Of a DNA stretch of 56,460 bases, positions 1 through 56,460 are shown piece by piece. Under the pieces are notes generated by a model. The model had not been told where the DNA came from. It saw nothing but the letters and a program-made list of their open reading frames with translations, and ran no database searches. The translations under genes and the position numbers were made by a program. The stretch comes from an uncultured Candidatus Saccharibacteria bacterium (GTDB lineage: Bacteria; Patescibacteriota; Minisyncoccia; Portnoybacterales; UBA2143): NCBI GenBank assembly GCA_964556655.1, contig CAZKWY010000002.1, positions 1 through 56,460 on the forward strand. Reading direction: 5' to 3'. Within the stretch, counting starts at the first letter, position 1. Each line of letters starts with the position of its first letter.

Positions 1-858
1 TATTGGTTGTAGTGTTTGAGCTGAATTATTAGTTAAAGGTAATCCGAGTTTATTCCAATAATTTATTTGAAAACTTTTTGGAATAGCTGGTTTTAAAGGA
101 ATATTAAATCCATTTGTAAATACTATTCTGTAATCGCTTCTTTGAGAAAAATATTTTTTAGTGTTTTTCTCAAGAGATGCGTATTGGGTATCAAAATCCA
201 GCCAGCCAAATTGTTTTAAATATACACTTGCCCAGCCATGCTCAACTATTTTTTTTTGTTTTGGAAAAATAACAAAACCAGTATTATTTCTAGCGGGAAT
301 TTTTAAAATTCTGCACATTGCCACAAATAAACTTGAATATTCTCCGCAATCACCTTCAAGTCGTCTTAAATTTAAGTGTTTTACGCCTCTCTGTTTAACT
401 GGATAGCAGTATTTAAAATTTTTTATAACAAAATTAAAAATAGATTGAATTTTATTTAAAATATAACCATCTTTATTGATTATTTTTTTAGTTAAGTCTT
501 TTATAGCCAGGGTTTGCTCTAAAAATTTTTCGTTTTTAGTATATTGTTGAAATAATTTTGTAGAAACCGGGGGTAATGAAAATTTTTCTCTTGTTAAATT
601 AATTTTATTTTTCCACAAGGTTGCTTTAATATCAATTTTGATACTAATATCTTTTTGGTTTTTAAACTCAAAATACAAAATTTTATTTCCTTGAGCATCT
701 TTGTAACACTTCTGCGGTTTTGGTGAAATTAAAAAAGATTCTATCTTTTGTATTGTAGAATTTAACGGTTGAGCTAACCAAATTCTTATAATATTCTTGT
801 TGGGACTATTAAAATTGGCTTGATACCGAATATTAAATTTTTTTGGAGAAAATATCAT
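1..858 (-). CDS. Transglutaminase-like cysteine protease family protein (C-terminus cut by window edge)
   Basis: Absent from the ORF track because it runs off the window. My minus-strand translation from ATG (858-856) stays open to base 1. It contains LEGDCGEYSSLFVAMCRILKIPAR, EHGWASVYL and WLDFD, which is the Cys/His/Asp layout of transglutaminase-core domains. Confidence 0.7.
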   Translation of the reverse strand, partial: MIFSPKKFNIRYQANFNSPNKNIIRIWLAQPLNSTIQKIESFLISPKPQKCYKDAQGNKILYFEFKNQKDISIKIDIKATLWKNKINLTREKFSLPPVSTKLFQQYTKNEKFLEQTLAIKDLTKKIINKDGYILNKIQSIFNFVIKNFKYCYPVKQRGVKHLNLRRLEGDCGEYSSLFVAMCRILKIPARNNTGFVIFPKQKKIVEHGWASVYLKQFGWLDFDTQYASLEKNTKKYFSQRSDYRIVFTNGFNIPLKPAIPKSFQINYWNKLGLPLTNNSAQTLQPI

Positions 859-884
859 AAGTTATTTTATTTGTTTATATGGTA

Positions 885-913
885 ATTATAATAAACAATC
901 ATAATATTGTAAA
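885..913 (-). promoter_or_regulatory. Sigma-70-like promoter for the transglutaminase-like gene
   Basis: Minus strand reads TTTACA (913-908), a 17-nt spacer, then TATAAT (890-885). This sits 26 nt upstream of the ATG at 858. Confidence 0.45.
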
Positions 914-1087
914 TCTGTGCTGATTAAAGAGAAACCACTGGAAATTACTTTAATAATAGGCTATTATAATATTATAAATTGATATTTTTTATTATAAATA
1001 TTATGAGTTTTGGGCTCGGGCATTCACCCCTTTAATTCTTCTCTGCCCTTCGCTCAAAACGGAAAATCTTATTTTGCTCTATTTTAT

Positions 1088-1133
1088 AAAAAAAGAAGCC
1101 CTAGGCAGAACATTATTGTTCTGCGAAGGACTT
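1088..1133 (-). terminator. Rho-independent terminator of the 55-aa gene
   Basis: Minus strand has AAGTCCT..GCAGAACA-ATAA-TGTTCTGC..AGGGCTT (an 8-bp core stem plus an outer stem) followed by CTTTTTTTAT. It begins 12 nt after the stop at 1145. Confidence 0.55.
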
Positions 1134-1144
1134 GTGACCAGAGC

Positions 1145-1312
1145 TTACTCCTTTGCTGAATAGATATTCATGGTGCCGCTTTTGGCTTTTTTCCTAAGCA
1201 GCACTTTTTCCAGCACCTCAGACATTTGAATCATTAACTGATTCTTCTCGGTTTCCGTGAGCGGGCAATCCACACTGAGTTCGATACTATACTTATAATC
1301 TCTGTCTGCCAT
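1145..1312 (-). CDS. Hypothetical small protein (55 aa)
   Basis: Below the ORF-track size cut-off and found by reading the minus strand. GGAGGAAGTC precedes the ATG. Translation: MADRDYKYSIELSVDCPLTETEKNQLMIQMSEVLEKVLLRKKAKSGTMNIYSAKE, then TAA and a terminator hairpin. A TTGACA hexamer lies at 1382-1377. Confidence 0.5.
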   Translation of the reverse strand: MADRDYKYSIELSVDCPLTETEKNQLMIQMSEVLEKVLLRKKAKSGTMNIYSAKE

Positions 1313-1598
1313 GACTTCCTCCTTGGATTTAGGGTTATAAATTCTGACTATTAAGTACAGCAGAAAACATCACGCCTGTCAATAGCGTAGCGGCAAAAAA
1401 ATTTCAAAAGGGGTCTCATAATAAGGTAAATATTTTTGAACAAAACTCAAGCCCCGCTGCGCTCTCACTCCACTCCGTTTCGCTCGGGTTGTTTAACAAA
1501 GTGTATCTGACTTGCCCCTCGGCTTGGGGCTTACCCAGATTTTAGCTTCTTTTTTGTATCCTTTTATGATAAACTTAATATTGAGGAATACAATAGAC

Positions 1599-1843
1599 AT
1601 GCGCTATGTTTATAGTTTAAAATATAAAAACGGCTACTATTTGATTGCGCAGATAATAGTGATGATAGACTGGAGAAGCATTAGAAAGGTCATGTACCAG
1701 CAACAGCAAATCGCTTGCCAATAGAATTAGATTTCTATCTGGCGTTAAATAGTAAATATGGAGCGTTTAAATTCGAAAAATACTTAAAATCTGGCGCTGG
1801 AAGAGTATTTATTAAAAAACACCTTACAAACAAAAATGAATAA
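1599..1843 (+). pseudogene. Decayed stand-alone GIY-YIG (URI-domain) nuclease gene
   Basis: From ATG 1599 the sequence reads MRYVYSLKYKNGYYLIAQ, a GIY..YIG-like N-terminus. After a frame change it reads DNSDDRLEKH, an in-frame TAG (1682-1684), then KGHVPATANRLPIELDFYLALNSKYGAFKFEKYLKSGAGRVFIKKHL. From memory this matches the EKY[LF]KSGAGRxF[IL]KK tail of ~80-95 aa GIY-YIG proteins. At least one frameshift and one premature stop are needed. Confidence 0.5.
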
Positions 1844-2417
1844 AACAAAATTCACCATTGGGCTCATTGTAGCCATTATTGGCATCATATCTATAGCTAG
1901 CAGTATTTTTTTTGGAATTAACAATATCGGCGGCCTTTATAGGGAAATTAAAGTTTTTTCCATCAACTTTCCTAAAGAGACAGATGTCCTAAAAACAGAA
2001 CAGCTTGAATTTGAAAGCGGTCAATTATCTCTCTGGCTTAAAATGCCCAATCGACAAATTGAAAATAAAGAGTTTACTTTTTCTGTTTCATTAATAAGCG
2101 ACCGCCAAGAAAAACTAGCCAATTTTCAAGAAGATTTTAATTTTGGCTACTTTCGTCAAAGCTCAGGACAAGCTCAATACTATAAGCTAGGCGAGTATAG
2201 TGTTGAAAAACCGTTTAGCGGATATTTATCATACCAAACAACAGGATCGTGGGAACCGCCCCATAGCGGCCAATTGGCCTTGCGCCAAAGAACAAAAAAT
2301 TCGCTTTTCTCTTCTGAGCAGATAGTCTCCTTTATTGCTGGCCTTTTTCTAACAATCGTCGGCTTTAATATAACGGCCAAGAGCAAAAAAGCGGCCGAAG
2401 CTCTAGATAAAAAATAA
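1836..2417 (+). CDS. Hypothetical membrane protein (N- and C-terminal TM helices)
   Basis: ORF of 193 aa. Hydrophobic segments are FTIGLIVAIIGIISIASSIFFGI and IVSFIAGLFLTIVGF. I recognise no family motif. Confidence 0.55.
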   Translation: MNKTKFTIGLIVAIIGIISIASSIFFGINNIGGLYREIKVFSINFPKETDVLKTEQLEFESGQLSLWLKMPNRQIENKEFTFSVSLISDRQEKLANFQEDFNFGYFRQSSGQAQYYKLGEYSVEKPFSGYLSYQTTGSWEPPHSGQLALRQRTKNSLFSSEQIVSFIAGLFLTIVGFNITAKSKKAAEALDKK

Positions 2418-2574
2418 CCAATCTTGCCATGAGTTCAAAAAAAGAAAAATACGAATTACGTCGTCTTTTTAACAAAAAATAGCAATATTTCTAGAAAGGC
2501 GTTTTTGGGCTCTTTATTATTGAGGGTCTTTTATTTTTCTTTTTTTATGTTATAATATTAAAAATAGAGATTAT

Positions 2575-3537
2575 ATGAAAAAAGGAACTAAATGTTTGGT
2601 AACGGGAGGAGCAGGGTTTATTGGCAGCCATTTAGTTGAGGCGCTTTTGGGCCTCGGCTGCAAGGTGATTGTTATAGACAACTTTTTTTTAGGTCGAGAA
2701 GAAAATCTTTCTTCTGTCATTGATCATCCTTATTTAGAAATTCACCGAAAAGATGTTTGCGATAAAAAAATTGCCCCTTTATTTAAGGGAGTTTATTTCG
2801 TTTTTCATTTAGCGGCCATTCCGCCAGTTCAATATTCTATTGATTTTCCCAAAAAAACCAACAAGGTAAACATAGCAGGGACTTTGAATATTCTTAGTTG
2901 CGCCAAGAAGACAGAAGTAAAGAAATTTATTTATTCTAGCAGCGCGGCAGTTTACGGGGATAATCAAGAAATGCCTTTGTCAGAAGAAAGTAATCTTTTG
3001 CCTCTTTCTCCTTATGCTTTACAAAAAATGGCGAGTGAACATTATTGCCGTCTTTATTATTCTCTTTACGGCCTTAAGACCATTAGTTTGAGGTATTTTA
3101 ATGTTTTTGGCCCAAGACAAAATCCTAAAGGCGGCTATGCTAATCTTGTCCCTAGGTGCTTTAAGTTAGTTTTAGAAAAGAAACGGCCTGAAATATATGG
3201 TGATGGCACTCATACAAGAGATTTTATTTATGTTAAAGATATTATTCGGGCAAATCTTGCGGCAGTAGAAAACGATTCGGAAAAAATCCTCGGCCATTGT
3301 TTCAATATCGGATGCGGAGAAGATTTTTCCGTTAACAAAGTAGTTAGGCTAATTATCGGCCAAAGAAACATCAAGCCTCTTTATCGACCGCCGGTAGTGG
3401 AGCCGGAGCGTGTGTTGGCTGATATTGCCAAAGCGAAAAAGACATTGGATTGGTCTCCGCAGTATAGCTTCGAGGAAGGCCTAAAAGAAACTTCAGCTTG
3501 GGTTGAATCCGAAGAAGGTAAAAAATGCTGGCGCTGA
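2575..3537 (+). CDS. NAD-dependent sugar epimerase/dehydratase (extended SDR, GalE-like)
   Basis: Has the N-terminal Rossmann motif VTGGAGFIGSHL, the SSSAAVYG motif, and the catalytic YxxxK in SPYALQKMASE. Confidence 0.85.
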   Translation: MKKGTKCLVTGGAGFIGSHLVEALLGLGCKVIVIDNFFLGREENLSSVIDHPYLEIHRKDVCDKKIAPLFKGVYFVFHLAAIPPVQYSIDFPKKTNKVNIAGTLNILSCAKKTEVKKFIYSSSAAVYGDNQEMPLSEESNLLPLSPYALQKMASEHYCRLYYSLYGLKTISLRYFNVFGPRQNPKGGYANLVPRCFKLVLEKKRPEIYGDGTHTRDFIYVKDIIRANLAAVENDSEKILGHCFNIGCGEDFSVNKVVRLIIGQRNIKPLYRPPVVEPERVLADIAKAKKTLDWSPQYSFEEGLKETSAWVESEEGKKCWR

Positions 3538-3933
3538 TTGTTTGCTGCTCAAGATTATGATAAAATGTTTTATATGAAGTTTCTTTTTTGGGCGCCGCGA
3601 ACCTTGGCTATTTTATGCATCTTTTTTCTTGGCATTTTTGCGTTAGATATTTTTGGAGGGAATAATTCTTTTTTTGAAACAGCTTTTGCTCTTTTTTTGC
3701 ATCTTATCCCTAGTCTTGTGCTTTTTGTGGCGTTGATTATTATTTGGAGAAAGCCTCTTTTGGGCAGTGTTGTTTTCTTCTTTTTGGCTGTTTTTTTCAC
3801 TTTCTATTTTAACGCCTATCGTCATCTTATCAGCTTTTTTACCATTTCGTTTCCTCTTGCCGTAATAGGGATTCTTTTCTTTGGCGACTATTTAGCGGCT
3901 AAAAAAAGGAATAACATCGAAAAATTTTCTTAA
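3538..3933 (+). CDS. Hypothetical polytopic membrane protein
   Basis: Contains 3-4 hydrophobic helices. The track start is TTG; ATG at 3565 or 3574 is more likely. Confidence 0.55.
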   Translation: MFAAQDYDKMFYMKFLFWAPRTLAILCIFFLGIFALDIFGGNNSFFETAFALFLHLIPSLVLFVALIIIWRKPLLGSVVFFFLAVFFTFYFNAYRHLISFFTISFPLAVIGILFFGDYLAAKKRNNIEKFS

Positions 3934-3979
3934 AAAATAAATTTGTCTGGGATATGATATCCTACTGGCAGCTATTTTT

Positions 3980-6544
3980 ATGTTAGATCAAAAAAAAGGC
4001 AATCTCGAAAAACCGTCTCTAGACGGATCTCGTGGAGAAAATTTTCAAGGGACCGCAGAGAAACCTTCTTTGCCGAAGGAAGAAAATAGTTCTTCGTTTT
4101 GGCGTAGTAGAAAGCTTCTTATTCCAGTACTGGCCCTGGGCTTGATTTTTTTTGGTTGGGCTAGCTTTTGGGGTTTTAACAAACTATTTTTAAAGCCGGC
4201 ACCAGCTGATCTTTTGCCAAAAAATACTTTGTTTTACGCTTTTATCAGCCTTGATCCTGAAAGCGAGCAAATTAATAAACTAGGCAATCTGGCAGAAAAA
4301 TTTCCTCTCTATGAGGAAATAAGAACGGTATTTGATGACTGGGAAAGAAAATTTTTAAAACAGTATCTAGGAGAAGAAAGGGAACCGCTAATCCCTGAAA
4401 TTAGCGGAGGGGATTTGGTCATGGCTTCTATTAATCGCTCTGAGACAGAGGGTCAGCTTGATCCCGGCCTTGTAATAATGTATAGAAACGAAGATAAAGA
4501 AGCAGCAGAGAAAATATTCAGCAGTCTAAAAGAAGAGAAAGGGCTTGAAATAACTGAAGAAGAATATAAGGGAAGAGATATTTACACTGCTCGCTCTAAA
4601 AAGACGGGCGTTTCTTCGTCTCAGTCCCAGTTAGGAGATCTCAAAATTTTGTACTTTACGTATCTGGATGGGTATTTTGTAGGCGCAGAAAAAGCAGTTG
4701 AAATTAGAAAAATAATAGATGTCTCTAAAAATGATTTGGCCAGTCTTTCTTCTGATAAGGGCTATCAAAAAATTATTGATCAGCTGCCTAAAGACAGTTT
4801 AATTTATGGATGTTTTTCTTCGGGCTCTCAATCGTTGGACGCTTCCTATAATCTTTCAAAATATTTTGCTTCTCTGATGAAAAATGCCGACTTAAGGGCG
4901 GCCTTATCGAGTCTTTTCACTTCCGGGCGAAAAGAAGCATCATTAATTAAAAGTGGTTTTGCTGTTTGGGCGGAAGAAGACCGCTTAATCTCGGAAGTAT
5001 ACGCCTATCAACCTGGGCATATTTTATCTCAGGAGCCTTCTTTCGCTAAAGAAAAAAGTCTTGCTTATCTCTTGCCGGAAAAAGTTAATGGCCGCTATAT
5101 AGATTTTTACAGAGAGGATATTAATTTAAAAGAACTTTTCCTTTCTCTTGAAGAAAATAAAAATTTTTCCATAATTTATTTTTTGGTTTCGCGGAAAGAG
5201 ATGCTTTCAATAGATCAAAAGACTAGCCCTTACGACGAATTTAATATTTTTTTAGGGCTTGATTTGGAAAAAGATTTAATTCCTTTCGCTAATAAAAATT
5301 ATGCCTTATTCGTAGCGCCGAGCTTTATCAGAGAAAAACCAGAAATAGGTTTTATTGCCGAAGTAACAAGCCCAGGAAAAGTAGAAGAGAATTTATCCCA
5401 AATGAAGCTTAACTTTGAAGATTTTTTGGCTTTTGGATTCTTCGACAAGCATTCTTTCGAAGAAGCGCTTATCAAGCCAATCCCTTTTGTCAGAGAGGCT
5501 TATCAAGAAATTAATATTTATTCTCCTGATCTTTCTGTCCCAACCTCCTCGTCATTTTTTGCCAGCTATCCTGGCGAATTAATGTTATTCAGCTTTGCTT
5601 TAAAAGACGATAAGCTTATTGTCAGCTCAACTAAAAAAGGAGTGGAAGATATTATCAGCAGTTTAAATAATCCATCTCTTGTTAAAGCGGCGGACAATAT
5701 TTATTTCAAAGAACAGTTAGATAATTTGCCTGGCGAAGTTCAATCGTTTAATTATAGTTATTTTTACGGCATATGGGGGGTTGTTGAATACATTTTTTCT
5801 GAAACTATTCAAACAATGTCAGAAATGTTTGCTGTTTCCACAGAAGGACAAGGCGAAAATGACGAGCTTATGAACTTATTTGAAGACCTGGCAAGTCCCT
5901 TTCTTAAGACAGTCAAATCTTCACTGGGTTATGCCATCTCTGAAGGCGACCTTCAAAAAAGTCGCCAGGCACTTCTAATAGAGGAACTGTCGGAAGCAGA
6001 AAAAAGAAAATCAAAAGAAGCATTGGAAAAAATTAAAGGAGAAATTCTTGGCGTCTTACCGTCATCAGCCCCGATTCAGGGCCAACTATCTTCAGGCCAG
6101 ACAGACCAAGGCCAAAGCTTGACGGGGGACATAGGCGAGAAAAGTGAAATTGCTGAGGTTTATGACAGATATCTTGAAGCAGAAGTGAATTGCGATATAG
6201 AAACAGCTAATTCTTTAATTGCTGAGCGGTCAAAAGAAATCGTTAACTTTACTTGTTCTAATATGGCTAGCGAAGCTAGGTGCTATCTCGGTCGCAGCTA
6301 TCAGATCAAGGTTAAAGAAAACCAGGCGGTACTTTATTTAGCTCCTTTTAGCTTTCAAAAAGAGAATCCTTTTTTCTTTACCAAGGAGAATGGAAAATGG
6401 AAACTTGATTTTTACCGCATGGCTTACGGCATGGCTATGAGTGGCAATGGCTGCGACAGCGGCTGGGTTTGGACAAATCCTGCTCTTCAAGAAGAATTTT
6501 GCGGATATTTTTCCGAGGAAGTATGCCCTGATCCGAGTTACTAA
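3980..6544 (+). CDS. Large membrane-anchored hypothetical protein (854 aa)
   Basis: Long uninterrupted ORF with one N-terminal TM helix (LLIPVLALGLIFFGWASFWGF). The C-terminal ~130 aa are Cys-rich. I cannot name a catalytic motif. Confidence 0.65.
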   Translation: MLDQKKGNLEKPSLDGSRGENFQGTAEKPSLPKEENSSSFWRSRKLLIPVLALGLIFFGWASFWGFNKLFLKPAPADLLPKNTLFYAFISLDPESEQINKLGNLAEKFPLYEEIRTVFDDWERKFLKQYLGEEREPLIPEISGGDLVMASINRSETEGQLDPGLVIMYRNEDKEAAEKIFSSLKEEKGLEITEEEYKGRDIYTARSKKTGVSSSQSQLGDLKILYFTYLDGYFVGAEKAVEIRKIIDVSKNDLASLSSDKGYQKIIDQLPKDSLIYGCFSSGSQSLDASYNLSKYFASLMKNADLRAALSSLFTSGRKEASLIKSGFAVWAEEDRLISEVYAYQPGHILSQEPSFAKEKSLAYLLPEKVNGRYIDFYREDINLKELFLSLEENKNFSIIYFLVSRKEMLSIDQKTSPYDEFNIFLGLDLEKDLIPFANKNYALFVAPSFIREKPEIGFIAEVTSPGKVEENLSQMKLNFEDFLAFGFFDKHSFEEALIKPIPFVREAYQEINIYSPDLSVPTSSSFFASYPGELMLFSFALKDDKLIVSSTKKGVEDIISSLNNPSLVKAADNIYFKEQLDNLPGEVQSFNYSYFYGIWGVVEYIFSETIQTMSEMFAVSTEGQGENDELMNLFEDLASPFLKTVKSSLGYAISEGDLQKSRQALLIEELSEAEKRKSKEALEKIKGEILGVLPSSAPIQGQLSSGQTDQGQSLTGDIGEKSEIAEVYDRYLEAEVNCDIETANSLIAERSKEIVNFTCSNMASEARCYLGRSYQIKVKENQAVLYLAPFSFQKENPFFFTKENGKWKLDFYRMAYGMAMSGNGCDSGWVWTNPALQEEFCGYFSEEVCPDPSY

Positions 6545-6559
6545 GGAAATTAAAATATT

Positions 6560-7461
6560 ATGAAAAAATATTTTTTTATTTTTTTATCGTTATTTTTTGT
6601 TTTGGGGATAGCTCAAACAGCGCGCGCTGAAGAATATTATTACGATAGCATTGAAGTAGAGATAAAGGTTAATTCCGACAGCACTTTTGAAGTTTCGGAA
6701 AAGCAGACATATTTTTTAAATGGCAGTTTCGGTTATTTTTATCGAGATATTGGATTAAAAAGATTAGATCATATTTCTGACGTAATTGTTTTTGACAGCC
6801 AAGGTAGAAAGCTGGACCGGGACGAACACGATATTTTCTATAAAGGAGAGCGTCTTAATATTAAATGGGATTTTCCAAGAAGAAATTTTGATCGAGAGCT
6901 AAAATCATGGACAGTGAAATATAAAGTTCATGGAGGATTGGGATTTTATGATAAGCACGAGGAGCTTTATTGGAACGCTATTTTTGCCGACCGAGAGGCA
7001 ATAGTGGCATCAGCAAAAATAACAGTTATTTTGCCCCAAGAAACAGAAATAATTGACCAGTTGATGTTTGTCGGACCGGAAGGGGAGCAGAGGAAAGATG
7101 GAAATGGCTTGGTTTCAAAGAGTATCTGCATACTGCTGAAAGGTTCAGGCTAGGGGCAGAAACAGTAGAGACTTTTTCAAAATATTTGCCTTACGCTATA
7201 ATTTTTGGCGTAGAAAAAGAATGGGCTGATCGTTTTGCCGATCTTAATTATCAAGTTCCTAATTGGTATATTCCTGCTAATGTTCGCTATGGCGGAAGAG
7301 TTGGCGAAGGGGCTGCTTCTTTTTCCGGTATCACTTCGGGCATTTCTTCATTCTCTTCATCTGTTTCCAGCACTTTTTCCTCTTCGCCGGGTGGTTCTGG
7401 CGCTGGCGGAGGAGGGGGAGCTGGCGGTGGAAGCGGCGGAGGCGGCGGAGGAGCTGGCTAA
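6560..7461 (+). pseudogene. DUF2207-like membrane protein gene, frameshifted and internally shortened
   Basis: ORF 6560-7153 has a signal peptide plus the YYYDSIEVEIKVNSDSTFEV..GSFGYFYRDI N-domain. A second frame, open from 7057, reads KWLGFKEYLHTAERFRLGAETVETFSKYLPYAIIFGVEKEWADRF followed by a Gly-rich tail. These are the conserved C-terminal motifs of the same family. The two frames meet near 7098-7102. Confidence 0.6.
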
Positions 7462-7521
7462 TCTTCTTTTAGAAGGCTGGTTGAAGATATAATTTTTTGA
7501 TAAACTAAATGACATAAAAAT

Positions 7522-9303
7522 ATGGATGCTAACCCAGTAGATGAAATTAAAAATAGGCTAGATATCGTTGAGATAATTGGTGGTTATCTCAAACTTCAAA
7601 AAGCGGGGCGTAATTATAGAGCGCCTTGCCCTTTTCATTCTGAAAAAAGCCCTTCTTTTATGGTCTCGCCGGAGAGGCAAATGTGGAAATGTTTCGGCTG
7701 CGATAAAGGAGGAAGTATGTTTGATTTTATAATGGAAATAGAAGGCATTGATTTTGGCGACGCCTTGCGCATGCTTGCTCAAAGGGCTGGAGTGGAATTA
7801 AAAAAAGCAGATGGTCGCTTTTCCAACCAGATAAAAACAGAAAGAAACCGCCTTTATGAGATTTGTCAATTAGCTAGCCAATTTTTTTGCAAACAGCTTC
7901 AAGCAAGCCAAACAGGAAAAAAATTAAAAAAATATCTTACAGAAAGAGGAGTAAATGAAAAAACAATTGAAGAATGGCGTATTGGCTATGCGCCTGAAAA
8001 ATGGCAAAGCCTTGTTGCTTTTTTAAAGGGTCGTGGCTATCCGGAAGAAGAAGTAGTGAAAGCAGGCTTAGCTGTTAAAAGTGAACGGCGGTCAGGAAGT
8101 TATTATGATCGCTTCAGGGATCGGATAATTTTTCCCATTGCCAATATTAATGGGATAGTGGTAGGATTTGGCGGACGTGAAAACCCTTACCGCGCTGATG
8201 AACGAATGGGGAAGTATATTAATACGCCCAATACTTTAATTTATGACAAAAGTCAGCTTTTATACGGGCTGGACAAGGCTAAGGTGCCAATAAGAAAAAA
8301 CAATGCTTGTATTTTAGTTGAGGGCAATCTTGATGTCATTATGTCTCATCAGAGCGGCTCTGAACATACAGTGGCTGTTTCTGGCACAGCCCTTACCTAT
8401 AGCCAGCTAAGGATTATTAAAAGATATACGGATAATCTTCTCATTGCCTTTGACATGGACTTGGCAGGAGAAAACGCGGCAAAAAAGGGGATTGATTTAG
8501 CTCTAGAAGCTGACTTAAACACTAAAATTATTTCTCTTCCACAGGAGCAAGATCCTGCCGATTGTCTAAAGGAGGGCAAGGAGACTTGGCAAAAAGCCAT
8601 AGCAGGAGCGCAGGAAGTGGTAGCTTTTTATTTGTCTAGCGCCTTGGCCCGCTATGATCCTGAAACCGCAGAAGGGAAAAAAGTTATTAGCAAAACAGTT
8701 CTTCCTGTTATCAGAAAAATGCCTAACAGGGTAGAGCAAGCTCATTGGCTCCAAGAGACGGCGTGTCGGCTTAAAACTTCGGAAAAAATTCTGGCAGAGG
8801 AAATGAAAAAAACAAATGATTTTTCTTCTAGATCTTTTTCTAATAACCAATCTATTGCGAATGCATCAAGCAAGCTAGATTTGGAGGAATATACTTTGGG
8901 GCTTGTCCTGACTTATCCAGAAGCCATTAAGGAATATCAGAAAGAAACCTCTTCGCTTTTTAGTAAAAAAGAAATAGGAGAAATGTTTGAAGCAGTAAAA
9001 AGGATTTCTTCCTCCAGCCCTAAGAAAAAAAGCCAGCGCCAATCAAAGCTTATACTTTCCTCTCCTCTTAAAGAAAAAGCTGATGAAATTATGATGAAAA
9101 TGGAGACGCAGAATAATTTCAATAAAGATTTTTGCCCCATTAAAGAGGCTAAGTTCTGTTTTTGCCAGCTTAAAGATAGGCGCTTGCGCCAGCGTTTGAA
9201 TGAACTCAATCTGACCATTCGCCAAGCGGAGGAAAGAGAAGACAAGGAAAATCTTAAAAAATTAACCCAGGAATTTTACGAATTATCAAAACAGTGTAGC
9301 TAG
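7522..9303 (+). CDS. dnaG: DNA primase
   Basis: Zinc-ribbon CPFHSEKSPSFMVSPERQMWKCFGC and a TOPRIM region (ILVEGNLDVI, AFDMDLAG). Confidence 0.9.
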   Translation: MDANPVDEIKNRLDIVEIIGGYLKLQKAGRNYRAPCPFHSEKSPSFMVSPERQMWKCFGCDKGGSMFDFIMEIEGIDFGDALRMLAQRAGVELKKADGRFSNQIKTERNRLYEICQLASQFFCKQLQASQTGKKLKKYLTERGVNEKTIEEWRIGYAPEKWQSLVAFLKGRGYPEEEVVKAGLAVKSERRSGSYYDRFRDRIIFPIANINGIVVGFGGRENPYRADERMGKYINTPNTLIYDKSQLLYGLDKAKVPIRKNNACILVEGNLDVIMSHQSGSEHTVAVSGTALTYSQLRIIKRYTDNLLIAFDMDLAGENAAKKGIDLALEADLNTKIISLPQEQDPADCLKEGKETWQKAIAGAQEVVAFYLSSALARYDPETAEGKKVISKTVLPVIRKMPNRVEQAHWLQETACRLKTSEKILAEEMKKTNDFSSRSFSNNQSIANASSKLDLEEYTLGLVLTYPEAIKEYQKETSSLFSKKEIGEMFEAVKRISSSSPKKKSQRQSKLILSSPLKEKADEIMMKMETQNNFNKDFCPIKEAKFCFCQLKDRRLRQRLNELNLTIRQAEEREDKENLKKLTQEFYELSKQCS

Positions 9304-9327
9304 GCTTAATTAATAACTTTAACCAAT

Positions 9328-10569
9328 ATGCTTTCTAAAAATAAAACAGCGCGTTCTAAGCGCGCTTCATCTTCTAAAAGAGTCTCTTCGATAAAAATGA
9401 AAGCGGTTGGCGGAAGAGAAGCGACTTCCGCAAAAAAAGCCAAGAAAGGGCCTGTCTTAAAGAAGATTTCGCGGAGACGTTCTCTAAAAAAGACGCGCCA
9501 AAAAGCAGTGGAGGAAAAAATCAATGAGCTAGTTGAAAGAGGAAGGTCAAGAGGATTTATTAGCGAAACCGAAGTTTTATGCGCTTTTCCTAGGATAGAG
9601 CGTGATATAGAATCCCTAGAAGAACTTCACCGTCGCCTAAAAGAAAACAATATTGAGGTAGTAGAGTCAGTAGATTTTCTTGAAAAAGAATCGGAAGAAG
9701 ACGCTAAAAAGAAAAAGAAGGAAGCTCCTTTGCGCATGGATGTTTTTGACAATGTCCAGATGTACCTAAGGGAGATTGGCCGCATTCCCTTATTAAACGC
9801 GGCAGAAGAAATTAAGTTAGCCAAAAGCATTGAACAGGGCGACGAAGAGGCTAAGCAAAAATTAACTCAAGCCAATTTGCGGCTAGTAGTTAGTATTGCT
9901 AAAAAATATGTTAACCGAAGCAGGAATTTGACTTTGCTTGATTTGATTCAAGAAGGCAACATCGGCCTTTTCAAGGCAGTAGAAAAATTTGATTATCACA
10001 AGGGCTATAAGTTTTCCACTTATGCTACGTGGTGGATCCGGCAGGCTATTACGAGAGCGTTGGCTGATCAGGCACGTACTATTCGCATTCCTGTTCATAT
10101 GGTTGAGACGATTAGCAAATATACTCAAAAAAGACGTCAGTTGATCCAGGACTTAGGACGCGAGCCTTTACCAGAAGAAGTTGCCGCTGAGATGGGAGAG
10201 AGTGTAGAAAAGATTAGGCATATTATGAAAATTTCCCAGGAGACGATTTCTTTGGAATCGCCAATAGGAGATGATGATGAAGAAAGTAGCTTAGGAGAAT
10301 TTATTGAAGATAAAAAGACAATTTCTCCAGATCAAATTGCCGGGAGAAAGCTTTTGAGGGAAAGGATTAAAGAAATTTTAGTCGATCTTTCCCCTCGGGA
10401 GCAGAGGATTTTGGAAATGCGTTTCGGTCTTAAAGATGGGGTAACCCATACTCTAGAGGAAGTAGGCCAGGAGTTTGGAGTAACCAGAGAAAGAATACGC
10501 CAGATTGAAGCTAAAGCATTAGAAAGAATGCGCGAGCATGAAGGATCTAAAAAATTGAAAGGATACTAG
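9328..10569 (+). CDS. rpoD: RNA polymerase primary sigma factor (sigma-70)
   Basis: Region 2 reads [51 protein letters not shown]. Region 4 reads [24 protein letters not shown]. Confidence 0.9.
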
Positions 10570-10580
10570 TTTAAAGACTA

Positions 10581-10618
10581 AAAGCTAGATAGAACCATTA
10601 ATAAACCTAGCTTTTTTT
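10581..10618 (+). terminator. Possible terminator after rpoD
   Basis: AAAGCTAG, an 18-nt loop, CTAGCTTT, then a T-run. The large loop makes this weak. Confidence 0.3.
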
Positions 10619-10622
10619 GGTA

Positions 10623-12212
10623 ATGGCCAGCCAAGATTATCATAATGCTAAAAGAATAATTGTGTTTGCTGTCGAAGCCGCAGTTGTTTTTTTAATGGGC
10701 CTAGGCCTGATTTCTCGAGAGGCTAGTCTCTTTCTGGCTGCCTTAATGGCTTTTTATTTTATTTTCAGCCCTTTGCGGGATGGCATCTGGCTTTTTATCG
10801 CTTCCATCCCTTTATTTGTCGCTTTGCCCATTAGCAAGGGCTTTGACACCTTAGCTAGTTGGCGTATTTTTTCTTTAATCCTTTTGCTGGTTTTATTCTA
10901 TCGCCGTCGTCTTTTATCTTATTACTTCAGTTATTGGAAAGAGATTATTAAAGAACACTATCAGAGGCGTAGTTTTGAATGTCTGTCTATAATTTTTCTC
11001 GCTTTTGCTTTTTTTTCCTTGTTAGTGGCAGAAGATCTTTTAGCAGGAATTAAAAAAATAATTTTTTTGCTCAATGCCTTTTTTATCTACTTTATTATTA
11101 AAAAAGCAGGGGAGAAAGATCGAAGCGTTTTAAGGGAAGTGCTTAGCGGAGCTAAGACAGCTATCGCATTTGTTCTCGGCGTGGGGCTGGCCCAATTTAT
11201 TACAGTTTTTATTGTCCCCTTAAGTGTTTTTTGGAATTTTTGGGACAGTAATTTTATTCCTGTTTTTTACGGAGAAAAGCTTGGCTGGCTTTTATCTTAC
11301 AGCAATACTTGGTTTTCCTATTATCCCTATTTGCCAGCTACTTTAAGGATGTTTTCGGTTTTCCCAGACTCTCATTCTTTTGCTCTTTTTTGCGTTTTGT
11401 CCCTCCCTTTTTTGTTGTGGTTTATCTTCAGAAAAAAAAGGGGGGGCCGCAAAAAAGTTTTCTTTTTGTATTTAACTCTTCTCTTTTGCCTTTCGGCGAT
11501 TATTTTTTCCGGTTCGCGCGGCGTTTGGGTGGGTGGAATAGGAAGTTTTTTCGCTCTTTTGCTTCTCTTGTTCGCCAATTGGTCGCCTGCCCTTAAGAAA
11601 GCAACTAGCTTCTTTATTCCTTTGAAAAAGCGGGCGTGGCGGAGGCAAATGATGGCTATGGCAGGGGTAATAATCATCTTTTTTCTTCTCTTTCCTGTTG
11701 CTTCGCGCGTTCTTTTATTGTCTCAACAAGTCCAGATGGAAAGTGAACTTGATTTAGGCAAAGCTTCTTTATTTAGAAGAGCTAGAAGCATTTTTCAACT
11801 TGATGAAGCATCTATTAAAGGACGACTAGAGATCTGGCAACGAACGGCCGATTCTATTGCCATGCGTCCTCTTCTAGGAGTGGGGATAGGCAACTATCCT
11901 ATTGTCTTAAAAGAAGGAATTTCTTCTGCCGAAAGAGGCGCTTCAGCGCATAGTCTTTATTTAGACATAGCTGCTGAAATGGGAATTTTTTCTTTGCTTA
12001 TTATGTTGGCTCTTTTTTGGCAGATTTTTAAGGATGCTTGGGAGAAATTTACTAGAAGTCACCGTTCTTTTTTTAGAATTTGGACTGGTTTTTTTGTTCT
12101 TGCTTTGATATGGCTTTTAGGATATAGTGTATTTGATGTTGTTTTATTAAACGACAAGGTGCTTTTATTTTTTGCGGCCAGTCTATCAATCTTATATTTC
12201 CCTAAACGATGA
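10623..12212 (+). CDS. O-antigen ligase/polymerase-like (Wzy_C family) membrane protein
   Basis: Has 10 or more TM helices, an FSGSRGVWVG motif, and a periplasmic loop with GVGIGNY. The ATG at 10623 is preferred over the track's TTG at 10617. Confidence 0.7.
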   Translation: MASQDYHNAKRIIVFAVEAAVVFLMGLGLISREASLFLAALMAFYFIFSPLRDGIWLFIASIPLFVALPISKGFDTLASWRIFSLILLLVLFYRRRLLSYYFSYWKEIIKEHYQRRSFECLSIIFLAFAFFSLLVAEDLLAGIKKIIFLLNAFFIYFIIKKAGEKDRSVLREVLSGAKTAIAFVLGVGLAQFITVFIVPLSVFWNFWDSNFIPVFYGEKLGWLLSYSNTWFSYYPYLPATLRMFSVFPDSHSFALFCVLSLPFLLWFIFRKKRGGRKKVFFLYLTLLFCLSAIIFSGSRGVWVGGIGSFFALLLLLFANWSPALKKATSFFIPLKKRAWRRQMMAMAGVIIIFFLLFPVASRVLLLSQQVQMESELDLGKASLFRRARSIFQLDEASIKGRLEIWQRTADSIAMRPLLGVGIGNYPIVLKEGISSAERGASAHSLYLDIAAEMGIFSLLIMLALFWQIFKDAWEKFTRSHRSFFRIWTGFFVLALIWLLGYSVFDVVLLNDKVLLFFAASLSILYFPKR

Positions 12213-13258
12213 TTCCTTTAGTTTCGATCAGCTTATTAGCTTATAACGGAAAAAAATATTTGAAGGATTGTTTAAACTCGGTTTGTAGTCAGAGCTATAA
12301 AGAAATAGAATTGATTGTTATCGATAATGATTCCAGCGATGGGACAAAAGAAATAGTCAAAAAAATTTCTTTTGGCGGTCCTTTAATTAAAGTTTTTAAT
12401 CAAAAAAACCTTGGTTTTTCGGCTGGCCATAATCAGGCGATTAAAAAGGCTAAGGGAAAATATATTCTTTGTCTCAATCAGGATGTTTTTTTAGACAAAT
12501 ATTTCATCCAAAAAGCGGTGGAAACTATGGAAAAAGATGATAAAATCGCGTCGGTCCAAGGCAAGCTTTTGCGCTGGACAAACGATCTGCCGGTTTTTAG
12601 AGGATACACTGATTATCATATTTCTCATATTATTGATACTACCGGCCTGGAAATGTTAAAAAACCGTCGTATTATTAATAGGCGGCAGGGAGAAATAGAT
12701 AGCCAGGAGCAAGAGGAAGCAATAGAAGAAATTTTTGGCGCTGATGGCGCGGCTCCTCTTTATCGTCGAGAAGCGCTGGAAAGCATTAAGATATCTTTAA
12801 AAGAAACGGAGCAAGAAGAATATTTTGACGAAGATTTTTTTTGCTATAAAGAAGATGTGGATTTGGCTTGGCGTTTGCGTCTTTACGGATGGAAATCTAT
12901 TTATCAGCCTGCTGCCTTAGGCTGGCATGCTCGCACAGCAGGAGAAAGCGCAAGCAGAAAATATTTTAGTATCATTAGAGAGCGTTTAAAAATAAATCCT
13001 TTTGGCAAATATCATGCTTTTAGAAATCAAAGGTTGATGCAGGTCAAAAACGAACAAATAGGCCTTTTGGCAAGGCATTTCCCCCGGCTAGCAGTTAAAG
13101 AAATGGGTTCTTGGTTTTTCGTTCTTGTTTTTGAAAAATATACTTGGCGGGCAATAAAAGAGTTTTTTCAGCTTTTACCTCAAGCTCTTCAAAAAAGAAA
13201 GATTATTATGGCAAAAAAAATAGCTTCAACCGAAGAAATGAAACAATGGTTTAAGTAA
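12209..13258 (+). CDS. Glycosyltransferase family 2
   Basis: VSISLLAYNGKKYLKDCLNSV..ELIVIDNDSSDGT is a typical GT2 N-terminus with DxD. An ATGA overlap links it to the upstream gene. Confidence 0.8.
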   Translation: MIPLVSISLLAYNGKKYLKDCLNSVCSQSYKEIELIVIDNDSSDGTKEIVKKISFGGPLIKVFNQKNLGFSAGHNQAIKKAKGKYILCLNQDVFLDKYFIQKAVETMEKDDKIASVQGKLLRWTNDLPVFRGYTDYHISHIIDTTGLEMLKNRRIINRRQGEIDSQEQEEAIEEIFGADGAAPLYRREALESIKISLKETEQEEYFDEDFFCYKEDVDLAWRLRLYGWKSIYQPAALGWHARTAGESASRKYFSIIRERLKINPFGKYHAFRNQRLMQVKNEQIGLLARHFPRLAVKEMGSWFFVLVFEKYTWRAIKEFFQLLPQALQKRKIIMAKKIASTEEMKQWFK

Positions 13259-13259
13259 T

Positions 13260-14285
13260 ATGGAGGAACAAGTAAAGACAAAAAAGAAAAAATATTTTTG
13301 GTGGTTATTAGTAATTGTTTTTTTGGTCGGTTTTTTTGGCCTCTTTTTTTTAAAGACTGGCTTTACTATTAGCAATGTCGCTGGTTGGAGCCAGCAGGCT
13401 GGAATTCTGCCTTTTAACAAGAATTTGCCTGATTTGCCGAAAGATAATCCTGATCGCCTTAACATTCTTCTTTTGGGCATGAGAGGAACTAATGAACCTG
13501 GCGACGGAAAGCTTCTTTCCGACGCCATTATTCTTGCTTCTGTCAAGAAAAGCACCGGTCAGACTGCTTTGATTTCTTTTCCTCGCGATCTCTATGCGCG
13601 AATATGGTGTTCTGATGAGGAAAAAAAGATTAATTTTGCTTTTGCTCAAGGAGGGCTAGCATGCGCCAAAAACACGGTCTCTCTTATTAGTGGACTTTAC
13701 ATTGATCACGCTGTTAGCATTAACTTTAGCGGCCTTGTCGAGCTTGTTGATGCTATGGGAGGGATAGATATTTATCTGCCTGAACCGTTTGAGGAGAGCT
13801 TCCAGTGGGCTAAGGAGGGCTGGGAAGAAAACGATTACTGGTTTGTTAAAGAAATAGAGGGAAAAGAGAGATGGGTTTTCCATATTGCTACCGGTACTAA
13901 CCACCTAGACGGTCAAACAGTTCTTTACTATGTTCGTTCTCGCTATTCTACTAATGATTTTGACAGGATGAGAAGGCAGCAACAATTTCTTATGGCCCTT
14001 AAAGAAAAGATGCTTTCTTTAAATGTCTTGGCTAATCCGGTAAAAGTTTATAATCTTTTGGATATTTTAGGCAATAATGTCAGAACCGACATGAACGTGT
14101 CTGAAATAGGGAATATGATTATTTCATCTTCAGAATGGGAGAAAGAGAAAGTAAAAAAACTTTCTTTTGACACCAGCGCGCAGGGCTTTCTTTATCATAC
14201 TTTTATTAATGAGGAATATGTTCTTTTGCCTGTAGGCGATAATTTTAGTAAAATACAACAGGCTTGCAAAAATATTTTTGAGTAA
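13260..14285 (+). CDS. LytR-CpsA-Psr (LCP) family cell-envelope glycopolymer transferase
   Basis: N-terminal TM anchor. Also NILLLGMRG..DAIILASV..ISFPRDLY..GGIDIY and an RSRYS..DFDRMRRQQ pattern. Confidence 0.8.
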   Translation: MEEQVKTKKKKYFWWLLVIVFLVGFFGLFFLKTGFTISNVAGWSQQAGILPFNKNLPDLPKDNPDRLNILLLGMRGTNEPGDGKLLSDAIILASVKKSTGQTALISFPRDLYARIWCSDEEKKINFAFAQGGLACAKNTVSLISGLYIDHAVSINFSGLVELVDAMGGIDIYLPEPFEESFQWAKEGWEENDYWFVKEIEGKERWVFHIATGTNHLDGQTVLYYVRSRYSTNDFDRMRRQQQFLMALKEKMLSLNVLANPVKVYNLLDILGNNVRTDMNVSEIGNMIISSSEWEKEKVKKLSFDTSAQGFLYHTFINEEYVLLPVGDNFSKIQQACKNIFE

Positions 14286-14299
14286 TCTGGAATAAAAAC

Positions 14300-15118
14300 A
14301 TGCTTTCTATTATTGTTAGTCATTACAAAAGTCCTATTTTATTAAAGCTTTGCCTGCAGTCGATAAAGGAGAATGTAACTTTTTCCGATTACGAGATTAT
14401 TGTCGCTGACAGCGAAGCTCAGTCCAATACCAGAGAAATGCTGGAAGATTATTTTAAGACATGGCTTTCAGAGCAAGCAAAAGAAGGACAAATAAGATAC
14501 CTTCCTTTTGCTGAAAATCTTGGTTATGCTAAGATAGTTAATAGAGCCATTAAAAGGGCGCGTGGAGAATATTTTCTGGTTATTAACGCCGATATCATTG
14601 TTCTCAAGCATGCGACCAAAAGACTGATGGACTATCTTAAAGAAAATCCCGATGTTGGCGTTGTTGCTCCCAGTCTTCTTACTTTTAGCAACCAAGGACA
14701 AATTTCCGCTTTTCATCATCCAAACCTCAAAGCTTTTTTGGCTAGAAGGACTGTCTTGGGCAAAACAGAATGGGGAAAAAGAGTGTTGACGCAGTTCCAA
14801 ATACCAATTAGCGACAAAGAAGCCCAAGAAGTAGACTGGGTCCAAGGATCAGCCATGATGGTAAAAAAAGACGCTGTTAATAAGGTTGGTCTTTTGGACG
14901 AAAGATTTTTTATGTATCTTGAGGATGCTGATTGGTGTCGTCGTTTTTGGAAAAATGATTATCGGGTAGTTTATCTGCCTTTCGCCCAGATGTCGCATTA
15001 TTATCATAGAAAAAGCAAAAGATGGGGACAGCTGTTAGATCCCTTTTTAAACAAGGCAACCCGCTGGCATATTAGAAGTGCCTTTAAGTACTTTTGGAAG
15101 TGGCGCGGGACTGCTTAA
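14300..15118 (+). CDS. Glycosyltransferase family 2
   Basis: LSIIVSHYKSP..YEIIVADSEAQ plus the later YLEDADWCRR motif typical of GT2 enzymes. Confidence 0.8.
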   Translation: MLSIIVSHYKSPILLKLCLQSIKENVTFSDYEIIVADSEAQSNTREMLEDYFKTWLSEQAKEGQIRYLPFAENLGYAKIVNRAIKRARGEYFLVINADIIVLKHATKRLMDYLKENPDVGVVAPSLLTFSNQGQISAFHHPNLKAFLARRTVLGKTEWGKRVLTQFQIPISDKEAQEVDWVQGSAMMVKKDAVNKVGLLDERFFMYLEDADWCRRFWKNDYRVVYLPFAQMSHYYHRKSKRWGQLLDPFLNKATRWHIRSAFKYFWKWRGTA

Positions 15119-15137
15119 TTATTTTACTGGCTAAATT

Positions 15138-16331
15138 ATGAAGAAAAAAATTTTAATTCCTGTTTTTATTGCTTTAGTGGGGATAGTTTTTGGTTCAGGT
15201 TATTTTATCGGCCAGAATGCTCGTCCTGCTGTTGAAAAGATTACCAGTTTAGAGAATAAAGAATTAGATAAGCCGCAAGCAGTTGATTTTAGCTCTTTTT
15301 GGAATGCTTGGCATCTTGTTGAACAAGAATATGTCGATAGAGATGAGCTTGATTACGAAAAAATGGTCTACGGATCAATTAGCGGATTAGTCAATTCTTT
15401 AGGTGATCCTTATTCTGTTTTTATGGAGCCAAAGGAAAGCAAGAAATTTATGGATGATATGAGCGGCAGTTTTGAGGGCATTGGCGCTGAAGTAGGAATA
15501 CGTCAAGGAGTGCTGACTATTATTTCGCCTCTCGAAGGCAATCCAGCCCAAGAGGCAGGTATTAAGTCAGGCGATAAAATTATTAAGGTAGACGATACGT
15601 TGACGACAGATTTAAGTTTAGACGAAGCGGTCAGCTTGATTAGAGGACCACGAGGCACTGAAGTGAGGCTTCTTATTATGAGAGAAAACTGGGAGGAAGC
15701 AAGAGAGATTAAAGTCGTCAGAGACACAATTAAAATTCCTATTATTGAATGGTCATATCGCGAAAATAATATTGCCTATGTCCAGCTTTATCATTTTACA
15801 GAGAATTCTTCGGCGGAATTTGCTCGCATTGCTAACCAGATAGCCAGCAAAGACGCTCAAGGCATAGTCCTGGATTTAAGAGACAACCCCGGAGGATATC
15901 TAAACGCTGCCGTTAACATCGCTAGCTGGTATTTGCCAAAGGGCGATCCGGTAGTATTGGAAGATTTTGGCAATGATGATAAAAAAGCGTATAAAAGCCA
16001 AGGATATATGAAATTAGCTGACGTTCCTACCGTTATTCTAATTAATCAGGGATCAGCTTCAGCCTCAGAGATTGTTGCCGGCGCTCTTAGGGATTTGGAT
16101 AATGTTTGGATAGTGGGAGAAAGAAGCTTTGGCAAGGGATCAGTCCAGCAACTAGAAGAAATGCTTGACGGGTCCAGCATCAAGTTAACTGTGGCTAAAT
16201 GGCTGACTCCTTCGGGAGTAAGCATTTCAGAAGAGGGGATTGAGCCTGATATCGAAGCAAAAATAACCGAAGAGGATATTGATAATATGCGTGATCCTCA
16301 ATTGGACAAGGCGATAGAAGTCTTAGAATAG
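15138..16331 (+). CDS. Carboxyl-terminal processing protease (peptidase S41) with PDZ domain
   Basis: GIGAEVG..SPLEGNPAQEAGIKSGDKIIKVD (PDZ), LDLRDNPGG, and GSASASEIVAGAL. Confidence 0.85.
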   Translation: MKKKILIPVFIALVGIVFGSGYFIGQNARPAVEKITSLENKELDKPQAVDFSSFWNAWHLVEQEYVDRDELDYEKMVYGSISGLVNSLGDPYSVFMEPKESKKFMDDMSGSFEGIGAEVGIRQGVLTIISPLEGNPAQEAGIKSGDKIIKVDDTLTTDLSLDEAVSLIRGPRGTEVRLLIMRENWEEAREIKVVRDTIKIPIIEWSYRENNIAYVQLYHFTENSSAEFARIANQIASKDAQGIVLDLRDNPGGYLNAAVNIASWYLPKGDPVVLEDFGNDDKKAYKSQGYMKLADVPTVILINQGSASASEIVAGALRDLDNVWIVGERSFGKGSVQQLEEMLDGSSIKLTVAKWLTPSGVSISEEGIEPDIEAKITEEDIDNMRDPQLDKAIEVLE

Positions 16332-16342
16332 GCATCAACTTT

Positions 16343-16618
16343 ATGAAGGAACAAGTGCGTTTAGTAGTTAGCGGAAGAGTGCAAGGAGTTTTTTTTCGTG
16401 ATTCAGCAAGAAGAAAGGCAAAAAAGATAGGTTTAGTGGGATGGGTGATGAATCAGGAAGACGGTACAGTTAAAATTATGGCCGAGGGAGAAAAAGACAA
16501 ACTGGAAGAATTTATCCAGTGGTGCTATAATGGTCCTATTATGGCAAAAGTAGATAAGGTAAAAGAAGAATGGAAGACGGCTCAAGAAAAATTTGATAAA
16601 TTTGAGATTAGGCATTGA
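16343..16618 (+). CDS. acyP: Acylphosphatase
   Basis: VSGRVQGVFFRDSARRKAKKIGLVGWVMNQEDGTVKIMAEG signature in a 91-aa protein. Confidence 0.8.
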   Translation: MKEQVRLVVSGRVQGVFFRDSARRKAKKIGLVGWVMNQEDGTVKIMAEGEKDKLEEFIQWCYNGPIMAKVDKVKEEWKTAQEKFDKFEIRH

Positions 16619-16645
16619 GCAATAAACATAACCTCAAAGCAATAT

Positions 16646-17089
16646 ATGAAAGTAATCTTAACTAAAGATATTACCAATATAGGCAAAAAAGGAGAAGTCA
16701 AAAAAATCGCTGACGGCTATGGAAGAAATTTTTTAATTCCTAAAAAGATGGCTGTTTTAGCGACGCAGTTAGAAATCGCTAAAGCCGAGGAACAGCAAAA
16801 AATAGAGGCGCAGAAATCAGAAGAAGAGCTTCAATGTTTTCAAGAAATGGCCAGCCAGCTGGACGGGCTAGAAATAGAAATAGCGGAAAAAGCGGGTGAA
16901 GATAATAAATTTTTTGGCGCAATTAATGTTTCTAAAATAGCTTCTAAATTAAAAAATCTCGGTTTTGAAGTAGACAAAAAATGCGTTAAATTAGAAGAAC
17001 CGATTAAGGAATTAGGCGAGTACGAGGTCCGTTTGGAATTGCCTCATAATTTAGAAGCGTTTATCAAAATTATTGCTGTAGAGGAATAA
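16646..17089 (+). CDS. rplI: 50S ribosomal protein L9
   Basis: MKVILTKDITNIGKKGEVKKIADGYGRNFLIPKKMA is the canonical L9 N-terminus. Confidence 0.9.
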   Translation: MKVILTKDITNIGKKGEVKKIADGYGRNFLIPKKMAVLATQLEIAKAEEQQKIEAQKSEEELQCFQEMASQLDGLEIEIAEKAGEDNKFFGAINVSKIASKLKNLGFEVDKKCVKLEEPIKELGEYEVRLELPHNLEAFIKIIAVEE

Positions 17090-17093
17090 AAAA

Positions 17094-17122
17094 CAGCAGC
17101 CTTCTTCGGCTGCTGTTTTTTT
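17094..17122. terminator. Bidirectional rho-independent terminator between convergent rplI and rpmA
   Basis: CAGCAGCC-TTCTTC-GGCTGCTG stem-loop with an A-run before it and TTTTTTT after it. Confidence 0.65.
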
Positions 17123-17131
17123 ATCGAAAAG

Positions 17132-17404
17132 CTATTTTACATGAACAACTTTAGCTGTTCTAGAGGAGCCGTCAAATCGCCTCATTCTTTTAGCGGTAAA
17201 GCTAACCACCCCTTCTTTTAGGGCGTAGATGGTATTGTCTTTGCCTTGCCGGACGTTATTGCCGACTAGAAATTTGCTTCCTCTTTGCCGAACAATAATA
17301 GAGCCGCATTTAGCTTTTTGCCCTCCAAAAAGTTTGACGCCGAGGTATTTAGGCTGAGAATCTCTGCCTAAGCTAGTTGTTCCAGCTGATTTAGTTTTGC
17401 TCAT
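17132..17404 (-). CDS. rpmA: 50S ribosomal protein L27
   Basis: KSAGTTSLGRDSQPKYLGVKLFGGQ..IIVRQRGSKF..GNNVRQGKDNTIYA matches the L27 signature. Confidence 0.9.
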   Translation of the reverse strand: MSKTKSAGTTSLGRDSQPKYLGVKLFGGQKAKCGSIIVRQRGSKFLVGNNVRQGKDNTIYALKEGVVSFTAKRMRRFDGSSRTAKVVHVK

Positions 17405-17450
17405 AAAGATTATTTTATAAAATTATTATCTTTCGGTCAAGGGAAAAAGC

Positions 17451-17849
17451 ATGCTGAAAAAGAGCGAAAAGATTAGTTTCTGGCTGGCAAAAATCAAAGC
17501 AAGGGAAACAGATTTAATTTTTGTTGCCGTGGTCGTCTTAACGGCGCTGTTAAGTTTTAGCTTTGGTCGATGGAGCGCTGATCGGCCGGAGAAAGGAGAG
17601 ATTATTATCCAGAATCCTTTGCCTGCTTCTGTCCAAACAACATCGCGGCAAGAAGATGTTTTATTAAATTCGCCAGAAAAAGAAAAAAGGTTTGTCGGCA
17701 GTATTAATAGCAATAAATATCATCATCCAGAATGTCCTTGGGGACGAAGAATAGCGCCTGAAAACCAAATTTGGTTTTCTTCCGAAGAAGAAGCGAAAGC
17801 AGCCGGTTATGTCAGATGCGGTAATTTTGATAAATATTTTTCTCCCTAA
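17451..17849 (+). CDS. Membrane-anchored protein with C-terminal Ada-like metal-binding motif
   Basis: One TM helix (LIFVAVVVLTALLSF). The C-terminus KYHHPECPWGRRIAPENQIWFSSEEEAKAAGYVRCGNF resembles the YHxxxC..F.s.eeA...GyrpC motif. That family assignment is from memory only. Confidence 0.5.
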   Translation: MLKKSEKISFWLAKIKARETDLIFVAVVVLTALLSFSFGRWSADRPEKGEIIIQNPLPASVQTTSRQEDVLLNSPEKEKRFVGSINSNKYHHPECPWGRRIAPENQIWFSSEEEAKAAGYVRCGNFDKYFSP

Positions 17850-19006
17850 CTCTTAGAAGAATTATCATTTAAAGGGGTTTTTTTGGCAGAAATAGTTTTA
17901 AATTCTTTGGCTTGGATTTTTGCTTTTTCAAGTTCTTTTCTTTCAGGGCGGGGGAGAGAAGGAATAATTTTTTTAAGCTTGGTTTTATCTAGAGACAACA
18001 CAGCTTCCCATTTGTTTAGCGGCTTTAAAACTTCTTTTATCTTCTCAGGATCGTAGGAAAATCTTTGTTGGGAGAGGCGAGTGATATATCCTTCATCGCC
18101 AAAAACACGATCAATACCTTTTTCGTCGCAATAACGATTGATGGTTTCTTTTAGCTGGGCCATTTCTCGAGCATGGCTGGCCTGCTGGTCTTTAATGACA
18201 AAATATCTTTTAATTGCTTCTTTGATCTGGCAATCGTCAACATTATAGGAATCAAGATATTTATGCTTATAAAGAGGACAGTGGGGTTGGTAGGGACACC
18301 AGTCGCAAAGAGGGTTAGCGCGTGGCTGATAATGGCTGTTTTTTATTTCTTCTACCAGCTCTTTTATTTTTTCTTTGTTTTCCTCCAGCTGTTCTTTCTT
18401 TTGGATAGTAGAGATTTTTTCTCCATGCCTAACATAATAAAGAGAAAGCTTGATAGGTCGTTTTTCTTCTGCCAGTTTAGGCCAGCGGTTTAAAAGCCCT
18501 AGATAATAGACGGAGAGCTGAAGATTGCTATCAACTTCTGACTGAGGCGGCATTTTTCTGCTGGTTTTGTAGTCAATTACTTCAAAAGAACCGTCTAGCA
18601 ACTTATCGATGCGGTCTATTCTCCCGCTAATATGAAATTGTTCTTTATCGCTAGTTTTAAGAGGCGTTTTAAAAGGCACTTCTAGGCCGACAACGGTTGA
18701 ATTAATGGTTTGATTTTGCGCGTAATAATTTTTAAGTATTTCTATTCCTTGATGGAAGGCGAAAGCTTCTTCCTGTTTATCTTGGTAGGGCTCGTTCTCC
18801 CATTTGGCGGTAAAATATTTTAAAAGGTCTTCTTCGCTAAGAGGAATAGAGGAGTCGGGGCTGTGAAACAGCCGCAAACATTCGTGAATCAAAGTGCCAA
18901 AAAGCGCCTCTTTTGATTTAGGCGTTTTTATTTTTTCTAGATACTGAAATTTATACTTAGCCGGACAAACAGAAAAAGTGTCCAGTTGGGAATAAGATAC
19001 ACGCAT
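17846..19006 (-). CDS. PD-(D/E)XK nuclease (Cas4/RecB-like, Fe-S cysteine motif) with extra C-terminal domain
   Basis: N-terminal Cys (FSVCPAKYKF), GTLIHECL, the nuclease core GRIDRID..FEVIDYKTS, QLSVYY, and the cysteine triad CDWCPYQPHC. The ~140 aa beyond that are unassigned. Confidence 0.75.
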   Translation of the reverse strand: MRVSYSQLDTFSVCPAKYKFQYLEKIKTPKSKEALFGTLIHECLRLFHSPDSSIPLSEEDLLKYFTAKWENEPYQDKQEEAFAFHQGIEILKNYYAQNQTINSTVVGLEVPFKTPLKTSDKEQFHISGRIDRIDKLLDGSFEVIDYKTSRKMPPQSEVDSNLQLSVYYLGLLNRWPKLAEEKRPIKLSLYYVRHGEKISTIQKKEQLEENKEKIKELVEEIKNSHYQPRANPLCDWCPYQPHCPLYKHKYLDSYNVDDCQIKEAIKRYFVIKDQQASHAREMAQLKETINRYCDEKGIDRVFGDEGYITRLSQQRFSYDPEKIKEVLKPLNKWEAVLSLDKTKLKKIIPSLPRPERKELEKAKIQAKEFKTISAKKTPLNDNSSKS

Positions 19007-19009
19007 AAG

Positions 19010-19954
19010 TTATTGGCCAAATTTTTTACCGCCGTGAAAGTGACGGTGGATATCTCTTAAATGTTTTTTCGTGACATGAGTATAGACTTGAGTCGTAGCA
19101 ATATTTTTATGGCCTAAAAATTCTTGGATAACACGCAGGTCGACTCCTTGAGAAAGCAGATCGGTGGCAAAAGAGTGGCGCAAGGTATGAGGAGTAGTAT
19201 TGGCAGGTAAGCCGGCTAAAAGAGCATACTTTTTAATAAGTCTTTCTATGGAGCGGTCAGTGATTCGGCGCGGAGACTTCTTTCTGCCTCGGTAATTGAT
19301 AAAAAGGGCCTCTTCTTTGTCCGCTCTTGTTCTTAAATATTTCTTAAGCCAATGGACAGCTCTTTCGGAAAAATAGACTGTGCGGTTGCGATTGCCTTTT
19401 CCCACAATGCCTATTTCTAAATCTTTAGCATGGCCGGCAATAGGCAAGCGGTCTCTATCCAAAGAAGTTAATTCGGCAATTCTTAAGCCGGTAGAAAAAA
19501 GCACTTCTAGGATAACGCGATCGCGCAAGCCGGATTTTTTATTAAGATTAGGAATAGCTAGCAATTTCTCTATTTGCTCTAAGTTTAAAAAATGAATAGC
19601 TCTTTCTTCTTTATCTTTGGCTAGTTTTATTTTTTCCGCTGGCAAAGAGATGATGTCGCGGTTGGCAAAATAATTTAAGAGCGATCTTAAAGCGATTAAA
19701 TAATAATTCTGGGTTGATTTCTTGAGCGGTTTTTTTGCTTGGCGCGAGAGATGCACTCTATACTCCCAAATATGAGCGGGGGAGAGCTCATGCGGTTTTA
19801 AATTATCTAAGTCATTTTCTTCTAACCAAGAGATAAATTTTTTGAGAAAGCGAGCGTAATTTTCTTGTGATTTATTAGAGAGACCTTTCTCAATATCGAG
19901 CCAGTCTAAAAAGTCAGTTAAATGTCCAGGAATTGGCTTTTGGCTTTTCTCCAT
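19010..19954 (-). CDS. Tyrosine recombinase, XerC/XerD family
   Basis: Contains SAM-like N-domain, RDRVILEVLFSTGLRIAEL, HTLRHSFATDLL, and LGHKNIATTQVYTHV with the catalytic Tyr. Confidence 0.85.
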   Translation of the reverse strand: MEKSQKPIPGHLTDFLDWLDIEKGLSNKSQENYARFLKKFISWLEENDLDNLKPHELSPAHIWEYRVHLSRQAKKPLKKSTQNYYLIALRSLLNYFANRDIISLPAEKIKLAKDKEERAIHFLNLEQIEKLLAIPNLNKKSGLRDRVILEVLFSTGLRIAELTSLDRDRLPIAGHAKDLEIGIVGKGNRNRTVYFSERAVHWLKKYLRTRADKEEALFINYRGRKKSPRRITDRSIERLIKKYALLAGLPANTTPHTLRHSFATDLLSQGVDLRVIQEFLGHKNIATTQVYTHVTKKHLRDIHRHFHGGKKFGQ

Positions 19955-20020
19955 TTTTCTTTTGTCTTAAATGTGTATTAAGGTATATTATGCGACTTAT
20001 ATATTCCTTTTATTTACTCA

Positions 20021-20500
20021 TTATAATACCATTAAACTGATGCCTTCCTCAACTCCCCTCTCCTTCGCCTTAGACATGACCGATATCTTGCCGCATAAAA
20101 ATATTTTTTTAGAACCATCCTTAGACTCTCTTAGCCAGTCTCTCCCCTCCTGAATCTTTGTTTTTAGGGGAGACAATAGGTCCTTGAGCCAATCGACAAG
20201 TCTTCTGGCTTTGCTTTGAGCTTGTTTTTTAGCTTCTTCTTTGGCTTTTTCTTGGGCTTTATTCACTATTTCAGATTGTTTTTTCTTAATGGTTTCTTGG
20301 CTTTCTTCTAAAAATTGCTGGCTAGCTTCGGGAATTTTTTCTGTTTCCGCCGAACTAAAAAAATGTTTAACAGGTTTAACTATTTTTTCTATAAAAAAAG
20401 AATAAGCTTGCCCTGTGCTTCGCTGGCTGCTTTCTTGAGCAAAAGCAGAATTAGAAAAGAAGATAAAAAAGATAGCTGTTATTAATAATATTTTTTTCAT
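20021..20500 (-). CDS. Hypothetical secreted protein
   Basis: Signal peptide MKKILLITAIFFIFFSNSAFAQ followed by a Lys/Glu-rich helical region. Confidence 0.5.
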   Translation of the reverse strand: MKKILLITAIFFIFFSNSAFAQESSQRSTGQAYSFFIEKIVKPVKHFFSSAETEKIPEASQQFLEESQETIKKKQSEIVNKAQEKAKEEAKKQAQSKARRLVDWLKDLLSPLKTKIQEGRDWLRESKDGSKKIFLCGKISVMSKAKERGVEEGISLMVL

Positions 20501-20518
20501 TTGACAGAAATAATTTGC

Positions 20519-21226
20519 TTATTCTTTTTTTACCGGCCTTAAAACGCCCAAAGGAGTAGATTCATCGCTTTGGCCTAAAGGATTGTCTTTAAGGGCTTGA
20601 GCCAGCATTTTTTTATTAACTCCCCTGCTAGCTCCAAGAATGCGCACGCCTAGATCGTTGGCGTCAACAATGGCTGCTGGAATGCCAATCGCGTGGCTGA
20701 TTTCTTGAACAATTTTTTGCGGATGAGCAGGGCCTTTGCTGGCATGTTCATTATAAGGAGGAATAGCATAAGAAACTGCTCCATCAATAGAACGCGCCTT
20801 GTCCCCTGCTATCATATAGAAGACTCCTCTAATGCCAAGGGGCTTGGTTAAAAAAGCGGCAGCAGCTGCAAAAAGTATTCTTAAAAGGCCGGCTTCCTCA
20901 ATGGCCAATTGCATTGTTTGCGGAGAGGCTAGGCCAATGCCAGCCGGATTTTTATAAACATGCTTACTGAGCCATTTAGCTATCGGAGAAGGTTTAATTT
21001 TGTCTAAATGATAAGATCTTCCTTGCATAATGGAAATAACTTTTTCACTGATAAAAAGGATATCGCTTTTTCCGACTCCGACAAAAGGCTGGGCATATTT
21101 TTTAATCACAGCTACGGGATCATCTTCCTGCGGAGTGATAAGAGGAGTTTTAATGGGATAGCGAAAATATTTTTTGCCGTGGATATCAATGATCAATTTT
21201 TTTCCGGGGTTAGCGCGAAAAGGCAT
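20519..21226 (-). CDS. F420-0:gamma-glutamyl ligase (CofE)-like family protein (tentative)
   Basis: The size and segments such as ILFISEKVISIMQGR and AAIVDANDLG..NPLGQSDESTP resemble this family from memory. No search was possible. Confidence 0.4.
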   Translation of the reverse strand: MPFRANPGKKLIIDIHGKKYFRYPIKTPLITPQEDDPVAVIKKYAQPFVGVGKSDILFISEKVISIMQGRSYHLDKIKPSPIAKWLSKHVYKNPAGIGLASPQTMQLAIEEAGLLRILFAAAAAFLTKPLGIRGVFYMIAGDKARSIDGAVSYAIPPYNEHASKGPAHPQKIVQEISHAIGIPAAIVDANDLGVRILGASRGVNKKMLAQALKDNPLGQSDESTPLGVLRPVKKE

Positions 21227-21235
21227 ACGATTAAT

Positions 21236-22522
21236 TTAATGATAGACAAGCATTTGATTAATACTGGTCGTAGTCTCATAAAGGCTAGCAATGAAAGCTC
21301 GGCTGGAATCTAGGTAAATATTAGCGCCAAAAAGCGGATCATGGACTACATATCTTCCGTCAGATGTCTTGTGGTGAACAACGACATAGTGTCCCCCGCT
21401 AGTCCCATTAGCATGGATACGAACAATTACTGGATAGCCGGCGCCGATTTCTCTGTCTATCCTAAACCAATCGGCAGCAGTTCGATAAGTATTAAATACC
21501 AGCCGAACATTTCCCCGCTTCTCCGGCCAGATTAAAAGATCATAATAGAAAATGGGCTGCTTAGCTAGCTGGCCGGGAGTTATGGCTTGCCCGTTTTCAG
21601 TCAAGACCATGGCCACTGAACTGATAGCGCACCCATAATCTTCCATTCTGGAATTACTCATGCCGATATTCGCCTTAGCCCACCTAGGATCATCTTGCCG
21701 GTAATACCAATTTGTGGAAGCCCAATATTCCGCTGGCGGTTTTTCCTGTTCCATTTTGAGTCGGGACAGCTCCGCTGCTTTTTGCTGGCGCAAGCGGTTG
21801 ATATCTCCCAAAAGGCTTCTTTTCTGCGCTTCAATATTGCTCAACATAGACTGGTATTTTTCTTCCTGGCCTTTGGTATAGCCAAGAAGGCCTTCTCTCT
21901 TTTCTCTTTGTCCAGCAAGAGAGTATTTTTCTTTGTTTAATTCTTCCTTTAATTCATTGAGGCGTTCTTTTTTAGCCTCCATGCTTTCTTTGTCCTCTTC
22001 CAGCAAGCTTTTAAGTTTTCTTAGTTGTTCCACTTTTTCCTGGACAGCGTTTTGGAGATTGTCCAAATAGGCTATCTGGCTAAAAAAATCGGAAAAATTA
22101 TCGCTGGAAAGAATTATTTCCATCTGGCTAGTCTGATCATATTCGGCGATAGACTGGATAATGCCTCCAATATGTTCTTTTTGTTCGGCAATATCTTCAG
22201 CCGCTCCCTTGATCCCGTATTCTAGGCGCTGGATTTCAAGTTGAGTTTGTTCAATTTTATCTTCGCTGATATTTATCTCTACTTGCAACTTATTAATTTG
22301 AGCGTTAAAAATATCTATCTGATTGTTAAGGCTTTTAATTTCGTTCTGTTTTTTATCTACTACTGCTTGGTATTCGCGCGCCTGTCTTTCCAACTCCATC
22401 CGCCGATTTTCTTTAGTCGCTATTTCTTTATCTAATTGATCAATTAAACCACCCTGGACAATTAGAGGCAGGATTAATAAAAAAGAAATAAGTAAAAATA
22501 TTTTTTTACGTCTTTTTATCAT
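21236..22522 (-). CDS. Secreted coiled-coil protein with C-terminal peptidase C39-like (papain-fold) domain
   Basis: Signal/TM segment, ~230 aa of heptad-like Q/E/K/L repeats, then YGCAISSVAMVL (Cys nucleophile context) and GGHYVVVH (His). Confidence 0.6.
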   Translation of the reverse strand: MIKRRKKIFLLISFLLILPLIVQGGLIDQLDKEIATKENRRMELERQAREYQAVVDKKQNEIKSLNNQIDIFNAQINKLQVEINISEDKIEQTQLEIQRLEYGIKGAAEDIAEQKEHIGGIIQSIAEYDQTSQMEIILSSDNFSDFFSQIAYLDNLQNAVQEKVEQLRKLKSLLEEDKESMEAKKERLNELKEELNKEKYSLAGQREKREGLLGYTKGQEEKYQSMLSNIEAQKRSLLGDINRLRQQKAAELSRLKMEQEKPPAEYWASTNWYYRQDDPRWAKANIGMSNSRMEDYGCAISSVAMVLTENGQAITPGQLAKQPIFYYDLLIWPEKRGNVRLVFNTYRTAADWFRIDREIGAGYPVIVRIHANGTSGGHYVVVHHKTSDGRYVVHDPLFGANIYLDSSRAFIASLYETTTSINQMLVYH

Positions 22523-22530
22523 GGAGCTTA

Positions 22531-23982
22531 TTATTTTTTAAGAGCCTGTTTAATTCTTTTCGCGCTTTTTTTCTTCCCTAAAACTTCCATAATTTCAAAA
22601 GGGCCGGGCGAGGCCGGGCGACCGCTTAAAGCCACCCTTAGGGGCCATAAAACCCTGCCTGTCCCCCGCTCTTTCGCCAAAGGCATAATCTCTTCTTTCA
22701 AAGCTTCTTTGTCAAAGCGGCTTATTTGAGAAATTATTTCCAAAACTGCTTCTAAATTATCTTTTGCTTCCCTTGCTTTCATGTCTTCCCAGAGAAGAAG
22801 CTTTTTGTCATAGTTTAGCTTATCGACAAAAAAGAGCTTGGTAAGCTTCTCTATCTCGTTTAGCTTTTTCATTCTTTCTTGTTCTAGACCGATAATTTTT
22901 CTTAAAAGATCCAAGCTTATTTTTTCTCCGGTTTTAATGACCTCGTATTCTTTTTCCGCAGTCTTTTTAATAAGCTTGCCTCTTTTTAAATACGGCAGGC
23001 ATCTTTTACTCAGATTGATCGGATCGAGGTGCCTAATATAGTAGCCGTTAAGCCAATTAAGTCTATCTAGATTAAAGATAGCTCCCCCCTTATGGACTCT
23101 TTCTATTGAAAATTCTTCTATTAATTCAGGCAAGGAAAAAACTTCTCTTTCTGTGCCGGGGTGCCAGCCCAAAAAAGCCATAAAATTAACTAAAGCTTCA
23201 GGTAAATACCCTTCTTCTTTGTATCTGTTTACTGAAACCGCGCCATGGCGCTTGCTTAATTTGCTTTTGTCCGATCCAAGAATAAGAGGCAGATGAGCAA
23301 AAAAAGGCTCTTTCTCTTTTAGGGCATAGTAAAGAAGAATCTGTTTGGGGGTATTAGAAATATGGTCTTCTCCCCTAATAACATGGCTTATTTTCATTTC
23401 TATATCGTCTATTACTACGCCAAGATTATATAGGGGGGTTTCTCTGTCCCTAGCGATGCTAAAATCTCCCAGCAAGGAACAGTCGAATTCAAGCTTTCCT
23501 CTGATCATATCATGAAAAGATATCTTTTTGTCTGATAATCTGAATCTGATAACTCCCCTTTGCCCGCTGGGAGATTTTCCTTTATGCTGACAGATGTGGC
23601 GGAGTGGCTCTCCTTTTTTAATCTGTTCCTCTTTCTCTTTTTTTAATTCTTCCTTGCTGTGAAAGCACCAGAAAGCATCCCCTGAGGCAAGCAGTTTTTC
23701 GATATAGGAACGATAGATGTGTTTTCTTTCGCTTTGTCTAAAGGGGCCTTCGTCCCAATTAAGTCCTAGCCATTTTAAACTTTCAATGGTATCTTTTTCA
23801 TACTCTTCCTTAGAGCGTTCTAAATCAGTATCCTCAATTCTTAAAATAAACTTGCCTTTGTTCTTCTTGGCGAAAAGATAATTAAAAAGAGCGCTTCGAG
23901 CAGTGCCTAAATGAAGAACGCCTGTTGGGCTTGGCGCTAATCTAACTCTAACTTGATCAATTTTTTGCTGTTGTTTTTCCAT
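22531..23982 (-). CDS. gltX: Glutamate--tRNA ligase
   Basis: RLAPSPTGVLHLGTARSALFNY (HIGH-type motif) and KLSKRHG (KMSKS motif). Confidence 0.9.
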   Translation of the reverse strand: MEKQQQKIDQVRVRLAPSPTGVLHLGTARSALFNYLFAKKNKGKFILRIEDTDLERSKEEYEKDTIESLKWLGLNWDEGPFRQSERKHIYRSYIEKLLASGDAFWCFHSKEELKKEKEEQIKKGEPLRHICQHKGKSPSGQRGVIRFRLSDKKISFHDMIRGKLEFDCSLLGDFSIARDRETPLYNLGVVIDDIEMKISHVIRGEDHISNTPKQILLYYALKEKEPFFAHLPLILGSDKSKLSKRHGAVSVNRYKEEGYLPEALVNFMAFLGWHPGTEREVFSLPELIEEFSIERVHKGGAIFNLDRLNWLNGYYIRHLDPINLSKRCLPYLKRGKLIKKTAEKEYEVIKTGEKISLDLLRKIIGLEQERMKKLNEIEKLTKLFFVDKLNYDKKLLLWEDMKAREAKDNLEAVLEIISQISRFDKEALKEEIMPLAKERGTGRVLWPLRVALSGRPASPGPFEIMEVLGKKKSAKRIKQALKK

Positions 23983-23984
23983 AA

Positions 23985-25094
23985 TTAACTTCCTATTTCA
24001 ATAAGTTCTTGGGCAATAGCTAACCCGGCTTTTGGCTGTGAAAAACGGCGCGCTCCTTCGGCCATTTGCCGCCTTAATTCTTCGTCGGAGATTATTTTTC
24101 TGATTTCGCCAAGGACTAAATGAGGGGTAATGTTGGCTTGTTCAAGAACCGAGCATGCCCCATAACGAGCGTAGGCAAAAGCATTAGCCCTTTGATGATC
24201 GGAAGCCGATTGAGGCAAGGGGATGATAATACTAGGCTTGCCTGCGGCAGCAATCTCGAAAATGCTTCCAGCGCCAGCCCTAGAAATAACTAGCTCAGAT
24301 AAGAGATAAGCGTCTCTTATTTGTTGCTCGTTTAAAAAAGAAAAAAGGTAGTAGTTAGAGGATTTTACTCTGGCGCTTTTTTCTTTGATAGCCTTGTAAT
24401 GATCTCGACCGCATTGATGAATAATTTGATAGTTCTGGCAAAGTTTAGGCAAAAGAGAAATAATCAAATCGTTTATTTTCTGCGCTCCCTGACTTCCGCC
24501 CATAACGAAAAGCAGAGGCTTTTCTTTGGTTAATCCCAAGCCTTCCGAACGTTTGTTTCTCTCTGGGCCAGAGACTTGCTTAAGGCGGACCGGATTGCCT
24601 ACAAGAGCTGTTTTTTTGCTAGGAAAATATTTCCCCGCTTCTTCAAAAGAAAGAGCAACTCTTTTGGCAAAAGGAGCTGTTGTTTTAGTTACTAGTCCTG
24701 GGATAGCGTCTGATTCGTGAACCATAACTGGAATTCTAAAAAGCCAGCCGATAAAGACAACCCAAAAACCTCCATGGCCTCCTTTGCTGAAAATAACGTC
24801 CGGCATCCATATAAAGAGATAAAAGAAAGACTGCAAAAAACTTAAAGGAAATTTTACTAGCAAATCAAAGACATTTTTAATAGAAAAATATCTTCTAATC
24901 TTGCCGGCCATTATTGTCCTTACTTTAATGCCTTCTTTAACAAGAAGGCTTTTGGAAAATCCGTTAGCGCCCAGAAAAAACATTTCAGGAAGCGCCTCCT
25001 CTTCGTTTTGAAAAGTGTTTTTGATTTCTCTAGCAACAGCGATAATGGGAAAAAGATGCCCCCCGCTTCCGCCGCCAGTAAAAAGAATTCTCAT
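23985..25094 (-). CDS. murG: Undecaprenyl-PP-MurNAc-pentapeptide GlcNAc transferase
   Basis: MRILFTGGGSGGHLFPIIAV N-terminus, the ...GGSQGA... motif, and dcw-cluster context. Confidence 0.9.
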   Translation of the reverse strand: MRILFTGGGSGGHLFPIIAVAREIKNTFQNEEEALPEMFFLGANGFSKSLLVKEGIKVRTIMAGKIRRYFSIKNVFDLLVKFPLSFLQSFFYLFIWMPDVIFSKGGHGGFWVVFIGWLFRIPVMVHESDAIPGLVTKTTAPFAKRVALSFEEAGKYFPSKKTALVGNPVRLKQVSGPERNKRSEGLGLTKEKPLLFVMGGSQGAQKINDLIISLLPKLCQNYQIIHQCGRDHYKAIKEKSARVKSSNYYLFSFLNEQQIRDAYLLSELVISRAGAGSIFEIAAAGKPSIIIPLPQSASDHQRANAFAYARYGACSVLEQANITPHLVLGEIRKIISDEELRRQMAEGARRFSQPKAGLAIAQELIEIGS

Positions 25095-25104
25095 AAGTTT
25101 ATTC

Positions 25105-26217
25105 TTATTTTTGATGTTTAGAGATATTAGCCAAGATACCCGAGGCAGTTAGCGCTACCGCCAAAGCTGTTCCTCCATAACTGATAAAAGGCAAAGGCAT
25201 GCCTGTTAAAGGAATTATACCAGAAATAGCAGCAATGTTAATAAAGGCTTGGAAAAAAATCCATCCAGTGATGCCTCCGGCCAAAAGATATCCAAAACGA
25301 TCTTGCGTTCGCCAAGCAGTCATCAGCCCGCGCCAGGCAAAGAAAACAAAAAGAGCCACTAAAATTCCTGCGCCAAGAAACCCCATTTCTTCTGCCACAA
25401 TAGCAAAAATAGAATCGCCAATTATCTCTGGTAGATATTTCCATTTTTGGACGCTATGACCAATTCCTAGACCGAAAAGACCGCCTGAGCCAATAGCCAA
25501 AAGAGCCTGATTGATTTGGTAGCCAATCCCTTGAGGGTCCATTTCTGGATGGAGAAAAACATTCAAGCGGTTCATTTGATAATGATTGGTCTTGATCCAA
25601 AAGAAAGAGCCAATTAATCCTAAAAAGCCTGCTATCCATAAATAAAGCATTTTTATCCCAGCCATAAAATAAATTAACCCCACAATCAAAAAAGTGATGA
25701 TGAGCGCGCTCATGTTCGGCTGGCAGACAAGCATTATTACGATGACGGCTAGAACAACTAAAAAAGGACCTAGGCTTTCCTTAACTGCTTTTTGTTCATC
25801 GCTTTTTCTGGAAAGAAGGCCAGCCAAATAAATAACTAAGGCAAGTTTTAAAAATTCAAAGGGTTGGAAAGAGAAAGAATCGACAATAATCCACCTTTTA
25901 GCTCCACTATGGCCATAGCCTAAGCCAGGGACAAAGACCAAAAAAAGCAGGATAAGAGCTAAAACTATCAGGGGGAAGGATATTTTTTTTAAACGGCGGT
26001 AGCTTATCTTATAAGCAATAAAAAATCCGATTAGCCCCAAAGGGAGAGCGTAAACAAGCTGGTGCTTTAAAAAGTAGTAGTTTTCTTGAAAGAGATCTTG
26101 CGAGACAACCACAGAAGCGCTAGCCAAAACTATCAGGCCAAAAGCAGTAAGAGAAAAAACAACTGCCATCAAGGCATAGTCGGGCCGATGTGACTTTTGG
26201 GAGCTTCTTTTATCCAT
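25105..26217 (-). CDS. ftsW: SEDS-family peptidoglycan polymerase FtsW/RodA
   Basis: About 10 TM helices with GLGIGHSVQKWKYLPE..DSIFAIVAEEMGF and PLPFISYGG motifs. The start is moved to the ATG at 26217 (MDKRSS...), because the track start would overlap mraY. Confidence 0.85.
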   Translation of the reverse strand: MDKRSSQKSHRPDYALMAVVFSLTAFGLIVLASASVVVSQDLFQENYYFLKHQLVYALPLGLIGFFIAYKISYRRLKKISFPLIVLALILLFLVFVPGLGYGHSGAKRWIIVDSFSFQPFEFLKLALVIYLAGLLSRKSDEQKAVKESLGPFLVVLAVIVIMLVCQPNMSALIITFLIVGLIYFMAGIKMLYLWIAGFLGLIGSFFWIKTNHYQMNRLNVFLHPEMDPQGIGYQINQALLAIGSGGLFGLGIGHSVQKWKYLPEIIGDSIFAIVAEEMGFLGAGILVALFVFFAWRGLMTAWRTQDRFGYLLAGGITGWIFFQAFINIAAISGIIPLTGMPLPFISYGGTALAVALTASGILANISKHQK

Positions 26218-26225
26218 AAAAAATT

Positions 26226-27275
26226 CTATCTCATAATCTGCTCGATAAAAGCAATAATTAAGCCGATGATAGCCGCTACTCCACCAATAATCCAAAAACG
26301 CATTGTAATGGTTGTTTCAGGCCATCCCTTTGCTTCAAAGTGATGATGGATAGGAGCAGAGATGAAAATCTTTTTTTTACGGATTTTTTTTGATGCTACT
26401 TGTAAAATTACGGAAGCTGATTCTAGAACAAGAATAAAGCCGATCAAAGGCAAGAGGAGAAAGGCGTTGGTCAGCATGGCAATAATGCCCAGCGTAATGC
26501 CTAGAGACATAGCGCCAGTATCCCCCATAAAAAAACGTGCCGGATAAATATTAAACCATAAGAAAGCCAAAAGTGCTCCGATAATTACTCCGCAAAAAAC
26601 AGCTAGATCCATTTTCCCTTGAGAAAAAGCAATTACTCCGTAAGAGGCAAAAGAGATTAGAAGCACTCCTCCTACCAGACCATCCAGACCGTCGGTCTCG
26701 TTAACCGAAAAAGAAGTAGCCACTAAAATAAAAACAAAGAGAGGAATATACCAAATGCCGATATTAAAGTCTCCTATAAAAGGAAGATGAATTAAATCCC
26801 AGTCAAGCTTGTAAAAAAACCACCATGCTCCGAAACCCGCGATAGCGGCATAGATCCAAAGGCGATGCCTTACTTTTAGGCCTCCTCCTTTGGGACCAAT
26901 TTTGAAAATACCCATAAGGTCATCGCCTAGTCCAACTAGCGCAGAGGCGACCAAGGCGCCTAAGGGGAGAAGTGTTTCTCCGCGACTTAGAAAATTGATG
27001 TTTTCTAAAAAAGGATGATTTATTAGCTGGCTCAAGAGCCATAAGAGAAGGGTAATGATAAGAACGGTTGCCCAGATAAGAATACCGCCCATAGTAGGAG
27101 TCCCCTCTTTTTTGCTGTGAAGCTGGTTAAAAACAGGCGCTCCCTCGGCTCTAATTTGTTTTCCTAGGCGATATTTCTCTAAAAATTTTATTAGTAAAGG
27201 CGTTAAAGAAAGGGCAAAAAGAAATGAAATAGCGGACAAACCCAGGATGCGGGCAATATGAAAAATATTTAGCAT
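26226..27275 (-). CDS. mraY: Phospho-N-acetylmuramoyl-pentapeptide transferase
   Basis: KEGTPTMGG, VNETDGLDGL, MGDTGAMSLG and PIHHHFE motifs. The ATG at 27275 is preferred over the track's TTG. Confidence 0.9.
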   Translation of the reverse strand: MLNIFHIARILGLSAISFLFALSLTPLLIKFLEKYRLGKQIRAEGAPVFNQLHSKKEGTPTMGGILIWATVLIITLLLWLLSQLINHPFLENINFLSRGETLLPLGALVASALVGLGDDLMGIFKIGPKGGGLKVRHRLWIYAAIAGFGAWWFFYKLDWDLIHLPFIGDFNIGIWYIPLFVFILVATSFSVNETDGLDGLVGGVLLISFASYGVIAFSQGKMDLAVFCGVIIGALLAFLWFNIYPARFFMGDTGAMSLGITLGIIAMLTNAFLLLPLIGFILVLESASVILQVASKKIRKKKIFISAPIHHHFEAKGWPETTITMRFWIIGGVAAIIGLIIAFIEQIMR

Positions 27276-27295
27276 AAGCAATAATAATTATTTCT

Positions 27296-28228
27296 TTAAG
27301 GCCATTGGTAGGCCTGTTGAGCCCATTGAATAAGTTTTTCTGTCTCTAAAAACCTTTGTTCGCTTCCTAGGACAACTGTAATAAAATAATGGCCTGACTT
27401 TTGCCTAACTACGAGCATAAGGCATCCTCCAGCTTCCTGAATATAGCCGGTCTTTCCTCCTAGCACGTTGGTTAATTTATTTAAAAGCTTGTCGGTATTG
27501 ATCCAGTGATGATGGACTTTTTCGTCTTCGGAAAAAAAATCAATCTCGGTAGTTTTAAAAATACGCCAAATAAGAGGAAAACGAAAGCTATACTGGGCCA
27601 ATTCGGCTATTTCATTGGCCGTTGAAATATTATCAGGTTGATATCCGCTAGGATCGGCGAAACTAGTGCTAGCCAAGCCGATTTCTTTGGCTTTTTGGTT
27701 CATTAAATTGACAAAATCGACTGACTGGTTTTTTTCTATGTGTTCTGCTAAGACAAAAGCGGCATCATTGCTCGATTCCATCAAAAGAGCGTATAAAAGT
27801 TTTTTTACAGAAAGCTTTTCTTCTTTTTTTAGCCCTCCCCTTTCCCCATATCCTTTTTCTAATGCTTTTTCAGAAACGACAATCTCTTCATTAATAGAAG
27901 CATTTTCTAGCGTAACAATCGCTGTCATTATTTTAGTAAGGCTTGCAATAGGCAAAACCTGATAGGCGTTTTTTTGGTAAAGAATTTGTTTCTTTTCTTG
28001 ATCAAAAATAAAAGCAGACTTAGCTCCTAGCGCCGGATCTCCTATTTCCCAATTACGAATGGGCAAAAAATTAGGATTAGTGCGCAAAGCAGCTGAAGGA
28101 AGAGTGTAATTTTGCTCTTGCCAACTAGTCCATATTTCTTCTTTAAAATTACCTTTGTCTGAATTGCTTAAAAGAGAAACAAAAGGGTTTGAGAAAACAA
28201 AAATCATTATCAAGAGTTTGATAAGCAT
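27296..28228 (-). CDS. D-alanyl-D-alanine carboxypeptidase (peptidase S11, low-MW PBP)
   Basis: ASLTKIMTA (SxxK), ESSNDAA (SxN) and GKTGY (KTG) motifs after a signal peptide. Confidence 0.8.
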   Translation of the reverse strand: MLIKLLIMIFVFSNPFVSLLSNSDKGNFKEEIWTSWQEQNYTLPSAALRTNPNFLPIRNWEIGDPALGAKSAFIFDQEKKQILYQKNAYQVLPIASLTKIMTAIVTLENASINEEIVVSEKALEKGYGERGGLKKEEKLSVKKLLYALLMESSNDAAFVLAEHIEKNQSVDFVNLMNQKAKEIGLASTSFADPSGYQPDNISTANEIAELAQYSFRFPLIWRIFKTTEIDFFSEDEKVHHHWINTDKLLNKLTNVLGGKTGYIQEAGGCLMLVVRQKSGHYFITVVLGSEQRFLETEKLIQWAQQAYQWP

Positions 28229-28291
28229 GCTTTTCTAGCTAATTTATATGCTATTCTACCATTTTCCCTCACAATAATCAATCAACACCCC

Positions 28292-28360
28292 CAGGACTGT
28301 CCTTCAAGGACAGTCCTGCGAAGGAGTGTCAAAAAAGGACTGTCCTTTAAGGACAGTCCT
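28292..28360. repeat. Two tandem copies of a nested palindrome (AGGACTGTCCTT-N-AAGGACAGTCCT)
   Basis: The copies at 28293-28317 and 28336-28360 are perfect 12-bp inverted repeats with a 1-nt centre. Each arm contains the 9-bp palindrome GGAC(T/A)GTCC. The copies are 43 bp apart, just 3' of the tRNA. Confidence 0.85.
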
Positions 28361-28367
28361 GTGAAGG

Positions 28368-28441
28368 TGGTAGGGGTAGAGGGAATCGAACCCCCATCAA
28401 TAGGTTAAAAGCCTACTGCTCTACCATTGAGCTATACCCCC
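28368..28441 (-). tRNA. tRNA-Lys (anticodon UUU), CCA encoded
   Basis: Cloverleaf read by hand: acceptor GGGGGTA/TACCCCT, D-arm GCTC-AATGGTA-GAGC, anticodon arm GTAGG-CTTTTAA-CCTAT, T-arm GGGGG-TTCGATT-CCCTC, then ACCA. Confidence 0.85.
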
Positions 28442-28496
28442 GTTATGCTTTAACAGATTAATGCTTTTTTTCTAATTTATCAACCTTTTTAGCTTT

Positions 28497-29042
28497 TTAA
28501 TCGTCGCTTTTCTTTTTACGCCTCATTAACACAAGAACCAGAATAGGAAAAGTAGTCCAAATAAAGCTTGCCCCAGAACCAATGAAAATCTTCTTTACTA
28601 ATCCGTCTAATTCATTAATGTTTTCTGGCGAGAGAAAAGAGAGCATAGCCATGGCTAGAAAACCAACTTGGACAATACTCAAAAGAAACAATTGCCACCA
28701 AGCAGCCCCTCCTCTTTTCTTTATCCTCAAAGTAGAGCTTAGAATAGACCTGGGAATAAGGAAATAAAAGATCAGAATGATGCCGGAAAAGACCAATATC
28801 TTAAGCGAGGAAGAAGGTTCTTGACCGATGCCTAGCCATTTGAGTTGGGCCAATCTTTCCCATGGCAAAACTCGGACGATAAGAAGGGAAAAATAACTAC
28901 TCAATAAAAGAACGACCATGCGGTTACGTCCCAGAAAAAGCCCGTAAGCCAGGACAGCTAGAAGAAGAATTAGGCCGATAAAGATATCCCATCCAGAAGC
29001 CATCCCTAATTGAAAATTAGTTAAAAAAGCTCGAATAGCCAT
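28497..29042 (-). CDS. Hypothetical polytopic membrane protein
   Basis: Four or five hydrophobic helices and a basic C-terminus. No family motif recognised. Confidence 0.5.
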   Translation of the reverse strand: MAIRAFLTNFQLGMASGWDIFIGLILLLAVLAYGLFLGRNRMVVLLLSSYFSLLIVRVLPWERLAQLKWLGIGQEPSSSLKILVFSGIILIFYFLIPRSILSSTLRIKKRGGAAWWQLFLLSIVQVGFLAMAMLSFLSPENINELDGLVKKIFIGSGASFIWTTFPILVLVLMRRKKKSDD

Positions 29043-29055
29043 AAGTTTTATGCTT

Positions 29056-30138
29056 TTAATCTAATTGTTTTATAATTCTTTTTTGTTCTCTAGAAAGATG
29101 CTTAGGAACTTCCACTTGTATTTTAATAATGAGATCGCCCTTCCCCCGGCCATAAAGCTTAGGCATGCCTTTGCCTTTTAATCTAATTTGCTCTCCTGGC
29201 TGAATACCAGCAGGAATTTTTACTAGAACAGGTTTTTCTAAAGTCGCTATTTTTATTTTATCACCTAAAGCGGCCTGTGAAAAGTTAACCGTCAGATTTT
29301 TTATCAAATTCTCTCCTTGCCTTCGAATCTCTTTATGAGGTAAAACGTGAATATTGACAAAGAAATCTCCCGCCGGGCTACCATGCGCTCCTGCTTCTCC
29401 TTGCCCTGCCAATCTTAGGGTTTGACCGTCTTCAATGCCAGCTGGTACTTTGATTTTTATCTTCTTTTCTTGTTTGATTCTTCCTTGGCCAAAACATTGA
29501 TCGCATTTTTTCTCTGGAATTTCTCCTCTGCCATGGCATTCAGAGCAAGGAGCTTGCTGAATAAAGACTCCGAAAAGACCGCTGGCTCTTCTTTGGCTAT
29601 AGCCTGTCCCTTGGCAATGAGGACATTTTTTCATAGAGAATCCTCCTTTGCCCTGACAAGCAGAACAAGTTTCTAATTTTCTCAAACTAATCTCCTTTTC
29701 TAGCCCATTAAAAGCATCTGCTAGGTTGATCTCTAAATCTACTACAATATCATCGCCATAAACAGTCTTTTCTCTTTTTCTTCCTCTGCTAAAGCCAAAA
29801 ATTTCTTCAAAAATCTTATCAAAGCCTAGATCTTCAAAGCCCCTTTGTCCGCCAAAGGCATCGTAAAAATGGCTGAAATCTTGCCGGGAAAACCCCTGCT
29901 GACCAAAGTCTGATTCTTCAAAAGCCTGACCATAGCGGTCATACTGTTCCCGCTTTTCTTTATTAGAAAGCACTCGGTAAGCTTGGCTAATCTCTTTAAA
30001 TCTAGTTTCGTATTCGTTTTTTTTATCTTCTGGGGCGCGATCAGGATGATATTTCAAAGCCATTTTGCGATAGGCTTTTTTTATCTCTTCTTCAGAAGAA
30101 TTTTTGTTTACCCCCAAAATTTCATAATAGTCCTTCAT
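29056..30138 (-). CDS. dnaJ: Molecular chaperone DnaJ
   Basis: J-domain [23 protein letters not shown], a G/F region, and four CxxCxGxG zinc-finger repeats. Confidence 0.9.
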
Positions 30139-30198
30139 AATAAAAAAAATTAAAACCTTGGAAAAGCAAGACGCTGTAATGAAAATCTTTTAATAAGT

Positions 30199-31029
30199 TT
30201 AAATCTTTATAACCTCTTTGGCAACGCTTTCCTCTTTAATCTCGATAGCACCTATTATTTTCAAAATTTTAAAAATAGCCAAACTGACAAAAATGGTCAA
30301 CCAAATAAAAAGCACGCCAATCGCCTTTAGAGCAAAGAAAACTCCCAAAGCTACTCCCAAAGAAAGGAAATCGCTATAGCTTTGGCTAAACCTATTAATG
30401 CGCTGGTTAACTGCCTGATAAAGATCCTCTTTTATTTCTCCTCCTTTTTTCATAATTCCGCTTTCATTAGCGTCGGCAGATTTGTAAAATCCCATGTTAA
30501 GAGCTTCTTCGGCAAATTGGCCCTCCAAAGATTCGATGAAAGGACCTATTGCTTTTTCAAATAGAGGACGCGGAATTTTTATCTCGCTTTTTCCCTGAAT
30601 AGCCAGAGGAGAAAAATAATAAGCCATGGTGATAATTAATGCTAGGGCGGTAATGGTCAGCGGCAGCCCGCGCTTAATAATTTTAGAAGGTTGGATTTTA
30701 ATTCTTGCTTGCTTTTCGTTAACAGCCTGATAAGAAGCAAAAGCCATTATCAAAAAGGCAATAGCCAGCACCAGAAGATATTGCCATCGCCATCCAAAGG
30801 CAAAAAAGAAAGTAATTAACATAAAAAACAAGGCTACTGCTAAAACTCTTTTCACTTCTGTTAAGATCCAAGAAAAAGACAAAAAAACGGCAATGGCTAA
30901 AAATCCTAAAAGAGGCCACTGCCACAGACCATCGCCGTATAAGAAATTTTTTAAACCGATCCAAGTAAAAGCAGAGATTAAAGTCACTGCTCCAACAACG
31001 ATTGATTGAGTAACCCTGTTAATACGCAT
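30199..31029 (-). CDS. Hypothetical polytopic membrane protein
   Basis: Multiple TM helices at both ends around a soluble loop. No motif recognised. Confidence 0.5.
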   Translation of the reverse strand: MRINRVTQSIVVGAVTLISAFTWIGLKNFLYGDGLWQWPLLGFLAIAVFLSFSWILTEVKRVLAVALFFMLITFFFAFGWRWQYLLVLAIAFLIMAFASYQAVNEKQARIKIQPSKIIKRGLPLTITALALIITMAYYFSPLAIQGKSEIKIPRPLFEKAIGPFIESLEGQFAEEALNMGFYKSADANESGIMKKGGEIKEDLYQAVNQRINRFSQSYSDFLSLGVALGVFFALKAIGVLFIWLTIFVSLAIFKILKIIGAIEIKEESVAKEVIKI

Positions 31030-31050
31030 TTTCTATAATTATAAGGCAAG

Positions 31051-32151
31051 TCAAGCGTATTTTAAAGTAATTCTTTCCACAATCTTATCCCAGCTGTAAT
31101 TGCGAATGCAATATTGCTTTATTTCCCGAGACCTTTTATCAAGCATGATTTGGTTTTTCAACAAAAGATCTAGTTTTTCTTTAAGGTCTTGGACGCTTTT
31201 GTTCTTAAAGAAAAAAGGCAGATCCATAAGCATTTTTTGATGGACAATAATATCTGACAGAAGCAGTGTTCTGCCAAAGCTAGCTGCTTCCAAAACGCCT
31301 AAAGGAAGGCCTTCTTCTTCAGAGGGGTGAACAAAAATAGCCGCGTTGCTGTAAAGCTCATTAAGAACTTGCCCTTTTCTAAGGCCTAAAAAGATAATCC
31401 TAGAATCATTGCGCGCTAAATTTTTTAAATAAGCTTCATAGTCTTCGGTGTGAAAAGAAGGGCCAACGATAACTAGCTTTTTATCCGTCTCTATTTTTTT
31501 GAAAGCATTAATCAAATAGTGAATCCCCTTATGGCGCACCAGTCGAGTCACCGCCAAGATATAATTATTTTTTTTAAGTTCCCATTTTTTGATAAGATGG
31601 GCAGAAAAATGTTTTTCACGATTAACTCCGTTAGGAATAAAAACCGCTTTTTTATTATACCTTCTTTTTACATATTTTTGAATTTCAGGAGAAACAGCGA
31701 TAATCTCATCTGCTAAACGACAACCAATTTTTTCTCCCAGCAATAAGGAAAAGCGCGCCGCCCGCCCCCATTTTTTATGATAATAATCGCGACAATGAAA
31801 AGTAAAGATAATTTTAGCGCTGGGAATAAAAATTTTAGCCAAAAAAATACATATAGCTGGACCAATGCCATGATAGTGAATGATATGAGGCCTTAAGAAA
31901 AAAATAGCATGACAAGTAGATAAAAAAGTATGGCTGATAGCGTCAATATGTTTAGTTTTTATTGAAGGCAAGTGAACAATATTTACCTTCTTGTATTTCT
32001 TAATCTTTTTGGAGGTATAATAACTTCTCGCATAAACATAAACATGGCAGGTTTTTTCTTTCGCCAAACGCTTTGAGATTTCCTCCACATGTCTTTCTAC
32101 TCCGCCAAAAAGAGTAGGAATGCCTTTTTGTCCAATCATAGCTATTTTCAT
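31051..32151 (-). CDS. Glycosyltransferase family 4 (GT-B fold)
   Basis: MKIAMIGQKGIPTLFGGVERHV N-terminus and the EEGLPLGVLEAASFG (E-x7-E type) C-terminal motif. Confidence 0.8.
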   Translation of the reverse strand: MKIAMIGQKGIPTLFGGVERHVEEISKRLAKEKTCHVYVYARSYYTSKKIKKYKKVNIVHLPSIKTKHIDAISHTFLSTCHAIFFLRPHIIHYHGIGPAICIFLAKIFIPSAKIIFTFHCRDYYHKKWGRAARFSLLLGEKIGCRLADEIIAVSPEIQKYVKRRYNKKAVFIPNGVNREKHFSAHLIKKWELKKNNYILAVTRLVRHKGIHYLINAFKKIETDKKLVIVGPSFHTEDYEAYLKNLARNDSRIIFLGLRKGQVLNELYSNAAIFVHPSEEEGLPLGVLEAASFGRTLLLSDIIVHQKMLMDLPFFFKNKSVQDLKEKLDLLLKNQIMLDKRSREIKQYCIRNYSWDKIVERITLKYA

Positions 32152-32155
32152 ATTT

Positions 32156-33502
32156 CTATAAACTAAAAGACTCCAGCCAGTCAGCTTCTATTCGTTGTTC
32201 TTTAATTTTTTCTTGGCCGTTCTCTTTAATGATTACCTTTAAAGGAAATTTTCCCATTCCGCTTTGTTTTTGGACAAGAAGCTGGTTAATTTCTTCTTTT
32301 CCAAATCCTTCGGGAAGCAAATATTTTATTTCAATAACTTCTTTCTGTCCTGTAGAAATTACTATCCATGAGCCAAAAACTGTTTTGTTAAGATCTTTAG
32401 TTATATCTATTTTGCTCTCTGAGTCATCCGCAGACAAAAGCTTGCTTCCTAAAGGAGCATAAACTTTTAAATAAGCGCGATAGTCTCCGCTGAACCAATT
32501 TTTATTTTCTCCTTGATGATGGTAGCCAAGAATGATCTTTGCTTCAGGCCTAGCTTTGTCTAGATCTATTAAATATTCTGCTTCTCTTTTGATGAAATAA
32601 TTGCTTTTTTTGCCGCCCAAATTCGCTTCTACAATCATTAAATAATTATCGCTCCAATTCTCGTCTATTTTTCCTGCCCAGTCCATTTCTTTTATTCTTT
32701 CCTGTAGTTCTTCATCAGGAAAGAAAAGCATAAGATTTTTTTTCTCCAGATGGCTTAAAAGAAAGGACCTAAATTTTTCTTCTTTCCATAAACCGCTTTC
32801 TTCAATATGGCTGACGGCCTTTTTGACAAGGGCCTTAAAAATACTCTTTCTTTCTCCGTCCTCAATTCCTCTAGCCACATATCCTTTTTCTACTTCATAT
32901 TCAAGCTGATATAAGACATCCCCTGCCTTAAACTCTTTATTGTAATCTGCCAGAAACAATGGACCGGTTATTTCCAGCAAGCCTGGCAAAAGGGCGGCAT
33001 TTACGCCGATAATGCCATCGAATCTTTCTTTGCCTCCTTGTAAATGATAAAAATACTCTGCCTTTTGGGCGGAAGTTGGAAAATCAGGAGACCAGTTGCT
33101 ATCTCTCATTTGCCAATTAGTAATGTTTAAATAATCTCTAAGAGGCAGGGGCGGCATTGTTTGAACCTTGCCAAAGCCATCAAAAATATTGGTGTCGTGA
33201 ATGCCTAGAGCAGTAATTTGTCCGTTCTTGACTTTAGCAATGCCAAAATTTCCTAAATAGCCGCCACTAGGACGAAGCTCTAAATTGTTTTGAAACAAAA
33301 TTAAGTATGTTTTTTCTTCATCAAAACCGCTCACCCGATAAAGAGATTTCAGCCAGACAAGCTGATCTATCCCGGTCAGATGAGAAAGACCGTTTTGGAA
33401 ATTGCCAGCCAGCCAGCCATTAGCAACAAAGAAAAATCCGCCTACCAACGCTAGCAGAAGACAAAAAACAATTAATATTTTATTGGCCCAAGACTCTTTC
33501 AT
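32156..33502 (-). CDS. DUF4012-like membrane-anchored protein
   Basis: N-terminal TM helix plus FQNNLELRPSGGYLGNFG, which I recall as the hallmark LRPxGG motif of DUF4012. It overlaps the upstream GT gene by 23 nt. Confidence 0.65.
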   Translation of the reverse strand: MKESWANKILIVFCLLLALVGGFFFVANGWLAGNFQNGLSHLTGIDQLVWLKSLYRVSGFDEEKTYLILFQNNLELRPSGGYLGNFGIAKVKNGQITALGIHDTNIFDGFGKVQTMPPLPLRDYLNITNWQMRDSNWSPDFPTSAQKAEYFYHLQGGKERFDGIIGVNAALLPGLLEITGPLFLADYNKEFKAGDVLYQLEYEVEKGYVARGIEDGERKSIFKALVKKAVSHIEESGLWKEEKFRSFLLSHLEKKNLMLFFPDEELQERIKEMDWAGKIDENWSDNYLMIVEANLGGKKSNYFIKREAEYLIDLDKARPEAKIILGYHHQGENKNWFSGDYRAYLKVYAPLGSKLLSADDSESKIDITKDLNKTVFGSWIVISTGQKEVIEIKYLLPEGFGKEEINQLLVQKQSGMGKFPLKVIIKENGQEKIKEQRIEADWLESFSL

Positions 33503-34736
33503 ATATTGATAATATTTTTTGATAATGTTTTTGGGAATAATATTCTTCTTTTGCCTTTTTCAGTCCTCTCTTTCCCATGATTGCTGTTTCTTTTTGGTTA
33601 TTAGCCGCCCAAATAATTTTTTTGGCTAACTCTTTTTGGTCTCCTAAGCTGAATAACAGACCAGTTTTTTCTTCATCAATCATTTCTTCCAATCCTCCTA
33701 CCCGAGAGGCAATCACCGGCTTGGCTAAGGCATAACTTTCTAAAACAGTATAGGGGAAATTTTCCGGCCAGAGAGAAGGAGCTATTATCGCCAAAGACTG
33801 ACTAATAATATCTTTAAGCTTCCTGCCTTTTTTGACTCCTATCAATTCTATGTTTCGGTGCCCTTTTATAGCTTTCTCAATTTTCTCTTTTTCCGGTCCT
33901 TCTCCTGCTATTTTTAATTTTATTTCTCCTAGTTCGCTGGCGGCAGTTTTAAAAGATTCTATCAAAAAATCTATTCCTTTTTCTCTGCTTAACCGACCAA
34001 AGAAAAGGAAGTAAGCTGGTCCCTCTTTGGAGTTTAATTTTTCCCCATCGAGGCCCTCATCTGTCTCAATAAAATTGGATACACGAGAAATTTTTTCTTG
34101 AGGAATCCCCCATTTTAAAGCCTGTTCCTCCATAAAGCGGCTCGGAGCAATAAAAAAATCTATTTGCTCGGCTGTCTTTAAAATATCCTTATGCCACTTG
34201 CTTTCTAGATACCCGCCGATGCTTTTAAAATAAGAGCTTTTAACGCACTTCTTCTTTATAGCCTGCCGATAATGACCGTTAGTTAAACAATCAAAACATG
34301 CTTGCCCTTGGCTAAAAAAAGTATAATTAGGACAAAACATCTTATAGTCATGCAGGGTCATTATTACCGGAATGTGGTGCTTTTTAAGGGAAAAAATAAT
34401 AGACGGGGAAAGCTGGCTAAAAATATTATGCAGGTGCGCCAAGGCAGGCCTTTCTCTTTTAATAACTTTTTCTAATTTTCTCTTTGCCGGCCAGTTCCAA
34501 AATAATCTAAATAATTTAGCGGGTTTTTTTAATTCTTTCAATAGATTTTCCTTTTTTGAAAAATCGCTGTCTGGAGCAAAATCATTTTCATTAGCTGCCC
34601 TAAAATTATTTTTATGGCGAACGCTCCAGGCAATTACGGAATGCCCATTTTTAGCTAAAAGATTAGAAAGGTCAAAAAAATATTTTTCCGATCCTCCTTT
34701 TAGAAAAAAGAATTTATTAATCTGAATTATTTTCAT
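33480..34736 (-). CDS. Glycosyltransferase family 4 (GT-B fold)
   Basis: MKIIQINKFFFLKGGSEKY N-terminus and the ENFPYTVLESYALAKPVIASRVGGLEEMI motif. Confidence 0.8.
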   Translation of the reverse strand: MKIIQINKFFFLKGGSEKYFFDLSNLLAKNGHSVIAWSVRHKNNFRAANENDFAPDSDFSKKENLLKELKKPAKLFRLFWNWPAKRKLEKVIKRERPALAHLHNIFSQLSPSIIFSLKKHHIPVIMTLHDYKMFCPNYTFFSQGQACFDCLTNGHYRQAIKKKCVKSSYFKSIGGYLESKWHKDILKTAEQIDFFIAPSRFMEEQALKWGIPQEKISRVSNFIETDEGLDGEKLNSKEGPAYFLFFGRLSREKGIDFLIESFKTAASELGEIKLKIAGEGPEKEKIEKAIKGHRNIELIGVKKGRKLKDIISQSLAIIAPSLWPENFPYTVLESYALAKPVIASRVGGLEEMIDEEKTGLLFSLGDQKELAKKIIWAANNQKETAIMGKRGLKKAKEEYYSQKHYQKILSIYERVLGQ

Positions 34737-34739
34737 ATT

Positions 34740-35813
34740 CTAAAAAGAGATAAAACGTTTTAAAAAAGAAGAGCTTGCTCGGCTATCCAGGCATTTTCTA
34801 TCTATAAATGGTTTTTTTTGTTTTTTTAAAAAAAGAGCAATTTTTCTTTTTAAAATCCAAATAATTACTTTGAAAAAATGCTTTCTCATCGCTTCTCGGG
34901 CAGTGCAGATCATCCAATGGCTAGGCCTCCGATAGTCCTTTATTTTGTTTTTCGCGCGTTGGCTAAAATCAGACCAGTTCTTGATATTTCCCAACTGGCC
35001 CAGCTCTACCTCCCACACGCTTGAAGGATAAAGACGGCCAAAAGGATCAATAAAAAGAGATTTTACGCCGGAATAATCAGGCAAGATTCTCCCCTTTTTT
35101 TCTATGAAATAAATCAGTCCGTAAGCAAAATAAGCTCTTAGCCATTTTTTAGGGAAAAAGCTAGCAAGTTCTTGTTCTATCAGCCAATTAAGTTCTTTTT
35201 TAATGGCTTCTATCTTTCTAATTTCGTTTTCCTGAGTGCTGAAATAATGGGAAGAATTATGATAAGCAGCTATAGTAAATTCCGCCCCTATTTCTTTGCT
35301 CAAACGGTAGACTTTTTTAAGCTGGTCAATATTCTGATCTCCTAAGGTAAAAGCGATTTTTAAATCCTTTATCCCCATTTCTTTTAAGCTATTAAGCGTT
35401 TCTAGAGAGAGACAGAAGCCTCCATAAAACCCCCTTAGGTCTTCGTGTTTTTTGCCAAAACCGTCCAAAGAAACAGCTACGCTAATATCTTTTTTAAACC
35501 TAATAATTTTAGCCATCTGCTGCTTAATTAAAGCTGGCGCAAACCCATTAGTAGAAATAATAATTTTAGCTCTAGGGCACTGGCGAGAAATGCTTTTAAT
35601 AAGTTCGGGCAAGTCTTTTCTTAGGAACGGTTCGCCACCACTAATATTGACATTTTTTAAACTACGTGGTAATATTTTACAGTCTTGAGATAAAAGCGAG
35701 TAAGTCTCTTTTTTCTTCCAGATATTGCAAAAAGAGCAACGAGCGTTGCACTGGTAGGTTACAGCAAGAACGACATCTTTTATCGTATTTTTGTTTCTAA
35801 AAAAGTTTTTCAT
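34740..35813 (-). CDS. Radical SAM protein
   Basis: CNARCSFCNIW (CxxxCxxC) near the N-terminus, then GGEPFL. A hydrophobic/basic C-terminal tail follows and I see no SPASM cysteines. Confidence 0.8.
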   Translation of the reverse strand: MKNFFRNKNTIKDVVLAVTYQCNARCSFCNIWKKKETYSLLSQDCKILPRSLKNVNISGGEPFLRKDLPELIKSISRQCPRAKIIISTNGFAPALIKQQMAKIIRFKKDISVAVSLDGFGKKHEDLRGFYGGFCLSLETLNSLKEMGIKDLKIAFTLGDQNIDQLKKVYRLSKEIGAEFTIAAYHNSSHYFSTQENEIRKIEAIKKELNWLIEQELASFFPKKWLRAYFAYGLIYFIEKKGRILPDYSGVKSLFIDPFGRLYPSSVWEVELGQLGNIKNWSDFSQRAKNKIKDYRRPSHWMICTAREAMRKHFFKVIIWILKRKIALFLKKQKKPFIDRKCLDSRASSSFLKRFISF

Positions 35814-35836
35814 TTTTGCTTATTCTACTAAAAATT

Positions 35837-37078
35837 ATGGAAAATGTCAATAGTAAAAAACGATTTTTCCCCTTTTATTTCCTTCTTTTTTTGATTTTAG
35901 TAAGACCGTCTTTAGATATTATCGGCGAATGGGAAATAAGCTTATCTAAAAACTTTCCTTCTTTTAATATTAATATTATTCTTGGTTTTTTTGTTTTCTT
36001 TTTTAGCGCCTTTTTTCTGTTAAAAAATATCAAAAAAACTGTCCGAACTCCCCTTTTCTGGCCCATAGCCACTTTTTTGACTGTTTTATCAGCAAGTATC
36101 TTTTATTCCATGGATCCTACGGCAAGCTTGCGAGAGATCATCCGTCTTGCTACTATTTTCTTTCTTTATCTTCTTGCTTATCAGGTAATAAGTAATAAAA
36201 AAGATTTTTACCTTCTGGTTAAAGTCGTTCTTTTAAGCTATCTGCTCCCTTCTTTGGCGGCTCTTTTCCAATATTTCTTTGGCCTTGGCTTATCTGACCA
36301 ATTCGGTGGTTTTCAAAGAGTTTATGGAACCTTTGCTCACCCTAATCCTTTTGCCTTTTACAGCTTTCTTATTGTTTCGCTTTCTTTGGCTCTTGGCCTA
36401 AAAAAGATTAGCCAAGAGCCAAAAAATAACCAGGGAAACAACCTTTTATTTATCGTTCTTATTTTTGTCTTTTCTTTGTTTGTCCTTTTTGTCACTCATA
36501 CTAGAAGTGCTTTGGCCTGCTTAGCTGTTTTAATTTTTGTTCTAGGACTTTTTAAATACAGAAAAATCTTTCTTTTTGGCTTTCTTTTATTTCTGGGAGT
36601 TTATCTTTTTTCTGAAGTTTTTCAGCAAAGGATATGGGAGCTTATCAGCTTAGATCCCTATGGTTCTGTTGTTTGGCGTTTCCGCCTATGGGAAGATATG
36701 CTCCCCCTCTTTTTGTGGCAGCCCTTTATCGGCTACGGCTTAGAAACTTTTACTAAATTGGCTGAATTTTATCGCGGTTTTAAATGGGGCAGTCTTGAGG
36801 CTCATAACGATTATTTAAAGATTTTGATTGAAAACGGCATTCTTGGTCTTATCTCTTATCTGTGGCTTATGCTCGCCGTTCTCTTTTTTCTCTTTAAAAA
36901 ATTTACTCAATCTCAAAAAGAACAAAAAACAATGGCCTTGGTTATCTTCACTGTTTTTCTTTCTCTCTTTATCGCTGCTTCTTTTGATAATCTTCTTCAT
37001 GCTACCGCCCTCCAATGGAATCTCTGGATAATCATCGCCTCTTGGCTAAAAACCACCCACCGAGGACTGTCATTCTAG
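35837..37078 (+). CDS. O-antigen ligase/polymerase-like (Wzy_C family) membrane protein
   Basis: Many TM helices, THTRSALA, and an IGYGLETF loop. The ATG at 35837 is preferred over the track's TTG at 35816. The last codons and the stop lie inside a palindromic repeat. Confidence 0.7.
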   Translation: MENVNSKKRFFPFYFLLFLILVRPSLDIIGEWEISLSKNFPSFNINIILGFFVFFFSAFFLLKNIKKTVRTPLFWPIATFLTVLSASIFYSMDPTASLREIIRLATIFFLYLLAYQVISNKKDFYLLVKVVLLSYLLPSLAALFQYFFGLGLSDQFGGFQRVYGTFAHPNPFAFYSFLIVSLSLALGLKKISQEPKNNQGNNLLFIVLIFVFSLFVLFVTHTRSALACLAVLIFVLGLFKYRKIFLFGFLLFLGVYLFSEVFQQRIWELISLDPYGSVVWRFRLWEDMLPLFLWQPFIGYGLETFTKLAEFYRGFKWGSLEAHNDYLKILIENGILGLISYLWLMLAVLFFLFKKFTQSQKEQKTMALVIFTVFLSLFIAASFDNLLHATALQWNLWIIIASWLKTTHRGLSF

Positions 37079-37129
37079 GACAGTCCTAAAATTACAGTCC
37101 TTCAAGGACTGTCCTAAAAGGACTGTCCT
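37063..37129. repeat. Cluster of GGAC(T/A)GTCC nested palindromes (same family as 28292-28360)
   Basis: 37063-37087 reads AGGACTGTCattctaGGACAGTCCT. 37094-37112 reads ACAGTCCTTcAAGGACTGT. An extra AGGACTGTCCT unit lies at 37119-37129. Confidence 0.85.
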
Positions 37130-37137
37130 AAAAGAAG

Positions 37138-37175
37138 AAGCCCTGTCGCTTTCCGCAACAGGGCTTATTTTTTTT
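37138..37175. terminator. Bidirectional rho-independent terminator
   Basis: AAGCCCTGT-cgctttccgca-ACAGGGCTT followed by ATTTTTTTT on the plus strand and CTTCTTCTTTT on the minus strand. It lies between convergent genes. Confidence 0.7.
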
Positions 37176-37725
37176 ATGGCCGAGTGGAGTAGTCCCTCGG
37201 CACCTTGATTATTTTTTCTTTCTTTTCATTCACCAGGACTTCGTATCCTGGCTTATTGTCGAGGTCATATCGGCAATAGGGGCTTTTTTGATCTATCCAA
37301 AGCCAATTGCCGGAAATTTTGTCTCTCCCCCAGACTCTGACCCAATGCCATCCGTTCCCTTTCTCGGAAAGAGAACAGATGCCCTTTAGCCTACCGCCCT
37401 CCATGGAGGTAGGTATGGAATAGTCTTCCCTGGGGAGGGAAAACCATTTCTTCCCATCCGTCCAGAAGACACTGGCATAGAGTTGCCAGTGAGGATTACT
37501 TATGTTTGACCCCTCCTTTTCTAGCTGCCATTTAATAATAGGGACTTGAAAGACAACCTTGCCTTCCATGACCTCTATCATGAACATCTCGTGTACAAGG
37601 CTGCTTTCATAGTCGCCTTTTTCTGGGACCCCTTCTGGGATCCCAGAACCGGAACTAAATGCTTGAATGGGGATAAACATCCCCACAAAAGCAACAATTG
37701 CCGTCCACAAAACTACTTTTTTCAT
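37174..37725 (-). CDS. Hypothetical secreted Trp-rich protein (183 aa)
   Basis: Signal peptide MKKVVLWTAIVAFVGMFIPIQAFS. A strong SD (AAGAGGAGG) lies 6 nt before the ATG. No family motif recognised. Confidence 0.6.
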   Translation of the reverse strand: MKKVVLWTAIVAFVGMFIPIQAFSSGSGIPEGVPEKGDYESSLVHEMFMIEVMEGKVVFQVPIIKWQLEKEGSNISNPHWQLYASVFWTDGKKWFSLPREDYSIPTSMEGGRLKGICSLSEKGNGWHWVRVWGRDKISGNWLWIDQKSPYCRYDLDNKPGYEVLVNEKKEKIIKVPRDYSTRP

Positions 37726-37797
37726 TTTTTTCCTCCTCTTTGTTTTCTTCGTTGTTTAGTTGTTTTGTGTTTTTTCGCTCGAACTCGAATATATATT

Positions 37798-37836
37798 AGG
37801 ACCGTCCTTTAAGAGCAATACCTAAAGGACAGTCCT
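37798..37836. repeat. GGAC(N)GTCC palindrome pair (same family), long-loop version
   Basis: AGGACCGTCCTTTA-agagcaatacc-TAAAGGACAGTCCT has 14-bp arms with one mismatch. It sits 73-111 bp upstream of the start at 37725. Confidence 0.75.
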
Positions 37837-37971
37837 TGAATTTCAGGCAAGTCTTTTTTGTTTTTCCACCATGTTGGCGTAGAGCTGACATTTTGTCAGC
37901 TCTATTATTAGTCGGACTATTTTAGTCCTAAGACAGAAAACATTTTGTCCACTGTCCGCTAACAAAAAAGA

Positions 37972-39687
37972 CTATTGAGCTACTAAGTCTGACGGTTTTG
38001 CTTTCTCAATTTGAGAAGCGCGCCAAGCTTTGACTATGCCGCCAATGTTTAGATAGCCCGAAAGCCAATGCCATTGATCTCCGTCTCCGCCTAAATTTTC
38101 TTTGTAATTAAGGAAGGAAACAGAGGCAATGTCTTTATTTCTCCAAGACAGAGTCATCCTCGGTCCAAATTGGACGTATTCGGGATCATCTCTGCCCATT
38201 TCCCTAATAAAACTGAAATTAAATCCAGGCGTTATTAGGGTGTTTGTGTTTTGGCTTGGCTTAAAATCATAAAGATGCTGGATAACAGCGATTTCCCAAT
38301 TACTGTTATCCGCAGGATCTGGTTTTAACGGCCAGCCGTCCCATTCATGAAGATGGTAGTCGTTTTCCGGCCAGCGAGCCTCCAGATTAAATTCTGTTTT
38401 AGGCAGGATTTTTTTTCCTGCATCCCGCCGCGGATAGATATTGAGGTGAGCTGATTGGTAGTTGAGCCATCCCAGTTTGTCTTTTTGCCGGCTCCCGTAA
38501 AGAGAAATTCCTCCCTTGTTATGAAGGCTTCCTATCGCCCCAATGTCCAAGTCAGCATCCCAATGAGAACCGAAAAGCTTAACCGAAGGGCCTATGTTCC
38601 ATTGATCCCACTGGTATTTGTATCCTTCATCATGGCCTTCGCCCATAGACCTGAAGCCAAATACGCCGAGACAAGCTCTGATTAAAGGACGTTCGCTTAT
38701 CTTATAGGGTCCCAGAGGACGGAATCTCGCCTTTCCCCAAAAATAATATCCGTCAGCATCATAATTAACACTTTCATAGTTGCCACCGCCTAGATAAAAG
38801 TCAAAGCCGCACTCGTCCAAAGCTGCTTTAGGCGCCTGAGGTTCCTTAAAAACCGGAATGGGCGGATATCCTTTCTCTGGCTCTTTAAAAACCGGGATAG
38901 GCGGATACTTCGGGGATGGCTTTTTAATAAGCGGCTCTCCAAGCGGCTCTCCCACTGATATATTATTGCAGAAGAGGATATGGACAAAGTCTGGCGCGTC
39001 TTCTGCTTGGTATAAGCGCGCCTTAAGCGGACCAGTTTTGGACAAATCCGCAATTCGGTTAAGGATTAATTTCGTTTCTCCGTGACTGGTATAGCTCATT
39101 TCTTTTACTTCCCAGCCGTCTTTTATTTCTACTTCTTTAAATTCGCCAAATTCCATTTTTCGGCGAATTTCCCTTTGCTGAAAACGGGAAAGCTGGTGAA
39201 ATGACGGAAGATAGCCAACAGCTTCTAAGGGAGAAGCTTTTGTCGGCGCTGTGCCCGGAACCCATCTTTTTTTCTTACTTTCCGAAAGGTCAGGAACCAA
39301 TACCCTTTGTCCAGGATAGATAAGAAAAGGTTTTCTTATCTTGTTGATCCTGGCAATAGCTTGCCATTTCAATCCATACTTTCGGCCGATGGCCGAAAGG
39401 CATTCCCCTTTCTTAACGAGGTGGATCTTTGCTAACGCTTCCTTCGAATCCTTCGAAACAATTTCTGTAAGGGTTAATTTTTGTCCAGGATAGATAAGAA
39501 AAGGTTTTCTTATCTTGTTGATCCTGGCAATAGCTTGCCATTTCAATCCATACTTTCGGCCGATGGCCGAAAGGCATTCCCCTTTCTTAACGAGGTGGAT
39601 CTTTGCCGATCCTGCTGCTGAGTCTACTAAAATAGCAGAAATCAGCAGCAGGCAAACAATTGCTGCTAATTCTGCTTTTTTTATCAT
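37972..39687 (-). CDS. Secreted protein with two LysM domains and a large unassigned aromatic/Gly-rich C-terminal domain (571 aa)
   Basis: Has a signal-like N-terminus. Two identical LysM units read KIHLVKKGECLSAIGRKYGLKWQAIARINKIRKPFLIYPGQ. A YPPIPVFKEP mini-repeat follows, then ~290 aa that I cannot assign. Confidence 0.75.
   Translation of the reverse strand: MIKKAELAAIVCLLLISAILVDSAAGSAKIHLVKKGECLSAIGRKYGLKWQAIARINKIRKPFLIYPGQKLTLTEIVSKDSKEALAKIHLVKKGECLSAIGRKYGLKWQAIARINKIRKPFLIYPGQRVLVPDLSESKKKRWVPGTAPTKASPLEAVGYLPSFHQLSRFQQREIRRKMEFGEFKEVEIKDGWEVKEMSYTSHGETKLILNRIADLSKTGPLKARLYQAEDAPDFVHILFCNNISVGEPLGEPLIKKPSPKYPPIPVFKEPEKGYPPIPVFKEPQAPKAALDECGFDFYLGGGNYESVNYDADGYYFWGKARFRPLGPYKISERPLIRACLGVFGFRSMGEGHDEGYKYQWDQWNIGPSVKLFGSHWDADLDIGAIGSLHNKGGISLYGSRQKDKLGWLNYQSAHLNIYPRRDAGKKILPKTEFNLEARWPENDYHLHEWDGWPLKPDPADNSNWEIAVIQHLYDFKPSQNTNTLITPGFNFSFIREMGRDDPEYVQFGPRMTLSWRNKDIASVSFLNYKENLGGDGDQWHWLSGYLNIGGIVKAWRASQIEKAKPSDLVAQ
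39307..39606. repeat. Perfect 126-bp direct duplication (period 174 bp) encoding the LysM unit
   Basis: 39307-39432 and 39481-39606 are identical base for base in my reading and are separated by 48 bp. Confidence 0.9.
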
Positions 39688-40424
39688 ATTTCCTTTAACC
39701 TTCCTTTCGTTTTTTCCACTCCCATCAGAGCAGAATCCTTCTTTAAAGCGCTCCTAGCGCTTTTTCTGAGATCATCAATTTTTCCATAAGTTGCTCCTTT
39801 AAAGGGAGAAACATACCTCCCCTTCCAGTTCAACTTAGGAAAATATCTGTATCTAAGGCCGTTAACATCAAACTCTACGAACTTCTTTTTTGTTAGTCTG
39901 GACTTTATCGCCAAGCCTAATGGAAAAGAGATCAAGAGTATGCCTGCTATAATGGCCATCGTTAAAGGGGCTGGAGATATGGAAGAATTTGTTTTATTGA
40001 GATCATCTCTCATCTTCCATATTTCTTTTTTAATTTCGTTGGCTTCCTCTTCGGTCTTCCGTTCGTTTTTTCTGGCTCCCTCTTTGACCGCTTGACTAAC
40101 CTCAAATGAGGAAGTCATTTCGTTTTCTCGGACCTCCCGCTTTATCTCCTCTTTAGCCTTTCTTAGTTCTTCTTTTACTCTCTCAGCTACTCTCTCAGCC
40201 GTCCCTTGAGGTATTTGATACCTTAAGATCTGTCCCGGAAAAATCCTGGTTCCTGTTGAATTCCACTCAATAAGATTGCGTCTGTCTATCTTTAAGGCAA
40301 ACGCAATTTCTGAAAGAGTATCTCCTTTCTTGACCTGATACTCTTTCCACTCTTCGGCGTAGCCGTAGCCGAAAACAGCCACCACCATCAATACTGCCAC
40401 CAATGCTACTATCTTTCCTTTCAT
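39684..40424 (-). CDS. Single-pass membrane protein with extracellular LysM domain
   Basis: Start is set at the ATG at 40424, with GAGGAGG 5 nt upstream. It has a signal peptide, the LysM unit YQVKKGDTLSEIAFALKIDRRNLIEWN..IFPGQIL, a charged coiled region, a TM helix (MAIIAGILLISFPLGLAI) and a basic tail. Its stop overlaps the start of the next gene. Confidence 0.7.
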   Translation of the reverse strand: MKGKIVALVAVLMVVAVFGYGYAEEWKEYQVKKGDTLSEIAFALKIDRRNLIEWNSTGTRIFPGQILRYQIPQGTAERVAERVKEELRKAKEEIKREVRENEMTSSFEVSQAVKEGARKNERKTEEEANEIKKEIWKMRDDLNKTNSSISPAPLTMAIIAGILLISFPLGLAIKSRLTKKKFVEFDVNGLRYRYFPKLNWKGRYVSPFKGATYGKIDDLRKSARSALKKDSALMGVEKTKGRLKEI

Positions 40425-40470
40425 TTTGCCCTCCTCTTTCTTTCCATCTTGGAATTCCCCCCCCATTACT

Positions 40471-41442
40471 TTAACGGGGAAGTTGTAGTTCTCTTATCCT
40501 TCTATCTCTTTCTTCTAGAAGGTCCTGATAGATACGACAAACTTGGCGAAGCAACGGCGCCATTTGATGGCGAATTGTTTCTGCTCGAGCATAAGATCCG
40601 CTCCAAGAATCATCTATCCCTGCGACCACTGCATCGCTGACAATGCTGGCAACGCCTAACGCTAAAACGCCTGCATTCCAAAAAGGGAAAATCATCATCA
40701 CTTTAGTGTTTTTGAGCCACCTTTGAGAACTGTTAAAGCCGGGCATTTCTACTGCCTCTGTTTTAAACTTGTCCAAGGGCAAATAACTGGAACGAACCTG
40801 AGCGCCTACTTTGTAATGATGGCGCATTGTTTGGCTAGTTCTTTCCTTAAATTCGTCCCATTCAGGAGAGCCGACCGTTATCTCACTAACGCTAGTTAAG
40901 TCATTAGGCGCTAGAAGATCTTTTCCTCGGAAGTAATTCCGATAAAAAATCTCTAGTTCTGAAAGGGTCATTCCATGCTCCTGAAAGATCTGCTTTTGGT
41001 AATCTTCCTCCTTATCAAATCGCCTAGGATCATAAGCTACCTCAGCTCCTGAAAGCTGGTAAAGCCATCCTCCGTCTGCTGACGAATAGACGATTCTAGC
41101 TTTCGCAAGATCGTCTAAGCCGCAAAGGAAAACAACTCTTAGATAAAAGCTTCCCCAGTAATCAATGCCGGCTAGATAGGCATAGCCGGAAAATTTTTCT
41201 CCATTTCCTAAAGCTAGCGCCGGCCAGACTCCTCCATTAGCCACTACCTCAATCCATAATCCGGGGTCAAAAAAGGCAACAAAGGTCGTTATGGTTTTAA
41301 CCTTGTCCTTTTCTGCCTCTACTGGATGAGGGACAGAAATCTTTTCTACTGGGTCGGAAAATGCATGCTTAGGAAGATAATTTCCCGATGCGCAACCAAT
41401 GCCGCTTAATGCCAACAAAAACACTGCTAAGATATGTCTCAT
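40471..41442 (-). CDS. Putative lipoprotein (hypothetical)
   Basis: Start is set at the ATG at 41442, with AGGAGG 5 nt upstream. It has a lipobox-like sequence LLALSGIGC and a late hydrophobic segment (IFPFWNAGVLALGVASIV). No family motif recognised. Confidence 0.55.
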   Translation of the reverse strand: MRHILAVFLLALSGIGCASGNYLPKHAFSDPVEKISVPHPVEAEKDKVKTITTFVAFFDPGLWIEVVANGGVWPALALGNGEKFSGYAYLAGIDYWGSFYLRVVFLCGLDDLAKARIVYSSADGGWLYQLSGAEVAYDPRRFDKEEDYQKQIFQEHGMTLSELEIFYRNYFRGKDLLAPNDLTSVSEITVGSPEWDEFKERTSQTMRHHYKVGAQVRSSYLPLDKFKTEAVEMPGFNSSQRWLKNTKVMMIFPFWNAGVLALGVASIVSDAVVAGIDDSWSGSYARAETIRHQMAPLLRQVCRIYQDLLEERDRRIRELQLPR

Positions 41443-41524
41443 CAACACCTCCTAATCCAATTTGGATTTTTTGCCAATCTTTGGCATTTTCTATTAAGTT
41501 TTCAAAGATCTTTTTGAAAACCTC

Positions 41525-41559
41525 CTTTCTAGGCAAAAGCTAAGCTTTTGCCTAGAAAG
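41525..41559 (-). terminator. Perfect 17-bp-arm hairpin at the 3' end of the Wzz-like gene
   Basis: CTTTCTAGGCAAAAGCT-a-AGCTTTTGCCTAGAAAG. The stop codon (41552-41554) lies inside the 3' arm. The minus strand continues GGAGGTTTTC. Confidence 0.5.
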
Positions 41560-42175
41560 CAAGTTTTTGGCGGTCTTTTAATAAAACGATCGTAGCGCCG
41601 GCCAAAAAACCAAGAATTCCGCCGCTGATGGCAGCCAACCACAAATTAAGAGTAAATGGCTTTTCGCCTGTTCTCGGCTGGTCTAAAATCCTTACTGTCA
41701 CATTATTGTTTCCGCCATGATAAAAAGAATGATAGTCTTTAATTCCTTGGGTTACTGCTTCGTTAATATTGACAGCTCTTTTTCTCTCCGGATCAAAAAC
41801 CGCTATTTCCATAATTCCTAGATCGCGCACTTCATTGATCTCAATCATCTTTTCCCATTGCTCTCTTCTTTCTTTTACAGAATCAGAAAAATCGTTGATG
41901 TTTAATTCCGGAGAAATAGTTAAAGCTTTATTGAAAAAATCATCAGAATAAACACTTTCTTTTAAGATACGCGTTAAATACTGGGCTGACTTAGAGATAG
42001 TATAGATATCCTGGCCAGCAGTTTGTTTCTGAATGACTACTAGCCGCGAATCAACTCGATAGTCCGGCTCTTGAATCACTACCAAATCAAAAGCTAAAAC
42101 CGCTCCTAAAACTACGAGCCAGAAAACAAGCCATTTATGTAAAACTATTGCTTTCCCCCATTCTTTTAAAGTCAT
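41552..42175 (-). CDS. Wzz-like polysaccharide chain-length determinant (tentative)
   Basis: Bitopic layout with TM helices at both ends (WLVFWLVVLGAVLAF and LWLAAISGGILGFLAGATIVLL) around a ~150-aa loop beginning QEPDYRVDSRLVV. The start is moved to the ATG at 42175. Confidence 0.45.
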   Translation of the reverse strand: MTLKEWGKAIVLHKWLVFWLVVLGAVLAFDLVVIQEPDYRVDSRLVVIQKQTAGQDIYTISKSAQYLTRILKESVYSDDFFNKALTISPELNINDFSDSVKERREQWEKMIEINEVRDLGIMEIAVFDPERKRAVNINEAVTQGIKDYHSFYHGGNNNVTVRILDQPRTGEKPFTLNLWLAAISGGILGFLAGATIVLLKDRQKLAF

Positions 42176-42259
42176 ATTAATGTTAATAAAATAAAAATGC
42201 CTATATCTCAAGGCAACTATATATTAATACAATTTAATAGATAAAGTCAAGAGCAAAAA

Positions 42260-42297
42260 GGAAAACAAAGCCGCGCCAAAGAACTTTTGGCGCGGCT
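42260..42297 (-). terminator. Rho-independent terminator of dnaK
   Basis: A 12-bp perfect stem AGCCGCGCCAAA/TTTGGCGCGGCT, followed on the minus strand by TTGTTTTCCTTTTTG. Confidence 0.65.
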
Positions 42298-42316
42298 AAA
42301 AATTTTCAGAGCAAAA

Positions 42317-44194
42317 CTAATTTTCTTTGTTTTCCTTTACTTCCTCGTATTCTCCTTCTACAGTTTTGTCTTCTTCGCTTCTAGGCTGATCCTCCCCTTC
42401 GGCTTGATGTTGTTCCTGCTGGCTTTGGTCTGCGCCTTGCGCCTGGCCTTGTTGCTGGTACATTTGAGCACCGATTTTTTGGACCGCTTGGGATAATTCT
42501 TCTATCGCTTTTTTAATCGGTTCCACCTCGCCACCTTCTTTAGCTTGTTTAATGTTGGCAAGTTTTTCTTCTATTTCTTTTTTGTCTTCTTCTTTAATTT
42601 TCCCCTCCGCGTCTTTAAGGGCTTTTTCAGTAGTGTTAATCAAAGTTTCTGCCTGATTGCGTGTTTCAATCATTTCCTTTCTTTTGCGGTCTTCTTCGGC
42701 ATGAGCTTCTGCTTCCTGTTTCATCTTTTCAATGTCTTCCTTAGATAAGGCAGAAGAATCAGTAATGGTGATGGACTGTTCTTTATTAGTCGCTTTATCT
42801 TTTGCTTTGACATTTAAAATGCCGTTAGCATCAATGTCAAAAGTAACCTCGATTTGCGGAACACCCCGCGGAGCAGGAGGAATGCCTTCCAGGATGAACC
42901 TGCCAAGCGTTCGATTGTCCGCCGCCATAGGCCTTTCTCCTTGCAAAATATGGATTTCAACAGAAGGTTGGTTGTCCGCGGCTGTTGAGAAAACCTGCGT
43001 TTTAGAAGCAGGAACGGTAGTATTCCTCTCTATTAACGGCGTCATCACTCCTCCTAGCGTTTCAATGCCTAAAGTCAAAGGAGTAACGTCTAAGAGCAGA
43101 ACATCTTTAGTTTCGCCACTAATAATACTTCCTTGAATAGCCGCGCCGATAGCAACACATTCCATCGGATCTACTCCCCGTTCAATTTTCTTGCCGACAT
43201 AATCTTCCACAAATTTTTGGACTGACGGCATTCTAGTGGGCCCGCCGACCATAATAATCTGGGTAATGCCTTCCGCAGACAAACCAGCATCTTTAAGCGC
43301 CTGCTCCACTGGCGCTTGACACTTGTCAATAATCGGCTGGACTAACTCTTCTAACTTAGCCCGACTTATTTTCATATTGAGATGCTTGGGGCCATTTTGA
43401 TCGGCGCTAATAAAAGGCAAGTTCACATCTGTTTCCATAGTAGAAGAAAGCTCTATTTTAGCTTTCTCCGCGGCTTCCTTGACCCTTTGCCAGGCAGTTT
43501 TGTCCTGCTTTAAATCAATGCTGTTTTCTTTTTTAAACTCTTCGGCTAGATAGCTGGCTAGCACTTCGTCCATATCAGTTCCGCCTAATTCGGTATCTCC
43601 AGAAGTCGCCTTAACCTCAAAAACTCCTTCGCCAAAATCCATAACAGTCACGTCCAGCGTACCACCGCCCAAATCAAAAACTAAGATCTTTTCTTCTTGT
43701 CCGCTTTTGTCAATGCCGTAAGCCAAAGAAGCGGCGGTTGGCTCATTGACAATTCTCACTACTTCCAAGCCAGCAATGGCGCCGGCATCTTTAGTCGCCT
43801 GTCTTTGAGAGTCATTAAAATAAGCAGGAACAGTAATAACTGCCTTCTCTACTTTCTCGCCTAAAAACGACTCGGTGTCTCTCTTTATCTTCTGCAGGAT
43901 AAAAGCAGAAAGCTGTTGAGGAGTATATTCTTTGCCAGATAGAGAAATTTTTTCCTGTGTGCCCATTTTTCTCTTAAAAGCGCTCACTGTATTTTCAGGA
44001 TTAGTCACTGCCTGCCTTCTAGCCGGCTCTCCAACCAAAAGATTGCCTTCCTTATCAAAGGCCACATAAGAAGGAAAAGCTTTTCCTCCACCCGTTACCG
44101 TCCCTTCGGCGGAGGGAATAATAGTAGACTTACCTCCTTCTATAACTGCTGCCGCCGAATTAGAGGTGCCTAAATCTATGCCAATAATTTTCAT
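42317..44194 (-). CDS. dnaK: Molecular chaperone DnaK (Hsp70)
   Basis: [19 protein letters not shown], and VGGPTRMP motifs. Full-length at 625 aa. Confidence 0.95.
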
Positions 44195-44264
44195 TACTTC
44201 TTTCTAGACGAAGCAAAAAACAACAAAGCCGAAACTTTAGCTATTTTTTTGCCTACTCGCCCAG

Positions 44265-44708
44265 CTATTTTACGCTAATAGGAATTTCCTTTGCCTTAGA
44301 AGTGCTCTTAGCTGCTTTAGGCAAAGTAATTTTAAGAATGCCTTCAAAGGCTTCCGCCTTTGTCTGTCCTGCCTTAACATCGGTTGGCAGTTTTATTGTC
44401 CGACGGAATGATCCTTTTCTAATCTCCCTTCTTAAATAATCTTTTTCATGCTTCTCTTGCTTTTCCTCCGTTTTGCTCTCAACAGTCAGAATATCCTCTT
44501 CTAAAGAAACTTTAACGTCTTTGGGCTTGACTCCCGCCAAAGGCATTTCTACATAAAGATTATTTTTGTCTTGATAAATGTCTATGGCCGGTCCTTCGCT
44601 GTGGAAGGTGGGCACAAAAGGCACCCATCTTTCGTCATCAAAACCCTCCGGCGTTTCAGGAAAAGATGGTTTTTCCATATCTCTAAATGGTTTCCACTGA
44701 ATAGGCAT
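44265..44708 (-). CDS. Small heat-shock protein (Hsp20/alpha-crystallin family)
   Basis: Alpha-crystallin domain PAIDIYQDKNNLYVEMPLAGVKPKDVKV..GSFRRTIKLP..GILKITLPK. Confidence 0.85.
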   Translation of the reverse strand: MPIQWKPFRDMEKPSFPETPEGFDDERWVPFVPTFHSEGPAIDIYQDKNNLYVEMPLAGVKPKDVKVSLEEDILTVESKTEEKQEKHEKDYLRREIRKGSFRRTIKLPTDVKAGQTKAEAFEGILKITLPKAAKSTSKAKEIPISVK

Positions 44709-44793
44709 AATTACCTTTTCTGCCAGCCGCCTTTTTTCAAGCCAACAATAATTGGCTAAAAAAGTTAAGCTGACAGCTCTTTTAAATATATAT

Positions 44794-45285
44794 TTATTGA
44801 GCTACTTTAACTTTGCTTGCCCTTAAAACTTTTTCTCCTAATAAATAGCCTTTCTGAACCTCCTCCACTATTGTTCCTTCTTTTCCTTTGGCTGGAATTA
44901 TTTCCAACGCCTCGTGCAATAAAGGATCAAATTTCTTGCTCTTGGCTTCTATTTCTTTAAGATTATGGCCTTTGAGCACAGCAAGCAATTGGCTTTTAAC
45001 CTGTTTAAAGTCTTCGTTGACTTTAGCCGCCATTTCAAGACTATCCAAGACCCCTAAAAGATCTCTGATCAACCCCTCCTGCCCGTATTTCTTTATTTCT
45101 TCTATTGCCTGCTCCTGGCGCCGGCGATAATTAATAAAATCAGCCTGCGCTCTTTGAGCTTGGTTAAGATAGTCCTGCTTCTCCTTTTGGCATTCTTTTA
45201 GCTTCTTTTTAAGTTTTTTAGCTTGAGATGATTTTTCCTCCTCCGTAGAATCAGAAATATAGTTTAATTCGCTTTTTTTGCCCAT
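44794..45285 (-). CDS. grpE: Nucleotide exchange factor GrpE
   Basis: AQRAQADFINYRRR signature and a C-terminal GYLLGEKVLRASKV beta-domain. It lies upstream of dnaK. Confidence 0.85.
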   Translation of the reverse strand: MGKKSELNYISDSTEEEKSSQAKKLKKKLKECQKEKQDYLNQAQRAQADFINYRRRQEQAIEEIKKYGQEGLIRDLLGVLDSLEMAAKVNEDFKQVKSQLLAVLKGHNLKEIEAKSKKFDPLLHEALEIIPAKGKEGTIVEEVQKGYLLGEKVLRASKVKVAQ

Positions 45286-45293
45286 TTTTTAAT

Positions 45294-45321
45294 ATTCTAT
45301 CATTTTTGACAGGCTTGTCAA
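45294..45321 (-). promoter_or_regulatory. Sigma-70-like promoter of grpE-hsp20-dnaK, possibly giving a leaderless or very short-leader mRNA
   Basis: Minus strand reads TTGACA (45321-45316), a 16-nt spacer, then TAGAAT (45299-45294). Only 8 nt separate it from the ATG and there is no SD. The -35 box is part of the palindrome TTGACAGGCTTGTCAA. Confidence 0.45.
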
Positions 45322-45490
45322 ATTATTCAACTGCTATTAAAGACAGGCTTCCGCTAATAATTTTCCAAGACAGAGAAAGCTGTTCTTAAATATTTTTTTA
45401 TGATAAAATAAGCAAAAAAGCAAGCGGGCGCTTTTTGTTCGCGCGGATTATTTTAAATCCTCGCAAGCTCTAGTTGCGCCAATCCTTTTT

Positions 45491-46405
45491 ATGAAAAAAA
45501 TATCTTTTCAAAATACTACTTGGGTTGACTTAAATAGGCCAACCCAAAACAACCTAGACAAAATTAAAAAAGAATTTAACCTTAACTCTTTTATTGTTGA
45601 ACAATTTCTGCCCCAAATTCACAGGCCTAAAATCGAAGAGTATCCTAACCAGCTTTTTTTAGTTCTCCACTTTCCAGTCGTTAATTCAAAGAAAAAACAC
45701 CGCCGCACCATAGAGCTTGACCTTATTATCACTCCCAAAGCTCTAATCACCAGCCACCGCGACAAAATCCCCAGTATGGAATCTTTTATAGGCCACTGTC
45801 AAAAAGAAGCTGGCTGCCAAAAAGAATATTTTAAAAGTAGCGGCCATCTTCTTTTCCACCTTTTAGACTGGCTCATTGATTCTTGTCTGCCTACCTTGGA
45901 TAAACTGGGCGAGAAAGTAGAAAAAATTGAGACGCAAGTTTTTCAAGGCAAAGAAAAAGAAATGCTGACAGAAATTGCTTCGGTAAAAAGAGATCTTATT
46001 GATTTTAGACGTGCCATTAAGCCGCAACGATCCATTCTAGATATTTTGGAGAAGAAAACCACTCGCCTTTTCGATAAAGAATTAAGGCCTCTCGCTCAAG
46101 AAGTAGTCGGTTCAGTCATTAGAGTTTGGAATACCTTAGAAAACCACCAAGAATTAGTTAATTCTATCGAACAGACCAATAACTCTCTACTTTCCCATAA
46201 ACTGAACGATATTATGAAATTTCTGACGGTCGTTTCTTTTATCACTTTCCCTCTTAGCGTTATTGTCGGCTTCTTTGGCATGAATGTTTTCGGTACTCTG
46301 CCTATTGTCAGAAACAACTCTTATGCATGGGTAATTATTCTTGCCAGCATGGCCTCCATAACTTTAGCGATGATCCTCTATTTCAAAAGAAAAAAATGGC
46401 TTTAA
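45491..46405 (+). CDS. corA: CorA-family magnesium/cobalt transporter
   Basis: C-terminal two-TM region carrying the FFGMNV (GMN) motif. Size is typical at 304 aa. Confidence 0.85.
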   Translation: MKKISFQNTTWVDLNRPTQNNLDKIKKEFNLNSFIVEQFLPQIHRPKIEEYPNQLFLVLHFPVVNSKKKHRRTIELDLIITPKALITSHRDKIPSMESFIGHCQKEAGCQKEYFKSSGHLLFHLLDWLIDSCLPTLDKLGEKVEKIETQVFQGKEKEMLTEIASVKRDLIDFRRAIKPQRSILDILEKKTTRLFDKELRPLAQEVVGSVIRVWNTLENHQELVNSIEQTNNSLLSHKLNDIMKFLTVVSFITFPLSVIVGFFGMNVFGTLPIVRNNSYAWVIILASMASITLAMILYFKRKKWL

Positions 46406-46408
46406 TCT

Positions 46409-47821
46409 ATGAAAATTAAACTATACAACACCCTAAGCAGAAAAAAAGAAGTTTTTCATCCGATCAAAAAAAATAAAGTTGGCTTTTATCATTGCGGGCC
46501 GACTGTTTACTGGGTTCAGCACATTGGCAATCTGCGAGGTATGTTCTGCGCTGATATTGTGATAAGAACTTTTAAATATTTTGGCTATCACACCACTCAT
46601 GTCCGCAACTATACCGATGTCGGCCATTTAACCAGCGATCAGGACGAAGGCGAAGACAAAATAGAAAAAGCAGCGCGAAAGGAAAAATTATCCCCCAAAC
46701 AAATCGCTCAAAAATACATTGAGATTTTTGAAAAAGACACCCGCGCCCTTAATCTTCTTGAGCCAAACCATAAGCCGCGCGCCACCAAGCATATCCAGCA
46801 AATGATAGCTATGACCAAAAAGCTCCTAAAAAATGGCTACGCTTATACTACTGACCTCGCCATCTATTTCGACACTTCCAAGGCAAAGCGCTACCACCAG
46901 CTTTCTCGTCAAAAAAAAGCCGGACAAATAGCTGGAGCAGGCAAAGGAGAAATTTCTGATCCGCGAAAAAAACATCCAGCCGACTTTGCTCTTTGGTTTT
47001 TTAAGGCTGGCAAGCATAAAAATGCTCTTCAGTCATGGTCTTCTCCTTTTTCCTCCTCTTTAGTAAAAAACGGAGAAGGTTTTCCCGGCTGGCATATTGA
47101 ATGTTCGGTCATGAGCAATAAGTATCTAGGCAAAACAATTGATATCCATATGGGCGGAAGAGAACATATTCCCGTTCATCACACTAATGAAATTGCTCAA
47201 AGCGAAGCAGCCAATCAAGTGAAATTCGTTAATTACTGGCTTCATAACGGACATCTTCTTTTAGACAGTCAAACTATGTCTAAATCAAAACAAAATATTA
47301 TTACTCTTTCTGATATTGCTAAAAAGGGTTTTTCTCCTCTCGCTCTACGCTACCTTTTTTTACAAGCCCATTACCGCTCTAAACAAAATTTTACCTGGCA
47401 GGCCATCCAATCAGCCCAAAAAGGGTTAGATCGTTTGATAGGGCAAAGAAAAAGATTGGGGGAAAATCAAGGGCGTATTAACCAGAAATACCAAAAAGAA
47501 TTTAAACAGGCGTTAGCCGATGATTTTGGCATTAACCAAGCTTTTGCTCTTCTTCAAAAAATGATAAAATCAAATTTGCCAGAAAAAGATAAGCTAGCCA
47601 CTTTTATTAATTTTGATCAAGTCATCGGCCTGAATCTAGAAAAGGAAAAAGGCCCTGCTATAAAAATTCCCTTAGCGGTTAAGAAGTTATCCCAGCAAAG
47701 AGAAAAAGCGCGCCTTAAAAAAGATTGGCTTCAAGCAGATCGCTTAAGGCAAAAAATACAAAAGCATGGCTTTTCTGTTAAAGACACGGCGCAAGGGACA
47801 AAAATTATCCCTGAAAAATAG
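46409..47821 (+). CDS. cysS: Cysteine--tRNA ligase
   Basis: CGPTVY..HIGN (HIGH-type), WHIECS, and TMSKSK (KMSKS) motifs. Confidence 0.9.
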
Positions 47822-47851
47822 TTTTTATTCGATGAGCTTAAAGTTATAAAA

Positions 47852-49243
47852 ATGCCTGAAAAAAAAGATTTTAATCAACAAAAAACAAGCCTGCCCAAAA
47901 ACATGGAAGGGCGACTTCCACCTCAAAATATCGAAGCAGAACAGTCCGTTCTCGGCTCTTTGATGCTGGACAAAGAAGCCATTATTAAAATAGCTGACTT
48001 GCTTAAAGCCGAAGATTTTTACCGCACAATCCACGGAAATATTTACCAATCAATGCTGAACCTTTACGAAAAGAATGAGCCCATTGATCTTTTGAGTTTG
48101 AGCAACCGCCTTGAAGAGAAAGAATTGATGGAAAAAATAGGCGGCACCACCTATTTGACTAGCTTAGTTAATGCTGTTCCTACCGCAGCTCACATTGAAT
48201 ACTACGCCAAAATTGTCAAAGATAAAAAAATTCTCCGTGATCTTATCAACGCCTCCTTTGAAATCAGCCAGTTAAGCTATCAAGAGCCAGATGACATGGA
48301 TAGCCTTATCGACCAAGCAGAACAGAAAGTTTTTGGCGTCTGCCAGCAGTCTATCAGCCAACGCCTCTTTCCCATTAAAGAAGGACTGGAAGAAGCCTTC
48401 GCGAGAATTGACCGTCTTCATAAGGGAGACAAAGCGACAAGGGGCGTTCCTACTGGCTTTCTTGATCTAGACAATCACCTTTCAGGGCTGCAAAAAGCAG
48501 ACCTTATTATCTTGGCCGCCCGTCCATCCTTGGGAAAAACAAGCATGGCTTTGGATATCGCCCGCTATGTTTCTACCAAAGAAAAAACTCCCACAGCTAT
48601 CTTCAGCATTGAGATGTCTAAAGAACAATTAATTGATCGCCTTATCTGCGCCCAAGCGGGAATCGACCTCTGGCGGATGAGAACCGGCCATCTTTCAGGA
48701 GACGGTCCGGACAACGATTTTGAAAAAATTCAAAGAGCCTTAGACGACCTTTCCGAAACCCCTCTTTTTATAGACGACACTCCTTCGCCCACTATTATTC
48801 AGATGAGAACAATGGCGCGCCGCTTTCAGGCGGATAAAAAGCTGGGCCTTATTGTCATTGACTATCTCCAAATGATTCAGCCGCGCAATAGCAGTGATTC
48901 GCCAGTCCAGCAAATTACAGAAATTTCAAGAGGATTGAAAAGCCTGGCGCGCGAATTAGACGTTCCTATTCTTGCCTTGTCCCAGCTTTCTCGAGCAGTG
49001 GAAAGCCGTTCTCCGGCTATTCCTAAGCTGTCTGATCTACGAGACTCCGGCTCTCTTGAACAAGATAGCGATGTAGTGCTTATGATTTATCGAGAAGACA
49101 AGGACAGGCCCAGCACGGAAAAAAAGAATGTAGCTGAAGTCCATATTGCCAAACATCGTAACGGTCCCACTGGAAAAGTTGAGCTTTACTTCAACGAAAG
49201 CCAGGCTAGCTTTAAAAACTTAGAAAGAAACCTTGAAGAATAA
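47852..49243 (+). CDS. dnaB: Replicative DNA helicase DnaB
   Basis: PPQNIEAEQSVLGSLM N-terminus, Walker A AARPSLGKTS, IVIDYLQM, and SQLSRAVE. No intein-sized insertion. Confidence 0.9.
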   Translation: MPEKKDFNQQKTSLPKNMEGRLPPQNIEAEQSVLGSLMLDKEAIIKIADLLKAEDFYRTIHGNIYQSMLNLYEKNEPIDLLSLSNRLEEKELMEKIGGTTYLTSLVNAVPTAAHIEYYAKIVKDKKILRDLINASFEISQLSYQEPDDMDSLIDQAEQKVFGVCQQSISQRLFPIKEGLEEAFARIDRLHKGDKATRGVPTGFLDLDNHLSGLQKADLIILAARPSLGKTSMALDIARYVSTKEKTPTAIFSIEMSKEQLIDRLICAQAGIDLWRMRTGHLSGDGPDNDFEKIQRALDDLSETPLFIDDTPSPTIIQMRTMARRFQADKKLGLIVIDYLQMIQPRNSSDSPVQQITEISRGLKSLARELDVPILALSQLSRAVESRSPAIPKLSDLRDSGSLEQDSDVVLMIYREDKDRPSTEKKNVAEVHIAKHRNGPTGKVELYFNESQASFKNLERNLEE

Positions 49244-49846
49244 ATGCTTTATCCTCTAGCAGTGCAAAATTTAATCAATCGTATCAGCCAATTGCCTGAT
49301 ATTGGGCCCCGAGCCGCCACCCGGCTGGTTTTTTATTTAATGAGTCAAAATCAGGAAGAGCTTAATCATCTGTCAGACTCAATTAAAGGAATAAAAAAGA
49401 GCATTAAACCCTGCCCCCAATGCTTTAACATCTCCGATGCCAACCAAGCGCTCTGCCCTATTTGCCAAGACGGCAAAAGAGATGCTTCTCTTATTTGCGT
49501 CGTGGAGAATGTTATGAGCATCCCAACGATAGAAAAAACCAACCGTTATCAGGGGCTTTACCATGTTCTAGGCGGACTTATTTCTCCTGCCAGTGGCGTA
49601 GGGCCAGACAAGCTAAAAATCGACGACCTTGCGGCAAGAATTAAAAAAAATCCCAAGCCTATCCGAGAAATAATTTTTGCTTTTAGCCCGACTACGGAAG
49701 GAGATACCACCGCTCTTTATATAGAAAAAACGCTCCAACCGCTCAAAGTAAAAACAAGCCGCTTGGCGCGCGGCTTGTCTATGGGAGCAGATCTAGAATA
49801 TATTGATGAAAATACTCTAAGCTCCGCTTTTTTAGGACGAAAATAG
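49244..49846 (+). CDS. recR: Recombination protein RecR
   Basis: LPDIGPRAATRL helix-hairpin-helix, zinc finger CPQC..CPIC, and Toprim VVENVMSI. It starts 1 nt after the dnaB stop. Confidence 0.9.
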   Translation: MLYPLAVQNLINRISQLPDIGPRAATRLVFYLMSQNQEELNHLSDSIKGIKKSIKPCPQCFNISDANQALCPICQDGKRDASLICVVENVMSIPTIEKTNRYQGLYHVLGGLISPASGVGPDKLKIDDLAARIKKNPKPIREIIFAFSPTTEGDTTALYIEKTLQPLKVKTSRLARGLSMGADLEYIDENTLSSAFLGRK

Positions 49847-49977
49847 ATTGCCTTCTTCTTGCAAAAATTCCTCTTTTTTCTTATTGATCAAAGAAATTAA
49901 TTCTGCTGAAAGAAGCATCTCTATCTGTCCAATCTTTTCTCTCTCATTTTATCCTTCTTGCCTAAATGGACGGCTAT

Positions 49978-50304
49978 TTATTTGCTTGAAGCTGGAGAAA
50001 TGATTTTGGTAATTTCTATTTTAGTATAGGGCTGACGATGCCCTTTTTTCTTTTTATACCTTTTTTTAGATTTATATTTAAAAATAACTTCCTTTTTACC
50101 CTTGCCGTGCTCTATTACTTTGCCCTTAACTTGGGCTCCTTTTATTAAAGGAGAGCCAATTTCCACTGCTTCTTCTTTCGTTAAAAGCAAAATCTGGTCA
50201 AAAACTGTTTCTTTGCCTTCTTCTGCTTCAATTTTTTCTATTTTTATTATGTCTCCCGGAGAAACTAGATGCTGTTTTCCTCCAGTTTTAATAACTGCTA
50301 ACAT
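49978..50304 (-). CDS. rplU: 50S ribosomal protein L21
   Basis: MLAVIKTGGKQHLVSPGDIIKIEKI is the L21 N-terminus. The start is therefore moved to the ATG at 50304. Confidence 0.85.
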   Translation of the reverse strand: MLAVIKTGGKQHLVSPGDIIKIEKIEAEEGKETVFDQILLLTKEEAVEIGSPLIKGAQVKGKVIEHGKGKKEVIFKYKSKKRYKKKKGHRQPYTKIEITKIISPASSK

Positions 50305-50371
50305 AGAATTTATCCTATCTTTTTTTAAATAAAAAAGCAAGAGCTTTTTAGGCCCGCTTTTTCTTGATCTG

Positions 50372-51406
50372 TTAAATTCTTCGATGATGCGCCCTTTCTT
50401 TTTCTATAAATTCCTTCTTTTGCTTTAAAATATTAACATCCTTAGACCACTGGAAAATAACGTCTTCCAAATGATGAACTTTCATTTGCGGCCACTTATC
50501 AGCAGGCATTTTTTTATCGCCTCTGATTTTTGAAAGATTAATCCTAGCTGCGGCCTCGTCAATCAAATCAATAGCTTTGTCGGGCAAAAATCTTTCGGCA
50601 AGATATTTTTCGGTTAAATTAACAGCTTCTTCAAGCATTTCTTCCCCTATTTCTACCTGATGATATTTTTCGTAAGTATCTCTTAGCCCTCTGATAATCC
50701 GCAAAGTATCTTCTGGAGAAGGTTCTTCTACTACTACTGGCTGGAAACGCCTTTCCATGCTAGTATCGTTTTGAATAGAATGGTAATAATCTTCCGGCGT
50801 AGCCGCCCCAATAACTTGAAGATCGCCACGCGCTAAAAAGGGCTTTAATAAATTGGCTGCTCCCACTGCTCCCATTGCCTCACCAGCCGTAGAAAGAATT
50901 TGAATCTCATCAATAAAAAGGATAATTTTTCTTTGCGCTTCAATAATTTCTTTCCTTAGCTCCTCAACCCTTTGCTCAAACTCCCCGCGGAATTTAGTTC
51001 CTGCCAAAAGAGCGCCTAAATTAAGAGCTAACACTCTCTTTTTGGCTAAAAGATCCGGCACTCTTTTTTCGATGATAGCTAGCGCCAGCCCCTCAACAAT
51101 AGCCGTTTTGCCTACCCCAGCTTCGCCCACTAAAATAGAGTTATTTTTGGTCCGCCGGCATAGAATTTGAATAATTCTATCAAGCTCTTCCGTCCTTCCT
51201 ATTAGAGGATCAAGCTGGCCCTCCTCGGCCAATTCAATAAGATCTCTTGAGTATTCGTCTAAAAACGGCGTGTCAGAATCGCTTTTCTTTTCTGTCGTTA
51301 TTTCTTCTCCCCGCTTATTGCTGTAAATGGCCCAAATTAAACCAGCCATTGTCAAAATGATTAAAATGGGGGTGGAATAAGTATCTATAAATTCTAAAAT
51401 AGGCAT
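50372..51406 (-). CDS. Membrane-anchored single-module Clp/Hsp100-type AAA+ ATPase (D1-like only)
   Basis: N-terminal TM helix (PILIILTMAGLIWAI), then the ClpA/B/C D1 signature LDPLIGRTEELDRIIQILCRRTKNNSILVGEAGVGKTAIVEGLA, Walker B ILFIDEIQ, and RRFQPV. The protein ends after the small subdomain and has no second AAA module. Confidence 0.7.
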   Translation of the reverse strand: MPILEFIDTYSTPILIILTMAGLIWAIYSNKRGEEITTEKKSDSDTPFLDEYSRDLIELAEEGQLDPLIGRTEELDRIIQILCRRTKNNSILVGEAGVGKTAIVEGLALAIIEKRVPDLLAKKRVLALNLGALLAGTKFRGEFEQRVEELRKEIIEAQRKIILFIDEIQILSTAGEAMGAVGAANLLKPFLARGDLQVIGAATPEDYYHSIQNDTSMERRFQPVVVEEPSPEDTLRIIRGLRDTYEKYHQVEIGEEMLEEAVNLTEKYLAERFLPDKAIDLIDEAAARINLSKIRGDKKMPADKWPQMKVHHLEDVIFQWSKDVNILKQKKEFIEKERAHHRRI

Positions 51407-51657
51407 ATTTTAATCTTTAAAAAGACCGATATTCTGGACAAAAGAAATAACCAGCTGATAAAGCAAGTCCCAAAAAACCACAAAAGCGGATATTGCCAAA
51501 ACAAATAAGACTATTGCTATCTTTGTTTTGGTTCTTGTTTTAGTTTTAGTTTTTACTTCGATCTCTTTGCTAATAATTTTAAAAAAATAAATAAAAACTT
51601 ACCTTATTATACCTAAAAAAAACGCGGAAATCATTATTTCCTTGTGGATAGCGGTTT

Positions 51658-52689
51658 TTATTCTAGTTTAGGCTTATCCACCTCTTCTATCTCAACTCCC
51701 GTTTTTTCTTTAGTAATCCTCATAATATCTTTGTCTATCTTTCCCCACTCTTTGCCTGCCTGGTTATACATATTGACAGTAGTATTTAAATTAGCGCCCA
51801 CTTTTTGAAAATAATTACCATAACTGCTAAGATGATTGTTTAGTTTTTCAATATTTTTCCTGATCTCTTTAGCCGACTCTTCAATTTGGAGAGCCCTTAA
51901 TCCCTGTAAAATAGTTTGAAGATAAGCATAAAAAGAATTGGGCGAAACGATAATTACGTGCTTATCGCGAGCAGCGTATTCAATTAAATCTCTAGTATTT
52001 ACTTTAATGGCCCCGATGCGGCTGACTAAAATATCATAGTAAATGCCCTCTGCGGGAATAAACATAAAGGCAAAATCCATTGTTTTCTTTTTCGGCTTGA
52101 TGTATTTTGCTGTTTCGTCAATTCTGTTTTTTAAATCTATTTTAAACTGCCTTTCTAGACGTTCCCTAATAGAAGGATCTTTTTCTTGGGCAAGACGGTT
52201 GTAATTTTCTAAGGAGAACTTGGAATCGATAGGGATAATTTTTTCTTTAACAAAAATAACAGCATCGACAATATGCCCATCGCCTAAATCATACTGCATC
52301 TGATAAGAATTAGGCGGCAAAACATTTTTGAGGACAGTTTCTAAATAATACTCCCCTAAAACTCCTCTTTGTTTCGGATTTTTTAAAATGCTTTCTAAAG
52401 ATTCTAGTTTTTCGGTTACCCCTAGCACCTGCTTGCTAGTGCTGTCCACCCGCGCTAGCTGGTTAGTGACTTCGCGGATAACCTTGTTGCTTTCGCTAGA
52501 CTGATCCTGAGCGTTTCTAAGCGATTCGGAAAGCCTGCTGTCAAGCGATTGGCTCAGCTGATTGATCTGCTGTTGGAGCATTAAGAGAGAGTTCTGGTCA
52601 GGTTCTTTAACCTTTTTTCTCAACAAGATAAAAACAGCCGCTCCTATTCCTATCGCTACCAGAAGTAAAAAAAGAATCAAGTATTCCAT
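51658..52689 (-). CDS. rmuC: DNA recombination protein RmuC
   Basis: N-terminal TM helix, a coiled-coil, then DAVIFVKEKIIPIDSKF..FMFIPAEGIY..VIIVSPNSFYAYL, typical of the RmuC nuclease-like domain. Confidence 0.8.
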   Translation of the reverse strand: MEYLILFLLLVAIGIGAAVFILLRKKVKEPDQNSLLMLQQQINQLSQSLDSRLSESLRNAQDQSSESNKVIREVTNQLARVDSTSKQVLGVTEKLESLESILKNPKQRGVLGEYYLETVLKNVLPPNSYQMQYDLGDGHIVDAVIFVKEKIIPIDSKFSLENYNRLAQEKDPSIRERLERQFKIDLKNRIDETAKYIKPKKKTMDFAFMFIPAEGIYYDILVSRIGAIKVNTRDLIEYAARDKHVIIVSPNSFYAYLQTILQGLRALQIEESAKEIRKNIEKLNNHLSSYGNYFQKVGANLNTTVNMYNQAGKEWGKIDKDIMRITKEKTGVEIEEVDKPKLE

Positions 52690-52695
52690 AAAGCT

Positions 52696-52704
52696 ATTTT
52701 ACCA
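52696..52704 (-). promoter_or_regulatory. Extended -10 element (TGGTAAAAT) 6 nt upstream of the rmuC ATG
   Basis: Minus strand reads TGG-TAAAAT-agcttt-ATG. This spacing puts the expected transcription start on or next to the start codon. There is no SD. Confidence 0.4.
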
Positions 52705-52728
52705 CATTTCAGCCAAAGACCGAAAAGA

Positions 52729-53688
52729 CTATTCGCAAACCGCGATTTCTGCCACGACAAAAAGAAGATAAACAGCAAGAAGAAAAAATCCTTCTTGTCT
52801 GGTAATTTTTCTCCCTGTCCGCAAAAACAACAAGGAGAAAACAGCAGCAATGAATAGGAATAAGCGACCGACAGCGAAATAGGAGGAGCCGCCAACTTCG
52901 ATAGGGCTGATCATAGCCACGATACCCAAAACTAAGGTTGCTGGAAAGATCACCGATCCCATTAGATTGCCTACTACCATCCAGTCCTGCCCTTTCCTTG
53001 CCGCTTGAATGCCAAAGAATATCTCAGGAGAAGCGTTGCCCAGTCCAAGTACTAGCACGCCGATAAGAATAACCGGCAAATTAAAAGCCTCTGAAAAATA
53101 AGTGGCTGAACGAACAATCCCTTCAGCAGCCAAGAAAAGCAAGAGAATAGCTCCAATTAACTCTCCTACATTGCCAAAAACTTCTTTTAGGCCAAGTTTT
53201 TTTTCTTCTTGGCAGTTGTAATCCTTGCTGAATCTTCCTTTCTCTCCAAAAAGCCAATAGACATAAGCAAGAAAAGCCAGAATAAGCAGCAAGCCATCCC
53301 CCCTAGAAAGAATTCCGTCAAAAGTTAAAAGCAAAGGGAAGAGAACAATGATCATCATAAAGATAGCGCTTCCCTGAACCATCCGGCTAGGCAAGGACAG
53401 CCCTTTTCTGGAAACAAAAGCCGCAAGAGCTATAGCGATAGTTAAATCAACAATATTTCCGCCAATGATATCGCCAAAAGAAAGCTGGGGCACGCCATGG
53501 AAAGCGGAGCTAAGCCCGACAGAAAGATTAGGTATCGCGCCAGCTAAAGCAACCGTAAAAAAGGCCACGACAAATTCTTTCCAGCCTAAAAAACGAGCTA
53601 TTTTAGTTAAAGAGTTTACTAAATGGCCGCTAGAACGGGCCAGAACAGCAAAAGAAATAACGAAAATTACCAGATAAAGAACCAGCAT
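52729..53688 (-). CDS. Na+/Ca2+ exchanger family (CaCA, YrbG-like) membrane protein
   Basis: Two alpha-repeat regions: GAIPNLSVGL..GDIIGGNIVDL and GLGNASPEIFFGI..GNLMGSVIF. About 10 TM helices. Confidence 0.75.
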   Translation of the reverse strand: MLVLYLVIFVISFAVLARSSGHLVNSLTKIARFLGWKEFVVAFFTVALAGAIPNLSVGLSSAFHGVPQLSFGDIIGGNIVDLTIAIALAAFVSRKGLSLPSRMVQGSAIFMMIIVLFPLLLTFDGILSRGDGLLLILAFLAYVYWLFGEKGRFSKDYNCQEEKKLGLKEVFGNVGELIGAILLLFLAAEGIVRSATYFSEAFNLPVILIGVLVLGLGNASPEIFFGIQAARKGQDWMVVGNLMGSVIFPATLVLGIVAMISPIEVGGSSYFAVGRLFLFIAAVFSLLFLRTGRKITRQEGFFLLAVYLLFVVAEIAVCE

Positions 53689-53712
53689 AATTTTAATAAC
53701 ACCGTCTATTCA

Positions 53713-56400
53713 TCAAAAATGACCTTTTTTAATAAACCAATATTTAGTCATTTCAATAAGAGAAAGATTAAAGATTCCTAGACCAAGGACTAAAATCCAG
53801 TCAAAAGAGTTTAAAGCAACCGTTCCCAAAAGAGATTGCAAAGGAGAAAGATAAATTGCTCCCACAAGCATTATTATGCCGAAAAACCAAGAGAACACCA
53901 GAAAGCGATTATTAAGAGGGTTGATACGCCAAATATTTCTACGCAGACTCTGACAGGAAAAGACATAGAATAAAGAATCGATGGCAAGACCGGCAAAGAT
54001 AATGGAGCGGATATGATCAATAGGATAGCCAGAGTATTTTAAAAGATAAGCGAAAAGCCCTAAAAGAAGAATATCTGTAATCAAGCCAATAATAAAAACT
54101 AGCGTCTTCATCTCTTTATTGAAGAGAGCAAGACTGTAATCTTTCGGTTTTTGCTTCATCGCTTTTTTTTCCTTTTTTGAAAAAGCGAGAGAAATACCCA
54201 TAGGCCCGTCTTCAATCAGGTTGGTCCAAAGTATTTGAGCGGCCAAAACAGGCAAAGGCCAGCCTAGCATTAAACTAACGCTGATCAGGATAACTGTAGT
54301 AAAGCTGTCCGACAAAAGATAAGTAATAGTTTTTCTGATATTGTCAATAATCGCCCTGCCTTCTTCTACCGCCGCTACAATCACATCAAAACGGTCGGTT
54401 AAAAGAACAAGATCAGAAACTTGCTGAGCGACATCAGTGCCCGAGCCCAAGGCTACGCCAATATCAGCTTGTTTTAGAGCTGGCGCGTCATTAATCCCAT
54501 CGCCTGTCATCGCTACAACCTCCTTTCTGCCCTGCCAGGCCTTAACAATCCTTAATTTCTGGGCTGGCTCCACTCGCGCGTAAATATCAATTTGCTTAAT
54601 TTTTTTTCTAAATTCTTTTTCCGACATTAAGGCAAGATCACGTCCCTCCAAAATATTTTCTTTTTTTATTTTAAAGCCAAGCTGACTAGCTACTGCCCGA
54701 GCTGTTAATTTATGATCGCCAGTGACAATAATCGGCCTCATCCCCGCCTGACGGCAAGTGTTAATAGCTTCTTTGGTTTTTTCTCTAATAGGATCGTGAA
54801 GGGCAAAAATCCCTGTCATTACCAAATTCTTGGAAAAAGTTTTTTCTTCTTTGATCTCCTTAGCGGAAGTTTCTTGATATGCTGCCGCCACTACTCTCAA
54901 TCCCTGGTTAGTAAGGTAGTCTATCTTTTCCTTTATCTTTTTATAATCAGACAAAAGAAGTTTTTCTTTTTTGCCGTCTTTGGCTAAAAAACCGGACATA
55001 TCAAGAAGCTTTTCCGGCGAACCAATCAGATAAAGAATATTTTTCTTTTCGTCTAAGCGGTGGAGGCTCGCGGCATACTTAAGAGAAGGATTAAAAAGCA
55101 ATTGGTCAATAATTGGCTCTTTTTCAATCAGCTCTTCTTTGGAAAAACCTGCCCGCAGACCAGCCCAAAAAAGAGCTCTCTCGGTAGGTCGTCCGCGCAC
55201 TGTCCATTCTTCCATTGGCTGACGAGGATTTTCTATAAAGGACTCGTTGCACGCAACCCCGATCTTTAATGCCAAAGATTCTGCCAATGTCATATCTCTC
55301 AAAGCCTGCTTGTCTTTAGAAGAAAAGAGGCGGTTGCCTTTGTCTCTTTTAGCCAAAAGGCTTTCTTTGCCAGCCGACAAATGAGCCACTCTCATTTTAG
55401 CCTCGGTTAAGGTGCCTGTTTTGTCTGTTAAAATAATAGAAGTGCTTCCCAAAGTTTCTGCAGAAGACAGTCTTCTTATCAGTCCCTTTTTTTTCAGAAC
55501 TCTCTGCATGCCTAAGGCCAATACTACTGTCATGGCCACTGGCAAGCCCTCTGGGATGGCCGCTACCGCTACGGCAATGGAGATGGTAAAAATTTCCACA
55601 AAACGACCGCCCGTTGCCATTCCCTCTAAAAAAATGCCCACTGAGATAAGAACAATAATAATCCCTACTATTCTGCTAAAACGAATTAATTTTCTTTGAT
55701 AAGGCGTTTTCTTCTCCTCTGTTTCGCTAATTGCTTCAGCAATCCCGCCTAATGCCGTTTTGATGCCTGTCTTAACAACTATCGCTTTGGCCCATCCTGA
55801 TTCAGCGACCGTTCCCAAATAGACCATATTATCTCGATCGGCCAAAGGAACTTCTTTTTTTAACACACCGCTTTTCTTTTTTGCCGCCAGCCACTCCCCG
55901 GTAAGAGCTGATTCATTCACACTTAGATTATGGCCTTCTATCAAGCGAGCGTCTGCCGGGATTTTATTGCCAGCTCTTAGAAAAACAACATCGCCTGGCA
56001 CTAAATCTTTCTGCAAGACTTCTTTTTCTTGACCGCTTCTTAGAACAACCGCCCTTACCTTTAAAACTCCCTTTAACTTGTCTAAAGCTTGATTGGCTTT
56101 CTTTTCTTGGAGATAACCTACCCCCGCGTTCAGCAAAACAGCACCGAAAATTACTATTGAGTCAGAATAGTCTTCCAAGAATAAAGTAATAATCCCGGCC
56201 ACCAAAAGAATATAAATAAGAGGACTTTTAATCTGGGCGAAAAGTATTTTTAATCTAGAAAAAGGCTTCTTTTTAGGAAGCCTATTAGGCCCAAATTTTT
56301 TAAGCCTTTGCTCGAATTCTTTTTGGCTTAATCCTTGAGAATCGGATTTTAATTCGCGATAAACATCCTTTAAGGGAAGACTATGCCAGTGTTTCTTCAT
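53713..56400 (-). CDS. P-type cation-transporting ATPase, Ca2+-ATPase (type IIA)-like
   Basis: TGE-type actuator region (LTGEW), PEGLPV in TM4, the phosphorylation site DKTGTLT, TGDHKLTA, and the hinge MTGDGINDAPAL. The start is moved to the ATG at 56400 (MKKHWHSLPL). Confidence 0.85.
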   Translation of the reverse strand: MKKHWHSLPLKDVYRELKSDSQGLSQKEFEQRLKKFGPNRLPKKKPFSRLKILFAQIKSPLIYILLVAGIITLFLEDYSDSIVIFGAVLLNAGVGYLQEKKANQALDKLKGVLKVRAVVLRSGQEKEVLQKDLVPGDVVFLRAGNKIPADARLIEGHNLSVNESALTGEWLAAKKKSGVLKKEVPLADRDNMVYLGTVAESGWAKAIVVKTGIKTALGGIAEAISETEEKKTPYQRKLIRFSRIVGIIIVLISVGIFLEGMATGGRFVEIFTISIAVAVAAIPEGLPVAMTVVLALGMQRVLKKKGLIRRLSSAETLGSTSIILTDKTGTLTEAKMRVAHLSAGKESLLAKRDKGNRLFSSKDKQALRDMTLAESLALKIGVACNESFIENPRQPMEEWTVRGRPTERALFWAGLRAGFSKEELIEKEPIIDQLLFNPSLKYAASLHRLDEKKNILYLIGSPEKLLDMSGFLAKDGKKEKLLLSDYKKIKEKIDYLTNQGLRVVAAAYQETSAKEIKEEKTFSKNLVMTGIFALHDPIREKTKEAINTCRQAGMRPIIVTGDHKLTARAVASQLGFKIKKENILEGRDLALMSEKEFRKKIKQIDIYARVEPAQKLRIVKAWQGRKEVVAMTGDGINDAPALKQADIGVALGSGTDVAQQVSDLVLLTDRFDVIVAAVEEGRAIIDNIRKTITYLLSDSFTTVILISVSLMLGWPLPVLAAQILWTNLIEDGPMGISLAFSKKEKKAMKQKPKDYSLALFNKEMKTLVFIIGLITDILLLGLFAYLLKYSGYPIDHIRSIIFAGLAIDSLFYVFSCQSLRRNIWRINPLNNRFLVFSWFFGIIMLVGAIYLSPLQSLLGTVALNSFDWILVLGLGIFNLSLIEMTKYWFIKKGHF

Positions 56401-56460
56401 ATTTATATCTGTAAGAATAGCTCGCGTTGTTAACACTTTTAGGATAAAGTATTAACAACA

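Follow-up and report, generated by a model that had tools for sequence, protein, structure and literature searches.

A probably vertically inherited four-gene envelope operon with a predicted outer-membrane-type beta-barrel in Patescibacteria

Why do four adjacent genes for exported proteins carry strong Shine-Dalgarno (SD) sites and an atypical base composition amid the glycan genes of a Patescibacteria (CPR) genome, and what might they build? The window is the whole stretch of 56,460 nucleotides (56 kb of the source genome) with 51 genes, in which the four genes, M1 to M4, were compared with the 47 others; related loci were covered for up to 10 kb per side. A sequence-only reading had proposed a horizontally acquired, or else specially regulated and translated, surface module. 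The four genes are best explained as a single envelope operon, vertically inherited in a Patescibacteria lineage, with its own conserved leader. All four open reading frames were present where that reading had placed them:

40471..41442, minus strand: M1, predicted 323-aa lipoprotein
39684..40424, minus strand: M2, 246-aa bitopic membrane protein with LysM
37972..39687, minus strand: M3, 571-aa secreted protein with two LysM copies and a predicted C-terminal beta-barrel
37174..37725, minus strand: M4, 183-aa Trp-rich small secreted protein

Operon layout and the proteins M1, M2 and M4

The reassigned starts of M1 (ATG 41442) and M2 (ATG 40424) were both backed by the position of the SD site and by N-terminal alignment with homologues. 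The M3 start lies on the M2 stop in an ATGA overlap (39684-39687), and M2 and M3 are translationally coupled. The following signals were located around and between the genes:

41443..41560, minus strand: operon leader (sequence and terminator scan)
41525-41559, minus strand: intrinsic-terminator hairpin of the Wzz-like gene, with U run (terminator scan)
41500-41505, minus strand: -35-like TTGAAA in the M1 leader (sequence)
41472-41486, minus strand: small palindrome or hairpin TGCCAAAGATTGGCA in the M1 leader (sequence)
41455-41467, minus strand: small palindrome or hairpin ATCCAAATTGGAT in the M1 leader (sequence)
41448-41452, minus strand: M1 SD GGAGG, 5 nt ahead of the ATG
40430-40434, minus strand: M2 SD GGAGG (dG -12.5)
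37726..37971, minus strand: M3-M4 spacer, with two-copy palindrome hairpin, A-rich leader and SD GGAGG
37798-37836, minus strand: hairpin of two AGGAC[AT]GTCCT copies in the M3-M4 spacer
37732-37736, minus strand: M4 SD GGAGG, 6 nt ahead of the ATG
37063..37166, minus strand: operon end, hairpin then palindrome cluster
37138-37166, minus strand: terminator-like hairpin past M4 (terminator scan)
37063-37129: AGGAC[AT]GTCCT cluster, overlapping the convergent Wzy_C gene at its 3' end

The palindrome-dense leader that had been noticed ahead of M1 was recovered and is conserved in relatives, its layout being common to L001, L002, L003, L005, L006 and L008. RNAalifold returned 23 pairs, of which 10 showed compensatory changes; the pairs cover the terminator stem and a CCAA..TTGG hairpin. 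The palindromic repeat family said to bound the block is also real: AGGAC[AT]GTCCT had 21 matches with at most one mismatch vs 0.3 expected, and its copies bracket M4 (37063-37129 and 37798-37836).

A signal peptide or lipobox was found in all four proteins and LysM in two. LysM remained the sole nameable motif, as had been supposed: Pfam matched it in M2 and M3, and searches of Pfam, PHROG, NCBIfam and PADLOC gave the module proteins no match beyond LysM-containing models. The M1 to M4 families are all uncharacterised. M1 has a signal peptide and an invariant lipobox (Gly16-Cys17, alignment A2), which mark it as a predicted lipoprotein. The ectodomain (aa ~30-232) is of alpha/beta type, hydropathy places a hydrophobic segment at aa 250-276, and the C-terminal helix (aa 280-320) is charged and conserved. 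The M1 family comprised only 17 proteins, all from Patescibacteria and unnamed or annotated as 'hypothetical', and Foldseek with the AF2 model (pLDDT 74, pTM 0.72) returned nothing at E<0.09 in PDB or E<0.07 in BFVD.

M2 spans the membrane, with LysM facing outward and a conserved tail in the cytoplasm. Its signal peptide is followed by LysM (aa 29-68, Pfam E=6.5e-8), a charged and variable coiled-coil stalk, one TM helix (aa 155-173, hydropathy) and a tail of ~70 aa, which was the best-conserved part among 8 orthologues (alignment A5); in the same alignment the L003 orthologue was without LysM. M4 is a small protein, secreted or lipid-anchored, with 5.5% Trp, and a lipobox Cys occurred in its orthologues of 4 of 8 lineages. 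Residues P62, W88, D90, W94, Y102, W132, Y161 and P176 were invariant (alignment A4). M4 has no recognisable family, and no word-sharing relative of it appeared among 5.8 billion proteins; its orthologues, with 26-45% identity, were found at the same position of the locus.

The beta-barrel of M3

The domains of M3, which begins with a signal peptide, were assigned as follows:

39469-39597, minus strand: LysM1 (Pfam)
39292-39423, minus strand: LysM2 (Pfam)
39306..39606, minus strand: tandem in-frame duplication that makes the second LysM
38953-39270, minus strand: middle alpha/beta domain with invariant Cys240 (alignment A1)
38821-38937, minus strand: disordered Pro-rich linker of PVPVF repeats
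38047-38805, minus strand: predicted 12-14-stranded beta-barrel, then C-terminal helix (AF2, Foldseek)

The two LysM copies (Pfam E=6e-24) stem from a very recent duplication: the repeat search gave two 127-nt copies, 100% identical and 174 nt apart, and each of the 20 other family members had at most one LysM (alignment A1). AlphaFold and Foldseek, which left M1 with no structural relative, resolved the C-terminus as a predicted outer-membrane-type beta-barrel. The AF2 model had a pLDDT of 82 overall and mostly ~90 or above in the barrel, with a few 10-residue blocks at 77-89. Foldseek matched the barrel to the autotransporter beta-domains 3aeh, 2qom, 3qq2 and 1uyo (TMt 0.52-0.60, prob 1.0), from Hbp, EspP, BrkA and NalP, respectively, and also to intimin 4e1s, FadL and OmpG. 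Its strands alternate hydrophobic and polar faces, and the invariant polar residues lie on one face. A barrel profile search collected 226 clusters, and distant members of the family showed weak Pfam matches to Autotransporter, OMP_b-brl and KdgM. The sequence-only reading, which spoke of a 'large unassigned C-terminal domain', had not foreseen the barrel.

Classical autotransporters (type Va) gave the best Foldseek matches and share with M3 a C-terminal barrel of about equal size, and the wider M3 family likewise sets variable N-terminal domains (LysM, GH113 or none) before a constant barrel. M3 differs in having no match to PF03797, in a disordered Pro-rich repeat where autotransporters have an alpha-helical linker, in having a helix of ~25 aa beyond its last strand and no terminal aromatic beta-signal, and in belonging to a CPR bacterium, where an outer membrane and BAM are not in evidence. 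The only well-known family to our knowledge that has LysM at the N-terminus together with a 12-stranded barrel is intimin/invasin (type Ve). The intimin passenger of Ig-like domains is C-terminal to the barrel, whereas M3 stops right after it and has a middle domain of ~110 aa and the linker between LysM and barrel. The OmpA/OmpM/SlpA tethers also have a membrane barrel and a wall-binding domain on one polypeptide, joined by a hinge that is flexible or extended (PMC10628300, PMC9388160), but M3 uses LysM in place of OmpA_C or SLH, the domain order of OmpA is reversed relative to M3, and this lineage is regarded as monoderm.

Such a barrel was unexpected, as CPR are treated as single-membraned (PMC11809585, PMC8871954, bioRxiv 10.64898/2026.03.03.709456). 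The clade may have an unrecognised outer lipid layer, in which M3 would be a peptidoglycan tether and porin of OmpA/OmpM type with LysM replacing OmpA_C/SLH, M1 and M4 would be lipoproteins of that layer and M2 an inner-membrane partner, and with Wzz the set could make up a trans-envelope path for glycan export. The order of wall-binding domain, Pro-rich hinge and barrel follows OmpA/OmpM logic (PMC10628300 for OmpM), the barrel is accompanied by two lipoproteins, the variable N-termini before a constant barrel recall type V secretion, and in diderms outer-membrane export components are encoded beside a Wzz-like co-polymerase. We consider this unlikely: the CPR cells examined so far had a single membrane (PMC11809585; bioRxiv 10.64898/2026.03.03.709456), the barrel has no terminal beta-signal, and M1 has no similarity to Wza/OPX. 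The window also encodes FtsW, a MurG-like protein (by N-terminal sequence) and an LCP wall-glycopolymer ligase, of a kind usual in monoderm walls. Among the 19 of 51 window genes scanned with Pfam, none matched a BAM, Lpt, Lol or Tol component. We know of no barrel insertion machinery in CPR.

A conserved slot and its descent

The module lies between two genes of glycan machinery:

35816..37078, plus strand: Wzy_C membrane protein of the O-antigen ligase/polymerase/O-oligosaccharyltransferase family (PF04932 E=1e-18), slot boundary 1
41552..42211, minus strand: Wzz-like polysaccharide co-polymerase with two TM segments (Pfam), slot boundary 2

The Wzz-like assignment rests on two Pfam matches under the gathering score, Wzz (E=4e-4) and GNVR (E=1e-3); the gene stands downstream of grpE-hsp20-dnaK with its own terminator, in a conserved position. 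The Wzy_C gene is convergent with the module and followed by radical-SAM, GT4, DUF4012 and GT4 genes. About 80 loci have it beside the slot, among them the distant barrel-only locus L011, and a barrel-only homologue at E=2e-20 still adjoined a Wzy_C gene. The arrangement Wzz, M1 to M4, Wzy_C occurred in about 20 diverged Patescibacteria lineages, and the order GrpE-HSP20-DnaK-Wzz-M1-M2-M3-M4-Wzy_C(opposite)-rSAM-GT4-DUF4012-GT4-x-DnaJ was found in L001-L010, L014 and many of L015-L094. It had been supposed that the module splits a ligase-like and a Wzz-like gene that are normally adjacent; this did not hold, as the interval was always occupied, with no empty slot among the loci showing both flanking genes. 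In more distant relatives other secreted or lipoprotein families fill it with the same signals. The slot of L026 held M4 only and that of L037 M4 with two M2-like genes, so the role of the slot is broader than the barrel. The Wzy_C-Wzz interval is thus a conserved surface-protein slot with lineage-variable content, which the earlier reading had not anticipated.

Recent horizontal acquisition found no support, given this shared position in ~20 lineages, the correlated pairwise identities of M3 barrel and Wzy_C (Pearson 0.75, 213 pairs, no outlier >+13 points) and the lack of mobility genes and of tRNA or att flanks around the block. The M3 barrel domain, the only part of the module searched in this way, had no homologue in 50,697 phage and 72,556 plasmid records.

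Translation signals and base composition

The SD contrast first seen by eye was borne out. SD:anti-SD duplex energies were -14.0 (M1), -12.5 (M2), -9.0 (M3) and -12.0 (M4) kcal/mol, vs a mean of -1.06 +/- 2.15 and a strongest value of -6.0 kcal/mol in the other genes, and none of these 47 had a strong SD. The ribosomal-protein genes and dnaK of the window were among those without SD, so it is not obvious that high expression by itself calls for one. Among 601 unique ORFs of 94 loci (SD called at dG <= -8.5), 111 paired SD with a signal peptide (Fisher odds ratio 5.4, p=1e-16). These comprised 89 of 118 slot genes vs 22 of 483 genes outside, about half of the 22 being recognisable module genes or immediate slot neighbours in loci that lacked a flank label. 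Their mean GC3 excess was +0.086, compared to ~0 in the remaining classes.

Gene GC was 0.42-0.47 in M1 to M4 vs a mean of 0.393 in the other genes and 0.35-0.37 in the adjacent glycan genes, and GC3 was 0.39-0.54 vs 0.353 +/- 0.033 (Mann-Whitney p = 0.001), with z-scores of 5.5 (M4, whose 0.54 was the window maximum), 2.1 (M3), 2.35 (M2) and 1.24 (M1). In tetranucleotide usage the block lay at a distance of 0.257 from the window as a whole, vs 0.144 +/- 0.027 for sliding windows, which made it the most deviant 4.3 kb by composition. The GC contrast that had been counted by hand was thus real by computation, but smaller than those counts implied. Slot GC3 exceeded that of the flank in 27 of 30 loci (median +0.12) whatever the genome GC, while DnaK exceeded its own flanks by only +0.02. 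The shift was similar across GC1, GC2, NNY and NNR codons. Across loci, slot GC3 followed 0.53 x flank + 0.24; the offset was biggest in the most AT-rich genomes and, with this slope, resembles a selective floor rather than decay.

Atypical composition together with SD is a classical foreign-DNA signature, and an ancient gain from a donor of higher GC that used SD sites and may have been a diderm, with the slot as a recombination hot spot refilled again and again and the SD and GC as residues with no function today, would also fit the typically diderm barrel fold, the turnover of slot content among lineages, the GC3 of the L011 barrel (0.78) and of L078 (0.79) amid AT-rich flanks, and L013, whose distant barrel homologue lies on a contig of 51% GC with many SD sites. 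Such a gain is improbable in our view. The barrel co-diverges with Wzy_C inside the M1-M4 clade, mobility signs and phage or plasmid barrel homologues were not found, SD sites are kept at functional spacing in every orthologue, and the proteins have diverged to 40-50% identity, so that synonymous sites should long have ameliorated; the offset in AT-rich genomes and the slope point the same way. It is very improbable that the genes are written for another cell's expression machinery, with the episymbiont passing DNA or RNA to a diderm host. SD sites, GC-richer codons, Sec and lipobox signals and a BAM-type barrel would suit expression there, and what is odd for an SD-less monoderm would be ordinary in a Gram-negative cell, which speaks indirectly for this reading, but transfer signals, oriT and border repeats were not seen, the chromosomal place in a housekeeping and glycan neighbourhood is fixed and co-divergence vertical, the leader has an ordinary -35-like box, LysM anchoring is sensible on the symbiont's own exposed wall, and bacteria-bacteria symbioses offer no known precedent.

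Bacteroidia provide a parallel in SD-blind translation, with a near SD-free genome (here a 56-kb window) and few conserved strong-SD genes, among them the rare SD-led rpsU, autoregulated through bS21-free ribosomes (PMC7797042, PMC9976891, PMC13000453). There the SD-led gene is rpsU, whereas here it is an operon of secreted proteins that is also GC-shifted. Bearing on this comparison, some CPR have no anti-SD altogether, and it is absent from about half of Parcubacteria 16S rRNAs (PMC9297842); if the present lineage also had none, the SD sites could not function as assumed.

A possible, if rather doubtful, reading takes the slot genes as abundant S-layer-like wall-anchored glycoproteins and Wzy_C as O-oligosaccharyltransferase or ligase, the GT4/rSAM/DUF4012 glycan being moved onto or beside the surface proteins with Wzz setting chain length; SD and GC-richer stable mRNA would serve extreme expression, and the barrel would serve as a lattice or anchor module, not as a pore in another cell. 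In Gram-positive bacteria sgsE and sgtA likewise lie near slg clusters with glycosyltransferases and the Wzy_C-domain O-OTases WsaB and WsfB, and these surface proteins, as those of the slot, are lineage-variable (PMC2943079). The slg clusters carry a Wzm/Wzt ABC transporter where this locus has Wzz-like and radical-SAM genes. The slot always holds secreted or lipoprotein genes beside Wzy_C, LysM supplies a wall anchor, and the operon comes with a promoter-like leader of its own and with strong terminators. Against this, neither SLH nor a known S-layer domain or fold was found in the module proteins, a 12-14-stranded OMP-type barrel has no known role in monoderm S-layers, the GC shift differs from the NNC-restricted pattern of classical translational selection, and dnaK and ribosomal-protein genes do without SD.

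We tentatively favor a vertically inherited, specially translated surface complex that is LysM-anchored, tied to the glycan machinery and has its barrel toward a partner membrane. LysM domains would hold M2 and M3 on the cell's own peptidoglycan, M1 and M2 would link the assembly to the cytoplasmic membrane, and the Pro-rich linker would take the barrel through the wall and beyond, into a lipid layer outside. Since CPR are regarded as single-membraned, this layer would most likely be the membrane of a partner (host) cell, where the barrel may act as contact anchor or pore, its spontaneous insertion being hypothetical. We infer from conservation which barrel face points outward; the polar face, with invariant Asp/His/Asn/Arg/Glu, looks like a lumen. 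The adjacent Wzy_C/Wzz/GT machinery would decorate the complex or act alongside. For the SD sites and the GC shift we infer selected expression signals, for mRNA stability and for translation that is very high or tied to certain conditions, and not transfer scars; the earlier alternative of a specially regulated and translated surface module gained from the conservation of SD and GC3 excess in genomes of 28 to 44% GC. A host or prey cell wall is a possible target, and the lineage-variable content of the slot is compatible with a role at the surface or the host interface.

Gene content and predicted proteins of the module

The ORF listing placed four co-directional genes on the minus strand, as claimed in the sequence-only reading, and the starts reassigned there were borne out, with an SD (Shine-Dalgarno) sequence preceding each of them and the N-termini of homologues aligning at these positions.

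Genes of the module and of the flanks of its slot
35816-37078, plus: Wzy_C protein, slot flank (Pfam)
37174-37725, minus: M4, small Trp-rich secreted protein (ORF listing)
37972-39687, minus: M3, LysM and barrel protein (ORF listing)
39684-40424, minus: M2, LysM membrane protein (ORF listing)
40471-41442, minus: M1, lipoprotein (ORF listing)
41552-42211, minus: weak Wzz/GNVR match, slot flank (Pfam)

The stop of M2 and the start of M3 overlap as ATGA, and the two genes are translationally coupled. On the far side of the Wzy_C gene, radical-SAM, GT4, DUF4012 and GT4 genes were assigned by Pfam. For M1-M4, Pfam yielded LysM (PF01476) alone, in agreement with the earlier statement that no other motif could be named; it was found once in M2 (32.9 bits, E=6.5e-8) and twice in M3 (84.1 bits, E=6e-24) at a gathering cut-off of 20.9, and the M3 model also matched the LysM pair of a T. 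thermophilus endopeptidase (4uz2) in the PDB by Foldseek. The PHROGs and NCBIfam searches returned essentially LysM-containing models alone, and the other matches, in M1, M2 and M4, were marginal (E of 6e-4 to 0.035 outside LysM, or bit scores in the tens where the cut-offs lie in the hundreds). None of M1-M4 matched a PADLOC model, by which an anti-phage defence system was ruled out. The Rfam scan of the window at gathering threshold returned nothing but tRNA-Lys, and literature searches turned up neither the operon nor any set of SD-led CPR genes. M1-M4 constitute an uncharacterised system of partly recognisable parts, namely LysM-anchored surface proteins, type-V-like barrels, and loci of surface-protein and glycan genes.

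The lipobox of M1 (Gly16-Cys17) was invariant in all 17/17 aligned family members, as in a lipoprotein. Its alpha/beta domain, modelled with confidence, matched no structure by Foldseek in BFVD or in PDB (none at E<0.09 in PDB); the protein also has a hydrophobic segment at aa 250-276 and ends in a charged helix that is conserved. A Wza/OPX identity was ruled out by the lack of a Poly_export/SLBB Pfam match and of a Wza fold (Foldseek E<0.09), and GfcABCD-type capsule accessory proteins by the lack of a Pfam or fold match. In M2, the signal peptide and LysM are followed by a coiled-coil stalk, which is variable, by a single TM helix and by a conserved tail of ~70 aa that would be cytoplasmic. 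M4 is small and Trp-rich; a lipobox was present in 4/8 orthologues and absent from the window copy, so that M4 is predicted to be lipid-anchored in half of the lineages.

The AlphaFold2 model of M3, based on a 21-sequence alignment, reached a mean pLDDT of 82. A signal peptide and two LysM are followed by an alpha/beta middle domain of ~110 aa that contains an invariant Cys, a Pro-rich linker of disordered FPPVPVF-type repeats (aa 251-289, pLDDT <50), 12-14 long antiparallel strands forming a barrel (aa 295-547; block-mean pLDDT 77-97, mostly about 90 or above) and a terminal helix. The C-terminal domain, left unassigned in the sequence-only reading, was thus resolved as a fold that the reading had not foreseen. 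Compared with the PDB by Foldseek, this region matched the 12-stranded autotransporter beta-domains of Hbp, EspP, BrkA, NalP and AIDA-I (TMt 0.45-0.60, prob 1.0; 3aeh, 2qom, 3qq2 and 1uyo at 0.52-0.60), followed by intimin, FadL and OmpG. Hydrophobic and polar faces alternate along the strands, and the polar face holds invariant Asp377/379/381, His414, Asn416, Glu432 and Asn434. Such a pattern is that of a membrane barrel whose polar lumen is conserved, in an orientation that is inferred from conservation. Two 127-nt copies (39306-39432 and 39480-39606), 100% identical and 174 nt apart, form an in-frame duplication from which M3 has its second LysM. Because the 20 other aligned family members have at most one LysM each, this duplication is either very recent or kept by gene conversion.

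In a search of 1.84 billion representatives, the profile of the barrel alone matched 226 clusters, with E<=1e-30 in 80, and nearly all of their proteins have the barrel at the C-terminus. Among 102 distant members, 31 carried LysM and 6 a GH113 glycoside hydrolase, and weak Pfam matches were obtained to Autotransporter (3, best E=2e-4), OMP_b-brl (1) and KdgM (1). In P0106, P0107, P0110, P0133 and P0163 (related loci L095-L097), distant family members encoded on short contigs, an N-terminal GH113 replaces LysM before the barrel, an enzyme-plus-barrel architecture that may be called reminiscent of autotransporters. The PDB sequence search with the barrel profile gave nothing, and PF03797 was not matched in the window M3 at E<=0.1 (Pfam).

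With the classical autotransporters (type Va), M3 shares the C-terminal 12-stranded barrel fold, but it lacks PF03797 membership, its linker is disordered and Pro-rich instead of an alpha-helix running through the barrel, and neither outer membrane nor BAM functions were recognised among the 19/51 window genes scanned with Pfam. Unlike inverse autotransporters (intimin/invasin), M3 has no C-terminal passenger, and just a helix of ~25 aa follows the barrel. A further reading, in which the cell has an unrecognised outer layer and M3 is its OmpA/OmpM-like tether, is rather improbable; the likeness is one of architecture only, and M3 has no OmpA_C or SLH match in Pfam, with LysM in that place. The operon products comprise two LysM wall anchors and an outer-membrane-type barrel.

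Inheritance of the module and content of its slot

In a 5.8-billion-protein index, 21 homologues of the M3 C-terminal region, all unnamed, and 17 homologues of M1 were found. M4 had no word-sharing relative in this index, and its orthologues were therefore taken from syntenic loci. The homologue contigs keep the order GrpE-HSP20-DnaK-Wzz-M1-M2-M3-M4-Wzy_C(opposite)-rSAM-GT4-DUF4012-GT4-x-DnaJ, with the module at the same position in about 20 lineages, and its arrangement was also present in six species representatives of the GTDB genome collection. In one related locus (L002 4592-6441), dnaK was read as two ORFs (228 + 388 aa), which points to a frameshift or to misassembly. Scanning metagenomes with the Wzy_C alignment brought in a further 80 loci.

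Pairwise identities of barrel and Wzy_C were correlated (Pearson 0.75, Spearman 0.64; 213 pairs from 22 non-redundant loci with both genes), and in none of these pairs did barrel identity exceed that of Wzy_C by over 13 points. The shared position and this co-divergence ruled out a recent island. Mobility genes were absent from the module borders; Pfam assigned every gene next to the slot to housekeeping or glycan functions, with no integrase or transposase among them, and the nearest tRNA, the sole one of the window, lies about 9 kb off. Patchiness, incongruence, mobility genes and tRNA/att borders, the other marks of a genomic island besides composition, were thus not found. Of the two options in the sequence-only reading, horizontal acquisition had to be abandoned in its recent form, and with it an insertion between glycan genes, in view of the synteny, the co-divergence and the lack of mobility genes. 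No relatives of the barrel domain were found in phage or plasmid records, which ruled out phage or plasmid cargo for this domain, the one searched. M1-M4 form an operon of restricted lineage range, inherited vertically, whose products are secreted, lipid-anchored or membrane proteins.

In the 80 metagenomic loci, wherever both flanks were visible, 1-5 minus-strand genes lay between Wzy_C and Wzz; in the rearranged locus L019, Wzz directly adjoins Wzy_C. The content of the interval shifted with phylogenetic distance.

Genes found in the slot between Wzy_C and Wzz
Close clade: M4-M3-M2-M1
L022: M4-M3-M1
L026: M4 alone
L037/L093: M4 and two M2-like genes
L017, L050, L056, L060: barrel and other lipoproteins
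L021, L030, L034, L052, L069/72, L079/83, L080/82: unrelated secreted/lipoprotein families

The Wzy_C-Wzz interval is a conserved slot of variable content.

Expression signals and base composition

The 3' end of the Wzz-like gene carries a long hairpin with a U run, the stem of which is kept through compensatory changes in 10 pairs. Behind this terminator, relatives share a -35-like TTGA[AC]A, 1-2 covarying CCAA-N3-TTGG palindromes/hairpins and then the SD, and M4 is preceded by a leader of its own, behind a strong hairpin, and followed by a terminator. These leaders, hairpins and terminators make the module a transcription unit in its own right, under specific control. The Wzz terminator stem (window 41521-41559; L001, L003, L005, L006, L008) consists in relatives of CCUCC...GGAGG, in which anti-SD-like and SD-like sequences pair just upstream of the promoter-like box of the operon, and in the window copy the 5' arm is changed and a free AAAGGAGG is left. 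A perfect palindrome, AGGAC[AT]GTCCT, had 21 window matches at <=1 mismatch against 0.3 expected, clustered at 28293-28360, 37063-37129 and 37798-37836, where it adjoins tRNA-Lys and brackets M4. In relatives (L003 7674-7732; L008 10511-10521; L024 9254-9264; L042 896-953, 5541-5551 and 7457-7514) it is intergenic, mostly at gene ends, and two copies together make a long hairpin; the palindrome resembles a REP-like or terminator element present throughout the clade.

SD strength was calculated for the 51 genes called in the window as the energy with which the 18 nt before the start pair with the anti-SD. The values of M1, M2, M3 and M4 were -14.0, -12.5, -9.0 and -12.0 kcal/mol, compared with a mean of -1.06 +/- 2.15 kcal/mol for the remaining 47 genes (strongest -6.0), which confirmed the SD contrast described from the sequence. 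The SD-less genes take in dnaK, grpE, hsp20 and dnaJ and the putative genes of ribosomal proteins L9, L21 and L27 (L21 assigned by Pfam on an orthologue, L9 and L27 read from N-terminal sequences), and A/T-rich leaders precede the starts of the 47 genes. Like Bacteroidia and some CPR, the organism appears to start translation with essentially no SD pairing.

Gene GC of M1-M4 was 0.42-0.47 compared with a mean of 0.393 in the other genes, and GC3 (third-codon-position GC) was 0.39-0.54 compared with 0.353 +/- 0.033, with z-scores of 1.2-5.5 and the window maximum in M4 (z=5.5). The tetranucleotide distance of block 37174-41442 from the window average (0.257) was the largest, the sliding windows giving 0.144 +/- 0.027; by tetranucleotides and GC3 the block has the atypical composition of a genomic island. 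The GC richness described earlier thus held in direction and significance, and the size of the gap had been exaggerated by hand estimates. Positions 1-1000, with a GC of 0.25 against the window mean of 0.39, were second to the module in tetranucleotide deviation. A 91-aa ORF at 7186-7461 has a GC of 0.51, an ordinary GC3 of 0.32 and several plus-strand GGAGG repeats (7408-7447), and is probably the Gly-rich tail of the adjacent protein or a miscalled frame.

These signals went further than the sequence-only reading had seen, being kept across relatives. Module genes of every relative had a GGAGG-type SD at functional spacing and a GC3 above their neighbours, which had no SD at true starts. In the pooled set of 601 unique ORFs from 94 loci, genes with both SD and signal peptide (n=111) exceeded the locus median GC3 by 0.086 on average, and all other classes stood at zero. 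Such genes made up 89/118 of those in the Wzy_C-Wzz interval compared with 22/483 elsewhere, and about half of these 22 were recognisable module genes or slot neighbours in loci missing the flank label. Slot GC3 followed flank GC3 (0.53 x flank GC3 + 0.24; r=0.69; 30 independent loci) and lay above it in 27/30 loci, with a median excess of +0.118 compared with +0.021 for dnaK and the greatest excess in the genomes richest in AT. The most extreme form of the SD/GC contrast is that of L011 and L078. The secreted/lipoprotein genes at L011 7779-8618 (-), L011 2031-3222 (+) and L078 ~4468 onward have a GC of 0.59-0.69, a GC3 of 0.78-0.84 and an SD each, among genes of GC 0.28-0.33 without SD, and one high-GC gene lies outside the Wzy_C slot. 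The barrel-only gene of L011 (GC 0.59, GC3 0.78, with SD) adjoins a Wzy_C gene of GC 0.28, and the L078 slot protein of 511 aa has a GC3 of 0.79.

A preference for C-ending codons is usual in highly expressed genes. The shift in the slot affected GC1 and GC2 in the same way as the third positions, where C gained on T in NNY codons and G on A in NNR codons, and therefore neither amino-acid composition alone, ruled out by the joint shift of GC3 and of NNY and NNR third positions, nor classical codon-usage selection confined to C-ending codons, ruled out by the shift in NNR, was its cause. Because the proteins are now 40-50% identical, unconstrained synonymous sites would have equilibrated. An ancient transfer with the SD and GC signals as its non-functional leftovers would fit the atypical composition, and is improbable given this divergence. 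Selection on mRNA stability/structure or decoding is inferred to keep GC high, and the odd signals are conserved, not residual. The operon is tightly and anciently linked to the Wzy_C/Wzz glycan locus and carries private conserved translation and composition signals. Bacteroidia ribosomes are SD-blind, and rpsU alone keeps a strong SD there and is translated by bS21-free ribosomes (PMC7797042, PMC9976891), which may be taken as the closest precedent for the module SD sites. The 16S 3' end carrying the anti-SD is lost in some CPR (PMC9297842), and an rpsU-like regime in this lineage would depend on that end.

Envelope context and proposed meaning of the operon

The window contains a second envelope-glycan cluster (10617-15118), followed by a protease gene.

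Genes of the second glycan cluster and its neighbour
10617-12212: second Wzy_C protein
12209-13258: GT2
13260-14285: LytR-CpsA-Psr (LCP) ligase
14300-15118: GT2
15138-16331: S41/PDZ protease, after the cluster

FtsW and a MurG-like gene, the latter read from its N-terminal sequence, are also carried. LCP enzymes are typical of single-membrane walls, and no outer-membrane machinery was found among the Pfam-scanned 19/51 window genes. CPR are regarded as single-membraned (PMC11809585, PMC8871954, bioRxiv 10.64898/2026.03.03.709456). We therefore tentatively favour, at somewhat less than even confidence, a wall-anchored surface complex with a barrel that would work beyond the wall in a lipid layer, which is most plausibly the membrane of a partner cell. 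The descriptive part of this statement is much firmer than the membrane assignment.

Wzy_C and glycosyltransferase genes adjoin surface-protein genes in about 80 loci, as in S-layer/slg loci. The Geobacillus sgsE/slg arrangement is a precedent for an S-layer glycoprotein beside a Wzy_C transferase (PMC2943079), and the module parallels it; a reading in which its products are glycoproteins of S-layer type, with the neighbouring Wzy_C transferase serving them, is unlikely as the full explanation and compatible in part with the wall-anchored complex.

A bolder joint proposal, which we consider improbable as a whole, extends the surface complex to a broad Patescibacteria clade. In genomes otherwise SD-less and drifting to AT, one fixed slot would hold lineage-variable secreted genes in an SD and GC-shifted 'dialect', a dedicated translational regime (e.g. 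a ribosome subpopulation with exposed anti-SD, or condition-dependent initiation) that would switch on a host-contact apparatus. Its core would be a LysM-tethered outer-membrane-type barrel inserted by a single-membraned episymbiont into the host outer membrane as an anchor or nutrient pore.

To our knowledge, surface building and host contact in CPR/Patescibacteria episymbionts are poorly understood, and most of their surface proteins are unannotated. The arrangement of Wzy_C, slot and Wzz offers a conserved, easily spotted address for finding lineage-specific surface proteins in metagenomes. An outer-membrane-type barrel family in a supposedly single-membraned group is relevant to the question of how hosts are attached to and to the dispute over diderms and monoderms. 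The module also shows that SD sites and an excess of GC can persist over very long periods in a few genes of SD-less, AT-rich genomes. Because these signals persisted by descent, a composition that looks 'foreign' need not indicate transfer. As rpsU did for Bacteroidia, the module opens the translational control of particular genes in CPR to direct testing.
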